The notes: generated by a model not told the origin, from the letters alone. DNA of 64,000 bases from a virus (IMGVR_UViG_3300033121_001676:32001-96000); one strand, 5' to 3'. Numbered from the stretch's first letter, positions 1 through 64,000 are shown. Numbers and translations: made by a program.

Positions 1-2
1 TC

Positions 3-2270
3 GTTTTTGAACAATTTCCAATTTGTGTTATCCAGTTAATCAATCAAACAACTGAAGATTTATCAATTTCTTTCAATACATTCCAATTTCCTTTATCAAC
101 AATTGCTGAATCTACTCCCACTCATTTTAAGATCATTTATGCAACATCAAACATAAGTGATCAAGATTTCATACTTTATGGTGATTTGAATCTAACAACT
201 GGTGAACTTGCAATTACATGGGATTCTAATATCCCATCATCAATTCCTGGATATGCCGTCTATGCAGTAAAAAGACAATTCAAGATTAAGCCATATGAAA
301 CAAATAACCCAGAAGAGATGTTTGCATTTCTTCCAACATATGGTGGTCAATTAATCAGAAATGCTTGCAATCAATTTGTAAGTGGTGAATCTGCTGGTGA
401 AATTTATGGAATCAATCCAGCACTTTTCACACCATATCCTGCGACTTCATATGTTGATGTTGTAACAACTCAATTCAGTTATCAATTGATGTATTTTTAT
501 CACAGAACACAAAATTGTGGAATTGCAGTTAGAACAGATGATGGTAACGGAAGAGGAAAGTGGTTCCATTACAACGGTGATGATACAAATATCTATTTTG
601 GAACAACAGAATTTCCAACAAATAATCTTCAAACAAGAGTATGTTCATCTAATTATAATTTGATTCTCAGACCAATGAGGGGGAATTGGTTTGATGCTTG
701 CAAGTGGTATAGAGAATCTCTTGAAAATGAATCAAAAACATGGATTAGCCGTGGCAAAATTGTCAACATGGTTGATGGTGATGTTGATGATATAAGCAAG
801 CATGTCAAAGATGCTGACATTTTCTTCTGGGGTTCTATCACAACAGCGAATGAAAGAACGAGATTTGTTGAAGAATTCAAAAGAATCGTTGCTTATTATG
901 GGAGTGATCTAAAATACATTGTTTCAATATATAGATGGCAAGTTGCAGCAATTACTGAACTATATCCAGACCTGTATCCACCAAATACTCACGCGATGTC
1001 TGCAATTGATGATATCATAGCATTGTATCCAACTGTCAGAATTGTCTGGTACTCTATTCCTGAATGTTGGGCTCCAAATTCAAATTGGTACACAACAAGC
1101 TACAATCCTTCATATGGAGCTCCTGCAAATTCAATTATCTTAAAAGCAACACAAACTCCATACACACAAATGCTTGATCAGGCATTGCAGACGCTTTATT
1201 ACCCTCAATTTGGGAACGCTAATTGCAGAAGTCATACTGTTGATATTCTTTCACAAATTACTACAAAAGGTCATAGATGTGATGGAATTTATCTTGATGC
1301 TCTTTCTGGATCTTATGGTCCTTACGGTGATTACAGAACATCACTTTCGAGTTCTCAAAAAGGGCCTGGAAGTGATTATTGGACCAAGGGGAAAGTTGAG
1401 TGCATAAGACAGATAAAGAGCAACTTTAGGACAACACAAGCAATTCCAGATTTTGTTATTTTCAGTGAAATTCTTGAAGAAGACGTAATACATCATTTAG
1501 ATTTCATTAGCACATATTCATTTATCCTCTCTTCAGCAGATATCTTTTTTGTTCCTGGTTGGAATGTTATTTACAGTCAATATATCATTACTCACACATT
1601 TAATGAAACCATTACTTATCTTCCAAACAGTATCAAAGATGATTTTGATCTTTTGATGTATGGAATTTCAAAAGTCTTTCATTGTGGCAGTATCATCAGT
1701 TACGCTTGGTTTGGTGATCTTACAGCACAGTTTTTAATTCCACAACAAAATGACTCTGTTGATGGCGGCTCATATTACTCTGATAATTGGACAAAATATG
1801 ATCAGTATAGACATGCTTTCTTAAAGAAGCTGAATAGAGCAAGGCATATCACTCACGGAGGTCTTTACAAATATTTCACTGGCAAGAGACTTCGGTCACT
1901 ATACAATAACTGGGAAGAAAGACTTGAAAGAGTTGGACCAGAATTTACAGTCGGTCAAGTTGTTACTGATGGCGCAATTGGAATTGTAATTGTTGGCGCA
2001 GATGTTATGTCATCTGTTTGGCAAGCTAATACAGGGAATAGAGATGTTACAATACTTATGACAAATTATAAGCAATATTCTTCAAGTTTCAGTGTAACTG
2101 TTTCTGTTGATCAATTTTCAGAGATAACTGGCAATTTGAGATACCTGTTTAGAAGAAATAGTGATGGAACAAGAACTTTGATCAAATCATTCTATGGTCA
2201 CTTTACAGAACAAGTAACAATTGCTCAATATGATTTGGACGTCTTAGAAATATCATCTGCATCAACATGA
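3..2270 (+). CDS. Glycoside-hydrolase-like TIM-barrel protein (DUF6259-like), 5'-truncated, possibly virion-associated
   Basis: The frame is open from position 3 (no stop upstream of 186). Motifs YRW..ELYPDLYP, CDGIYLDALSG, GPGSDYW and FSEILEE resemble DUF6259/GH barrels. It overlaps the neck gene (ATGA). Confidence 0.5.
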   Translation, partial: VFEQFPICVIQLINQTTEDLSISFNTFQFPLSTIAESTPTHFKIIYATSNISDQDFILYGDLNLTTGELAITWDSNIPSSIPGYAVYAVKRQFKIKPYETNNPEEMFAFLPTYGGQLIRNACNQFVSGESAGEIYGINPALFTPYPATSYVDVVTTQFSYQLMYFYHRTQNCGIAVRTDDGNGRGKWFHYNGDDTNIYFGTTEFPTNNLQTRVCSSNYNLILRPMRGNWFDACKWYRESLENESKTWISRGKIVNMVDGDVDDISKHVKDADIFFWGSITTANERTRFVEEFKRIVAYYGSDLKYIVSIYRWQVAAITELYPDLYPPNTHAMSAIDDIIALYPTVRIVWYSIPECWAPNSNWYTTSYNPSYGAPANSIILKATQTPYTQMLDQALQTLYYPQFGNANCRSHTVDILSQITTKGHRCDGIYLDALSGSYGPYGDYRTSLSSSQKGPGSDYWTKGKVECIRQIKSNFRTTQAIPDFVIFSEILEEDVIHHLDFISTYSFILSSADIFFVPGWNVIYSQYIITHTFNETITYLPNSIKDDFDLLMYGISKVFHCGSIISYAWFGDLTAQFLIPQQNDSVDGGSYYSDNWTKYDQYRHAFLKKLNRARHITHGGLYKYFTGKRLRSLYNNWEERLERVGPEFTVGQVVTDGAIGIVIVGADVMSSVWQANTGNRDVTILMTNYKQYSSSFSVTVSVDQFSEITGNLRYLFRRNSDGTRTLIKSFYGHFTEQVTIAQYDLDVLEISSAST

Positions 2271-2767
2271 GTACAGTAAATAGCTCTTCAATCATAAAAC
2301 AAGTTAGGATGATTGTCAAAGACGATCCACAAGAAATTGCGAATAGAGTTTTTATTGATGAAGAAGTTGATGCTGCTCTTTCAGATGGTTTCGGTATGGT
2401 TAGCTACGGATCTGCTAATGAAGGTACTTCAGATAGTTTCATAAAGGCATTGGCAAAACTCTATGCCGGTGCAACTTTGCTTTATTCACTTGCGAGAGAT
2501 AAGGCGAGATTGTATAAGTGGAAGAGTTCCCTTGGTGAAGAAGTTGATTCTGATCAAGAATCAAAGTCACTTACAAGAATTGCTGATTCAATGATGGCAC
2601 AAGTTAATTCTTCATTATCAAAACAAATTGAAAGAATGAAAGATGATGTTAAACTTCAAACTTCTGCACAAGGAACTGCTCTCGAATTTGCGCCAGATCT
2701 CCCAAAACATAGAGATGTGAAGTTTACTGGTAGGGTTGGAAAACTAAACAAACCATCAGATAGATGA
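2267..2767 (+). CDS. Putative head-tail connector/adaptor
   Basis: N-terminal VRMIVKDDP...FIDEEVDAAL pattern typical of adaptors. First gene of the neck cluster. Confidence 0.55.
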   Translation: MSTVNSSSIIKQVRMIVKDDPQEIANRVFIDEEVDAALSDGFGMVSYGSANEGTSDSFIKALAKLYAGATLLYSLARDKARLYKWKSSLGEEVDSDQESKSLTRIADSMMAQVNSSLSKQIERMKDDVKLQTSAQGTALEFAPDLPKHRDVKFTGRVGKLNKPSDR

Positions 2768-3144
2768 CGGACTATTCACAATTTGTTGAACAATCAAAAC
2801 AAATACGCCGTGATAGAAGTGTTTCAATACTACTTCTAAGTGGCGTTAGCGGTCCTGATACGAATCAATTTCTTGAAGAACGTTCTTCTTCAAATGAGTT
2901 ATGGATAACTGCAAGCGGGGTATATACTCAACTTACGAGAAGAGACAATTTCTATGGAGGTATGCAAGGAGGTCATACACAAGACACTTGGGCATTTTCT
3001 TTCAATTACGAAGAAGTAAAAGGCTACGAAAATTCAAAAGCAATTCAATACGCTGGTAGAAGATTTAACATAGTTGAAAAGAACATTGGCTATTGGGGAA
3101 GATATATAACACATATTGACTTCATTGTTATTGAGGGATCATAA
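2764..3144 (+). CDS. Putative head-closure protein
   Basis: 126-aa beta-rich protein with IQYAGRRFNIV. Sits between the adaptor and the gp10-like gene. Confidence 0.5.
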   Translation: MTDYSQFVEQSKQIRRDRSVSILLLSGVSGPDTNQFLEERSSSNELWITASGVYTQLTRRDNFYGGMQGGHTQDTWAFSFNYEEVKGYENSKAIQYAGRRFNIVEKNIGYWGRYITHIDFIVIEGS

Positions 3145-3512
3145 TGGGTTTATTCACAAGCCTTGGTGAATTTGCAGATAAAATCAAACAAGGATACAAT
3201 CGCAAGTTTCGTATGAAGCGTGCGATTGCTGAAGCAATTGAAGATGGAAAGAATGCAGCAAGGACTTTTGCACCTGTTCTTACAGGATGGCTTAGAAGCA
3301 ATATACAATCACAAATAAATGTAGTTGGAAAAGATGTTCAAGCTTATCTCTATGTTGATTTGAGCATTGTTCCATATGCAAGAAGACAAGAATACGAACA
3401 CATCACAAAAGGTTTCTTTATGTTGAAAGGAACACTCGTTGCACAAAAGCGTTTAGAAGAGATTACAGGAAGGCAGGACTTTATTGAAGACGTCGTGTTT
3501 AATGAACCATGA
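3144..3512 (+). CDS. HK97 gp10-like neck/tail-completion protein
   Basis: APVLTGWLRSNI matches the APVxTGxLRxSI signature; also YARRQEY. Confidence 0.75.
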   Translation: MGLFTSLGEFADKIKQGYNRKFRMKRAIAEAIEDGKNAARTFAPVLTGWLRSNIQSQINVVGKDVQAYLYVDLSIVPYARRQEYEHITKGFFMLKGTLVAQKRLEEITGRQDFIEDVVFNEP

Positions 3513-4045
3513 GTGATAGATTACTTAAAGAAACTGAATACAGTCTTGCTTACAAGCTCAATAATATCTCTGGAGTGATTGGTCCTGTAATTATTGCATC
3601 ACCAGATTTCAATTGGGATAGAAAACAGGATAATCAAAAGAGAAACACGCCATTTGCTGTTGTAAGATTCATTGGTGAAATTGATCAATTTGCATTTATT
3701 GATGGTGGAGCAAGTATTGATCCAGAAATGAATTTCATAATTACTGTTTGTGAGACAAACTTTACACGCTTAAGAACATCAATTGGTGCAATTCAAAGTT
3801 GTTTAAGAACATCAACAACACTTGTGAGTGGTGCGAATATTTACATTGATAACTACTATGGAATTCCATTAGTTGATAGCCAGAATGGGGATCGTGTTGT
3901 TGGTGGTCTTAATCTTGAACAGAATGATTTAATTGGTGATTACACACATGATGATAAATCAACTTGGGATAATTTGAAGTATTCTTGTCACATACCTGTG
4001 AAACTAACACCAATCTATAAAGACGTCAATAAAGACCTCTTATAG
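3509..4045 (+). CDS. Putative tail terminator
   Basis: Size and synteny; TPFAVV pattern. Confidence 0.45.
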   Translation: MSDRLLKETEYSLAYKLNNISGVIGPVIIASPDFNWDRKQDNQKRNTPFAVVRFIGEIDQFAFIDGGASIDPEMNFIITVCETNFTRLRTSIGAIQSCLRTSTTLVSGANIYIDNYYGIPLVDSQNGDRVVGGLNLEQNDLIGDYTHDDKSTWDNLKYSCHIPVKLTPIYKDVNKDLL

Positions 4046-4079
4046 ATACTTCTTCTTTGTTTTAACAAGAGAGAACAAA

Positions 4080-4610
4080 ATGGCCCTAACTTCCCTGAGT
4101 GCGGCAGCTTGGAGGGAGACCTTCAAGAATTTTGGTCGCCTTACGATGATGAGGAATATCATCGGAGGCGATATTCCAGTTTTCCAATCTGGAATTGTTG
4201 TTACTGTTCAAAAACTTGCGACTGAAGATTTTACTCTTGTTAGCAGCATGTTGTCGACATTTGTCAACAACATGAATACACTTTCAAGCAATCTTGCAAG
4301 TGGCAGGACGAATGTTGAATCTTCTCTTTCCACACTTGTGACAAGTGTTGTGAAAGGTGATATCAATTCTGTTGCTACAACAACTTCTGGTATTTTGAAT
4401 GATATGTTCACTGTTATGAGAACTGATAGTGTTGCTGTTTCTGGTAGTGGATTATTTGAAACGATGTTCGGTCAAGTTTTTGGTTTCCTACCACACTTCT
4501 TCCAGAAATACACTGGTGCTGGTGGAGCACCTGCTATTAGTCCCGATGTAGGTAATCCTTCAGTAATCATTCGTGAGAATTATGCAACGTTCGACTGGCA
4601 GAACTGGTGA
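4080..4610 (+). CDS. Hypothetical (likely virion) protein
   Basis: ORF inside the structural operon; no recognised motif. Confidence 0.5.
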   Translation: MALTSLSAAAWRETFKNFGRLTMMRNIIGGDIPVFQSGIVVTVQKLATEDFTLVSSMLSTFVNNMNTLSSNLASGRTNVESSLSTLVTSVVKGDINSVATTTSGILNDMFTVMRTDSVAVSGSGLFETMFGQVFGFLPHFFQKYTGAGGAPAISPDVGNPSVIIRENYATFDWQNW

Positions 4611-4647
4611 GCATAAAAAGACTTACTAAGTCTTAGGAGACATTCAA

Positions 4648-5334
4648 ATGGCAGGACTTCACGGCAAAAACGCACAGCTTCTAATCGGTAATTCACTCAC
4701 AATTGTATCAAGTGGTAGCTTGAATCGAATTTCAGGAACAGATATTTATCAGATTGATTCGTCCAATAGAGATTGGATGTTCCAACCTGACAATAGTGCT
4801 TTCAAAGTTGAGTATCAGGTTGGTGCGAGTTGGTATTCACTTGATTTGAACAGCGCACAGATTCACTATGCTGGCGGAGCAGTCCAAATCATTGGTGTTA
4901 CAGATGCAACATATGCTGTTGTGAAAAATGTTGCAAGATCAACACTCGTTGATGTTACTCACAAGATTAACCAGAACAGATCTTGGGAAGTTCGATTTGA
5001 AACAAATCTCATTGATGCAACTGTGATGGGTGAATTCTGGGGAACATCACTTCCTGGCATTCCAAAATTCACAGGAACTATTGAAGGTCTTTATCTTGAT
5101 TCTTCAAAGTATGAAAAAGCTGTTGTCAATGCTTCTGGTGTTACGATTCGTAGAATTCTTCGTCTTCGTCCAACAACTGCTGCATCGACATATTACCAAG
5201 GTGCAGCAAACTTCAGCAATTGGCGTTTGAGTGCTTCTTTCGATGCACCAATTCAAGAAACACTTGAGTTTGGTGGTGAAGGTCCACTTGATCTTATCAA
5301 GGCAGGCAGTCCATTCTTTGGTCCTCTGTTCTAA
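4648..5334 (+). CDS. Major tail tube protein
   Basis: AGGAG RBS. Starts MAGLHGK; SWEVRFETNLIDAT..GEFW...LPG...FTGTIEG and C-terminal LEFGGEGPL are typical of siphophage tube proteins. Confidence 0.75.
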   Translation: MAGLHGKNAQLLIGNSLTIVSSGSLNRISGTDIYQIDSSNRDWMFQPDNSAFKVEYQVGASWYSLDLNSAQIHYAGGAVQIIGVTDATYAVVKNVARSTLVDVTHKINQNRSWEVRFETNLIDATVMGEFWGTSLPGIPKFTGTIEGLYLDSSKYEKAVVNASGVTIRRILRLRPTTAASTYYQGAANFSNWRLSASFDAPIQETLEFGGEGPLDLIKAGSPFFGPLF

Positions 5335-5369
5335 TTGAATCGTATTGTTGATTAACAAAAGAGGAGCTC

Positions 5370-5735
5370 ATGCCAAACTATATCAGCAAGGATCAGTTTC
5401 GAAAGAACTTCTGTCTCCGTGTGAGAGATGTCATTCTCGACAGTGGTGAAGTTTTTCAAATCACTTCATTGAACATGTTGCAGAAGCGAGAAATTCGCGA
5501 AGCAAACATGACAATCAAGATCGGTGCAAGGGGTGAAGAGACAAAAACAACCCTTGATGTTGAAGGAATGATTGTTGATACGATCATCGCTTCATGCAGA
5601 GCGCCAAAATTCGATGAACTTGATAAGGATTGGATGCTTGAAACGATTTCAAGCGAATACATCCAGGATCTTTATGCAAAGATTGAAACACCTGTGAAAC
5701 TTGCAACAATGACTGAGGAAGAAGTAAAAAACTAG
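5370..5735 (+). CDS. Tail assembly chaperone (gpG-like)
   Basis: Between tube and tape measure; ends EEEVKN at a slippery site. Confidence 0.75.
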   Translation: MPNYISKDQFRKNFCLRVRDVILDSGEVFQITSLNMLQKREIREANMTIKIGARGEETKTTLDVEGMIVDTIIASCRAPKFDELDKDWMLETISSEYIQDLYAKIETPVKLATMTEEEVKN

Positions 5736-5914
5736 AAGAACTCCTTGAGGAAGATGGTGAACTTTTATTGATGATGCGTGTTTGCGAAGCGCGCAATTGC
5801 AGCCTTGAGGAGGTCTTAAAGCTAACTGAAGAAGAACTTCTACTCATAATTGCACATTCAAGAATCGAAAAGAGGATCTTGAAACAAAAGAGAAGAGAAC
5901 AGAGCCTGGGTTGA
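5370..5914 (+). CDS. Tail assembly chaperone, -1 frameshift product (gpGT-like)
   Basis: A AAA AAC heptamer at 5726-5732. The -1 frame is open for 60 codons (LEELLEEDGELLLMMRVCEARNCSLEEVLKLTEEELLLII...) to TGA at 5912-5914. Confidence 0.75.
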
Positions 5915-5923
5915 CCGGGCTCT
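5901..5923 (+). terminator. Hairpin before tape measure gene (weak terminator/attenuator)
   Basis: AGAGCCTGG-GTTGA-CCGGGCTCT, a 9-bp stem with one G-U, followed by ATTTAT. Confidence 0.35.
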
Positions 5924-5929
5924 ATTTAT

Positions 5930-8900
5930 ATGGCCGCAAAGTTTATTGATCTTGTTCTTAGAATGGTCGATAGAGTCAGCCCATCGACTAACCAGATTGC
6001 AAGAAATCTCCACAACCTCCAAGGTCAGACTGTTCAATTTCAAAATCAACTTAGTCGAATTGCAAATACTGTCACTCTAACTTTCGGCGCTCTTGCTGCC
6101 GCGAAATTTGTTGGATTTTTTGATAGTTCAGTTGAATCATTTGCAAAAGTCGATGAAGCACTTGGAAGATTAAAGACTGTTGCTGATACTACGAAAGCAT
6201 CACTTGGGAATGAGCTTGGTGCTGCTTTCAAAGAATCACAGAATTTTGCTCTCCAACACAAGTTTGCAGTTGAACAAGTCCTTCAAACATACACTGAATT
6301 TGGATCTGCTGGATTTAGTCTTGCACAATCAGTTCAGTTAGGATCACAGGCACTCTTCCTTGCCAATGCTGTTATGCTCGATGCTGGTGAATCAGCAAAG
6401 CTATTGGCATCTGTCATGGTTTCTCTTGGGCAAACAACAAGCCTTGCATTCCAGACAGTTGAAGATGCTTCACAAAGAGCATCAAGTGCCTTAGCTACAT
6501 CAATTCAAGTCTTTGCTGTTACTGGTGAAGAACTTGCAAATGGTTTGAAATTTGTCCTCGGATCTGCATCTACCCTGAAGATTGAAATTGAAGATCTTGT
6601 TACTTCTATTGGTCAATTGAATAACGTTGGACTTAAAGGTAGCAATGCCGGAACAGCTCTAAATCAAGTTTTTGTCAATTTGCAAAAGGCCACTTCAAAA
6701 CTTGGTCTTGATACGAGTAAATTCATTGATGAATCTGGTGCATTTAAGAGTATTGGAAGCCTTCTTCAAGAAGTTCAACGTAAGGTTTCTGATCTCGGAC
6801 CATATGAAAGATTCCAAAAAGTTCTTGAAGGATTTGGTGTTAGAGGTTCAAGAGCAATAGCTGGTCTTCTTCCATTTGCACCTGTTCTTGATGCAATTCA
6901 AGAACGTATGAAGAAGTCTGGTGATGAAGCTAAGCGTTTGAGTGATTTGTTTGAAAACAACTTAAAGACTGCACTTGACAAAACAAATAATGCAATTGAA
7001 GTTACAAAACAACAGATTGGGGCAAATCTTGCTGAATCTGTTAAGACGACTCTTTCTATATTCAATAGATTCCTTTTAGGTCTTAGAAACTTTGCCGATG
7101 CAGTTGGATCAACTGGCGTTGGAATTACAGCACTCGTTGTTCTTCTTGGTGGTCTTGCAGCAGGTCTTATTGCTATTCAGGGTGCATTCATTCTTGCAAC
7201 TGGTCAAACAATTTCATTCTTAGCTGTCCTTAAAGCGTTCGGATTACCATTTGGAATATTTGTTGGGATACTTGCAGGCATCACAGCAGTCATATTTGCA
7301 TTCTCAACTGCAAGTGATAAGGCAAGAGATTTCCAAGATGCTTTGAAAAAGACAGGTTCAGTTAAACTTGATGATATTGATACGCAATTGACCAAGATTG
7401 GTGAAGCTTTAATTACTGTCAAAAATGCAAGTACGGCGAGTACAGAATCATTATCAAAAGCACAAACAATCCTTAATGAAACTTCTGCAACAACGTTTGG
7501 TGATGAATTTAAGAGAATTAATCAAGAAGCACAGGCACTTGGAGTTTCTCTCAAAACAGTTTCAGATAACTTCAATAAAGCATTCACAATTGCTGCATCA
7601 GCAAGTCCATTAAAGAACTTTGGTCTTGCAGGCTTAGATGCAAATGCTCTTAAGCAACAGATTAATTTGATTGATACTTTCAAACAAGTCCGGCCATCGC
7701 TTTCTCAAGAGAGAACTTCATTAGGTATTTTCCACGATAGATCTTTTGTAGGAAGCGATGAACAGAGAACTGCTGCAAAAGCTGCAATCATAGAGCTTGC
7801 AAACATCGGTGAAGCAGCACTTAAATCTGAAGATGCACTCAAGAAACTCAATGCACAAATTGGGGGACCTGGGCTTAATCAAACTAAAGCTTTTGCTGAA
7901 AGCCTTGTTGAAGCAAAAGATAAGATAACTGGTTTCTTCTCCGGCATATTGCCAGATTCTCAACTCGGAGTTGCAATTGATATAATTGGCAAGACAGGCA
8001 TACCTGATTTAGCTGCGAAGATGGAAAAGGCTCTTGAGCCTACAAAGAAAGTTTCTAAAGAACTCGGCATTTTCTTCGATGCAACTTCAAGAGCTGATCA
8101 AGCATCGCAGGCTTTTAATCAAACACTTGCGAATTTGAACGATGTTAGAGATGAATTGCAAGCGAAGGGAACTATTGATTTACCAGGGAATATTACTGAA
8201 CAGATTAATTTGATTCAAAGACTTGTTCGCCAAGGTGCTGAAAAGGCATCATTCTTTTCCAATGAAGTTGTTGAAGGACAAAAGGCTCTTGCAGCAACGG
8301 CAGGGAAAGGTGTTGCTCAAGAGTTTATTGATTCGATCAATTCACAACTTGATCATGCAAAATTAAATGAAAGAACAGCATTAAGAGACTTTGAAAAAAT
8401 CCAAAAAGATCTCGAACTTGCACAACTTGCTTTCGGTGCAGGTCTCCTCCCAATACCTGATCCAAAGAAGGGTAAGGGTGATTTTGAAACAATCATCAGT
8501 GAAGGTCTTAAGAATGGATTCAAGAAAGGTATTGATGAAGGAAGATTATCAATTGCACAAGGTTTGATTGATACAGTTGATAAATCAATTACTCAAGGTG
8601 CGTTACTTGGATTTTCAAGTTTTTCAAGATTAGGCGCACTTCAGCCATTTCTTAATTCTATTGAAGAACAGGCTGGTGTTATCTTTACAAAAGTCCAGGC
8701 AGGATTTGATATCTCTGAAACAATTAATAAATCTGTCGGAGCTTTGAAAACTGGTTTTGATCTTAAAGGTTTAGATTCTGGGTTTGTTGCACTCAATAAA
8801 TTCCGTCAGATTGTTCTGCAAGAACTTGTTCCATCTCTCGATAGTCCATTACAACAAGCATTAAAGAGGGGATTAGAACCACTTGATAAAGCTGAAGAAC

Positions 8901-9574
8901 AAATTTCAAAACTTCGCGCCCAACTTCTGACAGTCCAAACACCGATTGATCGATCTGTTATTGAACAGTTAATTGGATTCAATAGAGGTGAAGGTAGTGT
9001 TGGTGGGATCAATATCAGTGGCGCAGACATTAACACGAAGGTCAAAGCTCTTGAAAATCTTGTCAAACAAGTAACTGTTTCTGATGGAAGCAATATCGCA
9101 AGTTCTCAAACAATACAGTTGATTCTTGATGCTTATCAAAAGATTGTTGAAAAACAAGAAAAGATCAAACAAGGTTCAGATATTTCTGCTAACTTTGATG
9201 CTTCGAATGAATCAGTTAATTCAACATCCCAAGGTGTTGGGAAGCTTTCTGAATCAATTAACGGGATAGGTGATGTTGCATCAAGAGTTACAGAATCATT
9301 CAACAGTTGGAGTTCTGCAATTGATAGTGTTTTACCAAGATTGCAGGAGGTTGTTGAAAAGGTTGGACAAATAAGTGGCAATGTCAATTCAAGTTCAGAT
9401 ACGAAAGGTTCGGAAATCAATCTTAGACTCGGTGATTTTAGCATAAATATTGAAACGGAAAGCCATCTTGATGAAGAGGAAATTGAAAAGATTAAGAATG
9501 AATTGAAGCCACAGTTTGATGAAATCCAAACAAAGATACTTGATCAAATCGAAGAAGTGTTGAGACACAGGTAA
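5930..9574 (+). CDS. Tail tape measure protein (TP901-like core)
   Basis: 1214-aa helical Ala/Leu-rich protein with GLKGSNAGTALNQV core and a central hydrophobic segment; canonical position. Confidence 0.9.
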   Translation: MAAKFIDLVLRMVDRVSPSTNQIARNLHNLQGQTVQFQNQLSRIANTVTLTFGALAAAKFVGFFDSSVESFAKVDEALGRLKTVADTTKASLGNELGAAFKESQNFALQHKFAVEQVLQTYTEFGSAGFSLAQSVQLGSQALFLANAVMLDAGESAKLLASVMVSLGQTTSLAFQTVEDASQRASSALATSIQVFAVTGEELANGLKFVLGSASTLKIEIEDLVTSIGQLNNVGLKGSNAGTALNQVFVNLQKATSKLGLDTSKFIDESGAFKSIGSLLQEVQRKVSDLGPYERFQKVLEGFGVRGSRAIAGLLPFAPVLDAIQERMKKSGDEAKRLSDLFENNLKTALDKTNNAIEVTKQQIGANLAESVKTTLSIFNRFLLGLRNFADAVGSTGVGITALVVLLGGLAAGLIAIQGAFILATGQTISFLAVLKAFGLPFGIFVGILAGITAVIFAFSTASDKARDFQDALKKTGSVKLDDIDTQLTKIGEALITVKNASTASTESLSKAQTILNETSATTFGDEFKRINQEAQALGVSLKTVSDNFNKAFTIAASASPLKNFGLAGLDANALKQQINLIDTFKQVRPSLSQERTSLGIFHDRSFVGSDEQRTAAKAAIIELANIGEAALKSEDALKKLNAQIGGPGLNQTKAFAESLVEAKDKITGFFSGILPDSQLGVAIDIIGKTGIPDLAAKMEKALEPTKKVSKELGIFFDATSRADQASQAFNQTLANLNDVRDELQAKGTIDLPGNITEQINLIQRLVRQGAEKASFFSNEVVEGQKALAATAGKGVAQEFIDSINSQLDHAKLNERTALRDFEKIQKDLELAQLAFGAGLLPIPDPKKGKGDFETIISEGLKNGFKKGIDEGRLSIAQGLIDTVDKSITQGALLGFSSFSRLGALQPFLNSIEEQAGVIFTKVQAGFDISETINKSVGALKTGFDLKGLDSGFVALNKFRQIVLQELVPSLDSPLQQALKRGLEPLDKAEEQISKLRAQLLTVQTPIDRSVIEQLIGFNRGEGSVGGINISGADINTKVKALENLVKQVTVSDGSNIASSQTIQLILDAYQKIVEKQEKIKQGSDISANFDASNESVNSTSQGVGKLSESINGIGDVASRVTESFNSWSSAIDSVLPRLQEVVEKVGQISGNVNSSSDTKGSEINLRLGDFSINIETESHLDEEEIEKIKNELKPQFDEIQTKILDQIEEVLRHR

Positions 9575-11676
9575 TGGGACTGACAGTTACTTTTGGATCA
9601 GTTACACTCCCAAACGTTCGTAGCATACAAAAGGGATCAACTGTTTCTACGACTGTTTGGAATGATCAAACACTGAATAAAGGTTTGCTTCTTCGTGAAA
9701 TTACTGTCGATGGTTTAATCTTTACAACAAATAGAGCAATTTCAAATGCAGGGATTGTTTCTGCTATTAGTGCATATGATGCTCTTGAATCAAGTCTTAG
9801 GTCTGTTGGAAATTCAAGTCTTGTTATCGGTTCACTTTCGTCAATTTCAGATTGCAGGGTTTCTCAAGTTAATTTTGATCAATATCCAGGCAATCCCGTT
9901 CTCTTCTATACAGTCAAATTCTTAACAACTGTCACGAATCCATTTGCTGAAACTGTCACACTTACTGATTCGGGTGGGACGACGACATTTGATCCGATCC
10001 CACAAATCACTGATCAATTTGTTAGACAGGATGGCGTAATAGCATGGGATTCACAAGGTACTTCTGCTGCAAAACAAATTAGATTAAGGGGTCGATTTAC
10101 TGGAACAGTTGTTCAATTAGGTTCAACTGAAGATGAAATTAAAGCGAGATTAACTACCTATCCGACAATGACACTTGTCATTCCAAGCGGTACATACACT
10201 GTAAAATGCCAGTCATTCACTTTCACAACACCTGATAGCACGAGTCGAGACGATATTAAGGATTATGAAATCGAGTTATTTACTGAAAAGAATTATACTC
10301 TTGAAAGTGAAAATCTTCCAAATACACCTGTCACAATTGCAGGCGTCACATTTACTGTTCTTGAATCATATGCTTCAAGCATTTCGAGAGTGAACAATAA
10401 TGGTGTTTATGAAATTGAAACTGAAGAATTGAATATCTCTGGGCAGGTGCATTTTGCAAGCTTTGCTGCTGCCGAAGCATATGCCTCAGCAATTGCCTCG
10501 GTTACTCTCGTGCCGAATACACTTTTAAGTGTAAGTGGTAAGAGCCTTGTCGCAACGTCTATTAACATAGGAACACCTAAGAGAGAAGGACGTCTAACAA
10601 CTGGTGCTCAGAAGTATATTGTCACAATTTCTATTTCATTACAGTGGATTATTAGCCTACAAGACAAAGCTCTTTCTTCATCAGAATCAATTTTTGGTGT
10701 CAATTGGTTCACGATTTCAAGCAAAGGTTATGGTGGAAATGTTAATGTCTGTGGTCTTAAAACTCAAGACACATTGAACATTTCTGGAAAAGTTTCATCA
10801 ATTCCTGCAATCGAAGTCGGTAATTCATATTCATACAATGGTAAGCAATACTATTTGACAGGTGTTAATTTTGGTTCAAGAGATAATCAAGGACGTTATG
10901 ATCTTAGTGTTACTGGTAGAACTCTTGATACTTTTGAACAAGCTGAAGAATTTTTGACATATATTCTTCCTGTCAGTGGTCAATTCATCAATGAACTTAC
11001 ATCATTTTCTAAAAGTGTGAATTACAAATACACTTCAACAGTCGGATATAAAGCGACTTCAGTTACGATCAATATTTCAGGATTTATCTATGTTGGTAGT
11101 GGGAGTGCGAATGGTGTTTTGAATATGATTAATGAGTTTTCTCAATTCACAGGCGGTGGTTTGAATTCATACAGGGTCACTTCAGTAAGTGTTGGGAATA
11201 AACAAAAATTCATTGATCTTGTCGGTTGTGCAATTGGTCAAAAGCAAAGTGTGACTGTCGGTTACATAATCAATTTTGAACCTGATGGAAATTCATCTGG
11301 AAGAAAACCTGCAACAGAAGCAAAGATAATTGAAGAACAATCAGTTGAAATTCAACAGATTTTGAATAAGTATACACAGATACAGATTCCTGGTGGAGCA
11401 TTGTATTTTAAGAAGACTGGTCTCATACCAGGGAAGGTTACAATCAAGATAACAAGAAGAAGAGTTGGTGGGTCAGCAACACAATCATTTGATTATCCAC
11501 CAATACCAGGACCTCCTGGTGGACCAGAAGAAATGTTTTTATCAGATTCAAAGCAATCATCAACTGGAACAACAAGAAGCTCTAGTGCTGAATATACAGT
11601 AATCAAAGGAACGGTGAACGCAGTTGCTGCAAGTGGTGGGACTGTTGTTGGAACGATAGCTGCTGAAGATGGCTGA
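9574..11676 (+). CDS. Distal-tail-like protein with about six internal repeats
   Basis: Directly follows the tape measure (TAATG overlap). Recurrent ITVDG/IRLRG/LNISG/LNISG/INISG/VTIKI strands at roughly 90-125 aa spacing. Confidence 0.55.
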   Translation: MGLTVTFGSVTLPNVRSIQKGSTVSTTVWNDQTLNKGLLLREITVDGLIFTTNRAISNAGIVSAISAYDALESSLRSVGNSSLVIGSLSSISDCRVSQVNFDQYPGNPVLFYTVKFLTTVTNPFAETVTLTDSGGTTTFDPIPQITDQFVRQDGVIAWDSQGTSAAKQIRLRGRFTGTVVQLGSTEDEIKARLTTYPTMTLVIPSGTYTVKCQSFTFTTPDSTSRDDIKDYEIELFTEKNYTLESENLPNTPVTIAGVTFTVLESYASSISRVNNNGVYEIETEELNISGQVHFASFAAAEAYASAIASVTLVPNTLLSVSGKSLVATSINIGTPKREGRLTTGAQKYIVTISISLQWIISLQDKALSSSESIFGVNWFTISSKGYGGNVNVCGLKTQDTLNISGKVSSIPAIEVGNSYSYNGKQYYLTGVNFGSRDNQGRYDLSVTGRTLDTFEQAEEFLTYILPVSGQFINELTSFSKSVNYKYTSTVGYKATSVTINISGFIYVGSGSANGVLNMINEFSQFTGGGLNSYRVTSVSVGNKQKFIDLVGCAIGQKQSVTVGYIINFEPDGNSSGRKPATEAKIIEEQSVEIQQILNKYTQIQIPGGALYFKKTGLIPGKVTIKITRRRVGGSATQSFDYPPIPGPPGGPEEMFLSDSKQSSTGTTRSSSAEYTVIKGTVNAVAASGGTVVGTIAAEDG

Positions 11677-14600
11677 TCCAAACATACTTCCAGAAATTAG
11701 GGTTGATAATGAAATTGATGATGAAGGTGGGAGTTTTATTGAAGAAAATCTCAGTATTGGCACTACTCCATCTACTGCAAAGATTACGATTGAAGGAGAT
11801 GATGATCTTAGTGTAGTTTCAATTGATGATCCTGAACATTTATCTGAAGGATTGGCTTTTGAAGTTGAAGTTACTGGTGTCAAAATATCTAAGACAATTT
11901 ATGATAACAGGCAGCGTGCAAAGAGAATAATTTTCACTGCCAGCTTCAATTCTGAAAATAGTGACAGATATATGTCACTTATTGATGGAAAAAATTATGA
12001 AGATGGTCATTTTCAAAATATGACCTATAATGATATAATTGATTACATAGTTGAAAAAACAAGAGATTTCCCTGGTTCAGAACTTGTTCTCAATACAGGC
12101 AATCCAAAACTTAATGTCTATGCAGGTGAATTCAAATTCGACAATAATGATGTTGTTACAGCAATCACGCAAGTTCTTGAAAGAGCTGGTAACTTTAGCT
12201 GGTGGTTGAAAAGAAATGCAGGTCCACCAAATACATCAGTTTTTACAAATGAAATTGAAATTCTTGATCTCGGTGAACCAGAACAAATCAATATTGCCGT
12301 ACTTGGTCAAAATATCTATTCAGCAGACTTTACTGGATCAGAAGATTCATATAGACCAGGTGTCCTTGTTAAGGATGGTGATGATGATTATGGTTCTAAG
12401 ATGCAATTTGGTGATCCAACTGATTATGGAAGAACTGAAAGGGGTAGTGAAACACTCAATCCATTAGGGCCACTTGTAAGCAGACCGATAATTCGTACTG
12501 ATGTTCCAGAAACAATTCAGTTTAGTGCATATGATATCAATGCTGTTGATTTTGGTCAAGGACGTCGTAATCTTTGGACTTTTCCGAGTTCACCAAATGG
12601 CAGTGGAGATTTCTTAACACAAGAACTTCAGATTTCAGTCAACAAAGCAACGGCAGGAACAAACAGGATTGGGGCCATCTTCGAAGTACCTGAAGTGCAT
12701 ACTTGGCCTAATGCGCAACCTCCGATTGTCGATGGAAGAGATTTTGTTAAGATTGAAAGAAAACTTCTAACTCATCCGAATGTTGATTTAACAATTGAAA
12801 CATATTTCTCTTCACATCCAACACTTTCTGCAAGTGAAACTTTTCACGAAAAACGCATTACAGAAAATGGTCAAGTTACAAATGTCATCAGTCCCGGTGA
12901 TCAATTTGCTACATGGAAAGCAAGCAAGCGAATTAAAGGGATTACTGATTTCATCGATCAAGGAAAAGATTCAGAATTCGCTTCATATGAATTCTTGCAG
13001 TATGATTATTTGAACAATGAAGGTAGGGATGCAAAGAAAGTCCAACTTGTCTTAAAGCCGCGCCCAACATGGACATCATTACCTGAATATAGGATTGATT
13101 TTGATCGAGGTTACATATTTGTTCCAAGTTCATTATTTTATCTTCTTGGCAACTGGTCTCCGATTACTGTAATCAAATTTACAAATGATCCAGATGAAGC
13201 TGCTGGAGCAAGTACCACAACACCGAAAGTTGTTCTTCAAGCAAAATTTGAAGATGCCTTACAAAACAGTGCTGTCAGAATAATCGGTGTTCTTTCAAGA
13301 CCTCACAGAGTTGCAAAAAAAGGCGATGCTCCATATGCTGTTATCAGGAAGGGGGACTACAAGAGCACAAATGTTCCATTCAATGCTGCTGGCATACAAG
13401 GATTCATAAGATCAGATGGACCATTTAATGATTTTGAAAGAATGGAACATGTTGCTGAAGCACTTTATCAACAGAATTTGAATAAGACTGGTGCCCGTGG
13501 TAGAATTACAATTTACCCAGGTGATCAATCAGTCTTCCCTGGCAGGGGAACAAATGGTGGTGTGATTATCAATGTCAAACACACATATGTTCCTTATTTC
13601 AAAACAGATATTAGCCTTACTGATGATAGAAAATATTACGATCTTTCTGATCTTGCATATAAGAGGGAATTGAATCAGAACAAACATATTGTTGATTTGA
13701 ATAATCAAAGCATTAGAACATATCTTTCAAGAACTGGTGCCGGTGGATCGAGTGGCAGTAGTGGTGCAGCATCTCTTGTTCCGCCGCACACACACTCTGA
13801 TCAATTTTCTGGTGGCACGAGACTCGGGGATATCATTGTCAATTCGATTACAATTGAAGGAGATTCTAAGAAAGGGAATGAAAGTGAACCTGCGATAAAT
13901 TTCAATGCAGGAGGCGAACAAGGAACTCTTGATGTTGTATTTGATCCTGATAAAGGAAAGTTCGTTTCTCAAACAAGTTTGTTCATTGATAAAAGACCAG
14001 ATAATCAACGTGTCCCGAATGCAAAATCAAATGAAAGCACGCAATTTACTGATGTAAATAGAGCACAAGCACGAGCTCCTTCATCTGGGTATTTGCACAA
14101 TTTATTTGATATTGGTCTGGTTGGAACAGAAATTTCAAGGGTTTGCTTAAACATCGTTCCCAAACCATTTGAACCATTGAATGAATATTCAAGCCAGCAG
14201 GCCAATCTTAGAAACTATGGTGGAGATAGGCTGTTCATTACTGACTCTCAAGACAGAGCTGGTTATCTTGGGACTTATACATCAAATCCGGTACACTTAA
14301 TTTCCAGATTTTCTTCTGGTGATACAACCGGTAATTCTGAACGTTGGATTAGAAATAGTAACACAACACCGATATCAATGATCGGTGTTGCAAAACCTGC
14401 TTATTCAAGATCTACGAGAGTTGATGAAAATTTCTTCAATAATGATGTAGAAGTTTTCGGCTTTGCTTCCATGATTATGGATCAAAGTTCTGGAACAACT
14501 CCTGCATTTAAGGTTGATCTTGATAAACAACAGTCTGGCAACCAAAAGACAACTGTTGATGCAGGTGACCCTGCAATCAGATATGAGGCGGCAAAAGGTA

Positions 14601-17600
14601 GTGGATACTGGCTCGGTTATCATTGGAGTGATCAACAACCAACCAATCTGATTGAACTTCTTTCGTTGAGACCACTGACTTCTGGTACTGTGACTACGAA
14701 AGGAATTTATCGGTATGGGTACTATTTCAATGATGGTGATGATAGCAAGTACGGTTTTGGTCAACAGATTGGTGGTGTGAGATCTGTTACTGCTGAAAAA
14801 ACAGGATCATTAGTTGGTGCTCTTTCTAAAACTGAAACAATTGCAAGAAGTAATGGAACAGTTCACCAACTTGTCGTCGCTGATGGATTGAAAGGTTATG
14901 CGGCTATTGGATTGAATGCTATTGGCAATGCGAGAGATCTTGATTCTGGATTTAATCAATCACTTGGTACAACTGGAAATGACAATTCTCGCAAAGGCGC
15001 AAGCTTAGGTCTTGAATCTGGCATTCTTTCTGGAAAACAATATGGTTTCGCGTATTTGTTTGCCTCTGGAGATACGCCGAAAGATGCAGCGACAGGTACA
15101 GAGAATGCTTATTCAGGATCTTACGGTGTTCCTGTTAGTGCGATAGCAGCAAATCCAGAAGAAAAAAATGTCACCGGTATAAGAGTCAACCATTACAGTT
15201 CATCTGGCGGGATACAAGCAAGCGGAACAAGCGGTCAATCAGGAGGAGGTGGTCAAGGTAGTTCGACATTCCCAAACAACATCCTCTTCCATATTAATTC
15301 ACCAAACAAAAACACACTCTTCTACTTTGGCCCTGATGGAATGAAGGGTGTGTGGGATGGATATCAAAACGGATCTGCAAGAGTTGGATTTGCAGCAGGA
15401 TTGCAATTTGGATTTGGTGGCGGATGGTGGTGGGGCAACTACGTTTTTGGAAATCAAACAGGCCAAAATCAAAGCTCACTGTTTCCGTTCACACATACTT
15501 TCTTTGAAGGAGGTGCAAGTTCTCTTAAATTGACGATGACTGATTCGACAATGTTCCCAATTTCATCATTAAATATTGATCTTTCACAAAACTTTCCATC
15601 TGGAAACAATTCAAATATCAATAGTGTCTACAATTACACATATGGAACACGACCTGGTTCTGGAAGTGCGCCACCTCTTCCTAATGGAGTTGCAGCACTT
15701 CTTTCAATGCTTGTTGATGCTGTTCTTTCTTTGATGCATGATTTGCAATCACTTAGCCAAGTTGTTGATAACATACTACATGAAATTGATTCAATTTGGA
15801 AAAAGATCAAAGAAATACAGGCTGAACAAAAGAAAAATCGCAAGGTTATTATCAACATACTTATCATTATCATTATTGTCACAAAGAATAAGAAGAAGCA
15901 AGAAGGCGAACACCCCGGGATTGGCGGCACTACTCCAGGCGGAACGGGCACATCAACTCCGCAAGGTGGCACTACTGGACAGCCAGGACCGGGAGCAAAT
16001 TGGGGTAATGGAAGTGGCGGTGTCAATAGCAGTGGTCCATCAACTACTGGAGGTGTAACTGGCACTCCTGGTTGGAGTACGCCTTCTGGCCCAACATCAA
16101 CAACGACTGGTGGGGCTGCTGGTGGTGGTGCAAACGCAGGTGGAGAAAATCATCCTGGCGGAGGCACAAATGGAAAATCAAATGACAATAAGAACATCCA
16201 TACAGGAATGACTCAAGGTGCCAGTGCTGTCACTGGCAATGCAACACAATCAGCAGGATCAGGTAAACCTGCAAACGTTGCTGTTCTTGGTCTTATCGGT
16301 TCAAATCCTGTCTACACCGGCAGGCCAACAAAAGATCCAATCTTAACACCATCAGATAATTCAGAATACCGTCAAACAAATCCTCTTTCAATTCCAATTG
16401 GTGAAACATATAACCCAGAAACATTGAATCCTGATACATATCTTGTCGGGATACCAGAAGTTTCAAAATCAAGTGCTGCAACACTTTGGAGAATCGGTGG
16501 TGGTGGTGGATTGCCGAATGCTTCAACTGGACCGACAACAAATCCTGTCGCTCCAGTAACAAAGCCAGGAGATCCAGGTTGGCAGCCAGATCAAGATATT
16601 AGATCAATTCTTCAACTTGCAAGCAGAACACCGACAGTTGATCTTGATGCTGCTGGCAGGTGGACGATTGTTGGTGGAGATCAAATCTTCCCGACAATGT
16701 ATGATGCTGGTGGAAGAATTGCAATTAGCGATGATGTAAATGCAAGGGTGAATATCGGTGGTCTTATCGGAACAAATCTCGGTGTTTTGAAAACACTCGC
16801 AGGAATCGAAGCTCGTCCTGAACTCATAGTTTCAAAGAGATCTTTCGGTCTTGTTGTTACTGATGGCGCTTCTAATAAATTCATTTCAAATAACTTTGGT
16901 GCATATCAAGCAGCAGCACATAGTGACGGATCAGGTTACTATATTACAAATCCGAGTGAGACTCCAATCTTCGGTGGTGTGATTGGAACTATGATGAATC
17001 GTATCAATAGATATGATTCAAGAACATCGCCGACCAATACTGGTCTTTTTGTTAGTGCATCAGGCAGTGTCATTAATGCAAACTCAAGTATTGAAGAATC
17101 CATTATTGCAATTGATAGTTGCATCAGCTTTGTTGATCCGAACTCACATTATCAATCTGCAAATAATTCTGTTCAACAAAATCTTGAAGAAATTGGTTTT
17201 GTTGTTGCAGAACACACTTCTAAATGGCCGAACATTCCATTCAATCCTACAAGTGGTTTAGATCCTGGTGATTATAGTAGAATATTATCATTTGATACAA
17301 CACTCAATATGAATGTTGTTGAACTCGGAACAGGTATTGATAGTTACCTCGGATATTTGACAGCAAAAATTCCGGCTTGGTACAAAGCAAACGGATCAAC
17401 GGCATTCACAATTGATCTTTATTACACAATCACATCATCAAAATCATCAACAGAAAGATTTACGATTCAAGTTTCTTATAATTCTTTTGATGAAGCTGGC
17501 GCAGATTATGGCTCTGTTTCAACACAAACATTTGACCAAAATGTTACTGCATCAGAAACACCATATATTCCTAAAAAGATGACAATGAACATCACCACTG

Positions 17601-17725
17601 GAAGTTTTGGTGTTGCTGATGATATTGTTCAAATGAATCTTATGAGGCTTGGTTCGACAGATACATTTGAATTTTCAGTTCTTGTTTATGGATTTGTGAT
17701 TCGTAGTGGAGTCAAATATACATAG
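11669..17725 (+). CDS. Large tail-tip/hub-central fibre protein (2018 aa)
   Basis: Hub-like N-terminus, PPHTHS motif, coiled coil, Gly/Thr-rich linker and C-terminal beta domain; position after the Dit-like gene. Confidence 0.65.
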   Translation: MADPNILPEIRVDNEIDDEGGSFIEENLSIGTTPSTAKITIEGDDDLSVVSIDDPEHLSEGLAFEVEVTGVKISKTIYDNRQRAKRIIFTASFNSENSDRYMSLIDGKNYEDGHFQNMTYNDIIDYIVEKTRDFPGSELVLNTGNPKLNVYAGEFKFDNNDVVTAITQVLERAGNFSWWLKRNAGPPNTSVFTNEIEILDLGEPEQINIAVLGQNIYSADFTGSEDSYRPGVLVKDGDDDYGSKMQFGDPTDYGRTERGSETLNPLGPLVSRPIIRTDVPETIQFSAYDINAVDFGQGRRNLWTFPSSPNGSGDFLTQELQISVNKATAGTNRIGAIFEVPEVHTWPNAQPPIVDGRDFVKIERKLLTHPNVDLTIETYFSSHPTLSASETFHEKRITENGQVTNVISPGDQFATWKASKRIKGITDFIDQGKDSEFASYEFLQYDYLNNEGRDAKKVQLVLKPRPTWTSLPEYRIDFDRGYIFVPSSLFYLLGNWSPITVIKFTNDPDEAAGASTTTPKVVLQAKFEDALQNSAVRIIGVLSRPHRVAKKGDAPYAVIRKGDYKSTNVPFNAAGIQGFIRSDGPFNDFERMEHVAEALYQQNLNKTGARGRITIYPGDQSVFPGRGTNGGVIINVKHTYVPYFKTDISLTDDRKYYDLSDLAYKRELNQNKHIVDLNNQSIRTYLSRTGAGGSSGSSGAASLVPPHTHSDQFSGGTRLGDIIVNSITIEGDSKKGNESEPAINFNAGGEQGTLDVVFDPDKGKFVSQTSLFIDKRPDNQRVPNAKSNESTQFTDVNRAQARAPSSGYLHNLFDIGLVGTEISRVCLNIVPKPFEPLNEYSSQQANLRNYGGDRLFITDSQDRAGYLGTYTSNPVHLISRFSSGDTTGNSERWIRNSNTTPISMIGVAKPAYSRSTRVDENFFNNDVEVFGFASMIMDQSSGTTPAFKVDLDKQQSGNQKTTVDAGDPAIRYEAAKGSGYWLGYHWSDQQPTNLIELLSLRPLTSGTVTTKGIYRYGYYFNDGDDSKYGFGQQIGGVRSVTAEKTGSLVGALSKTETIARSNGTVHQLVVADGLKGYAAIGLNAIGNARDLDSGFNQSLGTTGNDNSRKGASLGLESGILSGKQYGFAYLFASGDTPKDAATGTENAYSGSYGVPVSAIAANPEEKNVTGIRVNHYSSSGGIQASGTSGQSGGGGQGSSTFPNNILFHINSPNKNTLFYFGPDGMKGVWDGYQNGSARVGFAAGLQFGFGGGWWWGNYVFGNQTGQNQSSLFPFTHTFFEGGASSLKLTMTDSTMFPISSLNIDLSQNFPSGNNSNINSVYNYTYGTRPGSGSAPPLPNGVAALLSMLVDAVLSLMHDLQSLSQVVDNILHEIDSIWKKIKEIQAEQKKNRKVIINILIIIIIVTKNKKKQEGEHPGIGGTTPGGTGTSTPQGGTTGQPGPGANWGNGSGGVNSSGPSTTGGVTGTPGWSTPSGPTSTTTGGAAGGGANAGGENHPGGGTNGKSNDNKNIHTGMTQGASAVTGNATQSAGSGKPANVAVLGLIGSNPVYTGRPTKDPILTPSDNSEYRQTNPLSIPIGETYNPETLNPDTYLVGIPEVSKSSAATLWRIGGGGGLPNASTGPTTNPVAPVTKPGDPGWQPDQDIRSILQLASRTPTVDLDAAGRWTIVGGDQIFPTMYDAGGRIAISDDVNARVNIGGLIGTNLGVLKTLAGIEARPELIVSKRSFGLVVTDGASNKFISNNFGAYQAAAHSDGSGYYITNPSETPIFGGVIGTMMNRINRYDSRTSPTNTGLFVSASGSVINANSSIEESIIAIDSCISFVDPNSHYQSANNSVQQNLEEIGFVVAEHTSKWPNIPFNPTSGLDPGDYSRILSFDTTLNMNVVELGTGIDSYLGYLTAKIPAWYKANGSTAFTIDLYYTITSSKSSTERFTIQVSYNSFDEAGADYGSVSTQTFDQNVTASETPYIPKKMTMNITTGSFGVADDIVQMNLMRLGSTDTFEFSVLVYGFVIRSGVKYT

Positions 17726-17749
17726 CAAGTATAATGATTGAGGAAACAA

Positions 17750-18310
17750 ATGATCAAAAAGATTGAAGAGAGAATCAAAAAGAAGCAAGAAGAGAGAGCG
17801 AAGCTTATTGAAGAAGCAAACTTGCTTCATTCTAGAATGCAAGAAATGCAATCAAGATTGGGTAGTTTGAACAACTCAATCATTGCTTTGAATGGTGCAT
17901 TAACTGAACTTGCTGAAGTTCATATCGAATTATCAAGGGGTGGCAGCCCACAGACCGTCAGAAGTGATGGTCCTGCATTAACGCCTTCACCAAAGAAGAA
18001 GGATGAAAACGTTACTCGAGTTGTTGAACAAAGTGTTGATGACAAGAAAAAGAAGAATGATGAATATCAAAAAATGATTAAAGATGCGAGAGAAGCTGTA
18101 TTGGCAGAGAGAAGTAAAACTGTAAAAACAACATTGACTGCTGATCAAGTTAGGAAACAACTTGAAGATGAAACTGATGAACAAGAACTTCCAGTAGAAC
18201 AAGAATTTCCAGTAGAAGGAAACGCATCACCTGTCGGGATGCGTGATCCAAAAAATCGTATCGTCGTCAATGAAAATCCGTCGTCGAATAGAAATGAGGA
18301 GGAGGACTAA
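17750..18310 (+). CDS. Coiled-coil hypothetical protein
   Basis: GAGG RBS before ATG 17750; heptad-rich N-terminus. Confidence 0.55.
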   Translation: MIKKIEERIKKKQEERAKLIEEANLLHSRMQEMQSRLGSLNNSIIALNGALTELAEVHIELSRGGSPQTVRSDGPALTPSPKKKDENVTRVVEQSVDDKKKKNDEYQKMIKDAREAVLAERSKTVKTTLTADQVRKQLEDETDEQELPVEQEFPVEGNASPVGMRDPKNRIVVNENPSSNRNEEED

Positions 18311-18684
18311 TGTATCTTGGGGCATTTGATCTCAGTGACTTCTATCCAGTTATTGCAACTGCACTGACCGCTCTTCTTGCAATTGGAATGAAGTGGGTTT
18401 CTGCACAGGCTTGGGCAAGCCAGGGTGTTCGTGATTTCGGTGTTTACATTGAAGGATTTGGCAATAGAGCAAAGGACAAGTTCCTTGCTGAAACCATCGC
18501 ATCCAAGACACCTGATAGTGATGGTGGTGTGACAATTACCCATGCAGAATATTCCAAGATTCGTCAAGATATGTATGATCTTTTGATGTCTGAAATCAAA
18601 GGACCAGCAAAGGATTATGCTATCAAGCTCGGTGCAAACGTCATCAAGGGTCTCATTGGCAAGTACCTCAAGATCGATGTCTGA
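18310..18684 (+). CDS. Putative holin
   Basis: N-terminal TM segment VIATALTALLAIGM, GGAGGA RBS, position after tail genes. Confidence 0.4.
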   Translation: MYLGAFDLSDFYPVIATALTALLAIGMKWVSAQAWASQGVRDFGVYIEGFGNRAKDKFLAETIASKTPDSDGGVTITHAEYSKIRQDMYDLLMSEIKGPAKDYAIKLGANVIKGLIGKYLKIDV

Positions 18685-18919
18685 AAGGAAAGGAAATCAA
18701 ATGCCAAATCTTTTCACGTTTGCCGATGCTGTTCAAGCAAAAGGTGAATTCAAGAGATATTCTGGTCCAGGATGCACTGTATTCATTTACAAATACATCA
18801 ATGCTGACCGTCCTGCAGACTGGAGGGCAATGATTCTTACAGAAGATAAGATTACTGAAATTACTGAAGACAGTGAATTAGACTTGATGAGTGCAGTCAC
18901 AGAAAATCTGAAGCAGTGA
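18677..18919 (+). CDS. Hypothetical protein
   Basis: Short ORF in the gene train; start uncertain. Confidence 0.4.
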   Translation: MSERKGNQMPNLFTFADAVQAKGEFKRYSGPGCTVFIYKYINADRPADWRAMILTEDKITEITEDSELDLMSAVTENLKQ

Positions 18920-18920
18920 T

Positions 18921-19112
18921 ATGGGATTTCTAATAAGCTTCTTTTCTGATCTTTTAGCAAAAATCCTCCCAGGTTTGCTGAAAGATCTCTTTGGACCAAA
19001 AATCACAAAGGTTGATTATGGCAAGAGCAACTTGGGTCAAATTTCTAATCCTACCAGTGATGATGATTTCAGTTCTCACTTTGGTGGGGTGCGGATCGAC
19101 GAACGCGAATAA
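18921..19112 (+). CDS. Small membrane protein, i-spanin-like candidate
   Basis: Hydrophobic N-terminus; overlaps the lipoprotein gene in another frame. Confidence 0.35.
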   Translation: MGFLISFFSDLLAKILPGLLKDLFGPKITKVDYGKSNLGQISNPTSDDDFSSHFGGVRIDERE

Positions 19113-19347
19113 GGTTTGCTACGGCGGATTTATTCGCAGTGCTGTTGAGACCCAAGGTGCTTTGCGCCTCGCGCAGGACCAAGTAACTGTTGTTGTTGAT
19201 GGCAAAGATGAAACTGCCGTATTGTATACTACAGGCAACTACTTCGTAGTATTTGCAGAAGATCTTATTGCGGCAGTCAAAGCAATGAAAGAAAATATTG
19301 AACTGCGTGCAAAGATCAAAGAGTTAGAGAAAAACAATGGAAATTGA
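19018..19347 (+). CDS. Lipoprotein, o-spanin-like candidate
   Basis: Signal peptide MARATWVKFLILPVMMISVLTLVG-C with an LVGC lipobox; C-terminal coiled coil. Confidence 0.5.
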   Translation: MARATWVKFLILPVMMISVLTLVGCGSTNANKVCYGGFIRSAVETQGALRLAQDQVTVVVDGKDETAVLYTTGNYFVVFAEDLIAAVKAMKENIELRAKIKELEKNNGN

Positions 19348-19600
19348 TGAACGTTTGAAGTGCATGTTTTTGAGAATCAGTGATGCACTTGGCTTTTCAT
19401 ACTGCGGTCCTGATTGCAGTCCGTTTATTTTAGTGAAGGATTGTGATGGAAAAGCACTTGAAAATATTTTGCCTGGAGTAACATTTGCAGAAGCACAAGA
19501 AGCTGTAATCAAAATTGCTAAAGCTGCAACTGATCCAAAAATTGAATTCATTAGAAAAGTTGGTTTAAGTATTATCGAAGCTTCCAAAAGCTTGTCATAA
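19337..19600 (+). CDS. Hypothetical protein
   Basis: ORF in the gene train. Confidence 0.45.
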   Translation: MEIDERLKCMFLRISDALGFSYCGPDCSPFILVKDCDGKALENILPGVTFAEAQEAVIKIAKAATDPKIEFIRKVGLSIIEASKSLS

Positions 19601-19621
19601 CATTACTTGTAGGTATATGCC

Positions 19622-19656
19622 ACTAAGGCTAACTATATGTTAGCCTTAGTTTGTTT
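19622..19656 (+). terminator. Intrinsic terminator-like hairpin ending the structural/lysis block
   Basis: Perfect 12-bp inverted repeat ACTAAGGCTAAC-TATAT-GTTAGCCTTAGT followed by TTGTTT. Confidence 0.55.
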
Positions 19657-21552
19657 ATGAAAGAAACAGACCTCATCTACTCAAACGTTATTGCTCTCAA
19701 TAAGAAACAATTTGAACCGAGAGAACTTGATGGAATAAGATCACGTTTTACACATTCAAATCCAAATTATGTCATTCTTAAAGCTAACCACGTTGAACCT
19801 GATGCACAAACTCCACCAATTATCAAAACATTTTTTGAAAATGAATCACATTTGGCTGTTCCTCGCGGTGCTGCTGATTGGCTTAGAATGTATTTGATGG
19901 AAAAAGATAGAGTCATTAGAATTATTGATAAAAGAGTTGAAAAGCCTAAGATTGATTTCGATTTTAACTTTGGAGCAAAATGTGCGAATGGAAAAACATT
20001 TGATTCTCTATATGATTATCAAGAAGCTGCGATTCAATACTTAGTCAAAAATCAACAAGGCATTTTTCAAGCTGATTGCGGTGGTGGAAAGACACTCGTT
20101 GGTATTGGTTTGATTGATAGAATTAAACAGCCGACAATCATTGTTGTTCACACTGGCGATCTTGGCAAGCAATGGCTGCAAGAGATAGGCGAGAAGACAC
20201 ATTACGCTGCTGGTGTTGGTATGGTAGGGCTTGGCAATTGGGACTTACGACCGGTTACGATAAGCACCGTCCAAACCATTTGGCGTATGCAAGTGCCGCA
20301 ACGTATGGACTTTTTGTCCAACTTCGGCTGTATTATCATGGACGAATGTTTTACGCCGAACAGTAGAGTTTGGCGTTCAAACAAGTTTTGTCCTGCAAGC
20401 TGTTGGACTGAATTCAGGGATATCGTTGCTGGTAGAGCTAAGCTTGATCAAGTTATCACTTACAATTTTGAAACTGGTCAAAATGAAAGGAAGAAAGTCA
20501 ATAGATTAATTGTCACACCAAAGTTTGGAACAAAAGATAATTACATAATAATCAATGAAGATTTCATGTATTTCACATGCACGCAAGGTCAAGAAATATT
20601 TGTGATGGATAGAGGTTGGGTTAAGGCAAAAGATATCAAAGTTGGAATGCTGCTTGCATATTCACAAAAACCATACACGATGCCTGTTATAAGTGTTCGT
20701 GAATTGAATAAGAATGATAATAGACATAGACTTGATAGAACATATGTTTGTGATTTAGATGTTGCTGATAATCACAACTACTATGTTGAAGGAATACTTG
20801 TCAAAAATTGCCATCATGTTCCTGCTAAAAGCTTTGCGGAGTGCTTAAATTACTCAGGTGCAAAGTTTAGATTTGGTCTTACAGCGACTCCAAAAAGGTC
20901 TGATGGCCTTGAACATATGATGTATGATTTGATCAGCAACAGAACTTTTGTTGCTGATCCTGAACTTGTCACAGGATCAAACGTCCGTAGTCAATTGCCA
21001 ACTGTCCATATAATACCTACAGGCTATGTGGATTTGAATAGATATGGTATGAAGATGAAACAGGCAATGTTGACTAAACTTTCAAAGAATGATCAAAGAA
21101 ATTCATTCATTGTCAATAGAATAGTTCAAGATTGGAATGATGGGTACTTCCCACTCATTATCTCAAAAAGAGTTGATCAATGTAAGCAAATGAAGTTTTG
21201 GCTTGAATCAAAAGGAATGAAAGTTGCCTTATTGATTGGTGAAGTTAACGCAGCAACACGAAAAGATTTCATCAACCAATGCAGATCAAAACTTATTGAT
21301 GCTGTTGTTGGAACAACTGTTGCTGATGAGGGTTTAGATATACCACAACTTGATTGCCTTCATATCATTACACCACACTCAAATGAATCGAGATTAAAAC
21401 AGCAATCAGGAAGGATACAGAGGTTTTGTGATGGTAAGAAAGAACCTGTGATTAGAGATTATGTAGATACTGGAACAGAATTTAGTAGCACTCTCAGGAA
21501 AAGACTGTCATACTACAAGAAATGGGGATATAGGATCATAGAGGTAAAGTAA
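19651..21552 (+). CDS. SF2 DExH helicase (UvsW/XPB-like) containing an intein
   Basis: ADCGGGKT (motif I), DE[intein]CHH (II), GLTATP (III), DEGLDIP (V), QQSGRIQR (VI). Confidence 0.9.
   Translation: MFMKETDLIYSNVIALNKKQFEPRELDGIRSRFTHSNPNYVILKANHVEPDAQTPPIIKTFFENESHLAVPRGAADWLRMYLMEKDRVIRIIDKRVEKPKIDFDFNFGAKCANGKTFDSLYDYQEAAIQYLVKNQQGIFQADCGGGKTLVGIGLIDRIKQPTIIVVHTGDLGKQWLQEIGEKTHYAAGVGMVGLGNWDLRPVTISTVQTIWRMQVPQRMDFLSNFGCIIMDECFTPNSRVWRSNKFCPASCWTEFRDIVAGRAKLDQVITYNFETGQNERKKVNRLIVTPKFGTKDNYIIINEDFMYFTCTQGQEIFVMDRGWVKAKDIKVGMLLAYSQKPYTMPVISVRELNKNDNRHRLDRTYVCDLDVADNHNYYVEGILVKNCHHVPAKSFAECLNYSGAKFRFGLTATPKRSDGLEHMMYDLISNRTFVADPELVTGSNVRSQLPTVHIIPTGYVDLNRYGMKMKQAMLTKLSKNDQRNSFIVNRIVQDWNDGYFPLIISKRVDQCKQMKFWLESKGMKVALLIGEVNAATRKDFINQCRSKLIDAVVGTTVADEGLDIPQLDCLHIITPHSNESRLKQQSGRIQRFCDGKKEPVIRDYVDTGTEFSSTLRKRLSYYKKWGYRIIEVK
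20347..20808 (+). mobile_element. Mini-intein (154 aa, no homing endonuclease)
   Basis: Starts CFTPNS right after DE. Ends VCDLDVADNHNYYVEGILVKN followed by extein Cys. Splicing restores DECHH. Confidence 0.88.
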
Positions 21553-21792
21553 ATGAATGATAATGATGATCCTGTTATTGAGAATGGAAACAATCAATTC
21601 TATTACCCACAATTGATCTACGAATTCTCAGTTAGAAAATTCAGTAGTGCTGAAGAACTTGAAAAGGAATTGGATTCATTAAGCTTAGCTTTCTATGAAA
21701 TTTCAACAATTCAAATTCAAAATGATTGTTCAGGTCTAATTATTGCAAGGAGGATGAAGAACTTCAAACACAGGATGATTGAAGAATTATGA
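21553..21792 (+). CDS. Hypothetical protein
   Basis: ORF with GAGG RBS directly after the helicase. Confidence 0.45.
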   Translation: MNDNDDPVIENGNNQFYYPQLIYEFSVRKFSSAEELEKELDSLSLAFYEISTIQIQNDCSGLIIARRMKNFKHRMIEEL

Positions 21793-21875
21793 GAAACTCA
21801 GTCTGTATTTCACTGTCGCCTTGGTACGTCGACGACTCACGATTAATCTTGTTTCTCATTGTTTTACTTCTCACT

Positions 21876-21925
21876 TTCGATTACTCAGTTTCGTTTTCAC
21901 TTCTGTTCGATTACTCAGTTTCGTT
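21876..21925. repeat. Direct repeats (iteron-like)
   Basis: TTCGATTACTCAGTTTCGTT at 21876-21895 and 21906-21925 (30-bp period); degenerate copies near 21796 and 21840. Confidence 0.7.
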
Positions 21926-21981
21926 GTTTGTTGGAAACTGCTTAGCAACGACTTTCCCCCTGATCTTAACCAGCTTCGCCT

Positions 21982-22045
21982 TACCAACGAGTGAACGGCT
22001 TTGAGTTCACTCGTTGGTACTACAACAGTCGAAGACTGTTGTAGT
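21982..22045. repeat. Two adjacent perfect inverted repeats (candidate origin hairpins)
   Basis: 15-bp stem 21982-21996/22005-22019 and 12-bp stem 22019-22030/22034-22045 with a GAA loop. Confidence 0.75.
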
Positions 22046-22186
22046 TGTTTCTATCGACTTACATTGACTTCTTCGTGCCCACCATGATCGGTAATACGGA
22101 AAATTTCGAAATGAACTTAAAAGAATAGGCATGTATTTCAAACTTAACACAAAATTAACATTCGCCTTAGCCTGAGAAAACTTTTA

Positions 22187-22717
22187 ATGAAAATGCAGAT
22201 ACATAGAGAAGGTAAGTTATTGCTTCACTTTGAATTAAAAGATGGTGACACTATTGTTTGTGTTGATGGTAAGAACAAAGTTTCTAAGCTATGGCCTGAT
22301 GATAATGTGAATTTTGTGAAAACAGAACTTACTGAAAACGAACAGATTGAACGTATGCTTGAAAAGTTCTATGATTCAATACCAACATCATTGAGATTAA
22401 TGTTGAACAATTTTGTTGAATCAATTTTAATCAAAAAACCAAGAGACAAATACTATTACTTCGCAACCATTGACCCTGAGTTTTCTGTTTATTGCGTAAA
22501 GAATCATGAAACAATTGAAGAAGCTATTAGAAAAGTTTTGAATACATCTGAATACAAAAATCTATTTAGTCCATTAGGTGTTGTGATTGATAAGAAGAAT
22601 GCTTGTGAAGTATTGAAGAATAAGTTGGTGTTGTATATTAACAACGCTATAGGTGTTGCAAGATCAAAGGGTAACAAACCAATGCAACAACCAAAGACAT
22701 ATGATTATACAAGTTGA
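22187..22717 (+). CDS. Hypothetical protein (possible replication initiator/accessory)
   Basis: First gene after the repeat region, upstream of the dnaC-like gene; no motif recognised. Confidence 0.45.
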   Translation: MKMQIHREGKLLLHFELKDGDTIVCVDGKNKVSKLWPDDNVNFVKTELTENEQIERMLEKFYDSIPTSLRLMLNNFVESILIKKPRDKYYYFATIDPEFSVYCVKNHETIEEAIRKVLNTSEYKNLFSPLGVVIDKKNACEVLKNKLVLYINNAIGVARSKGNKPMQQPKTYDYTS

Positions 22718-23468
22718 CCAAAATCTAATCATTCACTTGCGAAAGCAACGTGAAAAAGATGTTTCATTGTATTGTTCTAAATGTGATCATACTGGCAAAA
22801 TCTATTACATCAATACTGACAATGAAGCTGACTACAGTTATTGTGAATGTTTTAAGAAAAGAACAAATGAGAATAATTACCCAAAACTTTTGAAAGATAG
22901 TCGATTACCAACAATGTCAAATGGTTTTGAACTGAAGGACTATAAGAATACAGGAGTTACAAAAGAAGATATTGATCTTGATAACAAAAGCATTCAAAGA
23001 ATGATTGAAATATCAAATGATTCACAAAGTTTTGTTGATCAAGGTAGAAACATATACATTCAAGGACAAAGAGGTACTGGTAAGACAATCATTGCATGTG
23101 CTCTTGCTAAACAATTGATGAAAAATGGTAACCATTGTGCATATGTTGAGTTTCCTATTATCTGTGATCAACTATTGAAGTCTGATATAACTGAAGAAGA
23201 TAGGGATTGGTTTGATTATGTCAGATGGTGTAGGTTGTTGATACTTGATAATATTGATTCATTTCAAGTTAAGAGCCATTTCCATGCAACTCTATTTGAA
23301 AGAATTGTTAGGCCAAGAGTTCAAAACAATCAATCATGTTGTTACATTGCAGTCAAACCTTTTAAGACAATAAATGAAGACCTAAGTTATGGTTGCCAGA
23401 GTTTGATATCTGAAAGATTAGAAGCTTTGACTTTTGTTGGTCAAGATTTTAGGTCTAGAAAACAATGA
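22701..23468 (+). CDS. DnaC/IstB-like AAA+ helicase loader
   Basis: CSKC...CEC Zn motif, Walker A GQRGTGKT, Walker B LLILDNID, C-terminal GQDFR. Confidence 0.85.
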   Translation: MIIQVDQNLIIHLRKQREKDVSLYCSKCDHTGKIYYINTDNEADYSYCECFKKRTNENNYPKLLKDSRLPTMSNGFELKDYKNTGVTKEDIDLDNKSIQRMIEISNDSQSFVDQGRNIYIQGQRGTGKTIIACALAKQLMKNGNHCAYVEFPIICDQLLKSDITEEDRDWFDYVRWCRLLILDNIDSFQVKSHFHATLFERIVRPRVQNNQSCCYIAVKPFKTINEDLSYGCQSLISERLEALTFVGQDFRSRKQ

Positions 23469-24841
23469 GTGATGTTTTAGAAAACTTTCCTGTTGACATT
23501 CACAATGAACAGGTCATATTAGGTCAAGCACTTAAGTTCCCTGAAATGTGTGATATGTTTCTTTCACATGTCACTTGGGAAAATTTTCTAGAGAAGAAGC
23601 ATAGAGCTATGGCATGGTGCATCATTACGATGGTGCAACGTCAAATGGCTCTTGATAATGATAGTTTCATACTTGTAATCAATGAATTTCCAATTTCAGA
23701 ATACAAGAGTTATGGTGGCAATACGTATCTTGAAAAAGTAAAATCACTCTGTTTAACGCCGAATCAAAACTATGTTGCTCATTTGACAAAACTGAAAAAT
23801 GATTATATCAAATCAACAATTGCAAGAGATGCAACTATACGATTGATGCAAAAGATTAATGATCCACACGCAAGTATTTCTGAAATTGTTGCAAGTGTTG
23901 ATATAATCAAATCATCAGTTGAAGAAAATAGACCAGTTGAAATTGATTTTTACTATGGAGAAAGACTTCATACACATTACATGAATGTGTTGAGAGAAAG
24001 GGTTACGAAATCAAAGTTTGTGACTACTGGTTTTGATGATTTAGATGAAGACTTGAGTGAGGCTTTCGCGCCATGTAATGTCAGTGTCATTGCTGGTTAT
24101 ACAGGAATGTCAAAGAGTGCATTTGTTCAAAATGCAATGATTAGACAAGCTGGTGCAGGATTTCGTACAGGTATTGCTTCTCTTGAGATGGTTTTATCTT
24201 CTGTGCTTGATAGACAAGTTTCTATCATGACACAAATACCTTCAAATAGCATTATCAAGAGAACTGCTGATCTTACGCATGAAGAGAAGTTACTTATTGC
24301 TCAAGTTATGAACGGAATTAAAGAATCTGAAATGATTTTTATCAATGATAAAGCAACATTGAATCTTGAACAAATTGATACACAGCTTACATTATTGAAT
24401 AGAATCGGGAAGCCATTAAACATCTTGTATATTGATCTATTTGGAAAACTTGATGATGTTAGTGTTGAATCAAATCTTGCATCTAATATTGAACACAAGT
24501 TACGTTTGACGAGAGCGATGGCAAGAAAACATAACATTCACATCTGTTGTGTTGTTCAGATTAGAAGGTACTTTGATTTGAACACAATTCGTCCAAATAA
24601 ACCGATTCCAAAACCGAAACTTGATAAGATCAAGAATAGCAATGCTTTTGCAGAAGAAGCTGATCTTGTTTTATTGCTTCACCGTGATAAATACTACAAG
24701 CCTGAATTGACAAATGATATAATTGAGATTGAAATCGCAAAACAACGTCAAGGATCGATGGGAATAGTTAAGTATTTTGAATTTGAAAGTGAATGCACAA
24801 GGATTAAGCCAACTTCATTGAGACCTGTAATTTTTGCGTAG
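23465..24841 (+). CDS. dnaB: Replicative DNA helicase DnaB
   Basis: EQVILG, TTGFDDLD, AGYTGMSKS, SLEM, EEADLVLLLHR, IAKQRQG. Confidence 0.92.
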   Translation: MSDVLENFPVDIHNEQVILGQALKFPEMCDMFLSHVTWENFLEKKHRAMAWCIITMVQRQMALDNDSFILVINEFPISEYKSYGGNTYLEKVKSLCLTPNQNYVAHLTKLKNDYIKSTIARDATIRLMQKINDPHASISEIVASVDIIKSSVEENRPVEIDFYYGERLHTHYMNVLRERVTKSKFVTTGFDDLDEDLSEAFAPCNVSVIAGYTGMSKSAFVQNAMIRQAGAGFRTGIASLEMVLSSVLDRQVSIMTQIPSNSIIKRTADLTHEEKLLIAQVMNGIKESEMIFINDKATLNLEQIDTQLTLLNRIGKPLNILYIDLFGKLDDVSVESNLASNIEHKLRLTRAMARKHNIHICCVVQIRRYFDLNTIRPNKPIPKPKLDKIKNSNAFAEEADLVLLLHRDKYYKPELTNDIIEIEIAKQRQGSMGIVKYFEFESECTRIKPTSLRPVIFA

Positions 24842-24917
24842 AAACACCCGGTTTATTAGTTGTTGAAGTTTATCCGAAACTGTTACTTGTGTATAATGGT
24901 TTTGTGCAACGCAAGTA

Positions 24918-25268
24918 ATGGGGGGTGCCTTGGAAAAAACTAAAACGCCAAACACTTGGGAAGAACTCGCAGTAATTTTCAAAAGGAGCCCGGTAATTTC
25001 TGAATCAGAAATTTACCATTGCAACTATTGCAATAAGAGGCTTTATTGCAGCGATCTGTTTGGAATAAAAATCAATGAACCGTCAACTGGTAATTTGATT
25101 CAGAGACTCAACTATTGCAAATGTTGTGTAACACAAGAAGCGTACAACTTTGTCATTGAAAAAGGGATTGATACAAGGTCATTCACAAGGTTGCAATTCA
25201 ACTCCATTCAAAAGTCTTATTTCGATGGAACTTATGAACAGTGGAAGAAGAGAAACGCAAAAGGTTGA
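24918..25268 (+). CDS. Small Cys-rich (Zn-binding) protein
   Basis: CNYC...C...CKCC. Confidence 0.5.
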   Translation: MGGALEKTKTPNTWEELAVIFKRSPVISESEIYHCNYCNKRLYCSDLFGIKINEPSTGNLIQRLNYCKCCVTQEAYNFVIEKGIDTRSFTRLQFNSIQKSYFDGTYEQWKKRNAKG

Positions 25269-26346
25269 TATTGAACTTCTTCTTAAAACAGTTGATGTAA
25301 AAAAGGTTCTTGATAATTTAGGTGTCAAATACAAGGCGCGTCGCAATGATACTGAATTGATGATTAAGTGTGTTAATCCAAATCACCAAGACAAGAGTGG
25401 TGATTCATTGCAGATGAATGCGCGTAATGATGATTATAATGGTGTCTATAAATGCAACCCTTGTGGAATAAAGGGTAACTTCATCAAGTTTTTACTTCTT
25501 GCAACAAAGAATAGTTTCAAAGAAATTGTTGAATATCTTGGTAACTTTGGAACATTGAATTATAGGTTGCAAATTGATGATGTTACAAGAGATCGTGAAT
25601 CAGCAATCGCTATTTCTGAAGAAAAGACTAATGAAGAATTGCCAGAAATCAAGATACAATATACGAGATGTAAATTGCAAGATAGTTGGGATGAATCAAA
25701 TCCAGCTCAGTGTTATTTGAAGAAAAGAAATATTGATCCATATGTTGCATTTTCACATGAGATTGGTTGGGCTGACTTTTTTGAATTCATGCCAGGAAGG
25801 CATGTTAAAGATTGCATTGTTTTTCCTATCAGGTATAAGGGTAGGCTTGTATCATATTTCCTGAGATCTTATTCAGGCCCATTCTATCACAAGGTTCATA
25901 AGTTATTCCCACCAAAGTCACCAGTATGGAAGTTCCCATACAATATTGATCAATGTAAGGATGAAAAGCCAATCATTGTTGTTGAAGGAATAATTGATTG
26001 TCTTGTTGTTAAATCCGCATTGTTGAAATCTGGTTTGGATTTTAATGTCATCGCTGCATACAGCAATAATCCAACCAAATCCCATATTCAAATTCTTCGC
26101 GAATCAGGTAAACAAATCATCTGCTTGCCTGATAGAGACAGTAGTGCAGGTGTTGTTCTTTGTGATACTATTCTTGAAGGTCTTATTCATACGAATCAAA
26201 TTGAAATAGCCTTGCTGCCTTGGGGATATGACCCTGGTGATTGTTCTTATGATACTATAAGACAGTCACTTATTTCGAGAACAAAATTGATTGATTACAT
26301 TACTTTGAATAGAATCAATTACGGATCAAATTACTTGTTTGGCTAA
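25234..26346 (+). CDS. dnaG: DNA primase (Zn finger + TOPRIM)
   Basis: CVNPNHQD...YKCNPCG Zn finger; IVVEGIID and LPDRDSSAG TOPRIM motifs; start uncertain. Confidence 0.85.
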   Translation: MNSGRRETQKVDIELLLKTVDVKKVLDNLGVKYKARRNDTELMIKCVNPNHQDKSGDSLQMNARNDDYNGVYKCNPCGIKGNFIKFLLLATKNSFKEIVEYLGNFGTLNYRLQIDDVTRDRESAIAISEEKTNEELPEIKIQYTRCKLQDSWDESNPAQCYLKKRNIDPYVAFSHEIGWADFFEFMPGRHVKDCIVFPIRYKGRLVSYFLRSYSGPFYHKVHKLFPPKSPVWKFPYNIDQCKDEKPIIVVEGIIDCLVVKSALLKSGLDFNVIAAYSNNPTKSHIQILRESGKQIICLPDRDSSAGVVLCDTILEGLIHTNQIEIALLPWGYDPGDCSYDTIRQSLISRTKLIDYITLNRINYGSNYLFG

Positions 26347-26426
26347 TTTTTTTTTGCAAGAAAAGCGTGTCATACTTGTTTAGAGCAATTTTTTGCTAAC
26401 ATATTGCACAACGCACAGGGGGTATT

Positions 26427-27050
26427 GTGGGAAGATTTAATGAATTGATCACTTGCATAAAAAGGAAGGTGAATGTTGATGAATCATTTGAAAAGATATT
26501 GCCTTATTTTGATAGCTATATCAATTTGAAATCTTATCAATGGTCAAAAAATCCAGAATTTACGAGAATGTTTTCAATTGATGATCTTAGAAACATATTT
26601 CTATACAAGACATTCAAATTAGCTGAGAGTTTCAATTACGATGATTCAAAAGATGAAAAAGAGAACTTGAGAATATTTGGTGGTTTATTGAAGAAATCAA
26701 TTACGAATGCTTCAATTGATTTGAACTATAGGGAAACAAGACCGAAGAGATTTGCATCAAACAATATTCAGCCATTGAAAAATGAAGTTGTTGTGAATGA
26801 TGAAGAAGAATTTGTTTTTATTGTCAATGATGGGGATGATTTACAATACAAATTCCTTATTGAAGCAATAATGAGAAAGTTGAGTCCGAATGCTCAAAAG
26901 TGTTTCGAGTTGAAAATCAAAGGTCATAAAAATCGACCAATATCACTTTTAACTGGTCTTAAAGAATCTACTATCGCGTCGATAATGACAAAGGAAATCT
27001 TTCCGGCTGTTGAAGATGAACTTGGAAAAAACATACCCAGAAATTGTTGA
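26427..27050 (+). CDS. Sigma-70/ECF-like RNA polymerase sigma factor
   Basis: Region-2-like DDLRNIFLYK..KLAESFN; region-4 HTH LSPNAQKCFELKIKGHKNRPISLLTGLKESTI. Confidence 0.65.
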   Translation: MGRFNELITCIKRKVNVDESFEKILPYFDSYINLKSYQWSKNPEFTRMFSIDDLRNIFLYKTFKLAESFNYDDSKDEKENLRIFGGLLKKSITNASIDLNYRETRPKRFASNNIQPLKNEVVVNDEEEFVFIVNDGDDLQYKFLIEAIMRKLSPNAQKCFELKIKGHKNRPISLLTGLKESTIASIMTKEIFPAVEDELGKNIPRNC

Positions 27051-27276
27051 TAGTTTTGGTGGTAGGATTAGCATCCAACTATATGATGCTGATCTTGCAA
27101 TACTTGATGTTGTAAATGATTTATCATTCAGAACAAGGGATGCTGATTATTTTTGTCTTGCTGTTGATATGCCGAGATTGATTAGCGGTGTCGGTGTTCT
27201 GAAAAAGAAATCTTTTGACAATGATGTTCTGCAGCTTGCTTTGAGGTATGGGTTAATTCATGCCAACAATAAATAG
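27010..27276 (+). CDS. Hypothetical protein
   Basis: ORF in the gene train. Confidence 0.45.
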   Translation: MKMNLEKTYPEIVDSFGGRISIQLYDADLAILDVVNDLSFRTRDADYFCLAVDMPRLISGVGVLKKKSFDNDVLQLALRYGLIHANNK

Positions 27277-27874
27277 AGAATCATTTTCTAGAACAATTGT
27301 TCAATCTGTAAAAGATTTCAAGAACAACGCTTTCAACGGTGATGTTCCTGAAAACTTAATGCTTGAAGCGATTGAAAATATTGTATCAGGATTTTGTAAA
27401 TCGCTTGAAATTGCAAATGGAAAGAAACCTGCTGGTGAAATTAGAACTTATGTATTGAATCAAATTAGGAATGAGTTGAATATTAATTTGATTCAAAATC
27501 AAATTGACCAAACAAATGAATGGGATGTCGCTGCTTATGATACCTATATGAATTATTATGATGCGAGATTGTTGAGACAAAATCTTTTTATTGGCGCTTC
27601 AAAGTTGATGAGAAAATTGCCATACACAAAGTTGATTCCAGAAGGGATGCCAATCATCCACTACAAACCTGAAAAAGAGTTAGTAGAAAGATTTTATTCA
27701 AAGATAAATGCTATTGATGAAAATCTTATTCTTGAACCTACTTATGATGAAAAGACTCGTTTTTTGATTGGAATTAATGGAGACAGTATTTGGTGTGAAG
27801 GAATTTTTGATTATGCTTCAATTGAACATTATAGATCTGGACAAATTGAAAAGATACCAAAGATTACATCATGA
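27260..27874 (+). CDS. Hypothetical protein
   Basis: ORF in the gene train with GAGG RBS. Confidence 0.5.
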   Translation: MPTINRESFSRTIVQSVKDFKNNAFNGDVPENLMLEAIENIVSGFCKSLEIANGKKPAGEIRTYVLNQIRNELNINLIQNQIDQTNEWDVAAYDTYMNYYDARLLRQNLFIGASKLMRKLPYTKLIPEGMPIIHYKPEKELVERFYSKINAIDENLILEPTYDEKTRFLIGINGDSIWCEGIFDYASIEHYRSGQIEKIPKITS

Positions 27875-28785
27875 TTGAAAACGCATTTCAGCATTGGCAC
27901 ATTCATTATGATGGCTCAAAGTTTGACGGAATGTGTACGATAAGTGAAGTTGCTGAGGATATTAAACAATATGAAAAACCAGCATATGCAGTCACTGATC
28001 ACGGGACGATGATATCGTGTTTATCACTTCATAGTTTGTGCAAGAAGATTGGTATCAAGTTTGTTCCTGGTTCAGAAATGTATGTTGTTAACAAGAAAGA
28101 TGAAAAGCTTGATGGACCAAAGAAAAGAAAATATGATAAGAAGAGGCATATTGTTCTACTTGCGATGAACCAAAAAGGTTTTGAAAATCTCATCTATTTG
28201 AGTTCACTTGCATCAATGTATTTCTTTAACAAGCCAAGAATTGAACATAAGGACATTTGGGACCATAGTGAAGGAATTATTGTATTGACTGCATGTCTTG
28301 GTGGTCTTGTTTGCTCACCATTGCTTTGGGATGATGCTTCAAGCCAACAAGAAAGATCAGATAATGCTTATAAGATCTCTTGTCAATATAGAGAAGTTTT
28401 TGGTGATAGATTTTATCTTGAAATTCAGCCAGTTGAAAAAGAAGAACAATTGATTGCAAATAATTTCATGTGTGAGTTGCATGAAAAATTTGGATTCAAC
28501 ATCATTGCTACAAATGATGTTCACTACGCAAAGCCTGAACAATTTGAGATGCACGCACGTTTAATAGCCGTCCAAAATAGGTCAAATGAAACTGAACTTG
28601 TATACAAACCAGGGCATCATTTGAGAAATTTAGAAGAAATGAGGAGTGCATTCATTGCAAACGGAATTGCAAAAAGCCATCCCTTTCATGTTGAACATGC
28701 TTTAATGACAGCAAACACACTTGACCAAAGAATGAGCGGTGTTTTGATTGATCGAAAAACAAAAGTTCCGGAGTACAAAGAGTAA
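27871..28785 (+). CDS. dnaE: DNA polymerase III alpha, stand-alone PHP domain
   Basis: HWHIHYDGSKFDG, AVTDHG, GSEMY, HIVLLAMNQKGFENL, TACLGG, YLEIQ, ATNDVHY. Confidence 0.9.
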   Translation: MIENAFQHWHIHYDGSKFDGMCTISEVAEDIKQYEKPAYAVTDHGTMISCLSLHSLCKKIGIKFVPGSEMYVVNKKDEKLDGPKKRKYDKKRHIVLLAMNQKGFENLIYLSSLASMYFFNKPRIEHKDIWDHSEGIIVLTACLGGLVCSPLLWDDASSQQERSDNAYKISCQYREVFGDRFYLEIQPVEKEEQLIANNFMCELHEKFGFNIIATNDVHYAKPEQFEMHARLIAVQNRSNETELVYKPGHHLRNLEEMRSAFIANGIAKSHPFHVEHALMTANTLDQRMSGVLIDRKTKVPEYKE

Positions 28786-30008
28786 TGAGCGAACAGATGC
28801 GTTGGGCATTCAATAGATCTGATCTTCTCCGTTGTCTCGATAATTTGAAATCAACTGTTGGATCAAAAATTAACAACATCTGTGATTGTGTCAGGATCAG
28901 TATCATACCAAAGAGCACAACTGAAGCTCTTGTCTATATTTATGGAACAAATCTCTCTAATTTCGTATGCGTGAGATATGGTGAGATACTTGCTGATGGA
29001 ATTGAATTTGAACTTGAAAAAGAAAGTCATTTGTTAGTTGATCATGAAAAGCTTTTCAAAATCTGTAGGGCAAGTAATCTTGAAAAGGTTGTGATTATTG
29101 AAATTGAACAAGCGAGATATGTAAATGAAGGAGGTGTTGACAAACTTGCGAACGGTGCGAAGTATTGCATTAAGACTGAAGCGAAGAATACAATTATTTC
29201 TAGAGATGTCTTTGAATTTCCACAGGAAGAATTTGAAGGCGATGTAATTGCAGAATACACTTCCGGCCTTTTTCCTGAAATGTGGAGGAAGGCAAGTATT
29301 GCAAAGGGAGAGCTTGATATCAAGAGAACGTGTTTACACTACAATGGTGACATGTTTACTGTCGATTCAACTTTCGCATGTATTGTTGAATCTTTATCAA
29401 AGCTTCGTTTTCCAAAGACGTACAGCATCAATCTAGAAAGCGGGATTGGTGAAATTATTGAAAGAATGTCTGGCAATGTTGTTGTCAAAAAGAATCCAGC
29501 AAACAATAAGATTTGCTTCCTTGATGAATCTAACGGGATCTATATTGCTTGCGGCCTTGCTGTTGAACAGAAGATACCTTATGAAAATGCTTTGAATAAA
29601 CCATACGATTCAAATTTTAGGGTTAGTAAGCAATTGTTTGAATCTGCTCTTAAGCGTGCTGCAATTTTCATTAATGAGAAAGATATAAGTTCAGTTAGAT
29701 TGAATGTTATTAAAGGTGTTGATAGATACATCTTGCTCGTCATTGTTAAGCCACAAGATAACATCAATTCATTTGAAGAAGAAGTTGAACTTGAAAGTGC
29801 AACTGGTGAATTGAATGCAATGTATAAACTCAAAAATCTTATCAAAGCAATCACAAATAATGCAGAGACACATATTGATTTTTGTTGGAGAACAATTGAT
29901 ACTGGCAGGATGATTGATAACACTGCAAGGATTATTGATCAAAAGACAGAGTATCGTTGTAATGCAATTGTCCCTTCAGTTGTGATGGTCACTCAACAAA
30001 ATGGATAA
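28785..30008 (+). CDS. dnaN: Sliding clamp (DNA pol III beta-like)
   Basis: FNRSDLLRCL start, GTNL, FEFP, IPYENAL...VSKQLFESALKRAAIF; 407 aa. Confidence 0.75.
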   Translation: MSEQMRWAFNRSDLLRCLDNLKSTVGSKINNICDCVRISIIPKSTTEALVYIYGTNLSNFVCVRYGEILADGIEFELEKESHLLVDHEKLFKICRASNLEKVVIIEIEQARYVNEGGVDKLANGAKYCIKTEAKNTIISRDVFEFPQEEFEGDVIAEYTSGLFPEMWRKASIAKGELDIKRTCLHYNGDMFTVDSTFACIVESLSKLRFPKTYSINLESGIGEIIERMSGNVVVKKNPANNKICFLDESNGIYIACGLAVEQKIPYENALNKPYDSNFRVSKQLFESALKRAAIFINEKDISSVRLNVIKGVDRYILLVIVKPQDNINSFEEEVELESATGELNAMYKLKNLIKAITNNAETHIDFCWRTIDTGRMIDNTARIIDQKTEYRCNAIVPSVVMVTQQNG

Positions 30009-30109
30009 TTTGATCTTTGATCCAATTCCACAGGGTCCGCCTCGATTAAAGATCAAGGTAAAGGAATTTGTGGCTGTTGAGATCTTAGAACCAAAAGAAA
30101 AAGTTGATA

Positions 30110-30757
30110 ATGGCAAGATCGAGCCAGAAATTAACTACGTTTCAGATTGAAGAAGCTGAAAAAAAGCGTGACGAAAGGATGGTAGAGTTAAGGAACATGG
30201 CAAAAGAAGTTGTAAACCCAACACCGTCACCTGCTCCTCCACCTCAAAGAATCAATGTCCAAAAGGTATTTGTTGCACCGACTATCCCTAACCAGGATGA
30301 AGTTGATAGAATTCTTTCACAATCTATTGTTGTTGAAGACAAACTTCGTGATGTAGCAAGACATGATATTAATCCTCAAAAATCATCAAATCATGTTTCA
30401 AGAAATTCAAGATTCAAATCACTAAGTTTGCAACTTCCTCAAAGAATCCTTTCTTCAAATGAATATGATTTTTTCATTGTCAGAGGGTGTGTCGGGAACC
30501 CATACACAGATGGCAATGTTGCGTTCTATATTTGGAACCATATTCTCAGAGTTCAAAAGAAGAATGGCTCCGCGTACTTTCCTGAATTATTTGATTCGAT
30601 GATGAAATCAGGAGTCCATAGATTATCAAAAGGTATCTATAATTTCATAACAAGGTTTAGAGATGTTGTTGAAATACTTTGTCATGAAAGCATTGCAGTT
30701 CTTATTTATGATGATCAACTTGGAACTTTGAAAATCGTTGATAAACATGCAATCTAA
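30110..30757 (+). CDS. Hypothetical protein
   Basis: ORF between dnaN and the polymerase gene. Confidence 0.5.
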   Translation: MARSSQKLTTFQIEEAEKKRDERMVELRNMAKEVVNPTPSPAPPPQRINVQKVFVAPTIPNQDEVDRILSQSIVVEDKLRDVARHDINPQKSSNHVSRNSRFKSLSLQLPQRILSSNEYDFFIVRGCVGNPYTDGNVAFYIWNHILRVQKKNGSAYFPELFDSMMKSGVHRLSKGIYNFITRFRDVVEILCHESIAVLIYDDQLGTLKIVDKHAI

Positions 30758-32885
30758 CATTGCAAAGCTTGGTTCAATCTGTATTGAAAAACTCAAAGAT
30801 CTCAGTGAAAAGAATAAGCTTTTCGCTCCTTATATTGATTATCAGAATAGGCTATATTATGAATTGAAAATCATTAAAGATCTTGGTTATGAAAACATAT
30901 TTTTGATTACGAGACAATTTATCAACTACGCTATTGAAAAAGGTGTTGTTGTTGGACCAGGACGTGGTTCAGCAGCAGGATCGCTTGTTTGCTATACTTG
31001 CGGAATTACAAGAGGTGTTGATCCAATTCGTTTCAAACTTAGATTTGAAAGATTCCTCAATCCTGCAAGAGTAACAAGCGCTGATATTGATGTTGATTTT
31101 TCAGATCGTGAAATACCAATCGAATTTCTTAGAAACAAATATGGAAAGAATAGAGTTATTCAGGTTGGGACGAGAGGACTTTTCAAAATTAAGTCTGCAC
31201 TTGATGAATTTGCGAGAGTTTTTGATGTAAGCTTTGATGATGCAAAAAGAATAACTTCATGTTTTGATGCTGATGGTGAAATTTGTAAAGAAAAAGATCT
31301 TGCTGAATGGGAACTTAAGTTCCCTGAATTATTCAAGACAGCAAGATTTTTTGCAAACAGTAGAAGATTTAGAAATCCAAGTAAGCACCCTTCTGCTGTC
31401 ATTGTTACGAATGAACCTATTGGAAAATTAATACCGCTCCAGAGTGTTGTGGATAGCAAAACACATGATAGGGTATTGACAACTGAATGGGATGGAGATG
31501 AACTTGATTCAATCGGTTATACAAAGTTTGACATTCTTAGGGTTAGTGTTCTAAGATTGATCAGTGATGCCATCAATCTCATCAATAAAGAAAAACCTGG
31601 TTCACTTCCGCGACCACAGGATATATTTGATTGGATTGATTTGAATGATAAGAAAACACTTGAACTTGCTGGTAGAGCTGAGTTGATTGGTATTTTCCAA
31701 CTTTGGAAGCCTGAATGCTTAAGGCTCTTCGAAAGCATAACTGTTAGGGGATTTGAAGATTTTTACCATGCGACAACAGTTATTAGACCAGGTATTGATC
31801 GTGATGAATATATCAAATGCCATGAAGATCCAAAAGAGATCAAATATCTTACACCTAAATTAGAGCCAATATTGAAAGATTCGTATGGAATAATTTTGTA
31901 TCAAGAACAAATGATGGATATTTGCCATTACATCGCAGGTTTCACACTTGCAGAAGCAGATACAATTAGGAAGGTTATTGCAAAGACTTCAAATATTGGT
32001 GACACACTTTCATTGAAACCTTATGAGGAAAAGTTTCTTTTAGGTTGTGAAAAGAATGGTGTTACGAGAGAAAAGGCAAAATTGATTTGGGAAGAAATAC
32101 TTAAAAGACAAACTTACGCGTTCAATCTCTCACACGCTGTTGCATATTCTTTGATTAGTTTTGTTTCAGCATATCTTAAAGCACATTATCCCATTCAATT
32201 TCTCTGTGCCTGTATGAATGATAAGAATGAATCAAGATTTATTGATGAACTCCACAGACTTAAAATTCCAATACTGCCACCTGATATCAATAGTAGTGGA
32301 GTTGAACATACTGTTGAAAATGGTTCAATAAGAATTGGTCTTACTCATGTCAAAAATGTTGGAAAGTCTTCAGAAAACATAGTCAAATTCCAGCCATACC
32401 AAAATAGAGGTGATTTTGAATCGAGATGTAGAGGAATAAATAGTGAAGCGATCAAATCACTTGAAAGTGTAGGTGCTTTTGATCAATTACTTGAATTTGA
32501 TTTTGTGCAAAAGAATGGCACTATTGATAAAAAGAAGAGACTTGCTTTTGAAAAGGAACTGCTTGGTTACTATGTGAGTGGCAATCCTCTTGATGAATAT
32601 AAGAACAATTTGAAAGATTGTATTCGAAATGTGAATGAAGAAAAGAGATATGCTGGTGGCATACTTACTAAAGTCAAACTTCATGAAGCATCATCTGGTA
32701 TGATGGCATTTATTGCCATACAGACATATGAAGATGAGATTGAATTTCTTGTTTGGCCGAGTGATTTCAAGAACTATGAAATGTATTTGAAGGTTGGAAA
32801 TTTGGTTAGAGGATTGATTAAGAAAACAAGTCGTGGTGGTTATTCAATTACAGACTTGGCGCTCTTGCAAAAGGATGTGGTATGA
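30747..32885 (+). CDS. dnaE: DNA polymerase III alpha, catalytic part (no PHP)
   Basis: GPGRGSAAGSLV, FERFLNPAR, ADIDVDF, KFDIL, YGIILYQEQ, YAFNLSHAVAY, EKELLGYYVSGNPL. Confidence 0.95.
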   Translation: MQSNIAKLGSICIEKLKDLSEKNKLFAPYIDYQNRLYYELKIIKDLGYENIFLITRQFINYAIEKGVVVGPGRGSAAGSLVCYTCGITRGVDPIRFKLRFERFLNPARVTSADIDVDFSDREIPIEFLRNKYGKNRVIQVGTRGLFKIKSALDEFARVFDVSFDDAKRITSCFDADGEICKEKDLAEWELKFPELFKTARFFANSRRFRNPSKHPSAVIVTNEPIGKLIPLQSVVDSKTHDRVLTTEWDGDELDSIGYTKFDILRVSVLRLISDAINLINKEKPGSLPRPQDIFDWIDLNDKKTLELAGRAELIGIFQLWKPECLRLFESITVRGFEDFYHATTVIRPGIDRDEYIKCHEDPKEIKYLTPKLEPILKDSYGIILYQEQMMDICHYIAGFTLAEADTIRKVIAKTSNIGDTLSLKPYEEKFLLGCEKNGVTREKAKLIWEEILKRQTYAFNLSHAVAYSLISFVSAYLKAHYPIQFLCACMNDKNESRFIDELHRLKIPILPPDINSSGVEHTVENGSIRIGLTHVKNVGKSSENIVKFQPYQNRGDFESRCRGINSEAIKSLESVGAFDQLLEFDFVQKNGTIDKKKRLAFEKELLGYYVSGNPLDEYKNNLKDCIRNVNEEKRYAGGILTKVKLHEASSGMMAFIAIQTYEDEIEFLVWPSDFKNYEMYLKVGNLVRGLIKKTSRGGYSITDLALLQKDVV

Positions 32886-32912
32886 TTGCCATTTCAATAA
32901 GTATAATTGCAT

Positions 32913-33488
32913 ATGCCAGTTAATTTTCAACAAGTTAAATCGTATTATGACTCAATGCTTCGACTTTGGGCGCAGGCAGGGAATGATGTAACTGTTGATG
33001 ATGTGAACAGAGCTCTTTCAAATTGGCACGCTGTTGGAACATATCTTACTGAAATACAACGTGAATGTGATGAAGATCTGTTTCGCGCAACATATGAACA
33101 TCAATCATTTATCGATTCAGTATACTTTGAATGTTCAAAAGCTGTAAAACTTGAATCAGGTGGCACACCGACCGTTGCTGCAATCAATGCAAAGATGTCA
33201 AATACATTTTCTGCAAGATTGAATGAACTTTCAATAAGGAAACATGAAGCTGGATTGAATGAAAGTTCAGTTTCTAATTTGAGAAAGATGCACGACAAGT
33301 TTGTTTCGGTTCTTGCAACTTTGAGTTCAAATTTGAGAACTGATTTTGTTCACGCAAACAAGAGTGACCAAGTTGTTCAGACTGCGGGGTCTGTTCAAAG
33401 ACCTACAGCACAAGCTCGATCAAATGGCTCACTCATGGATCATGACCTGGCCTTTATGAACACTGTTTCAGGAGCTGAAAATGTCTGA
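32913..33488 (+). CDS. Helical protein, possibly a UvsY-like recombination mediator
   Basis: Coiled-coil character; position before SSB and RecA. The family call is weak. Confidence 0.35.
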   Translation: MPVNFQQVKSYYDSMLRLWAQAGNDVTVDDVNRALSNWHAVGTYLTEIQRECDEDLFRATYEHQSFIDSVYFECSKAVKLESGGTPTVAAINAKMSNTFSARLNELSIRKHEAGLNESSVSNLRKMHDKFVSVLATLSSNLRTDFVHANKSDQVVQTAGSVQRPTAQARSNGSLMDHDLAFMNTVSGAENV

Positions 33489-34593
33489 CCTCGATGACAT
33501 GATTGAATTTTCTGAAAAACTCAATACTGGTACTAAGACGTACACAAAGTTTGAGAAGTGTGTTTTGACCGGTTCTTCCGCAAGTGTTCGAGGAAGACTT
33601 GTTGGAAAGTTCAAGCAATTCTTTGAATCATGGGTCAAGCAACAGGCTGTTCCGGGAGTCAAGGTTGAGAGTTACGGGAAGCCAAGACGAATTGTAAGTG
33701 CAGGATTTAGACAGCTTGAAGATAGAAGTTATGAATATCTTTGCCCATTCGCGAAAGCTGTTGATATGCTTTCTGCAACAACACAGGATTCTGAAAAGAA
33801 GAAGCTTTATGATGATTGGAAGGTGAAGAGATTTTTTGCTTACAATTTCATTCCAGTTGGAACTGTTGATGGAAAAGTTGATCCTTGGTGTGAAGCGAAC
33901 AAGAATGCAAAGCTTATTACAACGAACGCGTCTAATTATGGAATTGGCCCAAAACTCTTCAAGGCTATTGCTGATGCAATGAAGGTTTATCGTGGTTATT
34001 TTCCGGATGCAAGACTTGATCAAGTTGATGTTGTTTTAACAAGAACTGGTGAAGGTCTTGGAACAAATTATGGTTGCCAAGTTTGTCCTGTGAATTCCAA
34101 TATCGATATCACCCAATACAAACTGTATGATTTTGATGAATTCACAACTCTTACACCACTCAATATGATTCAATTGTATACTGGAATTCATCTTGGTGTT
34201 GATCCAGTTGCGCCAAAGGCACAGGAAGAGCCGATTTATGTTGTTGCTACACAACCAGCAATAACACAATCCCAGGCAGTCCAGCCGCTATCGGTTGCGC
34301 CTCACGTTGCCCAGGCACCAACGCCTACGCCAATACAGACAACACCGCCTGTGCAGACTCCTATTGTTCCTCATGTTCCTGCTGCACCACAAGTCGCAAC
34401 TCTGACCAATACACCAACACCGGCTCCAACACTTGTCCCAACTCCGGTAAAGGTTGCTGCTCCTGCTCCGGTTCAATCAAGTGAAGAAGCTTGCCCGCAC
34501 TGCACAAAAATCCTTGCAATCCCAGAAACATTGAAGGGTTGTGAAGTCAAGTGTCCTGCTTGCGGGAACAATTTCATTACAATTCCTTTCTGA
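33481..34593 (+). CDS. Putative ssDNA-binding protein with Pro-rich linker and C-terminal Zn ribbon
   Basis: CPF, LTRTGEGLGTNY as in phage SSBs; CPHC...CPAC; ends IPF. Confidence 0.55.
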   Translation: MSDLDDMIEFSEKLNTGTKTYTKFEKCVLTGSSASVRGRLVGKFKQFFESWVKQQAVPGVKVESYGKPRRIVSAGFRQLEDRSYEYLCPFAKAVDMLSATTQDSEKKKLYDDWKVKRFFAYNFIPVGTVDGKVDPWCEANKNAKLITTNASNYGIGPKLFKAIADAMKVYRGYFPDARLDQVDVVLTRTGEGLGTNYGCQVCPVNSNIDITQYKLYDFDEFTTLTPLNMIQLYTGIHLGVDPVAPKAQEEPIYVVATQPAITQSQAVQPLSVAPHVAQAPTPTPIQTTPPVQTPIVPHVPAAPQVATLTNTPTPAPTLVPTPVKVAAPAPVQSSEEACPHCTKILAIPETLKGCEVKCPACGNNFITIPF

Positions 34594-34601
34594 GCAAAAA
34601 A

Positions 34602-35702
34602 ATGATTGATGCAGTATCGTCTTTTCTTACAGATATCCGGAAACGTACCAAAGCTATTGGCGCTGATGTTCCTGCATTTCGTTTGAGTGATGACCTCACA
34701 TCTTATGTAGGTACAAAGATACCGACAGGAAATCCAAGAATTGATACACTGATGTGTGGAGGTTTTCCACAAGGTCGTATCATTGAAATTCTTGGTCCGG
34801 AATCAAGTGGCAAGACAACATTATCTCTTGCTATGATTGCCGGTGCTTTGAGAACTTTGAAGAACTGTCTTATCGTTTACATTGATGCTGAACATGCTCT
34901 TGATATTTCTTATGCAATGCGCATTGGCGTAGACCCAAAAAGAGTCATCATCCAGCAGCCTGATTATGGTGAGCAATCACTTGAATTAGTTAAACAGTCT
35001 TGTCTTTCAAGAATTGAAAACAAGGAACTTGTTGACCAACACTTAATCATTGTTGTCGATTCAGTTGCAGCGATGGTTCCTGAAGCTGAATATAAATCAG
35101 ATTTGATTAGTGAGAGTGGTGGTATGGCTCAACAAGCCAGGATGATGGGTATTGCACTTAGACAACTTACTGGACCTGTCAATAATTCAAACGCATGTGT
35201 TGTATTCATTAATCAGGAAAGAGATTCAATTAACAAACACGGATATGGATCACCAATCACATCTCCTGGCGGAAGGGCTTTGAAGTTTTATTCAAGTATT
35301 AGAATAAGGATTACAAAGATTGGCAAATGGGAACAAGGTGATGGAATTAAATCAAAAGCTACAATCATAAAGAGCAAACTCTTTCCACCATTTCAATCAT
35401 GTGAATTTCATATTGGTCCGAATGGTATTGATATGTGGATGGATATGATTGAAGAAGCAGTTCAGTTTGGTGTTGTTGATAAGGCAGGAGCAACTTTTAA
35501 GATTGGAGAGCAAAAGTATACTGGCGGAATTATCAAGTTTAGGGACTTACTTATGAGCAATAGGGAAATTGCACAAGATGTTGTTAACAAGATCAATATT
35601 GCAAAAAAATCTGGAATCAAGCCTTTGAAGATTGAAACAGAAACAAAGAGTGAAGTTGAAGAAGAGATGAGTATTGAAGATGCAAAAGAAATACTTACAT
35701 GA
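34602..35702 (+). CDS. recA: RecA recombinase
   Basis: GRIIEILGPESSGKTT, IDAEHALD, VVDSVAA, FINQ, PGGRALKFYSSIR. Confidence 0.95.
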   Translation: MIDAVSSFLTDIRKRTKAIGADVPAFRLSDDLTSYVGTKIPTGNPRIDTLMCGGFPQGRIIEILGPESSGKTTLSLAMIAGALRTLKNCLIVYIDAEHALDISYAMRIGVDPKRVIIQQPDYGEQSLELVKQSCLSRIENKELVDQHLIIVVDSVAAMVPEAEYKSDLISESGGMAQQARMMGIALRQLTGPVNNSNACVVFINQERDSINKHGYGSPITSPGGRALKFYSSIRIRITKIGKWEQGDGIKSKATIIKSKLFPPFQSCEFHIGPNGIDMWMDMIEEAVQFGVVDKAGATFKIGEQKYTGGIIKFRDLLMSNREIAQDVVNKINIAKKSGIKPLKIETETKSEVEEEMSIEDAKEILT

Positions 35703-36154
35703 AAAACTTATATGAACCAGATTTAAGACAGCCTCACAAAATTCTAATTTGCGGTGATAGGAATTGGACTGATGAATCCCCAATACAAAAACTTCTCTTG
35801 GTTCAACTTATACTATCTGAAAATAAGCTTGCTATAATTACTGGTGGAGCAAATGGCGCAGATAAAATTGCTGAAAAGCATTCGAAGATGTTGAATATAC
35901 CTTGTCAAGTTTTTATTGCTGATTGGAATAAATATGGCAGATCTGCTGGACCTATTCGAAATAGACTAATGCTTGATGAAAAGCCAGAGGAAGTTTTTGC
36001 ATTTCATAATGATATCAAATCAAGTAAAGGGACGAAGGATTGTGTTGTTGAAGCTTGTAGGAGAGGAATAAAAGTTTCTATTTATGCAAATGGAAAGATG
36101 TTCAATTACCTTGATTCTAAAGGAGAAATAAGTGAAGATCCTATTTACAGCTGA
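35699..36154 (+). CDS. SLOG/DUF2493 (YspA-like) protein
   Basis: ILICGDRNW, GGANGAD, ADWNKYGRSAGPIRN, SKGT. Confidence 0.85.
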   Translation: MKNLYEPDLRQPHKILICGDRNWTDESPIQKLLLVQLILSENKLAIITGGANGADKIAEKHSKMLNIPCQVFIADWNKYGRSAGPIRNRLMLDEKPEEVFAFHNDIKSSKGTKDCVVEACRRGIKVSIYANGKMFNYLDSKGEISEDPIYS

Positions 36155-37142
36155 TACACATCTCGGTTTAACAAATCATTCTCGAATCATTGATGGTGTG
36201 AATACAAGAATTAGTGAGATTGAAGAATGTTTTGAATTTTGTGTTGATTATGCAATTGAAAATAGTTTTGATTTATTTGTTCATTGTGGGGATTTGTTTC
36301 ATAAGGCGAAACCAGACATCAATTCAATCTGGTTTGCATACAGACAATTCAAAAGATTGATTGATGCTAGAATCAAAGTCAAAGTTATTGATGGCAATCA
36401 TGATGCTGCATCAATTGTCAATAGTGTAAGTGTTGTTCATTTATTGAATTCAATTGATGATCAAGATCAAATTGCTGTGACTGGTTTGAAAGATCAAATT
36501 TATAAAATCAATGGTTTTAGAATAAATTTCATTCCTTATGGCGTTCCATTGATGGTTGCTAAAGATTGTGATATCGTTGTTGGACACACAACTCTTGAAG
36601 GTGCTGTTTCTGGTTATGAAAGTATGTTACTTGCTAAGTTCTGCAGCACTGAGAAAATACCTGATCACGTGACTGTTTGCGGCCATATCCATAAGGCACA
36701 GTTATTAAGAAAAGATCCATTTGCCGCATATCCTGGTTCAATTATTCAGAATGATTTTGGTGAAAGAGGTGAATTAAAAGGATTTCTCATATTTGATTCT
36801 GATAGTGAAAAGAAATGGAAGTATATAACAACACCTTATAGAAAGCTCGTTCAATTTGAACAGAGAACAAGCTTTACAAGAGATGAAGTTGCTGAAAAGA
36901 TTGTCAAAGTAAAGATTACATCAGAAGAATATGTTGATGTTGAGGAAATTAAGAATTCTCTCTATGGACTTGGTGCAATTTACGTTACTGTTGAATTCAA
37001 TTCAATTAAGAAGATTGCTTCAAGAAATTCTTCAATGATTGCAGGTAATTCAATCGCAAGTTTGTTTGAATTGTATTGTGAATCTGAAAAAGAAACAGAA
37101 GAATTCAAAAGTATTGGAAGAGAAATCATTGGTACTTTATGA
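36132..37142 (+). CDS. sbcD: SbcD/Mre11-like nuclease
   Basis: ADTHLG, GDLFH, GNHD, GHIH, YPGS. Confidence 0.9.
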   Translation: MKILFTADTHLGLTNHSRIIDGVNTRISEIEECFEFCVDYAIENSFDLFVHCGDLFHKAKPDINSIWFAYRQFKRLIDARIKVKVIDGNHDAASIVNSVSVVHLLNSIDDQDQIAVTGLKDQIYKINGFRINFIPYGVPLMVAKDCDIVVGHTTLEGAVSGYESMLLAKFCSTEKIPDHVTVCGHIHKAQLLRKDPFAAYPGSIIQNDFGERGELKGFLIFDSDSEKKWKYITTPYRKLVQFEQRTSFTRDEVAEKIVKVKITSEEYVDVEEIKNSLYGLGAIYVTVEFNSIKKIASRNSSMIAGNSIASLFELYCESEKETEEFKSIGREIIGTL

Positions 37143-37786
37143 AGAAAATCCTTGCTGTTGGGATTGATCATTCTTTAACAAATACTGCTGTAACTGTGAT
37201 AAGAATTGCTACACAAAAGATTGAAAGACAAATTACGATTAGACTTGATAAAAGAGATGAATATGATTCAAAAAACCTCTATAGAATAGCAATGGATATT
37301 GAAAATTTTTTGATGGGACATTATTGGGAAGAACTCTCTTACTATCATGTCTATAGAGCTCTTGTGATTTGTAGAGAAGATCACAGCTTCAAACAACACG
37401 GAAGAGCACACCTGAATATTGCACTTTCTGGTCATTTGGATCAATTATTTATTGAAAGGGGAATGCAACCTGGATTTGATTCCTACACTGTTTTGCCGAA
37501 TGTCTGGATGAAATGGTCTGGTGTTAAAAAACCAAAGATCATTAGAGAAACGAAGAAACGTGATGGGACTGTTGGCATAGCAAAGACTTTGGATGTTGAA
37601 ACATATAGAAAAATGTATCCGAGAATGGGTGCGAATGAACATGAACTTGATTCATACTTCATTGGTCTTTATGGTTTGAAGATGTTTTCAGATCATTTGC
37701 AATCTGTTGAAAAAGAAGATGTTGAAACTGTTGTTGAAGAACAGCAGTTTAAGGAGGTAATTACTGATGAAAATTCTGGGGATTAG
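37139..37786 (+). CDS. RuvC-like Holliday junction resolvase
   Basis: VGIDHSLTNTAV, ICRED, HELDSYFI. Confidence 0.65.
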   Translation: MKKILAVGIDHSLTNTAVTVIRIATQKIERQITIRLDKRDEYDSKNLYRIAMDIENFLMGHYWEELSYYHVYRALVICREDHSFKQHGRAHLNIALSGHLDQLFIERGMQPGFDSYTVLPNVWMKWSGVKKPKIIRETKKRDGTVGIAKTLDVETYRKMYPRMGANEHELDSYFIGLYGLKMFSDHLQSVEKEDVETVVEEQQFKEVITDENSGD

Positions 37787-39788
37787 ACTTGAAAACTATC
37801 GCACTCATAAGGAGACTTTTGTTGATTTTTCTTCTTCTACTATCACTGGAATCATTGGTAAGACTGGTCATGGAAAATCTTCAATCTTAGAAGCGATCTA
37901 TTACGCATGTTATGGAAAGATTAGGGATGAATCTGAACAAGATGTCATATCTGATGGTTGTGATTACACTCGTGTAACTCTCGATGTTGAACATAAGAAT
38001 CAAAAAGCAAGAATTATAAGAAAGAAGACAAAAGATAAGAGTGCAACAATTGAATTTTATCTTGATGGTGTTCAACAGAATGTGATAGGTGGTTTGAAGG
38101 TTGCGAATAAAATAATTGAAGATTGGATTGGTATTGATTTTGATACATTTGTTGCCATTGCTTTTTTCAGGCAAAGAAATTGTGATGAATTCATATCCGC
38201 ATCACCATCAACACGCAGGGTCTACCTGAATTCAATACTTAGAAATGATGCAATTGAAGTTGCTTCAAAGAAATTCAAAGAACAACACGGTCTTGCTTCG
38301 AAAAAAATTGATGAATTGAATATTGGCATCAGTTATCTAAGGACAAATAGTATTGATTTAGAATCTTGTCATAGAAAAATTGATGAAGTGAATCTTGCTT
38401 TTGTTGAAATTGATAGGGAAAAGAAATCTTTAGAATCTAAAATTGAAGAATGCAACTCTATTATTGAATCAAGAAAAAATGCTATTGATAAGAGAAACGA
38501 GTTGATTAATCATATCAAATTTGCAAAATCAAATCTTACTACAACAGGGAACCAATTGAATGATTTTAGAAAGAGATTGGTATTTTTTGATACAAGAACA
38601 AAACAGAAGAATGATCAGGTTTTAGAGTGGAAGAGAAGTTTTGATGAAATCAAAACTGAATATGATAAGATTGATAAGTTTGAAGATATCACATCAATTT
38701 CAATAGATCTTGGTGAAAAAAGATCTATATTTGGTACGAACAGATTAAAGAAAGAGAAACTTCTTTCACTTTCTTCAAGGAGGTTGTGTGAATCTTGTTT
38801 GCAAGAGATTGATCAAACAATTAGAGAAAAAATGATTGAAAATTGTGAATTGCTTATTCAAGAGTCAAAAATTCAGATCGAAAATCTTGAAAATCGTTTG
38901 AAAACTGCGAAATATCAAGAGGAAATTAGATCAAAGTTTGAGAATATTCGTTCGAGAGAAATCAGATTTAATGAAAAAGAATTTGAAGAAGAGAGAAATT
39001 CAATTGTTGATTATATAAAGAATCTTGAAATTGGCTTTGTAGAACAAACTGAAAAATTGAATGATTTGACAAGACAACATGATAGTATTGTTGTTGAAGA
39101 AATCACTCCTGTTCAAAACAAGATTTATCAATTCAGATCTTCATTGAGTAATTTAGATTCAATGAGAAATTCAAATCAAAGAATTCTTGCTGAAATGAAT
39201 TATAAGATTCAAGAACAAAAGAGAATTGATGAAGAATTGAAAAAGTTGAATGAAAGTTTGATCGAATTTCAGAAAAAATTGCCAGTCTTAAGACGGCTTG
39301 TTGAAGCTTTCACAGTTAAGATTCCTTCTATGGTGATTGAAAATGTGGTATCAATCATTGTAGATTTTTCGAATGTTATCTTGAAAGAGTTCAATGTTGA
39401 TTATCAGATTTCCGTATCAACAATCAAAGAAATTGCATCAGGCGAACAGAGGGAACAAATCAACGTTAGCATCCATAAGAGTGATGGAACGATAAGAAAG
39501 TATGACAGCCTGAGTGGTGGTCAAAAAAGTATTATCAACCTTGCAATTCGTGTTGCATTAGCAAATCTTGTTGCTAATAATAGCGGAGTCAATTTTAGGT
39601 CAATATTTTTAGATGAAGTATTTAGTGATTTGGACGAAGAATCGTTGATAAGTGTATTGAGTGTTATCAATTTCTTAAAGAAGTATTTTGATCAAATCTT
39701 TATTGTCAGCCATATTGAGTCGATTAAAGAAACGCTACCAAAAACGATCGAAGTCCTTATGGAAGGAAAAGTGAGCAAAGTAAGATGA
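37767..39788 (+). CDS. sbcC: SbcC/Rad50-like ATPase
   Basis: GKTGHGKS, CESC zinc hook in the coiled coil, LSGGQ, FLDEVF, IVSH. Confidence 0.92.
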   Translation: MKILGIRLENYRTHKETFVDFSSSTITGIIGKTGHGKSSILEAIYYACYGKIRDESEQDVISDGCDYTRVTLDVEHKNQKARIIRKKTKDKSATIEFYLDGVQQNVIGGLKVANKIIEDWIGIDFDTFVAIAFFRQRNCDEFISASPSTRRVYLNSILRNDAIEVASKKFKEQHGLASKKIDELNIGISYLRTNSIDLESCHRKIDEVNLAFVEIDREKKSLESKIEECNSIIESRKNAIDKRNELINHIKFAKSNLTTTGNQLNDFRKRLVFFDTRTKQKNDQVLEWKRSFDEIKTEYDKIDKFEDITSISIDLGEKRSIFGTNRLKKEKLLSLSSRRLCESCLQEIDQTIREKMIENCELLIQESKIQIENLENRLKTAKYQEEIRSKFENIRSREIRFNEKEFEEERNSIVDYIKNLEIGFVEQTEKLNDLTRQHDSIVVEEITPVQNKIYQFRSSLSNLDSMRNSNQRILAEMNYKIQEQKRIDEELKKLNESLIEFQKKLPVLRRLVEAFTVKIPSMVIENVVSIIVDFSNVILKEFNVDYQISVSTIKEIASGEQREQINVSIHKSDGTIRKYDSLSGGQKSIINLAIRVALANLVANNSGVNFRSIFLDEVFSDLDEESLISVLSVINFLKKYFDQIFIVSHIESIKETLPKTIEVLMEGKVSKVR

Positions 39789-40156
39789 GCAATGAACAGC
39801 CTGAAGTTGTGCTTGATTACAAGCCAAACGAAACTGCGAAGGCAAAGATTGAAGAGTTGATCTTGAAGAGGAATGAATACACTGAAGCGATACTCAAAAT
39901 TGATTCAGCTGTTGACCAGTTGCGCTACGGTATTAGCCAGATTGTGAACGGAAAGTCTCAGTGTGGTGGGTATGGTATTGCATTTGATCTAAGTGATTAT
40001 GCTTGCCGTGAACTGTGCAATAGAAATCTTCAATCTGCTTGTGGAAAAATTGTAAAATCAAAAGTTGAATCAAAGAAGCCTTTGATTGACATTGAAAAGA
40101 ATCCTTCTGCAAGATACCTTGGATATGATATTAGTCCGAATGTTGAACAAAAGTAA
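39785..40156 (+). CDS. Hypothetical protein
   Basis: ORF coupled to sbcC. Confidence 0.5.
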   Translation: MSNEQPEVVLDYKPNETAKAKIEELILKRNEYTEAILKIDSAVDQLRYGISQIVNGKSQCGGYGIAFDLSDYACRELCNRNLQSACGKIVKSKVESKKPLIDIEKNPSARYLGYDISPNVEQK

Positions 40157-40186
40157 TCATTTGTTTATGAAATAAAGGAGTCTAAA

Positions 40187-40363
40187 ATGGCAGATGCAAA
40201 TTCAGTTCAAAAGAACATGTCAAAGGGTAGGGGTAACATCAATAGATTCAAAACTGCTGATGGAAAGAAAGAAACGAAGCGTACCCCAAAAAAGATGAGT
40301 GCTGAAGAGCAGGGATACAATCTTGGTACCTTCAATATTGAAGGAAGTAAAGAAAAGAAGTGA
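40187..40363 (+). CDS. Small basic protein (58 aa), absent from the ORF track
   Basis: AAGGAG RBS; MADANSVQKNMSKGRGNINRFKTADGKKETKRTPKK... Confidence 0.5.
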   Translation: MADANSVQKNMSKGRGNINRFKTADGKKETKRTPKKMSAEEQGYNLGTFNIEGSKEKK

Positions 40364-41462
40364 TTTTCCTGTTGACGAAGTTGTTACATTTTTTCAAAAA
40401 TTTAAGGAAGGAGATAATGAATCTTATTGGAAACTGATGCTCCATGATCGAATTGAACCCGTTTTCAATCGCCAAATTAAGGTGATGAAACGGGTTTTTT
40501 CTTTGAATAATGATGAAGTGATTGAGTTAAAAGATGAGTTATATATTTCCATTAGAAGAAGATTGTTGAAATTTGATATTGATTTACAAAAAGATAATCA
40601 GCACCAAGCAAATTCACTATTCATGTTCATTCAATTAATGCTCCTTGGTGAATCACAAAAGGTTTGCAGGTATCTTAAAGGTACGAGTACAAGAGATGAA
40701 AAAGGTTATTCAAGTATTAAAGGAATGAAACTTGACTTTGATGGTTTTGATAATAGTGATAGATATGAAGAGAATTCAAATCCAAGAGAAGATCTATCAT
40801 ACAAGTTATGGTCAGAAGAATCAAGAAATGTAATTGAAGATGACGGCGATTATTTCATACATAAACTGCTATTCAGTTACTTACAGAGCATTGGTGACAT
40901 GAATCTTTATAATGCTATTTTGATGCGTTATGACAATGGTATATCATGGAGTAAAATTGAAAGGATGTTGAATTTTAGTGCAGTTGAGAAACAGAGAATC
41001 ATTACAAATTCAATGAGGCTTATGGTAGTTCTTAGAGCATTTATTGCTCTGGAAACATCAATGCAGATCAATATCACTGTTCTTGGAATACAAAGCACTG
41101 AAATCAATTTTTCTATGTGTATTTATGATGGAAAGAATAGAAGTGTTTGGTCACATGATTCAATAACACAAGATGACATAACAACTATTGAAGGAAAGGT
41201 TTCAGATTGGATTAGAAAAAATGATATTACATGGGTTGTGATGAACATACCACAAACTCAAAATAAGATTGATGCAATTATTGAAAGACTTATACTTAGA
41301 AGAAACTTATTGCTTGAAAGACTTGATGTTGAAGATCTGGTGAGTAGGATACACAATTTTGGTGTTTTGACTGAAAAGAATCATTGGAGTCGCAATGTTG
41401 GGTGTGCATATATTGCGGCTGCGAGCAAACTTGCTGAACTTGATATTGTTAGGAGAAAATAG
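40299..41462 (+). CDS. Sigma-factor-like protein with C-terminal RNase H-like extension
   Basis: KEGDNESYWKL...ELYISIRRRLLKFD (region 2-like); RYDNGISWSKIERMLNFS (region 4-like); ITVLGIQ...FSMCIY...ITWVVM. Start uncertain. Confidence 0.5.
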   Translation: MLKSRDTILVPSILKEVKKRSDFPVDEVVTFFQKFKEGDNESYWKLMLHDRIEPVFNRQIKVMKRVFSLNNDEVIELKDELYISIRRRLLKFDIDLQKDNQHQANSLFMFIQLMLLGESQKVCRYLKGTSTRDEKGYSSIKGMKLDFDGFDNSDRYEENSNPREDLSYKLWSEESRNVIEDDGDYFIHKLLFSYLQSIGDMNLYNAILMRYDNGISWSKIERMLNFSAVEKQRIITNSMRLMVVLRAFIALETSMQINITVLGIQSTEINFSMCIYDGKNRSVWSHDSITQDDITTIEGKVSDWIRKNDITWVVMNIPQTQNKIDAIIERLILRRNLLLERLDVEDLVSRIHNFGVLTEKNHWSRNVGCAYIAAASKLAELDIVRRK

Positions 41463-41487
41463 GAAAAGGTTGTTCATTTGCTTTTAT

Positions 41488-41496
41488 TGGTATAAT
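41488..41496 (+). promoter_or_regulatory. Extended -10 promoter for the tRNA cluster
   Basis: TGG-TATAAT about 15 nt upstream of tRNA-Arg. Confidence 0.5.
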
Positions 41497-41511
41497 ATGG
41501 CGTAGTGCTAT

Positions 41512-41585
41512 GGGTCTGTAGCTCAACTGGATAGAGCAACGGATTTCTAATCCGTAGGTTGTGGGTTCAATCCCCGCCAGACCTA
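41512..41585 (+). tRNA. tRNA-Arg(UCU)
   Basis: Acceptor GGGTCTG/CAGACCT; anticodon arm ACGGA-TT TCT AA-TCCGT; GGTTCAATC T-loop; CCA not encoded. Confidence 0.92.
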
Positions 41586-41588
41586 TAT

Positions 41589-41660
41589 GCCAGTGTAGCT
41601 CAGTGGCAGAGCAACGGTTTTGTAAACCGTAGGTCGTGGGTTCAATCCCCACCATTGGCT
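41589..41660 (+). tRNA. tRNA-Thr(UGU)
   Basis: Acceptor GCCAGTG/CATTGGC; anticodon arm ACGGT-TT TGT AA-ACCGT. Confidence 0.92.
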
Positions 41661-41663
41661 TTT

Positions 41664-42440
41664 ATGAGCAATAAGGTTCAAATATTTCTTGTTGGTGGCA
41701 ATACAAATGATAGGATAAAGATTGAAAAATGTTTTGAGAATAAGATCAAGGTTAGGCATTGCAAAGATGAAAATTTATCAACAAACCAAATCCCACAAGT
41801 TGATCACATTTTTATCTATACAAAATTCACAAGTCATAAACTTGTTCGAATTGTTGAATCAGGATCAAAAGCATTTCAAAAGATTCATTACAATGATTCA
41901 ATCAATGATCTAAAAGCAGAGATAAGTAAGGCACTTAATATCCCTATTGTTGAAGATGTCGTGGTCGAGACTCCTAAGACTTTAGTAGTTACTAATGAAA
42001 AGAATAAGCGTGGTTCAATAAGAGCTGCATTGATTAAAATCCTCCACCAACCTCCTGAAAGTGATTTTGGTGAATGTGCAGATAAGATTATGCCAATTCT
42101 TAATGAAATGGGTTTGACGTTGTCAAGGATGGCGCTTGCTCAGGCGATAAGGAATTGGTCAAATAGTGTTAAAAAGAATGTTGGGCAGGAAAACAAGTTT
42201 GAAGAAAAACAACCATTTACAGAATCTGTTACAGTTGGTATTGTTAATCCGATAACTGATTTGAAACTTCTTGTTGATCAAATACAATTCAAGGCACTTG
42301 AGCTTGACGAAATTCTTAGTTCTAAAGCAGTTGCTGATAAAAAGATTGAAGAGTTAAAGTTTGAAATTTTGGCATTGCAAGAAGAAAATAAGAAGTTGAA
42401 AAACTTGATCGATGGTATTAGATCTATGGCAGTAACTTGA
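41664..42440 (+). CDS. DUF2325-like N-terminal domain plus coiled-coil protein
   Basis: IFLVGG...DHIFIYTKFTSHKL; start moved to ATG 41664 so it does not overlap the tRNAs. Confidence 0.55.
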   Translation: MSNKVQIFLVGGNTNDRIKIEKCFENKIKVRHCKDENLSTNQIPQVDHIFIYTKFTSHKLVRIVESGSKAFQKIHYNDSINDLKAEISKALNIPIVEDVVVETPKTLVVTNEKNKRGSIRAALIKILHQPPESDFGECADKIMPILNEMGLTLSRMALAQAIRNWSNSVKKNVGQENKFEEKQPFTESVTVGIVNPITDLKLLVDQIQFKALELDEILSSKAVADKKIEELKFEILALQEENKKLKNLIDGIRSMAVT

Positions 42441-42456
42441 TGAAAGTATCTAAATA

Positions 42457-43320
42457 ATGTCAATGCACAAAATTGGATTGCGACATCATGATTCAGCAGA
42501 AAAGCTATTTGGATATGTTGGGCTTTTTGTCAAAGAACCACTGAAAATAGTTTTCAATGATGTTATTGACAAGAGTTATGAAATTGTTTATGAGCCAATG
42601 AAGAATATCATCATCAGTCAAACACTATTTCAAACTGATTCGTGCCACAGTTCTGGTAAGTGTTGTAAGGTAGCTTTTGATCTCGCATATACGAGAGAAG
42701 GTTACCTTAGAGTTGTTTCAGCTGCTGAAAAAAATGCAAATGCAAAAAGACTACTTGAAAATTTGAAAAAGATTCCTGCTACTTCAAATGGAAAAGAGTT
42801 CGGTTTGTGGGTTCATTTCAATGATAAGGAAGCAAGGTACACTGGTCTTAAGACATGTGACTTTCTTGAACACCCTGATAGTGGCGAATTCAAAGATAAG
42901 TTCATTTGTGGAGTGCATGGTGGGTACACGAGAGTTTTTGATTCAGCACAGCCAGCACACTGTATCTTCCCGCATTTCATATGCAGAAAACGTAGTGATT
43001 ATACGTCTTTTGTAGGCAGGATGCAGTTTGGTAGGAATTGGAGATTCGGCTGTCCTGTAGTTTTCAACCGTGGTATTGAATATTTTGACAAGGATTATCA
43101 ACAAGATATTGATAAGCTCAAAATTATGCAATTGATGGCATCTGACCTTAATGTTGAGACTTGGATACCAGAAATGGTTGATTGGATGATGAACAACAAA
43201 GATGAAATTGAACATATGATTACTACAGGTGAGTACCATTCAATTGTAATCCACCAAAGTGGTGTGATAGAAGAAATTTCTGCAGACATGTTTGGAGAAG
43301 AAAATGACGTTGAAGTCTAA
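42457..43320 (+). CDS. YkgJ-like cysteine-cluster (Fe-S/Zn) protein
   Basis: CHSSGKCC...CDFL...CGVH...QPAHCIFP. Confidence 0.55.
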   Translation: MSMHKIGLRHHDSAEKLFGYVGLFVKEPLKIVFNDVIDKSYEIVYEPMKNIIISQTLFQTDSCHSSGKCCKVAFDLAYTREGYLRVVSAAEKNANAKRLLENLKKIPATSNGKEFGLWVHFNDKEARYTGLKTCDFLEHPDSGEFKDKFICGVHGGYTRVFDSAQPAHCIFPHFICRKRSDYTSFVGRMQFGRNWRFGCPVVFNRGIEYFDKDYQQDIDKLKIMQLMASDLNVETWIPEMVDWMMNNKDEIEHMITTGEYHSIVIHQSGVIEEISADMFGEENDVEV

Positions 43321-44278
43321 CGGACTTTGCAACTTTATGGTTGTGTTCCCTTGGCCTCGTTCAAAGTCTGTTATACAACATCTTGAGCATGTTCCTTCAG
43401 GTGGTAACTGGTCGATTGTTCATGCTTTGAGGCTGCAAGGGAATATTGTTCATACAGTCAATTTGTATTCGGAAAAAGATCAGATTGATGAAGCAACTGC
43501 TGTGATTTCTGCAAAAAGAATCCTTGAAAAGAATGCAATTGATGCAATTCTTGTTTTTGATGCTGGTTGGCAGAAGATTGAATGGCGTAAACTGATTGAA
43601 GAGGTTGGCGTTACTTGTAAGACTGTTTATTTCCCTGGTGATTTGCCAATGAGGGAGGATGCAAATACGGAATCAATTACTATTGGTCAATACACACATA
43701 TTGTTCCTGTTCAGCATCCTTATGTTGAGATATTTAAGCATAAATTTCCTGATGCTGTTGTAGAATGGATGCCATATCATCATGATGGCATTTTGCATTA
43801 TCCTGTTCAACATGAACCGACATATGATATTATACACCTTGGAAAGCTTTATGGTTTACGCGAGAAAATGCTTCAGGCTTTTTCTCAGGCAGGGCTTAGT
43901 GTATATTGTGGTAACGCATGGGGCCATAAATATCGCAATCTGCTTGCACAGGCAAGGATTGGTTGGCATGAGGCGTGGTGTGGAGAAGTTGGGTATAGGC
44001 ATTTCGAAATTCCTGCAATGGGCAGGATGTTACTTTGTGACAAACTTGATGAAAAATACAAACTTGGTGAACTGTATAGTGATGGTGAATATGTGACTTA
44101 CGAAGGTGCAACTGAAGAACAAAAGATCAAAGATGCAGTGGAAAAGGCAAAGTTCTTTGTGAGCAAGCCTGATCTTGTAGAGCAAGTTGCTGCATTAGGG
44201 ACTGCGAGGTCTATTGCCTGCCATGGGGCAGGTTCAAGGGCTTCACAGATAGTGCGTTTTTGTGAAGGTTCTTCTTAA
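43292..44278 (+). CDS. Glycosyltransferase, CgeB-like (GT-B)
   Basis: YDIIHLG, YRNLLAQARIGW, RHFEIPAMGRMLLCD. Confidence 0.75.
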   Translation: MEKKMTLKSNGLCNFMVVFPWPRSKSVIQHLEHVPSGGNWSIVHALRLQGNIVHTVNLYSEKDQIDEATAVISAKRILEKNAIDAILVFDAGWQKIEWRKLIEEVGVTCKTVYFPGDLPMREDANTESITIGQYTHIVPVQHPYVEIFKHKFPDAVVEWMPYHHDGILHYPVQHEPTYDIIHLGKLYGLREKMLQAFSQAGLSVYCGNAWGHKYRNLLAQARIGWHEAWCGEVGYRHFEIPAMGRMLLCDKLDEKYKLGELYSDGEYVTYEGATEEQKIKDAVEKAKFFVSKPDLVEQVAALGTARSIACHGAGSRASQIVRFCEGSS

Positions 44279-44551
44279 AAAGTGCAGAGTTCGTTTTTAG
44301 TCTGGTTTACAGAGTTTTGCAAACGTCAGTGGCGGCGCAGAATTCTGATGATGAACTCTTTAATCAAAAACAAACCAGAATGCCTGCCGAGAGGTAGCTT
44401 AGAAGTGGGGCTAACGGCACATGTTCCACATGGCAAGCGAATGACAGCCACGACCTTGGCTCATAACAGTATAACCAGCAAAAGTTTTGAAAACCTTTGC
44501 TGATTCGTCTGTTTTTTGAGATAAGTGATCATTCGCACTTTTTTGAGATAA
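44273..44551 (+). ncRNA. Unassigned structured RNA candidate (about 270 nt, possible pseudoknot)
   Basis: Closing stem AAAAAGTGC/GCACTTTTT; crossing stems 44286-95/44350-59 and 44301-08/44372-79; CTGCC-GAGA-GGTAG; further hairpins. Confidence 0.45.
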
Positions 44552-44554
44552 AAA

Positions 44555-44971
44555 ATGGCAATAATGAGATTTGATGGTGTTTATAGATTTCTTTCAAACT
44601 TCTATTATTGTGACGTTTATTATGATTCGGTGAGATATAAGTCAAGTGAACATGCTTACCAAGCAGCGAAGACTTCTGATATTAACTTGAGAGAAGCAAT
44701 TAGAGAGTGCAACACTCCTGGTGATGCAAAGAAACTTGGTAGAAAACTTCCTCTTCGAACAGATTGGGATGATGTTAAACTGAATGAAATGTATAAAATT
44801 CTAAAATCAAAGTTTTCAAATCCAAAGTTGAAAAAGATGTTAGTTGATACTGGAAGTGAAGAATTAATTGAAGGAAATAATTGGGGTGATGTATATTGGG
44901 GTGTTTGCATTGGAAGAGGTGAAAATAATCTTGGTAAGTTGCTTATGAAGGTTCGTTCAGAGTGTGCATAA
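44555..44971 (+). CDS. NADAR family (YbiA-like) protein
   Basis: FLSNFY, SEHAYQAAK, AKKLGR, KF..P.L, WGDVYWG, GENNLGKLLM. Confidence 0.9.
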   Translation: MAIMRFDGVYRFLSNFYYCDVYYDSVRYKSSEHAYQAAKTSDINLREAIRECNTPGDAKKLGRKLPLRTDWDDVKLNEMYKILKSKFSNPKLKKMLVDTGSEELIEGNNWGDVYWGVCIGRGENNLGKLLMKVRSECA

Positions 44972-44978
44972 CCAAATA

Positions 44979-45052
44979 CAGAGAATAGTTCAGTCTGGTA
45001 GAACGCCTGCCTTGGGCGCAGGAGGTCGTGGGTTCAAATCCCACTTCTCTGA
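44979..45052 (+). tRNA. tRNA-Pro(UGG)
   Basis: Acceptor CAGAGAA/TTCTCTG; anticodon arm CCTGC-CT TGG GC-GCAGG. Confidence 0.92.
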
Positions 45053-45054
45053 TT

Positions 45055-45184
45055 ATGTTTGTGTGGTGTACGAAAATAACTGTAAGATGGCTTTTCTTGG
45101 TAGGCTAAAGGCTCGTTTCAATGCACGAGGAACATAGCCAAAGAGAAGAATGCTCAGTTGTTTTGACAGACGCCATGCAAACAT
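45055..45184 (+). ncRNA. Rod-shaped 130-nt RNA candidate between tRNA-Pro and tmRNA
   Basis: Five nested stems (15, 10, 8, 4, 5 bp) with internal loops, filling the whole spacer. Confidence 0.55.
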
Positions 45185-45186
45185 TT

Positions 45187-45563
45187 GGGCCCGACAGGTT
45201 TCGATCAGATAATTCGATTCGCAAAGGCATGTAGGTGTTTGATCTCGCTACCTAAAAAGAGAGATCAAGTTCAACTGGCAAGACCAACAAGGTTCTTGGT
45301 GGTGCTGCTCGCTTCCGCAAGGGAGTGGGTTCGCGTCTCGCCCTCGTGGCGTAAACCACAATCAAGTAACTTCCTGTGCGTTGCTTGATTCAAAACCAAC
45401 AGGTGACGCCAGTTAATTCTGGCAGCTCGCCAAGCTCATGGCCGTTTTGTGCATTCGTAAAATGCACTGGTGGAGGCAGGTTGAGAAATCGACTCGCCCT
45501 AAGCATGTAATCCCTTTGTGCTGAGAGTTTTCTGAGACGGCGGTTCGATTCCGCCCGGGTCCA
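45187..45563 (+). ncRNA. ssrA: tmRNA
   Basis: GGGCCCG/CGGGTCC-A acceptor with G3-U70; 5' GGTTTCGA; 3' GACGGCGGTTCGATTCCGCC; tag ORF 45277-45354. Confidence 0.92.
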
Positions 45564-45569
45564 CTTCTT

Positions 45570-46100
45570 ATGCCAACAATTACGACTCGAACAGGAAAGA
45601 TCATTGATCTTTTCAACCCGGATCCAAATCAAATTACTATTGAAGATATTGCAAACAATCTTTCTCGAATCAACAGATGGAATGGGATGTTGTGGTTGGA
45701 TATTAATGTTGCATATCATTCAATCATGGTTTCTAAACAGGTAGATGATCAATTCAAACTGCAAGCATTACTCCACGATGCTCCTGAAGCTTATCTTTCT
45801 GATTTACCAGGCCCATTGAAGAGTTTTCTACCAGATTACAATAGATTTGAAGATCTTTTTTGGGATATTATTTGTGAGAAATTTGGTGTTGAAAAAGTTC
45901 TTGATAAATCTGTCATTGAAGCTGATGCAAGAATGGCAGCAACTGAAGCTACGCAATATGGTCCGAAAGAATTTGCAATCAACAACAAAGATTGGATCGA
46001 CAAAAATCCATCATATGGAAATATCTTGATTCCATTAGATAAATACAATGCAGAAATAAGATTTCTTCAAACATACAAGGAACTGACGGAAAAATCATGA
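45570..46100 (+). CDS. HD-domain nucleotidase (YfdR/YfbR-like)
   Basis: IEDIANNLSRINRWNG, VAYHS, ALLHDAPEAYLSDLPGPLK. Confidence 0.85.
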   Translation: MPTITTRTGKIIDLFNPDPNQITIEDIANNLSRINRWNGMLWLDINVAYHSIMVSKQVDDQFKLQALLHDAPEAYLSDLPGPLKSFLPDYNRFEDLFWDIICEKFGVEKVLDKSVIEADARMAATEATQYGPKEFAINNKDWIDKNPSYGNILIPLDKYNAEIRFLQTYKELTEKS

Positions 46101-47251
46101 ACAAAGTTAGAATTGCCCATCTTTTCAGTGATGTTGCAAACGGCGGAATGAGTGGTGCTGATTTTGATAATGGGATTTGGGAACATGTTCTTAATGTTCC
46201 AAGGGTTCCGCTTGAACTCAAGATGAGTGATCAGCAGATTGCTCTTTGGTTGAAGAATAACAATATTGATGTTCTCACATGTACGATGTGGGGGACATTT
46301 ATTGCTGGATCAAACAAGCCAGAGAGAGGAGTTAGAACTCTAAAGGATGAATATCCAGAACTCAAGGTTGTTGGTATTGTTGATGAACCATTGATGGTTG
46401 ATGTTTGTTCACGATTTGGTGGCAATTCTTACAACATGGATATCAGTAAGGGCTATGCTAATGGTTTGAAAGACTTTGATGCGATTCTTACAATTTGTCC
46501 GCATGAAGTTCAATTCTACAAATCATTCAATCCAAAGACAGAATACATCGGCCTACCATTTCCTGATAAGACATATGTAAATCAGATCAGAAGAGAACCA
46601 AGAGCTGAAAAGAAAGATCAGATTTGGATTGGTCTTGGTGTTGGTGGCAACGCATTTACGAGATGGGAGAGAAACTACCTCGTTGCACTTGAAGCTTTTG
46701 ATCTTGCAGTTCAAAAGGTTGGTGAATTTGATAGAATTACTTCTAAGAAGATGAAGGGAATCTTACTTTCATGGACTGAAAAGAATTCATATGATGTTGT
46801 GACATTTATCAAAGACAATTATCCAAATGTCATGTTGCAAATGAGAAGCAATATGTCTGATTATTTGCACTTCTTGCAGAGTTGCAACTGTGTTGTGAGT
46901 CCTATTGTTCGTGATACGCCTGGAAGAATTGTTGGTGAGTGCGCATTCTTTGGCGTACCGATCTTTGGATCAAATATTCCTTCACTACAGAGTCAATTGT
47001 ATCCGAATGATTGGACATTGTCTCCATGGGATGTTGAGGGATATGCAAATCAAATTGTGAAGTGTGTTATTGGTGGAATGACTATTGAGGATGAAAAAGA
47101 TTCTAAGAAATACAAGATGGATAATGCAAGAAGAGAATTGATTGAGTGCTATGGCATGGATGTTATGGCGAAGAAGTTTAGAGATGCAATGAACAGATTT
47201 GGTATTTGTGATGAGTGGTACACGAAAGATAACCAGGAGGTACTCATTTGA
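46097..47251 (+). CDS. Putative glycosyltransferase (GT-B)
   Basis: Rossmann-like halves; DTPGRIVGECAFFGVPIFGS. Confidence 0.6.
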   Translation: MNKVRIAHLFSDVANGGMSGADFDNGIWEHVLNVPRVPLELKMSDQQIALWLKNNNIDVLTCTMWGTFIAGSNKPERGVRTLKDEYPELKVVGIVDEPLMVDVCSRFGGNSYNMDISKGYANGLKDFDAILTICPHEVQFYKSFNPKTEYIGLPFPDKTYVNQIRREPRAEKKDQIWIGLGVGGNAFTRWERNYLVALEAFDLAVQKVGEFDRITSKKMKGILLSWTEKNSYDVVTFIKDNYPNVMLQMRSNMSDYLHFLQSCNCVVSPIVRDTPGRIVGECAFFGVPIFGSNIPSLQSQLYPNDWTLSPWDVEGYANQIVKCVIGGMTIEDEKDSKKYKMDNARRELIECYGMDVMAKKFRDAMNRFGICDEWYTKDNQEVLI

Positions 47252-47432
47252 AAGAAGAAGTAATGACCTACTTGCGTTCAGAAATTGCTCTACGCCAGAG
47301 ACTTCTGAGCACACCACAGGACAATACAGGGACACAATTCAAACAAGGAGTTGATAGGGATGTTGTTAAGACTCAAATTGAGTATTTAGAACATGCACTT
47401 GAGTGCGTGAGAATTGTGGCAAGATAATAGAC

Positions 47433-48284
47433 ATGGTGAGAAGTAAGACACTAATCATACTCCCTATCTACGGGGCGTGGGATTATGTTTTTGAATGCTT
47501 GAAGAGTGTTGAACAAAATACTTTGAATGAACATTATGATATTTTCATTCAACACAACAGGAATGACTTAGAAGATGGAGAGATCGAGAAAAAGACAGGA
47601 CTTGATATTCGAATAATTGTTGAGCAGTTTTTAAGAAAGACATTTAATCTTGATGAAATTGATATTACATACTCTTATTCAACAAAAAATCTTGGAGTTG
47701 CAAAGAGTTGGAATGCAGGTTTGCAATATGGAATGAATTCAAATGCAAATCATTATGATTCATTCTTGATGCTCAATAGTGATGTTGTTGTTTTTGAGTC
47801 TTGGCTTTCTTGGATGAGGTTGATACTTTATAATTCAGAACCGACTCCATATTGTATTCAAACTGAATTAACTGAAGGCAATATACCTGATATTTCACAG
47901 ATAAGATCAATTGTTAAGTCTGTTGATCCGGATAATGCTTTGAAAGTTGGTGCAGGCATTAACGGTCCTTGTTTCATGATTACAAGAGTTGGCGTTAGTG
48001 AAATTGGTATTTTTGATGAACAGTTTGAAATTGGCTTCTATGAAGACACTGATATTTTGATGCGTATTCGATTGCATCATCAAGAACCGATCATTAGTGC
48101 AAAATCGTATGTTCATCACCATCATGCAAAATCAAGAAGTTCAATGAAGAACTTCAAGAACATAGCTGCTACAAACAAGAGACAGTTTGAATCAAAATGG
48201 TCAGTTTGTTTGCCAGGGAGTTTTGATTCAAAATCTTTTCCAAAATTGAAGGAACTTCAAGATAAGTTTGGGTATTCAATATGA
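47433..48284 (+). CDS. Glycosyltransferase family 2
   Basis: IILPIYG, NLGVAKSWNAG, LNSDV, GIFDEQF...YEDTD. Confidence 0.85.
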   Translation: MVRSKTLIILPIYGAWDYVFECLKSVEQNTLNEHYDIFIQHNRNDLEDGEIEKKTGLDIRIIVEQFLRKTFNLDEIDITYSYSTKNLGVAKSWNAGLQYGMNSNANHYDSFLMLNSDVVVFESWLSWMRLILYNSEPTPYCIQTELTEGNIPDISQIRSIVKSVDPDNALKVGAGINGPCFMITRVGVSEIGIFDEQFEIGFYEDTDILMRIRLHHQEPIISAKSYVHHHHAKSRSSMKNFKNIAATNKRQFESKWSVCLPGSFDSKSFPKLKELQDKFGYSI

Positions 48285-49099
48285 TTAAGAAGCATAAGTT
48301 TGCTGTTCTAATGAGTATTAGAAATGAAGCTGTTTGGATGAACAATAGTTTGAAGATGCTTTATGAATTTGTCGATTATGAAGGTGGTGTAATTGGATTG
48401 ATTGCAATTACAAGAGGACTTACATCTTGGCGTAACGGATATAAAAATCTCGATAACACGGAAGAAATTATTGCATCTTGGATTGGTAAATTTGAAAGAA
48501 GAGGTGTCAAGATTGTTTTTACAACAGTTGACAAACCAGATTCTGATGAGTTCCAAAGAAACATTTGTCTGAATATTATCAAAGATAAAGGTTATGAAAT
48601 GATGTTGATACTTGATCCGGATGAATTTTACCATTTGAATGATTTGAAGAAGATGTTCAATCAAGCAAACATGCTCGGATCACAAGAGTGTGGTCAAGTC
48701 TATGTGTATGCAAAATCATTTTGGAAAGGAATGACTTACTGCTGTGGCGTTGAAAGATTTGGTCCTGTAATTGCAAGAGTTGATGATAAAACAAAATTCA
48801 GTTACATTAGAAATCTTGACCAGGATAATGGGCATACTTTTGATTTCTTTGTTTATCATATGACTGCTGTAAAGACAAACGAACAGATGGAAGAAAAGAT
48901 TAAAGGTTGGAGTCACTCACATGAAGTTGTAAAAGATTGGTGGAATAAGAAATGGCTTGCCTGGAACGTTGATAGGATGATTACAAACCTTCACCCAGTC
49001 TCACCTGAATTGTGGCCGAGAACTGTTAAGATTGATAGGAGAGAATTGCCGGTTGTGTTACATGATCATCCGTATTTTCAAAGAGATACTGTATCATGA
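48281..49099 (+). CDS. Glycosyltransferase (GT-A/GT2-like)
   Basis: IRNEA, QRN, LILDPDEFY. Confidence 0.7.
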   Translation: MIKKHKFAVLMSIRNEAVWMNNSLKMLYEFVDYEGGVIGLIAITRGLTSWRNGYKNLDNTEEIIASWIGKFERRGVKIVFTTVDKPDSDEFQRNICLNIIKDKGYEMMLILDPDEFYHLNDLKKMFNQANMLGSQECGQVYVYAKSFWKGMTYCCGVERFGPVIARVDDKTKFSYIRNLDQDNGHTFDFFVYHMTAVKTNEQMEEKIKGWSHSHEVVKDWWNKKWLAWNVDRMITNLHPVSPELWPRTVKIDRRELPVVLHDHPYFQRDTVS

Positions 49100-49833
49100 G
49101 TGATATATCTGGCGGTGATGGTGGTGTGCCGGATCCAGGAAATGGTATGGCACAAACACCTGAATTTGGATTCGATCCAAATTCAGGTGTAGTCCCAACC
49201 CCGACATATCCTGAAAATGTTATCTGCACACATGAGGATATGTATAGATTTTTTGGTGTAGATAACTATGAAGATTTTATTGAAGTTGTTAGACCTTATA
49301 GAGACGCATCAGCTCAAGCTGGTTTTGGTAGAAGTGCTGATGATTCTTTCTTTACAAGTGGTGATACTATTCCGGTTGGTGAACGATTATTCAGGGTTAC
49401 TCTTGTTTTTAATGATACAGATAATGATATTGTTGAATCAGTTAGTGCTGTTACTCCTAAGGTGGCAGTTAAAAAGATCAAGGTACTCTTCATTGGTCAA
49501 CCATCTCTTAAGAGTAGAGTGGATAACTATCTTGTTGCAATTAGCGTTGATGATATCTACTATGGTAAGTCTTATGTAATGAATCTTGATCTGCTTCAAA
49601 CTCCAACTTTTTATTCAAGAGGAAAACTTGCTGATGCAAGAATTGATTTTGACAACAGGGAGTATTTAACTACTGTTGAAGGTCTTTCAAGACATCAAGA
49701 AGTTCAAGAAGCTGATGGAGAGCTTGTCTTGATTGGTGAAAGATCGACTGAAATTGCGACACCTGCTTGGGTCATGACAGATGTTCCATTTCCATCCTTA
49801 ACGCCTGGGATTTCAATCAACGATGGCACATGA
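49096..49833 (+). CDS. Hypothetical protein
   Basis: Acidic Gly/Pro-rich N-terminus; no motif recognised. Confidence 0.5.
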   Translation: MSDISGGDGGVPDPGNGMAQTPEFGFDPNSGVVPTPTYPENVICTHEDMYRFFGVDNYEDFIEVVRPYRDASAQAGFGRSADDSFFTSGDTIPVGERLFRVTLVFNDTDNDIVESVSAVTPKVAVKKIKVLFIGQPSLKSRVDNYLVAISVDDIYYGKSYVMNLDLLQTPTFYSRGKLADARIDFDNREYLTTVEGLSRHQEVQEADGELVLIGERSTEIATPAWVMTDVPFPSLTPGISINDGT

Positions 49834-50020
49834 AAATGATCAAAAGATTATTGTTTTGCTTACCCAACTTATTGAATTGATTAAATTTCAAACTTCTTTA
49901 ATTGAAAAGAATACACTTCTTCTTCAAGGTGTTGTTGTAGGTCAACAGGAGTTAACACAAGCAATTACTTCTGTCGATTTGAATAGTATTCAAGAAGAGT
50001 TGTTTAAGAAGATTAAGTGA
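49823..50020 (+). CDS. Small coiled-coil protein
   Basis: ORF in the gene train. Confidence 0.4.
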   Translation: MAHENDQKIIVLLTQLIELIKFQTSLIEKNTLLLQGVVVGQQELTQAITSVDLNSIQEELFKKIK

Positions 50021-50832
50021 TGAAACCAACTGTTGTCTATATGTGCGTGATGCGCACTGATAAAGAACGTGATGCAATTCGAATTCATAGTGGCCCAACT
50101 CTTGATGAGACTCTTCATTCAGTCAAGACACTAAGAAGATTTCATCCAGATATCAATGTCGCATTATACACTGACATCAATGGCATCTATAATCATAAAC
50201 CAATTGTTGAAGCAAAGTTTGATATCTTTCCCATTGGTGTAGAGAGAAATGAAATACATTACAAGCATGAAAATTTCTGGGAAAGAAACAAGTGGTGGAT
50301 ACCTGATCTTAGAATTTTGATCGCAAAGATTGATTGTCTTCTCTTACATCCAGGTCCGATTTTATTTCTTGATAGTGATACACAAATCCACGCTCCGCTT
50401 GATGAAATCTTTGAGAGTGATGAATCTTATTTGCATACGAGGGAATATAAGTTTGTTGATTCTACATTCTCAAGTGTCGTGCATAACGTAAGGTGGCAAA
50501 ATTATGGCATTGATCCTAATATCGTAGCCAATTTCTCAATGTTCAACAGTGGTGTTATATGGTTACCACAAGCAAAAAAGCAAATCATCTGGCAGGTGAA
50601 GCAATGGTTGATTGATCAACAAAAAACAATCATTGGTAGTTCTGGCAGTGATAGGTTGAAAGAACAAGTTGCATTGAGTATATTTCTTCAAGCAAATGGT
50701 GAAGTTAGGCAAGCAAAGCATTTGATATCACATTATTGGTGGAGGAGATACAAAGAAGGAATTGATGCTCTTGGTGATAATGCATGGAGATGGTATAAAA
50801 AGATCTATTCAAAGCTTGGTGAAGAAATATGA
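50017..50832 (+). CDS. Nucleotide-diphospho-sugar transferase (GT-A, GT8-like)
   Basis: ILFLDSDT (DxD), FNSGVI, EQVALS, ISHYW. Confidence 0.7.
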   Translation: MMKPTVVYMCVMRTDKERDAIRIHSGPTLDETLHSVKTLRRFHPDINVALYTDINGIYNHKPIVEAKFDIFPIGVERNEIHYKHENFWERNKWWIPDLRILIAKIDCLLLHPGPILFLDSDTQIHAPLDEIFESDESYLHTREYKFVDSTFSSVVHNVRWQNYGIDPNIVANFSMFNSGVIWLPQAKKQIIWQVKQWLIDQQKTIIGSSGSDRLKEQVALSIFLQANGEVRQAKHLISHYWWRRYKEGIDALGDNAWRWYKKIYSKLGEEI

Positions 50833-51194
50833 GTGAAGAAAAACAATACGCAGGATTTTGCACTTCTTGTGGGTGGAAGATTGAAAGCTTCGATTCATTA
50901 TCTGAATGTCCTAATTGCAAGACAAAAATAATTCCTTGTTCGTATGAAGAGCAAGTTAATATTTCAATCAATTGGTACGAATTGCATATAATTTTTTGTT
51001 ATGCAGAAAGATGGGCAATTGATGTTGTTGAAAAGAGTCTTGGAATTGGTGGTAGGGGATTGATTTATGCTATTGCAGAAAGAATTCAAGAACAACATCC
51101 AAAATTAGATAAATTGACAATTGCTGGAGAAATTAATCGTTTGAGAGATGAAGGTTTTGATATTCGAACAAATATTCCTGGTGAAGAAATATGA
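50829..51194 (+). CDS. Zn-ribbon protein
   Basis: CTSCG...CPNC. Confidence 0.5.
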   Translation: MSEEKQYAGFCTSCGWKIESFDSLSECPNCKTKIIPCSYEEQVNISINWYELHIIFCYAERWAIDVVEKSLGIGGRGLIYAIAERIQEQHPKLDKLTIAGEINRLRDEGFDIRTNIPGEEI

Positions 51195-52372
51195 GAGTTG
51201 TTCACGTATTGAATCAAATTGATGTTGGTGGTACAGAAAAGACAGCTCAGATTTTCTGCAGACTACTTCCGAAGTTTGGTTGCATTGAACCATACATGTA
51301 TTCTCTTGATGGAGGGTGGAGAGTTTGGCCTATCAAGAGTGAAAAAACACCACTGACTGTTGGAACTGCTGAAAATCTCTATGGTTATATGATGAACCAT
51401 GATATTGATATGATTCATCTTCATAGAGCAGGTTGGGCTGAAGATGGTGTAATGAAATCTATCATGCAGGCTTTTACAGAGATGGAAAAGCCTATCTACA
51501 TTTTTGAAACAAATGTCTTTGGTGATGGTGATAGAGGACCTTACGGAAAGTTTATCAATAGACATTTATTTGTCAGCAATTACACGAAAGAGATTTATAA
51601 CAGAGGAACGTTTTCAGATTTAAGAACGCCACAAGAAAAGCTTCAAGTCCTCTACAACCCAATTGATCTCCCTGATGGTGAAGAAAAGAAGAGAAGAAGA
51701 GATTTCAGGGCAGAGTTAGATATACCACAAGATGCTTTTGTTTGTGGTAGAATTGGAAGATCAGCAAATTATCACGGCATCTCAATGATGGCTTTGAAGA
51801 AGCTGTGGGATGAGAAGCGTGACGTATATTTTGTCGCGGTCTTGCCTGATCGTGCGATGATTAAAGAGTTGAATAAAGTAACTCATGATTGTGTTAGGAT
51901 AATTGATGAGCCACTTATTTATCAAGATCAAATCAGTCTTTTTTACTTCGGTATTGATGTTCTTTTGCATGATCGAGTTGATGGAGAAACATTTGGTTGT
52001 AGTATTGCTGAAGCGATGGTACACGGAAGACCAATAGTTAGTCATATCAGTAAGAAGTACCAAGGTCATTTAGAAACGATGTTGATGAATTCAAATGCAG
52101 CATTACAGGTAATCGGACTTGGTCCAAGAGATATTAAATTCAAAGATGGTAGGGTTAAGATGTGTGCATCAGGTTTTATTACTGGTGTTGATGATTATGA
52201 GGCGTATGCTGATTGTATTATGCAAGCGAGTACACATAGAGCGATGTATTCACAAAAAGTTGCTGATGCAGCGAGGGTAAGATTTTCAAGTGAAATGATC
52301 GCTGAAACACTTGCATGGCATTATGATGACGTTACAAGACTCGGACACCATCAATACAAGAGAGGAATGTGA
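51191..52372 (+). CDS. Glycosyltransferase family 4
   Basis: GGTEK, VLYNPID, ETFGCSIAEAMVHGRPIV. Confidence 0.88.
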   Translation: MRVVHVLNQIDVGGTEKTAQIFCRLLPKFGCIEPYMYSLDGGWRVWPIKSEKTPLTVGTAENLYGYMMNHDIDMIHLHRAGWAEDGVMKSIMQAFTEMEKPIYIFETNVFGDGDRGPYGKFINRHLFVSNYTKEIYNRGTFSDLRTPQEKLQVLYNPIDLPDGEEKKRRRDFRAELDIPQDAFVCGRIGRSANYHGISMMALKKLWDEKRDVYFVAVLPDRAMIKELNKVTHDCVRIIDEPLIYQDQISLFYFGIDVLLHDRVDGETFGCSIAEAMVHGRPIVSHISKKYQGHLETMLMNSNAALQVIGLGPRDIKFKDGRVKMCASGFITGVDDYEAYADCIMQASTHRAMYSQKVADAARVRFSSEMIAETLAWHYDDVTRLGHHQYKRGM

Positions 52373-53076
52373 TGAAAAACATCATCCTTGGCATACTTAA
52401 TCATAACAGGTACGATTTGTTCAAAAGAACTATGCAATCATTGATTGAAAGTGGTGTTACGAAAAGAAATGATGTAAAATTGATTCTTTGGGATAATAAT
52501 TCTGATGGTGAAATTAAGTCGAAAATCAGAAAAGAATTTGGTCATGTATTTTCAAGAATTATGTTCCACCATGAAAATGCTGGTATCGGTGGTGGGATGA
52601 ATGGATTGCACAATAATGCAAGAAATATGAATGCTGATTATTACATTCATGTTGAAAATGATTGGATGTGTGATAGAAAAGATTCAACTTGGATTGATGA
52701 TTGTTTGGAGATCTTTGATTCTCAAATAAGTGTTGGAATTATCAAATTGAGAGCAAAAGATGATGGTCAATATGAAATGCAAGGGCAGAATTATCCAACT
52801 GTTGCAATGAAGTATTCTCCTTGGTGGGTTGAACCAATTCCAAGCTATGTTAAGAGTGGATCAACAAATTCTGGCCATCACTATTACTATGCTTTTGTCA
52901 CAAAAGGATATTCAAACAATCCACATATTTTGAGAATGGAAATGGTTAAAGATTGGATTTTTGATTCAGCAGTAAAAGGTAAGGGACTTGAAGAAGAAAA
53001 GATGGAAGATCGACCAGCACAAGAAGATTGGTCAACGTGCCAGTATTCTGATGGAATTTTTCATCATATCGGCTAA
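52369..53076 (+). CDS. Glycosyltransferase family 2
   Basis: ILNHNR, LWDNNSD, ENAG, HVENDW, FHHIG. Confidence 0.8.
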   Translation: MMKNIILGILNHNRYDLFKRTMQSLIESGVTKRNDVKLILWDNNSDGEIKSKIRKEFGHVFSRIMFHHENAGIGGGMNGLHNNARNMNADYYIHVENDWMCDRKDSTWIDDCLEIFDSQISVGIIKLRAKDDGQYEMQGQNYPTVAMKYSPWWVEPIPSYVKSGSTNSGHHYYYAFVTKGYSNNPHILRMEMVKDWIFDSAVKGKGLEEEKMEDRPAQEDWSTCQYSDGIFHHIG

Positions 53077-53179
53077 TTTTCAAAAATGTTGAGATGAATA
53101 AACTCTGCTCTCGAGAATTGTGGCCTTTTTGCTCGAAAACCCATTCTGAAACGCTCAAACCAGTATAAAACAACGTAAA

Positions 53180-53443
53180 ATGCTAACACAACAGGTTATA
53201 GAGGCGAAAATCACTGTTCTTCAAGCTGCCTACAGGAAAATTGTTGAAAAGAAGATTAGATCGATTTCAATGAGAAACGCTTTTGTCACAGAACCAGGAT
53301 CTTGCACACCACCAACTCCTGAATTGTTACAACAATCACTTGATTTTGAAAATAATTGTGAAATGAGGCTTGTAAGAATTCGATTCATGATTGATATTTT
53401 TGAATTTGTTCTTGGAAAAGTACCAACATTGCCGGCGATCTGA
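53180..53443 (+). CDS. Hypothetical protein
   Basis: First ORF of the deazaguanine block. Confidence 0.45.
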   Translation: MLTQQVIEAKITVLQAAYRKIVEKKIRSISMRNAFVTEPGSCTPPTPELLQQSLDFENNCEMRLVRIRFMIDIFEFVLGKVPTLPAI

Positions 53444-53445
53444 AA

Positions 53446-53877
53446 ATGCAAATTACAAGATCATTTGAAATTGATGCAGGCCATCGTGTTTATGGTCATG
53501 AAGGTAAGTGTGCCATGATTCATGGGCACAGATGGAAAATTGAAGTTACAATTGAAAATGATGTTTTGGATGAAGTTGGGCGTGTTCTTGATTATTCAGA
53601 AATGAAGCGTATTTTTGGTGGATGGCTTGATAAACACTGGGATCACAAACTCTTGATTTCCAATAATGATGTTCAATTAAGAAAGCTTTCATCTTCATTT
53701 GGGAGAGTTACAGTACCTTTTAATCCTACTTCAGAAAACATTGCGAAGTATTTGTTTGAAGTATTTGATGATTTAATTGAAGATGAATTGCATGGGAATT
53801 TATCAAAAGTTGTGAAAGTCAGAGTTTGTGAAACTCCTAACTGTTGGGCAGAATACATTCCTCTTGAGATCAAATGA
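53446..53877 (+). CDS. queD: 6-carboxytetrahydropterin synthase QueD
   Basis: DAGHR, KCAMIHGHRW, WDHK, NPTSENIA, ETPNCWA. Confidence 0.92.
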   Translation: MQITRSFEIDAGHRVYGHEGKCAMIHGHRWKIEVTIENDVLDEVGRVLDYSEMKRIFGGWLDKHWDHKLLISNNDVQLRKLSSSFGRVTVPFNPTSENIAKYLFEVFDDLIEDELHGNLSKVVKVRVCETPNCWAEYIPLEIK

Positions 53878-53893
53878 AGACAGGATATGGTTG

Positions 53894-54670
53894 ATGAAAC
53901 TCGTCATAAGTGAGATTTTTCACAACATTCAAGGTGAAGGTATCTGGCAAGGGACACCTTCATTTTTTTTAAGGACTGCTGGTTGTAGTATCAAATGCCC
54001 ATCCTGTGACACAATTTATTCTTGGGCAAAAGAGCGTGCTGAAGGTCTCTCAAAATCTGCATATTTTGAAATTGATACCGATGATATTGTGATGCAAATT
54101 GTCGAAACACATCTCAAATACATTGTCTTTACTGGTGGTGAACCTGTTGAGCAGATTGAACCACTTGTTGAGATCATGAAACATGATTTATTGAAGAATC
54201 GAATCTTTACGATTGAAACAAGTGGCAACATTGACTTTGATCCAACCCCATTCCACATGATTAGTATTTCTCCAAAAATGGCAGGAATGATGGGGAGAAA
54301 ACTACCTCATACAAGATACCTGCATTTGCCAAAATTGATTGAAACAGCATTTTTGAAAAGAAGAATGGTTCAACTCAAATATGTCATTGCAACGTTGGAA
54401 GATTTGCATGAAGCACAATCTTTGACAATGGATATTGTTCCAGAAAAGTATAGAGGAATGATTACTGTGATTTTTCAACCAAACAATTTGAACTTTAGTG
54501 CAGAATCAAATCCGATCAATGGTATTACTTCATATCTTGAAAATCTTAAGAATATGACATCACAGTTCATGGCAGGTGTGAAAAATGCTGGTTTTTATCA
54601 ATTCTTTCCACATACAAGAGTTCTGATGCAGAATCATTGGTTGCTTTATGGAAGACATCGCGGTACATGA
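53894..54670 (+). CDS. queE: 7-carboxy-7-deazaguanine synthase QueE (radical SAM)
   Basis: SEIFHNIQGEG, CSIKCPSCDT, FTGGEP, IETSG, ISPK. Confidence 0.92.
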   Translation: MKLVISEIFHNIQGEGIWQGTPSFFLRTAGCSIKCPSCDTIYSWAKERAEGLSKSAYFEIDTDDIVMQIVETHLKYIVFTGGEPVEQIEPLVEIMKHDLLKNRIFTIETSGNIDFDPTPFHMISISPKMAGMMGRKLPHTRYLHLPKLIETAFLKRRMVQLKYVIATLEDLHEAQSLTMDIVPEKYRGMITVIFQPNNLNFSAESNPINGITSYLENLKNMTSQFMAGVKNAGFYQFFPHTRVLMQNHWLLYGRHRGT

Positions 54671-54731
54671 GGATCTGGTTCATATCAGAGATGAAATCTA
54701 CATACACAAGGACTTTTTCAAAGGAAGAACG

Positions 54732-55049
54732 ATGAGGATTTCTGAAATACAAGAAAAGATGGTCGAATGGCTCCAGCACAATTTTCCAAATAGCGGTTGG
54801 CAAGATCAATTCATGGGTGTTGTTGAAGAAGTTGGTGAGCTTTCTCATTCACTTCTCAAACAGAAGCAAGGAATTCGTGGAACTTATGAACAACACGAAG
54901 CAGATGCGATAGATGCTGTTGGGGATATTGCAATCTATCTCCTTGCACTTTGTATTCGTCGTGGTTGGGATTTTGAAAAGATTGTGAATGATACTTTTGA
55001 TGTTGTTATGAAGAGAGATTGGAAGGCAAGACCAAATGGACCTGAATGA
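54732..55049 (+). CDS. MazG-like NTP pyrophosphohydrolase
   Basis: GVVEEVGEL...DAVGDIAIYL. Confidence 0.8.
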   Translation: MRISEIQEKMVEWLQHNFPNSGWQDQFMGVVEEVGELSHSLLKQKQGIRGTYEQHEADAIDAVGDIAIYLLALCIRRGWDFEKIVNDTFDVVMKRDWKARPNGPE

Positions 55050-55239
55050 AAAACAACCACAAAAACCACTTGATATCATGAAAAATGTTGAATTTCTTCG
55101 ACAGAGAGAAGAGTATATTGTAGAACTTTTGAATCTAACTTCAAAAATGATGTTTATCAGATATAAGAAGTTGATTGAGTGTGGTTTTACTGAATTCCAA
55201 TCTCTTGAAATCATCAAAGCAAGGGGATATATAGAATGA
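55036..55239 (+). CDS. Small hypothetical protein
   Basis: YKKLIECGFTEFQSLEII; coupled to queC. Confidence 0.45.
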   Translation: MDLNEKQPQKPLDIMKNVEFLRQREEYIVELLNLTSKMMFIRYKKLIECGFTEFQSLEIIKARGYIE

Positions 55240-55997
55240 AATCTTCAGGTGTTGGTCATGTTGTTTTAGTGAGTGGTGGTGCAGATTCTGCAACAGTTCT
55301 TGCGATGGCGAATGAACTTTACCAAGAAGAATTGAAATCTGGTATTGATAGCCATCTTGTAACTTTTCATTGCAACTATGGTCAAAGAACTGAATTGAGA
55401 GAGTTGACATCTTATAACAGAATTTGTGATCACTATTCAATCAAGGCAGAAGATAGATATATTATTGATATTGGTTATTTGACAAGAATTGGTGGAAGTT
55501 GCTTGACTGATAAGAAAATAAGTGTCCCAAAAGATGCTGAAGCATTGAAGAAAAAGATTGTACCAGTTTCTTATGTACCTTGCAGGAATCTTAATTTGCT
55601 TGCAATTGCATCTTCAATTGCAGCGGTTAAGGGATCAAGCAACATCTGGATTGGTGTTGTTGAACAGGACTCTTCAGGATATCCTGATTGTCGTGGTGAA
55701 TTTATTGATAATGCAAACCATGCAATTAATTGCGGTCTTCCGGATGGACATGATGTGGTTATTGATGCTCCTCTTCTTACGATGAAGAAGAGTGACATCA
55801 TTGCTGCTGGAATCAAACTTCAGGTGCCTTATCACATGACTTGGTCTTGTTATGAGGATAATTTTACGGCTTGTGGTGAATGTGACTCTTGCAGACTTCG
55901 TATTCTGAGTTTTGAAAAGAATGGCATTTGTGATCCGATCAACTATAACAGACCGTGGAACGAGATTGTTGATTTTGTTAAGGGATTCAAAGAATGA
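55236..55997 (+). CDS. queC: 7-cyano-7-deazaguanine synthase QueC
   Basis: SGGADS, NYGQR, YVPCRN, YPDCR, TWSCY...CGECDSC. Confidence 0.95.
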   Translation: MKSSGVGHVVLVSGGADSATVLAMANELYQEELKSGIDSHLVTFHCNYGQRTELRELTSYNRICDHYSIKAEDRYIIDIGYLTRIGGSCLTDKKISVPKDAEALKKKIVPVSYVPCRNLNLLAIASSIAAVKGSSNIWIGVVEQDSSGYPDCRGEFIDNANHAINCGLPDGHDVVIDAPLLTMKKSDIIAAGIKLQVPYHMTWSCYEDNFTACGECDSCRLRILSFEKNGICDPINYNRPWNEIVDFVKGFKE

Positions 55998-56227
55998 TAT
56001 GCGAAAAGCATAAAGTTCAATTCAAAGACCATTGCGAAGAATGTAAGAGAAATTATTTGATTGATTCTGCAACAGAATTTGAAAAAATCCGTAATGAAAT
56101 TCTATTCAAACAAAGATGGTTTTGGAATGATCCAGAAGTAGTCAATAATCCTGTGACCTATCAACACTCTACAGGGTCATATACTTTCACATTCTCTGGA
56201 GGTAATCAAAACAATGGTGCCTTCTGA
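55994..56227 (+). CDS. Small Cys/His protein
   Basis: CEKH...CEEC. Confidence 0.4.
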   Translation: MICEKHKVQFKDHCEECKRNYLIDSATEFEKIRNEILFKQRWFWNDPEVVNNPVTYQHSTGSYTFTFSGGNQNNGAF

Positions 56228-56786
56228 TAAAGAATCTTATCTTGCTTCAATTTATGCAAATATTCTTGAATTCACACTTTATCCGAATTGGAGGGATGAT
56301 CCGAATACGAAAGAAACCCCGAGGAGGGTTGCAAAATCTCTTCTTGAATTGACTTCTGGTTATACAGAAGATGTTGAACAGTATATCAAAACTTTTGATA
56401 CGAGTGAATATAATCAAATCATAGCAGTCAAAAATATTGACTACTATAGCCTCTGTGCTCATCACATGCTTCCTTTCTTTGGAAAGATTACTGTTGCATA
56501 TATCCCGAATGGAAAAGTTCTTGGATTGAGCAAGTTTGCAAGAATTTCGCACGCATTCGCAAGAAGATTGCAAATTCAAGAACAGTTAACTGAACAGATT
56601 TGCAACTTTATCCATGAAAGACTTAAGCCAAAGGCAACTGCCGTCTATATCACAGGCACACATCTTTGCATGTCAATGAGAGGTGTTGAATGCCCGAATG
56701 CTGTGACAGAAACTTCAGCATTGCGTGGTGCATTCATGGATGAAGCTGAAACAAGGGCTGAACTATTTAAGATCATAAAATCGTGA
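56214..56786 (+). CDS. folE: GTP cyclohydrolase I FolE
   Basis: ETPRRVAK, SLCAHHMLPF, GLSKFAR, LQIQEQLT, HLCMSMRG. Confidence 0.95.
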   Translation: MVPSDKESYLASIYANILEFTLYPNWRDDPNTKETPRRVAKSLLELTSGYTEDVEQYIKTFDTSEYNQIIAVKNIDYYSLCAHHMLPFFGKITVAYIPNGKVLGLSKFARISHAFARRLQIQEQLTEQICNFIHERLKPKATAVYITGTHLCMSMRGVECPNAVTETSALRGAFMDEAETRAELFKIIKS

Positions 56787-56835
56787 ACAACAACGTGCCA
56801 AATCCGCCATTCCTGGCTTGTTTGAGCGGTTTTGG

Positions 56836-56844
56836 TGCTATAAT
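56836..56844 (+). promoter_or_regulatory. Extended -10 promoter upstream of queF-dpdA
   Basis: TGC-TATAAT in the intergenic region. Confidence 0.4.
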
Positions 56845-57003
56845 GGTGCAACTCGTATGTATGCACAAAAACAAGCCAGGAGAAGCGATTGTGGGCCATT
56901 CTTGCCTTTTTGATTGTAAGTTGGCCGGTTTGGTTTCCGTTGTGGTGGATCTTTTTTCATAAAAAGAACGTCAAACAAGAAAAAGTAGAAGAGGTCAGGT
57001 GCA

Positions 57004-57453
57004 ATGGATGCTGCTCAAAACACTGTTACAATTCCATTGAATCCGAAAGATTTGAAGACGACTCACCGCTTAGAGGCATTTCCGAATGAGTATAGTGGCA
57101 CAAGGCCATACCAGATAAAGTGTAGAAGTGATGAGTTTTCAGCTGTTTGCCCAAGATCTGGACTTCCTGATCTTTACACTCTTGAAATTACATACATTCC
57201 TGGTGACTACTGTGTTGAATTGAAAAGTTTGAAGATGTATTTGACATGTTTCCGTAATGTTGGAATGTTTGTTGAAAATCTTGCAAACCTCATTGCAGAC
57301 AATTTTGTTGAAGCAATCCACCCTCATTTTTTGCAGGTTGTAATACAGCAAGCAATTCGAGGTGGAATTTTCACGACAGTAAACGTCACTCGTGGAAAGC
57401 ACCCTGAAGAACCTGAAGTTGTTGGTTCTGATGATTATGATACAATGTCATGA
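57004..57453 (+). CDS. queF: PreQ0 reductase QueF (type I)
   Basis: EFSAVCPRSGLPD, QueF motif VELKSLKMY, RGGI. Confidence 0.9.
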   Translation: MDAAQNTVTIPLNPKDLKTTHRLEAFPNEYSGTRPYQIKCRSDEFSAVCPRSGLPDLYTLEITYIPGDYCVELKSLKMYLTCFRNVGMFVENLANLIADNFVEAIHPHFLQVVIQQAIRGGIFTTVNVTRGKHPEEPEVVGSDDYDTMS

Positions 57454-57965
57454 TTAACACACTGGCAGCAAAAAGAGAGTATATTGGCAAATCAATCTTG
57501 CCAAGTATGTCATTCTATGTCATTATTCAAAAGGATGGCAATAGATCAGGATATTGCACATTTGATGATCCTACAAGTGAAGGCGGGTCAGATCCTGTAA
57601 GGACATTGGTTGCATTCACTAATCAAGAAAAAGCTGAGAAGTATATTGTTGATCAATTGAGAGGAATAGGAGAAGTTAAAGTAATCAATCTCACAACAAG
57701 AGGTGCTGGTGATTTATTTAGAATGATGATTAAGAACAAGATTTACTTCTTTACTTTTGATAGGACTCCTTTTGTTGCAATTAGAGATTTGGGAAATTGT
57801 GTCTTCATTTCTATCAAGCTTTTTGCTGAAGTTGTTGGTAAGTATGTTGAAGCAGTTAAAGAATTGGCAATGAGAGAAAAGTGGCTGCCAGATGATTCAA
57901 TGATTGTTGATTTGCCAGAGAATGTGAAAGATATTGTTGAAGGAAGAAATAAAAGAGGAAGTTGA
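57450..57965 (+). CDS. Hypothetical protein
   Basis: Coupled between queF and the dpdA-like gene. Confidence 0.5.
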   Translation: MINTLAAKREYIGKSILPSMSFYVIIQKDGNRSGYCTFDDPTSEGGSDPVRTLVAFTNQEKAEKYIVDQLRGIGEVKVINLTTRGAGDLFRMMIKNKIYFFTFDRTPFVAIRDLGNCVFISIKLFAEVVGKYVEAVKELAMREKWLPDDSMIVDLPENVKDIVEGRNKRGS

Positions 57966-58969
57966 TGTGCTCAAAACTTTATGATCCACACAACATTCTT
58001 TCTCATGATCGAATAAATATTATCTTTGCTGGCAGTGTCAAGATTAGTGATTTTGAAGGATGGGATATTAAGAAAAGACTTGTTTGCCACGAAGATACGA
58101 AAATTACTTATCAACATCTTGATTTCTATCGATCAATGCCAAAGATGTTTATTATTCTTGATTCAGGCGCATTTTCTGCCTGGACAAAAGGCGCAGAAAT
58201 CAATATTGATGAATTCACATTAAAAATCATTGAATATTCAGATATTTTGAACATGGCCGCCAATCTTGACGTCATTCCAGGCAGCCGTGGAAATAGACAG
58301 ATTACTGAAAGTCAAAATGAAGAAGCTGCAATTGCTGGTTGGAAGAACTACATTTACATTTTGAATAAGTTGAAATGGCATGGCCGAGAAGATCTTACAA
58401 CAAGAATAATGCCTATCCATCATCAAGGTGAAAAACTTGATGTTTTGAAGAGAATGATTGATTATGGTTGCACATATGTTGGCATTAGCCCAAGCAATGA
58501 TGCGACAACAATACAGAGAATTAAATATCTTGATGAAGTATTCTCATACCTTCTTACTCTACCTGAGAGGATCTTAACGCACGGTTATGCAGTTACAAGC
58601 GAAGTATTGATGGCGAAGTATCCTTGGTTCACAGTTGATTCAATTAGTTGGATATATACTGCTGGTTTCGGGACAGTGAAGACGCCGTTTGGAAGCTTTT
58701 GCTTCAGTGAAGATCCGAGATCACTTAAGAATAAAGAAAACTTACTCATTACTTTTGATGAAGACGGTTCTTGGACAATAGGTAATCCTGAATACCAGCA
58801 CTTGAAGAATGACTTAGAACAATATCTTGTTGAACAACTTATGATTGATCCGCATTCACTTGGTCAAGACTATTGGGCAAGAGCGAAAGCGAACATACTT
58901 TATCTGCAAGAATTTGAAAGAAATGCTATTTTGAGAAACAAGATTGAACATTCAACTCAAATACTTTAG
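57962..58969 (+). CDS. dpdA: DpdA-like 7-deazaguanine DNA transglycosylase (TGT fold)
   Basis: ILDSGAFSAW, NLDVIPG, MPIHHQGE, THGYAVT, YPWFTVDSISW; clustered with que genes. Confidence 0.75.
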   Translation: MMCSKLYDPHNILSHDRINIIFAGSVKISDFEGWDIKKRLVCHEDTKITYQHLDFYRSMPKMFIILDSGAFSAWTKGAEINIDEFTLKIIEYSDILNMAANLDVIPGSRGNRQITESQNEEAAIAGWKNYIYILNKLKWHGREDLTTRIMPIHHQGEKLDVLKRMIDYGCTYVGISPSNDATTIQRIKYLDEVFSYLLTLPERILTHGYAVTSEVLMAKYPWFTVDSISWIYTAGFGTVKTPFGSFCFSEDPRSLKNKENLLITFDEDGSWTIGNPEYQHLKNDLEQYLVEQLMIDPHSLGQDYWARAKANILYLQEFERNAILRNKIEHSTQIL

Positions 58970-59046
58970 ACCTACGTTACTTAATGCGGCAAAAGCAAAG
59001 TGTTGTGAATTGCGTAGAAGCCGCTTTTTCCGCTGCAATGGCATTG

Positions 59047-59052
59047 TATAAT
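59047..59052 (+). promoter_or_regulatory. -10 box upstream of the Ubl operon
   Basis: TATAAT in a 145-bp intergenic gap; no clear -35. Confidence 0.35.
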
Positions 59053-59114
59053 AGGTGCGCGCTCAATGTTTGGGCGCATAGTGTGCAATTGGCAGCAACA
59101 CAAGGAATGCAACA

Positions 59115-59510
59115 ATGAGTCCTGCAAAGGGTGGCGGTGGTCGGATGGGCAAGGGGCCGAAGAAGGCCACGAAGACCTCGAAGCCGAACGTGACTTCGGT
59201 CGCGGAGGGCAGCGTCTTCATCTGCAAGATGGGCGAAACTCCCATCGAGGTGAAGGACGTTTCGGCCGGGACCAGGATGGTGGACGTGCTCCGCCGTGCC
59301 GTGTTCCCGCCGGGCGTGATCAAGGGCCGTGGTGGGCGTGACATCAGCAACGTCATCGAGGCCGCCGAGGCCGACGTTGCTGCCGGGCGCATCGGCAACA
59401 TCGGGCAGGCGTTCAACACTGTGCGCGTGAACGCGCAGCCCGCGACCCTCGAGACGCTCATCAACCCCGGGGACCAGATTTCGCTGATTCCCAACATCAC
59501 CGGCGGCTGA
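59115..59510 (+). CDS. Ubiquitin-like (ThiS/MoaD beta-grasp) protein ending in GG
   Basis: AAGGA RBS; VRVNAQPATLETLINPGDQISLIPNITGG-stop; basic N-terminal tail; GC-rich. Confidence 0.85.
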   Translation: MSPAKGGGGRMGKGPKKATKTSKPNVTSVAEGSVFICKMGETPIEVKDVSAGTRMVDVLRRAVFPPGVIKGRGGRDISNVIEAAEADVAAGRIGNIGQAFNTVRVNAQPATLETLINPGDQISLIPNITGG

Positions 59511-59513
59511 GAA

Positions 59514-59559
59514 CCAAAAAATACCCGGCACCTTTCTGGTGTCGGGTATTTTTTTTTGG
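59514..59559 (+). terminator. Intrinsic terminator between Ubl and E2 genes
   Basis: ATACCCGGCACC-TTTCT-GGTGTCGGGTAT stem, T9 run (59549-59557), A-tract in front. Confidence 0.85.
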
Positions 59560-59569
59560 AGCAAATGGA

Positions 59570-60961
59570 ATGAGCACTGCAATTACCGGATTCACCAAAA
59601 CAACATTCCAGGGTAAACTTCCCGAGGATTGTTCTTCATTTGCCCCAATGCTCAATGGTGAGTTGCGTGAAGAGTTCGAAACAGCTCTCAGTGGAATGGC
59701 TGTTGAGTTCAAGAGAAATCTGGAAATTGTTGGAACTTCTCATTACCCGCAATTTTTCAAAGAAGATGATCCAATTATCGCATTGAGGAAGCCAAAGACA
59801 ATCTTCATCCACCCGTTCTCATTGCCAGATGGCAGCACACCTGAATTCAAGGAACTTTCGGAAGAGCTTGTTGTTACCAAGAAGAAGTATAAGCTTCGCG
59901 GACTTCAAAGGGACGCGATGGTTTATAGCGGTCCGAAGATTGTCGGATTCCTCATGCTTTCTGGTGACAAAGTTGGTGATTCAAAAGGTGATGTGCTTAC
60001 GCTTTTTCATGCACACCACATCTACTTCGTTGCTGATTTCTTCGATATGTCCGGTGGTGAGTGGGAAACACTTACTCCCGAAGACAAGATTGCTACTGCT
60101 CGTGAATCCTTCGAAATGATCCTGGATATTCTTGAGATTTCGATCAAGTGTATGCAGGAAAAGTTCAAACTGGATGATTTCGAAGCTCTTGAATCACAGA
60201 GGATCGAGAAAATAAAGAATTCTTGGGTTGCAAATTATCCGAAATTGGTTGAATTGAAGAATAAGGGACTTAAAGATACCTATCTTGCAGAAAGAGATAG
60301 GTTAGTGACAATGGAAGAAGAGTATCGTGTTGCTTGTGACAATTACCAGAATGCGAAGAGAAATTATGATGATGCTGTGTTGAATTCTGGTTCCATTGCA
60401 GCGGTTTCAAATGACAGAATGTTTGCTGGTTTGATGAATAGTTTCTATGAATCGATTGATATTGATACTTCTGCGAAGTGTATTGTGGCATTGACAAAGA
60501 TGATCTTTATTCGTGAATCTGGAAGAATTTACGCAATTGGACAGATCAAAATCAGAATTCCGCTTGAAACAAGTGCGTCTATTGTTGCTGAAAACATTGC
60601 CCCAATGACTATTTCTGGTGAAAGGATTCACCACCCACACATCAACGGGAGTGGTGGAATTTGTCTCGGCAACACGCACAGTGTTGTTTCTGATTTGAGG
60701 AAGAAAGGAAGTATCCTTGAACTGCTTGAACTGTTGGGCAGTTTCATGTTTTCATATAATGTGAAGAGCGTCTTCACAAAGATCACTGTGTTTAAGGATG
60801 TTACTGAACAATTCAGTGAAGAAGAGATTGCTTACGATAATGATCAAAACAGAGAAGAGAAGAGTGCGGCAAATGCCGAACAGCTGATCAATGTTTTGAG
60901 AAGAGCGGCTGCACCAGCTCCAGTAACAGCTATTCCTCCAGTTGAGACGGGAGGTGTTTGA
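59570..60961 (+). CDS. E2/UBC-like conjugating enzyme with N-terminal domain and coiled coil
   Basis: HHPHINGSGGICLG matches the E2 HPN(x)nC active-site pattern (Cys365), followed by helices as in the UBC fold. Confidence 0.7.
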   Translation: MSTAITGFTKTTFQGKLPEDCSSFAPMLNGELREEFETALSGMAVEFKRNLEIVGTSHYPQFFKEDDPIIALRKPKTIFIHPFSLPDGSTPEFKELSEELVVTKKKYKLRGLQRDAMVYSGPKIVGFLMLSGDKVGDSKGDVLTLFHAHHIYFVADFFDMSGGEWETLTPEDKIATARESFEMILDILEISIKCMQEKFKLDDFEALESQRIEKIKNSWVANYPKLVELKNKGLKDTYLAERDRLVTMEEEYRVACDNYQNAKRNYDDAVLNSGSIAAVSNDRMFAGLMNSFYESIDIDTSAKCIVALTKMIFIRESGRIYAIGQIKIRIPLETSASIVAENIAPMTISGERIHHPHINGSGGICLGNTHSVVSDLRKKGSILELLELLGSFMFSYNVKSVFTKITVFKDVTEQFSEEEIAYDNDQNREEKSAANAEQLINVLRRAAAPAPVTAIPPVETGGV

Positions 60962-60962
60962 A

Positions 60963-62978
60963 ATGGGTCGTAGCAAAATGAGAAAGAGGTCTCGTTCCGG
61001 TTTTGTTTCAAATACATCCTACAGCCACAAAATTCCTGAAAACATTCCGTTCACGCCAAGAATTCGAAGAGCAATTAGCGTTCCGAGCAATCGGAATTTG
61101 AACGAAAAAGGTCTTCGTGTATATATTCCTCTCAGGGTGTATCAGAAGATGCTTGCTTTGACCATGGTTGCGACTTCGGAAACGAGCGCAATGGGCGTCG
61201 TTCACTTGGAAAAAGATGGTGAACGCACGACATTTGGTCAAGAAATTTGGGTAGATGACATTCATTACGTTCATAACACTTCAAGCTCTGCTTCGACAAC
61301 CCTTGATGCTGGAGATCTTTCAAGATTGCAAATTGAATTGATGCAATCTGGCATTGATTTGCTTGGATTCAGATTGTGGTTTCACACGCACTACAATTTC
61401 AATGTTTTCTGGTCTGGCACTGATAAGAATACAGCTATCAATGTGCTTGAAAACTCACGTTGGACGTTGAGTATTGTGATGAACCAGAAGCAAGAACTTC
61501 TGGCTCGCGTTGATAAGTACCGTCCAACGCATGTTGAATATGATAATGTTCCAATCTATATTGTTAATGATGTTCGCAAATCGCAATGGGATCTTTGGTG
61601 TGAAGAGGCAAAATCAAAGATCAATACCAGTGTGATTGACACTTCAAACAAGATACTTTCAAAAGAGTTTGAAGAGTACATGCGTTCTCAAGGAATGGTT
61701 GTTGATAATACTGATGTGAAAAAGGTTGAGAGTGAGGTTGAAGTTGTTGCTGATCCGTTTGGCATTCCACAAGATAATCGTCCTACTGGCGGGAATATCC
61801 TTTATCTTCCTGGCAGTGAGGTGAGTGATGAAGAAAATGAACTTCTTGCTCATTTCGGAATTGTGGAAGATACAATTGGTCTGATTGAAAATGAAGTTGA
61901 GCCTCCAGAAGTTGAAGATACACAAGATACTGAAGTTGATGGAGAAAAGACATACTTTGAATATTCATGCAGTTGTGGTAATGAAATGCTTGTTGATAAT
62001 GATGATTTGAAATTCCGGTGTTCTGGTTGTAAGCAATTGTTCGTGAACAATGATGCTGTTCAAAGAAAAGAGATTGAAAACCAGAAGAAGAAAGAGTCTG
62101 TTGTTGTAAAAGTTGCGAATCCTGCCGCAGATGGTGACGAGTTGTATAATTTCGCGATTAGGGTCAAAAAATTCTTGCTTGAAACACCAGCACATCTGGA
62201 TGATTTCATTGGTGTCACTAACAAAGATATTATTCCACCAGAAAAGAGCGATTGTGAAAATTATATCGCTACTGTGTTGGAGAGTTTTACGATTACGAAA
62301 GAGCCAGAATTGATTGCTCGTAGTGATTTCTATAAGAGAAAGGTTGATGATGAACTGAGGTTCTTTGGATCGTATGGAATTTTCAGGATGTATTATTCCA
62401 GGAAGACAAAGAAGATCCTTGCTTGCAGAGAACACCCGACAATTGATACTACGATTAACATTCCATTCAAATCATTCATTAGTGGTGAGATGGTTAAGGA
62501 ATGTTGTATTCCTGTTTTGAATAAAAATGGTGTATTGACTATACGGAGTCTCGCGTGCTCGGATCGATCTGATGATCTTAGATACTACTATAATGTGATT
62601 AAAAAGTCATTCTTTTACAATTTCCTTCCTACGATCAAAGATGAAAGAACGGAATGCCCGAATACCGTTCCAATTGAAACACTCCCAAATAATGATCTGA
62701 AAAAGATCATTACCAGTGCGTTGAAATTTGTTGGTGAAAAAGAAAAAACGATTCGACTTGAACAGAGATCGAATCGAAATGGAATGTCTGTTGATACTGG
62801 TAGGGATACCAGACCATCACAAAGCTATATTTCTGGTGGAACTTACAAACGTGATGATTATATCTACCATGGTGGATACTATGGTGGGAATTATCAAGGT
62901 GGCTACTACAACAGGGAACGTGATGAGCTCGAACGTGTGTTCTTGAGGCTTGATCCGGAAAACATCAGCAACGATTGA
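60963..62978 (+). CDS. JAB/JAMM (MPN+) metallopeptidase with long C-terminal extension
   Basis: GGAGG RBS; ETSAMG and WFHTHYNFNVFWSGTD (E...HxH-x7-S-x2-D); acidic linker; CSC...CSGC ribbon. Confidence 0.85.
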   Translation: MGRSKMRKRSRSGFVSNTSYSHKIPENIPFTPRIRRAISVPSNRNLNEKGLRVYIPLRVYQKMLALTMVATSETSAMGVVHLEKDGERTTFGQEIWVDDIHYVHNTSSSASTTLDAGDLSRLQIELMQSGIDLLGFRLWFHTHYNFNVFWSGTDKNTAINVLENSRWTLSIVMNQKQELLARVDKYRPTHVEYDNVPIYIVNDVRKSQWDLWCEEAKSKINTSVIDTSNKILSKEFEEYMRSQGMVVDNTDVKKVESEVEVVADPFGIPQDNRPTGGNILYLPGSEVSDEENELLAHFGIVEDTIGLIENEVEPPEVEDTQDTEVDGEKTYFEYSCSCGNEMLVDNDDLKFRCSGCKQLFVNNDAVQRKEIENQKKKESVVVKVANPAADGDELYNFAIRVKKFLLETPAHLDDFIGVTNKDIIPPEKSDCENYIATVLESFTITKEPELIARSDFYKRKVDDELRFFGSYGIFRMYYSRKTKKILACREHPTIDTTINIPFKSFISGEMVKECCIPVLNKNGVLTIRSLACSDRSDDLRYYYNVIKKSFFYNFLPTIKDERTECPNTVPIETLPNNDLKKIITSALKFVGEKEKTIRLEQRSNRNGMSVDTGRDTRPSQSYISGGTYKRDDYIYHGGYYGGNYQGGYYNRERDELERVFLRLDPENISND

Positions 62979-62985
62979 GGACAAG

Positions 62986-63693
62986 ATGGGCATTGTCGAA
63001 CGTGATGAACAGTTCATGCGCCAGAAGGATTTCCTCCCTCACAACCTTTGGGATGATGTGAGGATCCACTTCGTTGGTGTTGGTGGTATCGGGAGTGCAG
63101 CAGCTTTTGTTCTTGGCAAGATCGGTGCAAGGAAGATCAACCTCTACGACCCAGATACCATTGAACGCCACAACATCTCGAACCAGATGCTCAGTGCAAC
63201 GGAAGACAAGATTGGTCTTCCGAAGGTTGCAGATCTTGGCGGCATTCTTCTCGATCTTTGCAATGATGAAATTGATGTGAAGGCGTATAAGAGAAAGGTT
63301 GATGAACAACTTGGTTTTGTTTTTGAACAAGGTGAACGCAACATCGTAATCTGTGGCCCTGACAACATGAAGACACGCAAGTTCGTCTGGGAACTTGTCA
63401 AGGGCAACGAAAATGTCATTTGCTATATTGATGGAAGAATGGCGACGAGAATCTTCAAGCTTTATAGCATTGACCCGAATGATGCAGAATCTTACGAATC
63501 TTACGAAAAGACACTGCACAGTGATGAGGATGCCGAACCACTCCCTTGCAGTGATCGATCTGTGTTCCACACAAATATGATTCTTGCAAGTACCATTGCA
63601 GAGATGGTGCGCAGATTCATTACTCCTGATTCTGCGCCGTACCACCAAGAGATCTTGTTTGACCTCATCAACCTTGGATGGATAATTGACTAA
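62986..63693 (+). CDS. ThiF/E1-like activating enzyme
   Basis: FMRQ, VGVGGIGS, YDPDTIERHNISNQ, GLPKV, GPDN, YIDGRM, PLPC. Confidence 0.9.
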   Translation: MGIVERDEQFMRQKDFLPHNLWDDVRIHFVGVGGIGSAAAFVLGKIGARKINLYDPDTIERHNISNQMLSATEDKIGLPKVADLGGILLDLCNDEIDVKAYKRKVDEQLGFVFEQGERNIVICGPDNMKTRKFVWELVKGNENVICYIDGRMATRIFKLYSIDPNDAESYESYEKTLHSDEDAEPLPCSDRSVFHTNMILASTIAEMVRRFITPDSAPYHQEILFDLINLGWIID

Positions 63694-64000
63694 TGATTTG
63701 TAGAAAGTGTGCGATTCAATACAGTGGTACACATGTTTGCAATTTCAAACTCGGAGATTTCAAAGTTTTCAAGAGAATCCGCAATACTGAATTTGTAATA
63801 GTTGCAGAATATGGTAGATTTCCACTTTTTCCAATGAATGGTCATACTTATAATGATTTGATTTCTCGTGATCAACAATTGATTCATTTCAAAAGTTCGA
63901 TAATTATCGATGATTTTGCAATCAAAATTAAAAGTGATCCTTTTGCAAATGCTATATTGTTCAAAAAGAAAACTGCTACAGTTGATTTGAATAGTGTTGC
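63693..64000 (+). CDS. Partial ORF coupled to E1, with N-terminal CxxC...HxC
   Basis: TAATG overlap; MICRKCAIQYSGTHVCNFKLGDFKVF... stays open to the window end; absent from the ORF track. Confidence 0.6.
   Translation, partial: MICRKCAIQYSGTHVCNFKLGDFKVFKRIRNTEFVIVAEYGRFPLFPMNGHTYNDLISRDQQLIHFKSSIIIDDFAIKIKSDPFANAILFKKKTATVDLNSV

Follow-up and report, generated by a model that had tools for sequence, protein, structure and literature searches.

We found that a large phage of the virulent type carries four co-oriented genes, encoding a ubiquitin-like tag (Ubl), an E2-like protein, a JAB/JAMM metalloprotease and an E1, which are predicted, with fair probability, to form a self-contained, virus-encoded ubiquitin-like conjugation system. 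Direct reading of the window, that is, the whole stretch of 64,000 nucleotides analysed here, places all quoted motifs at the coordinates collected in Table 1; the complete Ubl–E2–JAB–E1 cascade put forward in a preliminary description is supported, the fold or motif of each part fitting its role. E1/E2/JAB/Ubl kits have so far been studied only as bacterial anti-phage defences; this one is encoded by a phage, and we found no paper in the literature describing phage Ubl cassettes.

The contig is a virus record of 97% completeness, with phage genes for a tape measure, primase, polymerase and helicases, and gave no integrase match. Because of that record and the missing integrase match, we take the source to be a virus and not host DNA, which disposes of the mis-assembled host contig that the preliminary description had named as grounds for abandoning its reading. 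A survey of one genome each of 185,579 prokaryote species found no close relative.

Table 1. Features of the cassette and its surroundings, in window positions; residue numbers of the JAB protein count from TTG 60942.
Feature	Position	Strand	Residues	Details
QueE	53828-54670			7-deazaguanine cluster
QueC	55236-55997			7-deazaguanine cluster
FolE	56214-56786			7-deazaguanine cluster
QueF	57004-57453			7-deazaguanine cluster; Pfam match E=8.6e-22
DpdA-like DNA guanine transglycosylase	57962..58969	+		phrog_887 queuine tRNA-ribosyltransferase, E=1.4e-31; context gene, with no demonstrated part in the mechanism
Intergenic region 5' of Ubl gene	58970..59114	+		TG-TATAAT at 59045-59052; AAGGA ~10 nt before ATG
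Ubl tag	59115..59510	+	131 aa	ends IPNITGG, then TGA
Terminator-like hairpin	59521..59557	+		12-bp stem then U8 run, between Ubl and E2 genes
E2-like protein	59570..60961	+	463 aa	
E2 N-terminal mixed alpha/beta domain			~12-165	no assigned fold
E2 long helical hairpin			~170-272	
E2 C-terminal UBC-fold domain	60383-60814		~272-415	
E2 active-site stretch			355-368	HPHINGSGGICLGN
E2 HPH	60632-60640		355-357	
E2 candidate catalytic Cys	60662-60664		365	codon
JAB/JAMM metalloprotease	60963..62978	+	671 aa from ATG 60963; 678 aa from TTG 60942	
JAMM domain			~55-215	Glu80, His148, His150, Ser158, Asp161
JAMM motif	61383-61424 (exact)			HTHYNFNVFWSGTD; E..HxHx7Sx2D
JAB zinc ribbon	61968-62030		343-363	CxC...CxxC
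Minimal E1, ThiF/MoeB-size adenylation domain	62986..63693	+	235 aa from ATG 62986	
E1 GVGGIGS	63076-63096			
E1 invariant Cys	63547-63549		188	codon; in PLPCSD, [P]C[ST][DEQ]
Conserved fifth gene	63693..64000 in the window, ends 64313	+	206 aa	

The tag ends in NITGG and a stop codon, as the preliminary description had it. A disordered tail rich in Lys, Arg and Gly (residues ~1-34, pI 10.7) precedes a beta-grasp core (residues ~35-131). Pfam ThiS matches four of seven Ubl orthologues (best E=2.7e-5), one orthologue matches Ub-RnfH and one SAMP2; the best PDB profile match is the C-terminus of MoaD, and the Atlas model of residues ~30-130 matches Ub-RnfH, ThiS, MoaD and TGS clusters with TM-scores by target of 0.5-0.67. 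Sequence and model thus fit a predicted beta-grasp like that of ThiS, MoaD and RnfH, its Gly-Gly end being free. The tag ends in GG-stop in five loci, in GGSN in L008 and in GGM in L010, and across relatives the C-termini comprise GG-stop, GGSN, GGM, KGNN and AAG, as expected for a tag matured by the JAB protein.

The tag gene has a GC content of 65%, and its GC3 stands at 0.85 where the genome median is 0.37; in every orthologous phage the GC3 of this gene is above that of its neighbours. Reading of the upstream sequence suggests that the TG-TATAAT site is possibly the tag's own promoter; a consensus promoter scan did not call it, giving only a weaker site at 59089-59116. The hairpin behind the gene has a fold energy of -27.8 kcal/mol (z=-6.3), and a hairpin of different sequence with a U run stands at the same place in L002, L004, L006, L007 and L008; the relatives' z-scores run from -4.1 to -6.3 in four and reach a non-significant -1.7 in L002. 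High GC3 and the conserved hairpin, which like the basic tail do not figure in the preliminary description, together suggest strong expression of the tag, with the enzymes made in smaller amounts, the hairpin probably acting as a partial terminator that holds the tag in excess.

The preliminary description had recognised an HPH-type active site in the 59570 protein, which we confirm, and had made its reading depend on a UBC fold there; the AF2 model, Foldseek and VIA-align agree on that fold. The model, built from a 110-sequence alignment, has a pLDDT of 87.6, and nearly all of its best ~50 Foldseek matches in the PDB are E2 enzymes (E 0.014-0.09), while a crAss-like 435-aa protein is among the viral matches. 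VIA-align of the domain aligned 111-124 residues, spanning UbcH5 residues 2-140, at Z 5.8-6.3, where a Z under 8 is moderate taken alone. By phmmer, 34 of 36 weak PDB matches are UBE2D-type E2s, with RIhHPhINgsGgICL aligning without gaps to RIyHPnINsnGsICL, a motif match that is not significant by itself (E 0.5-1). H355, P356, H357, C365 and G367 are each at least 90% conserved among 110 homologues. No Pfam UQ_con or Prok-E2 match was obtained for the protein itself, and UQ_con matches, weakly, one of 59 relatives. The evidence from sequence and model fits a putative UBC fold with an HPN-type Cys loop, the fold match being moderate (Z ~6, Foldseek E ~1e-2).

In the JAB protein, the intact JAMM motif of the preliminary description lies exactly where it had been placed, and the JAMM residues and four zinc-ribbon cysteines are invariant across eight orthologues. 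Its profile matches the Caldiarchaeum Rpn11-like protein 6fjv over the motif (E=1.4e-3), where WFHTHYnFdVFWSgTD aligns against WYHSHPGLDVFLSPTD, and yeast Rpn11 more weakly. The zinc ribbon gives a weak Pfam CSL match; the C-terminal ~300 aa have no assigned family. The upstream TTG starts first favoured for JAB and E1 were not upheld, gene callers and ortholog alignments giving ATG 60963 (also in agreement with P0121) and ATG 62986. The idea that the JAB protein is a deconjugase, the tag being already mature, is reasonable for the present phage; however, relatives' tags end in GGSN, GGM or longer extensions, and the JAB family would therefore also act as maturase.

The E1 matches Pfam ThiF (E=5.4e-19), with every NCBIfam match far below its cut-off, and its profile matches MoeB, ThiF, MccB, UBA5, UBA3, UBA6 and BubCD. 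The PADLOC E1-E2 and BilD models match its Rossmann part only, BilD over residues 38-146 of the ORF as read from the TTG (247 aa; E=1.1e-6). In a 12-sequence alignment the RQ motif, GxGGIGS, Asp55/Asp57, Lys80, Asp126 and Cys188 are invariant, the Asp and Lys positions being those of ATP and Mg binding in the superfamily, and CxxC zinc pairs are absent from all 12 orthologues; neither a separate Cys domain nor a ubiquitin-fold domain is present. The GxGGxG, the PLPC Cys and the lack of CxxC thus stand as the preliminary description gave them, but its Arg finger does not in the classical form: the NLxRQ Arg is an invariant Asn (HNxxNQ), and an invariant Arg sits in the N-terminal RQ. The profile alignments end near residue 140 and so align Cys188 to no known catalytic Cys. 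By sequence, the protein fits a ThiF adenylation domain with an invariant Cys.

The Cys/His protein proposed as a fifth member is indeed a conserved gene, and it runs past the window's end (its ORF is 6694-7314 of L001, the present locus). The protein opens with a CCHC zinc-knuckle-like motif, M-I-C-x2-C-x2-Q-Y-x-G-x-H-x-C, followed by a variable body; Pfam, NCBIfam, PHROGs and PADLOC gave no match to it. In L002, L005, L006 and L008 the gene directly 3' of E1 opens with this motif too, and ten further paralogues lie at L001 10624-14325. The protein might serve as an adaptor, be itself a target, or have nothing to do with the cassette.

The order DpdA–Ubl–E2–JAB–E1–CCHC protein is repeated in four to five contigs of related phages from metagenomes (the loci sharing gene set and order are L002/L003, L004/L005, L006, L007 and L008). 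Across independent contigs the Gly-Gly end, HPH..C, JAMM residues and E1 Cys are kept in proteins only 30-60% identical, and for this reason we consider the motif set more than chance. Among the distant E2 homologues, five had contig context that could be used, and four of these also have ThiF; in all four, a JAMM gene separates E2 from ThiF and a small gene of beta-grasp-like type lies in the vicinity. We therefore regard the cassette as a unit independent of its neighbours. In the flanks fetched for the distant cassettes L010 and L015-L017, no queuosine or DpdA gene was called. In the present phage, the DpdA-like gene is the last of a 7-deazaguanine cluster directly 5' of the cassette (the set covered here is QueE, QueC, FolE, QueF and DpdA). 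DpdA is directly upstream of the cassette in five phage loci, with proteins ~60% identical directly before the Ubl gene in L002, L004, L006 and L007; in L007 it adjoins the tag gene though other queuosine genes are not nearby. The Lys/Arg-rich tail, at pI 10-12, is found only in this DpdA-linked Ubl lineage.

By analogy with the known families, a thioester cascade that ends on lysines is the likeliest mechanism. The tag would be produced in large amounts, ready to use with a free Gly-Gly, from its own codon-optimised transcription unit ending in a leaky terminator. The minimal E1, which is probably homodimeric in the manner of MoeB, ThiF or UBA5, would adenylate Gly131 with ATP, load the tag on Cys188 as a thioester and hand it to Cys365 in the UbcH5-like HPH-x7-C loop of the E2, which would pass it on to the amino groups of lysines in proteins of the phage or the host. 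The cassette contains no recognisable E3, so targets are probably chosen by the E2 N-terminal domain and coiled coil, possibly with the CCHC proteins. The JAMM protease would strip or edit conjugates and, in relatives with residues after Gly-Gly, mature the tag; the basic N-terminal tail may offer lysines for chains or lend tagged proteins affinity for nucleic acids. Against such a cascade count the moderate strength of the UBC fold match, the lack in E1 of the classical NLxRQ Arg and of any known E2-docking element by which it could meet the E2, and the profile alignments that leave Cys188 without a known catalytic counterpart.

The same genes might instead be a mobile defence set outside the phage's own programme, a Bil-like weapon that tags the virion proteins of competing phages and so brings about superinfection exclusion. 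Every prokaryotic E1/E2/JAB/Ubl operon so far characterised is anti-phage, namely Bil and type II CBASS (PMC11601596, PMC10557695), and the PADLOC matches of E1 point the same way. Yet the position of the cassette, within the arm for replication and nucleotide metabolism, is fixed among related phages whose proteins are by now only 30-60% identical, which fits a core gene set and not a host-acquired add-on; the lack of an integrase match, of the features that define Bil and of close relatives among the prokaryote species surveyed also speaks against a weapon, which we regard as unlikely. A sulfur carrier seems more doubtful still: the adenylated tag would be thiocarboxylated and give sulfur to a base or cofactor of the neighbouring 7-deazaguanine genes, with the UBC-like protein as persulfide relay or scaffold. 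By sequence, the tag comes closest to ThiS and MoaD, the E1 is of MoeB/ThiF size and matches those proteins best, and DpdA is the upstream neighbour. Against this, neither rhodanese nor cysteine desulfurase nor another sulfurtransferase family was found among the cassette proteins (a host donor elsewhere is conceivable), the MoeB/ThiF CxxC zinc pairs are missing, sulfur transfer requires neither a JAMM protease nor the near-invariant HPH..C loop of E2 type, and a long basic tail is as atypical of sulfur carriers as a very high GC3. In the known pathway to preQ0/preQ1 no step involves sulfur (PMC10516641). A sulfur relay, which the preliminary description had doubted on account of the E2, is also weakened by the cassettes with no queuosine gene called in the flanks fetched.

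The constant adjacency of DpdA allows a DNA-modification role instead. The E2~tag thioester would then be resolved by the amine of dPreQ1 (7-aminomethyl-7-deazaguanine) in phage DNA, or by another small amine, DpdA supplying the dPreQ1 and the basic tail lying on the DNA, with protein–DNA hypermodification as the outcome. We know of no precedent in prokaryotes for E2-mediated transfer to a DNA base. The queuosine genes directly upstream, the persistence of DpdA beside the tag gene in L007 and the confinement of the basic tail to the DpdA-linked lineage favour such an acceptor, and phages with the full FolE, QueD, QueE, QueC, QueF and DpdA set are expected to hold dPreQ1 in their DNA, its amine being methylated or formylated after insertion (PMC10516641). 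These pointers are all contextual; synteny among related phages may be plain inheritance, and there are distant cassettes with no called DpdA gene in the flanks fetched; we consider a non-protein acceptor highly improbable. Its specific form, in which the abundant tag goes not, or not only, to proteins and the E2 transfers it to the DpdA-inserted dPreQ1 aminomethyl group, is a long shot; if true, the tag would be a covalent protein-on-DNA hypermodification shielding the genome from host nucleases.

We compared the cassette with known systems. It shares a Gly-Gly beta-grasp carrier with the ThiS/MoaD–ThiF/MoeB sulfur-carrier systems; their other hallmarks, two CxxC zinc pairs in the E1 and a sulfur donor such as a rhodanese domain, IscS or ThiI, were not found, CxxC being absent from 12 E1 orthologues and no sulfurtransferase family turning up in the cassette proteins. 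MoeB, ThiF, MccB and UBA5, minimal homodimeric E1-like proteins, have the size and single adenylation domain of the present E1 and are its best profile matches (E 2e-13 to 3e-12); unlike them, it lacks CxxC pairs, has Asn for the NLxRQ Arg and an invariant Cys in PC[ST], and is paired with an E2 and a JAB protein. The UBC fold of eukaryotic and archaeal E2s (UBE2D/UbcH5 type) extends over the whole core, and HP[N/H]-x7-C is gapless against UbcH5, the Asn of HPN being His here. A Ub-E1-E2-RING-Rpn11 operon has reportedly been described in the archaeon Caldiarchaeum, whose Rpn11-like protein is the best solved relative of the present JAB; in contrast to the Caldiarchaeum and eukaryotic systems, the phage tag is ThiS/MoaD-like and not ubiquitin-like in sequence, the E1 is minimal and there is no RING E3.

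Among phages, lambda/T1 TAPI and the JAB-NlpC protein TAPK likewise place a beta-grasp protein with a C-terminal Gly beside a JAB peptidase (PMC1779556), but without E1 or E2 and among tail genes, whereas the present cassette has both enzymes and lies within the arm devoted to DNA metabolism. ΦcrAss001 (gp79-gp76), cr128_1 (gp086-083) and Flavobacterium phage FpV4 (gp53-50) have the same order of a beta-grasp-like protein, an H[S]H..C.G protein, JAMM and ThiF, with E1s 29-36% identical to ours; a longer precursor carries their tag as its N-terminal domain, DpdA is not a neighbour, and in their E2-like protein 17-20 inserted residues separate HSH from Cys. Kinship of the two E2 types is not significant (hhalign E=0.05, probability 1%), and the ΦcrAss001 and FpV4 set is, as an unconfirmed assignment, a very distant look-alike. 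The annotation of their ThiF gene reads 'thiamine biosynthesis protein' for crAss001 and FpV4, but 'hypothetical protein' for cr128_1.

Several bacterial assignments were rejected. Type II CBASS Cap2/Cap3, in which an E2-E1 fusion acts on a CD-NTase and Cap3 is the JAB, does not apply, as E2 and E1 are separate genes flanking the JAB gene and no CD-NTase family was found in the cassette proteins; nor does PRTRC (NCBIfam TIGR03734-03742), for which TIGR03736 scored 18.3 bits against a cut-off of 144.75 and no other model matched. Bub (6E/DUF6527) has E1 and E2 without a catalytic Cys, working through oxyester intermediates, and a DUF6527 serine protease (PMC11601596); here the E1 Cys is invariant, the E2 Cys at least 90% conserved and DUF6527 unmatched. 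Bil (BilABCD, types I and II; operon class 6d of Iyer et al. 2006; ISG15-like and anti-phage) has the same four roles in one operon and, like the present cassette, a Cys-based E1 and E2, no E3 and, as in the relatives here, a JAB that matures the tag (PMC10557695, PMC1779556). We reject membership because the E1 is single-domain without CxxC and the E2 lacks CEHH; the PADLOC BilA, BilB and BilC models matched nothing in the cassette, and no PADLOC model matched the E2. Bil E1 combines inactive and active adenylation domains with a mobile inserted Cys domain and a four-Cys zinc site, in contrast to a single 235-aa domain without these, and Bil E2 carries CEHH, its key His after the Cys (PMC10557695), whereas here HPH precedes the Cys and C-x-G-N follows, with eukaryote-like HPH–Cys spacing and a 270-aa N-terminal extension. 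Bil is host-encoded, whereas the present cassette is encoded by a virus.

The 463-residue E2-like protein had no match in Pfam, PHROG, NCBIfam or PADLOC; a word-indexed homologue search returned only the protein itself, and a viral-contig scan with its sequence alone retrieved nothing. An exhaustive HMMER search yielded 120 cluster representatives, 8 of them full-length; the C-terminal 130 residues alone are the common part in most of the others. The conserved motif is HPH[VI]-x3-6-G-x2-C-[LWF]-G-N ... FL-x-SYN-x3-PY, whose downstream segment we take to parallel LL-x2-PN-x3-PL of UbcH5. AlphaFold with a 110-sequence alignment gave a model with pLDDT 87.6 (single-sequence AF2, at pLDDT 36, was not usable), predicting a mixed alpha/beta N-terminal domain (residues 12-165), a long helical hairpin (170-272) and a compact C-terminal domain (272-415). 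The ~50 best Foldseek matches of this model in the PDB were essentially all E2 enzymes, at weak E values of 0.014-0.09, and VIA-align placed residues 272-415 onto whole E2 cores (Z 5.8-6.3, 111-124 residues aligned). With the UBC domain alone, phmmer gave 36 weak matches, 34 of them UBE2D-type E2s, and GERIHHPHINGSGGICLG of the phage protein aligned without gaps to TTRIYHPNINSNGSICLD, the catalytic Cys85 loop of UbcH5; H355, P356, H357, C365 and G367 are at least 90% conserved. Searching the PDB with the full-length profile gave mainly coiled-coil matches, and a wider VIA structure search was dominated by the 202-278 helix, leaving domain 12-165 without an assigned fold. No single line is strong; jointly, fold, alignment and conservation read clearly as a UBC-fold E2 with a predicted cysteine active site.

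The JAB most likely starts at ATG 60963. Glu80, His148, His150, Ser158 and Asp161 (numbered from TTG 60942) are invariant in eight orthologues, as is a CxC...CxxC zinc ribbon; the JAB profile aligned across the JAMM motif with a Caldiarchaeum Rpn11-like protein (E=1.4e-3) and, more weakly, with yeast Rpn11. Some 300 C-terminal residues have no family assignment, scanning viral, genome and metagenome collections with the JAB profile gave only one contig, already in our set, and Ubl, E2 and JAB all lacked matches in PADLOC, PHROGs and NCBIfam. The E1, 235 residues most likely from ATG 62986, matched Pfam ThiF (E=5.4e-19) and, as a profile, MoeB, ThiF, MccB, UBA5, UBA3, UBA6, UBA1 and BubCD, in alignments that end before the Cys188 region. 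Twelve orthologues share an invariant N-terminal RQ, GxGGIGS, Asp55/57, Lys80, Asp126 and Cys188; the PC[ST] context of this cysteine is a candidate likeness to P-x-C-T, which we take to be the catalytic-Cys context of UBA3, UBA1 and SAE2. The E1 has no CxxC pairs, second adenylation domain, inserted Cys domain or ubiquitin-fold domain, and an invariant Asn occupies the Arg position of NLxRQ.

The tag itself is a 131-residue protein ending in IPNITGG, with the stop codon immediately after; five other contigs encode orthologues in which ITGG or IEGG precedes the stop codon or, in the related contig L008, GGSN does; a distant orthologue ends in GGM. Pfam ThiS matched four of seven orthologues (best E=2.7e-5), and Ub-RnfH and SAMP2 one each; the C-terminal strand of MoaD was the top PDB profile match, and the ESM Atlas model of residues ~30-130 resembles Ub-RnfH, ThiS, MoaD and TGS clusters (TM by target 0.5-0.67), all of them beta-grasp families. 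Close orthologues carry a Lys/Arg/Ala/Gly-rich N-terminal tail (residues 1 to 32-61, pI 10-12) that is absent from the tags of distant cassettes. The preliminary description had named a beta-grasp protein ending NITGG-stop, an E2-like active site and an intact JAMM motif, all of which these searches and models bear out; of its ThiF/E1, the GxGGxG, the PLPC cysteine and the lack of CxxC stand, while its Arg finger is Asn at the NLxRQ position, the invariant arginine lying in the N-terminal RQ.

The tag gene has a GC content of 65% and a GC3 of 0.85 (genome median GC3 0.37), and its GC3 exceeds that of neighbouring genes in every orthologous phage too. A stable hairpin and U run directly follow its stop codon in the window and at all five orthologous loci, differing in sequence at each (z-score -4.1 to -6.3 in five of the six; -1.7, not significant, in L002). 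Together, high GC3 and the post-stop hairpin and U run suggest that the tag would be produced in excess of its enzymes. A handful of other genes reach GC3 0.75-0.85; PHROGs gave these no match or function. Genes with strong expression may have adapted their codons to a GC-rich host, or the genes may have been acquired recently.

Locations of the cassette and associated features (unprefixed coordinates, window; L001 and L011, stretches of the same phage genome)
Feature	Location	Content
Ubl (tag)	59115-59510	
E2-like	59570-60961	
JAB	60963-62978	
E1	62986-63693	
Cys/His protein	63693-64313	206 aa; runs beyond window end
7-deazaguanine DNA-modification cluster	53828-58969	QueE, MazG-like, QueC, FolE, QueF, 171-aa gene, DpdA-like
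Two very large ORFs	9574-17725	700 aa, 2018 aa
Tandem CCHC-start paralogues	L001:10624-14325 = genome 99623-103324	10 genes, 107-141 aa; ~3.3 kb beyond window end
tRNA genes (n=4)	L011:2247-2319, 15475-15549, 16019-16091, 16657-16729	Lys-TTT, Phe-GAA, Gly-GCC, Ala-TGC
Other GC3 0.75-0.85 genes	L001:8420-8704; L001:10019-10570; genome 201-1079, ~9100-10700 (L011)	
Two-repeat tag gene, distant cassette	L015:5295-5921	
ΦcrAss001 locus	L014, NC_049977.1	gp79-gp76; beside primase, UDG genes
cr128_1 locus	L019	beside primase, UDG genes
FpV4 locus	L020	gp53-gp50; beside primase, UDG genes

The window covers bases 32001-96000 of one 108,446-bp contig, which IMG/VR lists as a virus record of 97% completeness; nearly all of the window's genes lie on the + strand. 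The contig's recognisable genes specify a primase, a DNA polymerase, SbcC, helicases of DnaB-like and other types and a tape-measure protein, and the whole virus record has no integrase match; by this content it is a large tailed phage, not a host contig, and probably virulent. The mis-assembled host contig that the preliminary description named as fatal to its reading is rejected on the near-complete virus record, the phage genes and the lack of a close relative among 185,579 prokaryote species searched at one genome each. After the tape-measure gene lie two very large ORFs that have no PHROG match and are presumably tail-tip or fibre proteins; three of the four phage tRNA genes sit among GC-rich islands near 15.5-16.7 kb.

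Genes on either side of the cassette also recur. The DpdA-like transglycosylase is the last gene of the 7-deazaguanine cluster, upstream of the cassette. 7-Aminomethyl-7-deazaguanine in DNA is expected for phages with a full set including QueD (PMC10516641); the QueE, QueC, FolE, QueF and DpdA-like genes read here, from a set that when full also has QueD, predict dPreQ1-type modified DNA. Downstream, the Cys/His protein starts MICxxCxxQYxGxHxC, and a gene with the same CCHC start directly follows E1 in L002, L005, L006 and L008. Ten tandem paralogues all share this start (M-I-C-x2-C-x2-Q-[YHF]-x-G-x-H-x-C) on divergent bodies; neither they nor the Cys/His protein matched a family in the libraries searched, NCBIfam included, and the CCHC genes are an expanded phage gene family.

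The order DpdA-Ubl-E2-JAB-E1 is kept in the related metagenomic phage contigs L002/L003, L004/L005, L006 and L007; L008 starts at the Ubl gene. Distant E2 homologues with usable context have a ThiF 2-4 genes downstream in four of five cases, and all four loci place a JAMM gene between E2 and ThiF, with a small beta-grasp-like gene nearby; the ends of such genes in distant cassettes include GGM, KGNN and AAG. No queuosine or DpdA genes were called in the fetched flanks of the distant cassettes, so by gene neighbourhood the cassette is an independent unit, its DpdA link being specific to one lineage. One distant tag gene (L015) encodes two beta-grasp-like repeats, the first ending KRIKGN, and a Cys-rich tail, and would be a poly-Ubl precursor in need of processing.

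Against 50,697 phage records, neither megablast with the cassette nor tblastn with E2 and JAB gave a match, and none of 185,579 prokaryote species, each represented by one genome, showed a close relative. E1 relatives 29-36% identical occur in ΦcrAss001 and other crAss-like phages, as well as in phages of Flavobacterium and Xanthomonas. The three loci inspected (ΦcrAss001, cr128_1, FpV4) all have the same four-gene order: a beta-grasp-like N-domain that closes with KSG or KSGG and continues into an extension, an HSH...C.G protein at the E2 position, a JAMM protein and a ThiF. GenBank names the ThiF of cr128_1 'hypothetical protein' and those of ΦcrAss001 and FpV4 'thiamine biosynthesis protein'. 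Alignments by hhalign of E2 with crAss001 gp78 and of Ubl with gp79 were not significant.

Most likely, the cassette would run a classical cascade without a recognisable E3, in which the tag would be adenylated and passed through E1 and E2 thioesters to lysine, and the JAMM protease would reverse the conjugates. The sulfur relay that the preliminary description offered as an alternative, with the tag a sulfur carrier instead of a protein conjugate, is weakened: the objection already raised there, the E2, is upheld by its conservation, and to it are added the conserved JAB, an E1 without zinc pairs, the failure to find a sulfurtransferase among the cassette proteins, and distant cassettes that have no queuosine genes called in their fetched flanks. 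As a Bil-like weapon against competing phages the cassette would use unchanged chemistry, but this idea fits poorly with its core-like position and vertical inheritance. More speculatively, transfer of the tag onto DNA would link its basic tail with the neighbouring DpdA gene and the amine of dPreQ1.

We class these cassettes as a family of predicted Ubl conjugation systems carried by viruses; we found no description of phage-encoded E1/E2/JAB/Ubl cassettes in the literature searched. To our knowledge, prokaryotic Ubl conjugation has been characterised only as anti-phage host immunity (Bil, type II CBASS), with Bub unassigned. A complete protein-conjugation cascade owned by a virus would reverse the direction of this arms race, and raises the questions of how a phage benefits from protein tagging, whether the tagging disturbs the Ubl defences of the host, and whether viral cassettes had a part in spreading E2 enzymes. 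ΦcrAss001 and FpV4, possible distant look-alikes, are culturable and, if the kinship is true, genetics could address the question.

The cassette fails the membership tests of CBASS, Bub and PRTRC alike; Bil is functionally nearest, although its defining E1 and E2 features are absent here. The phage E1 resembles MoeB, ThiF and UBA5, and is of MoeB-like small size. The E2 loop stands closer to the E2s of eukaryotes, UbcH5 in particular, and of archaea than to any bacterial E2 so far characterised. With a UbcH5-like E2 loop and a MoeB-sized E1, the pair could be a very compact model of E1-to-E2 transfer.
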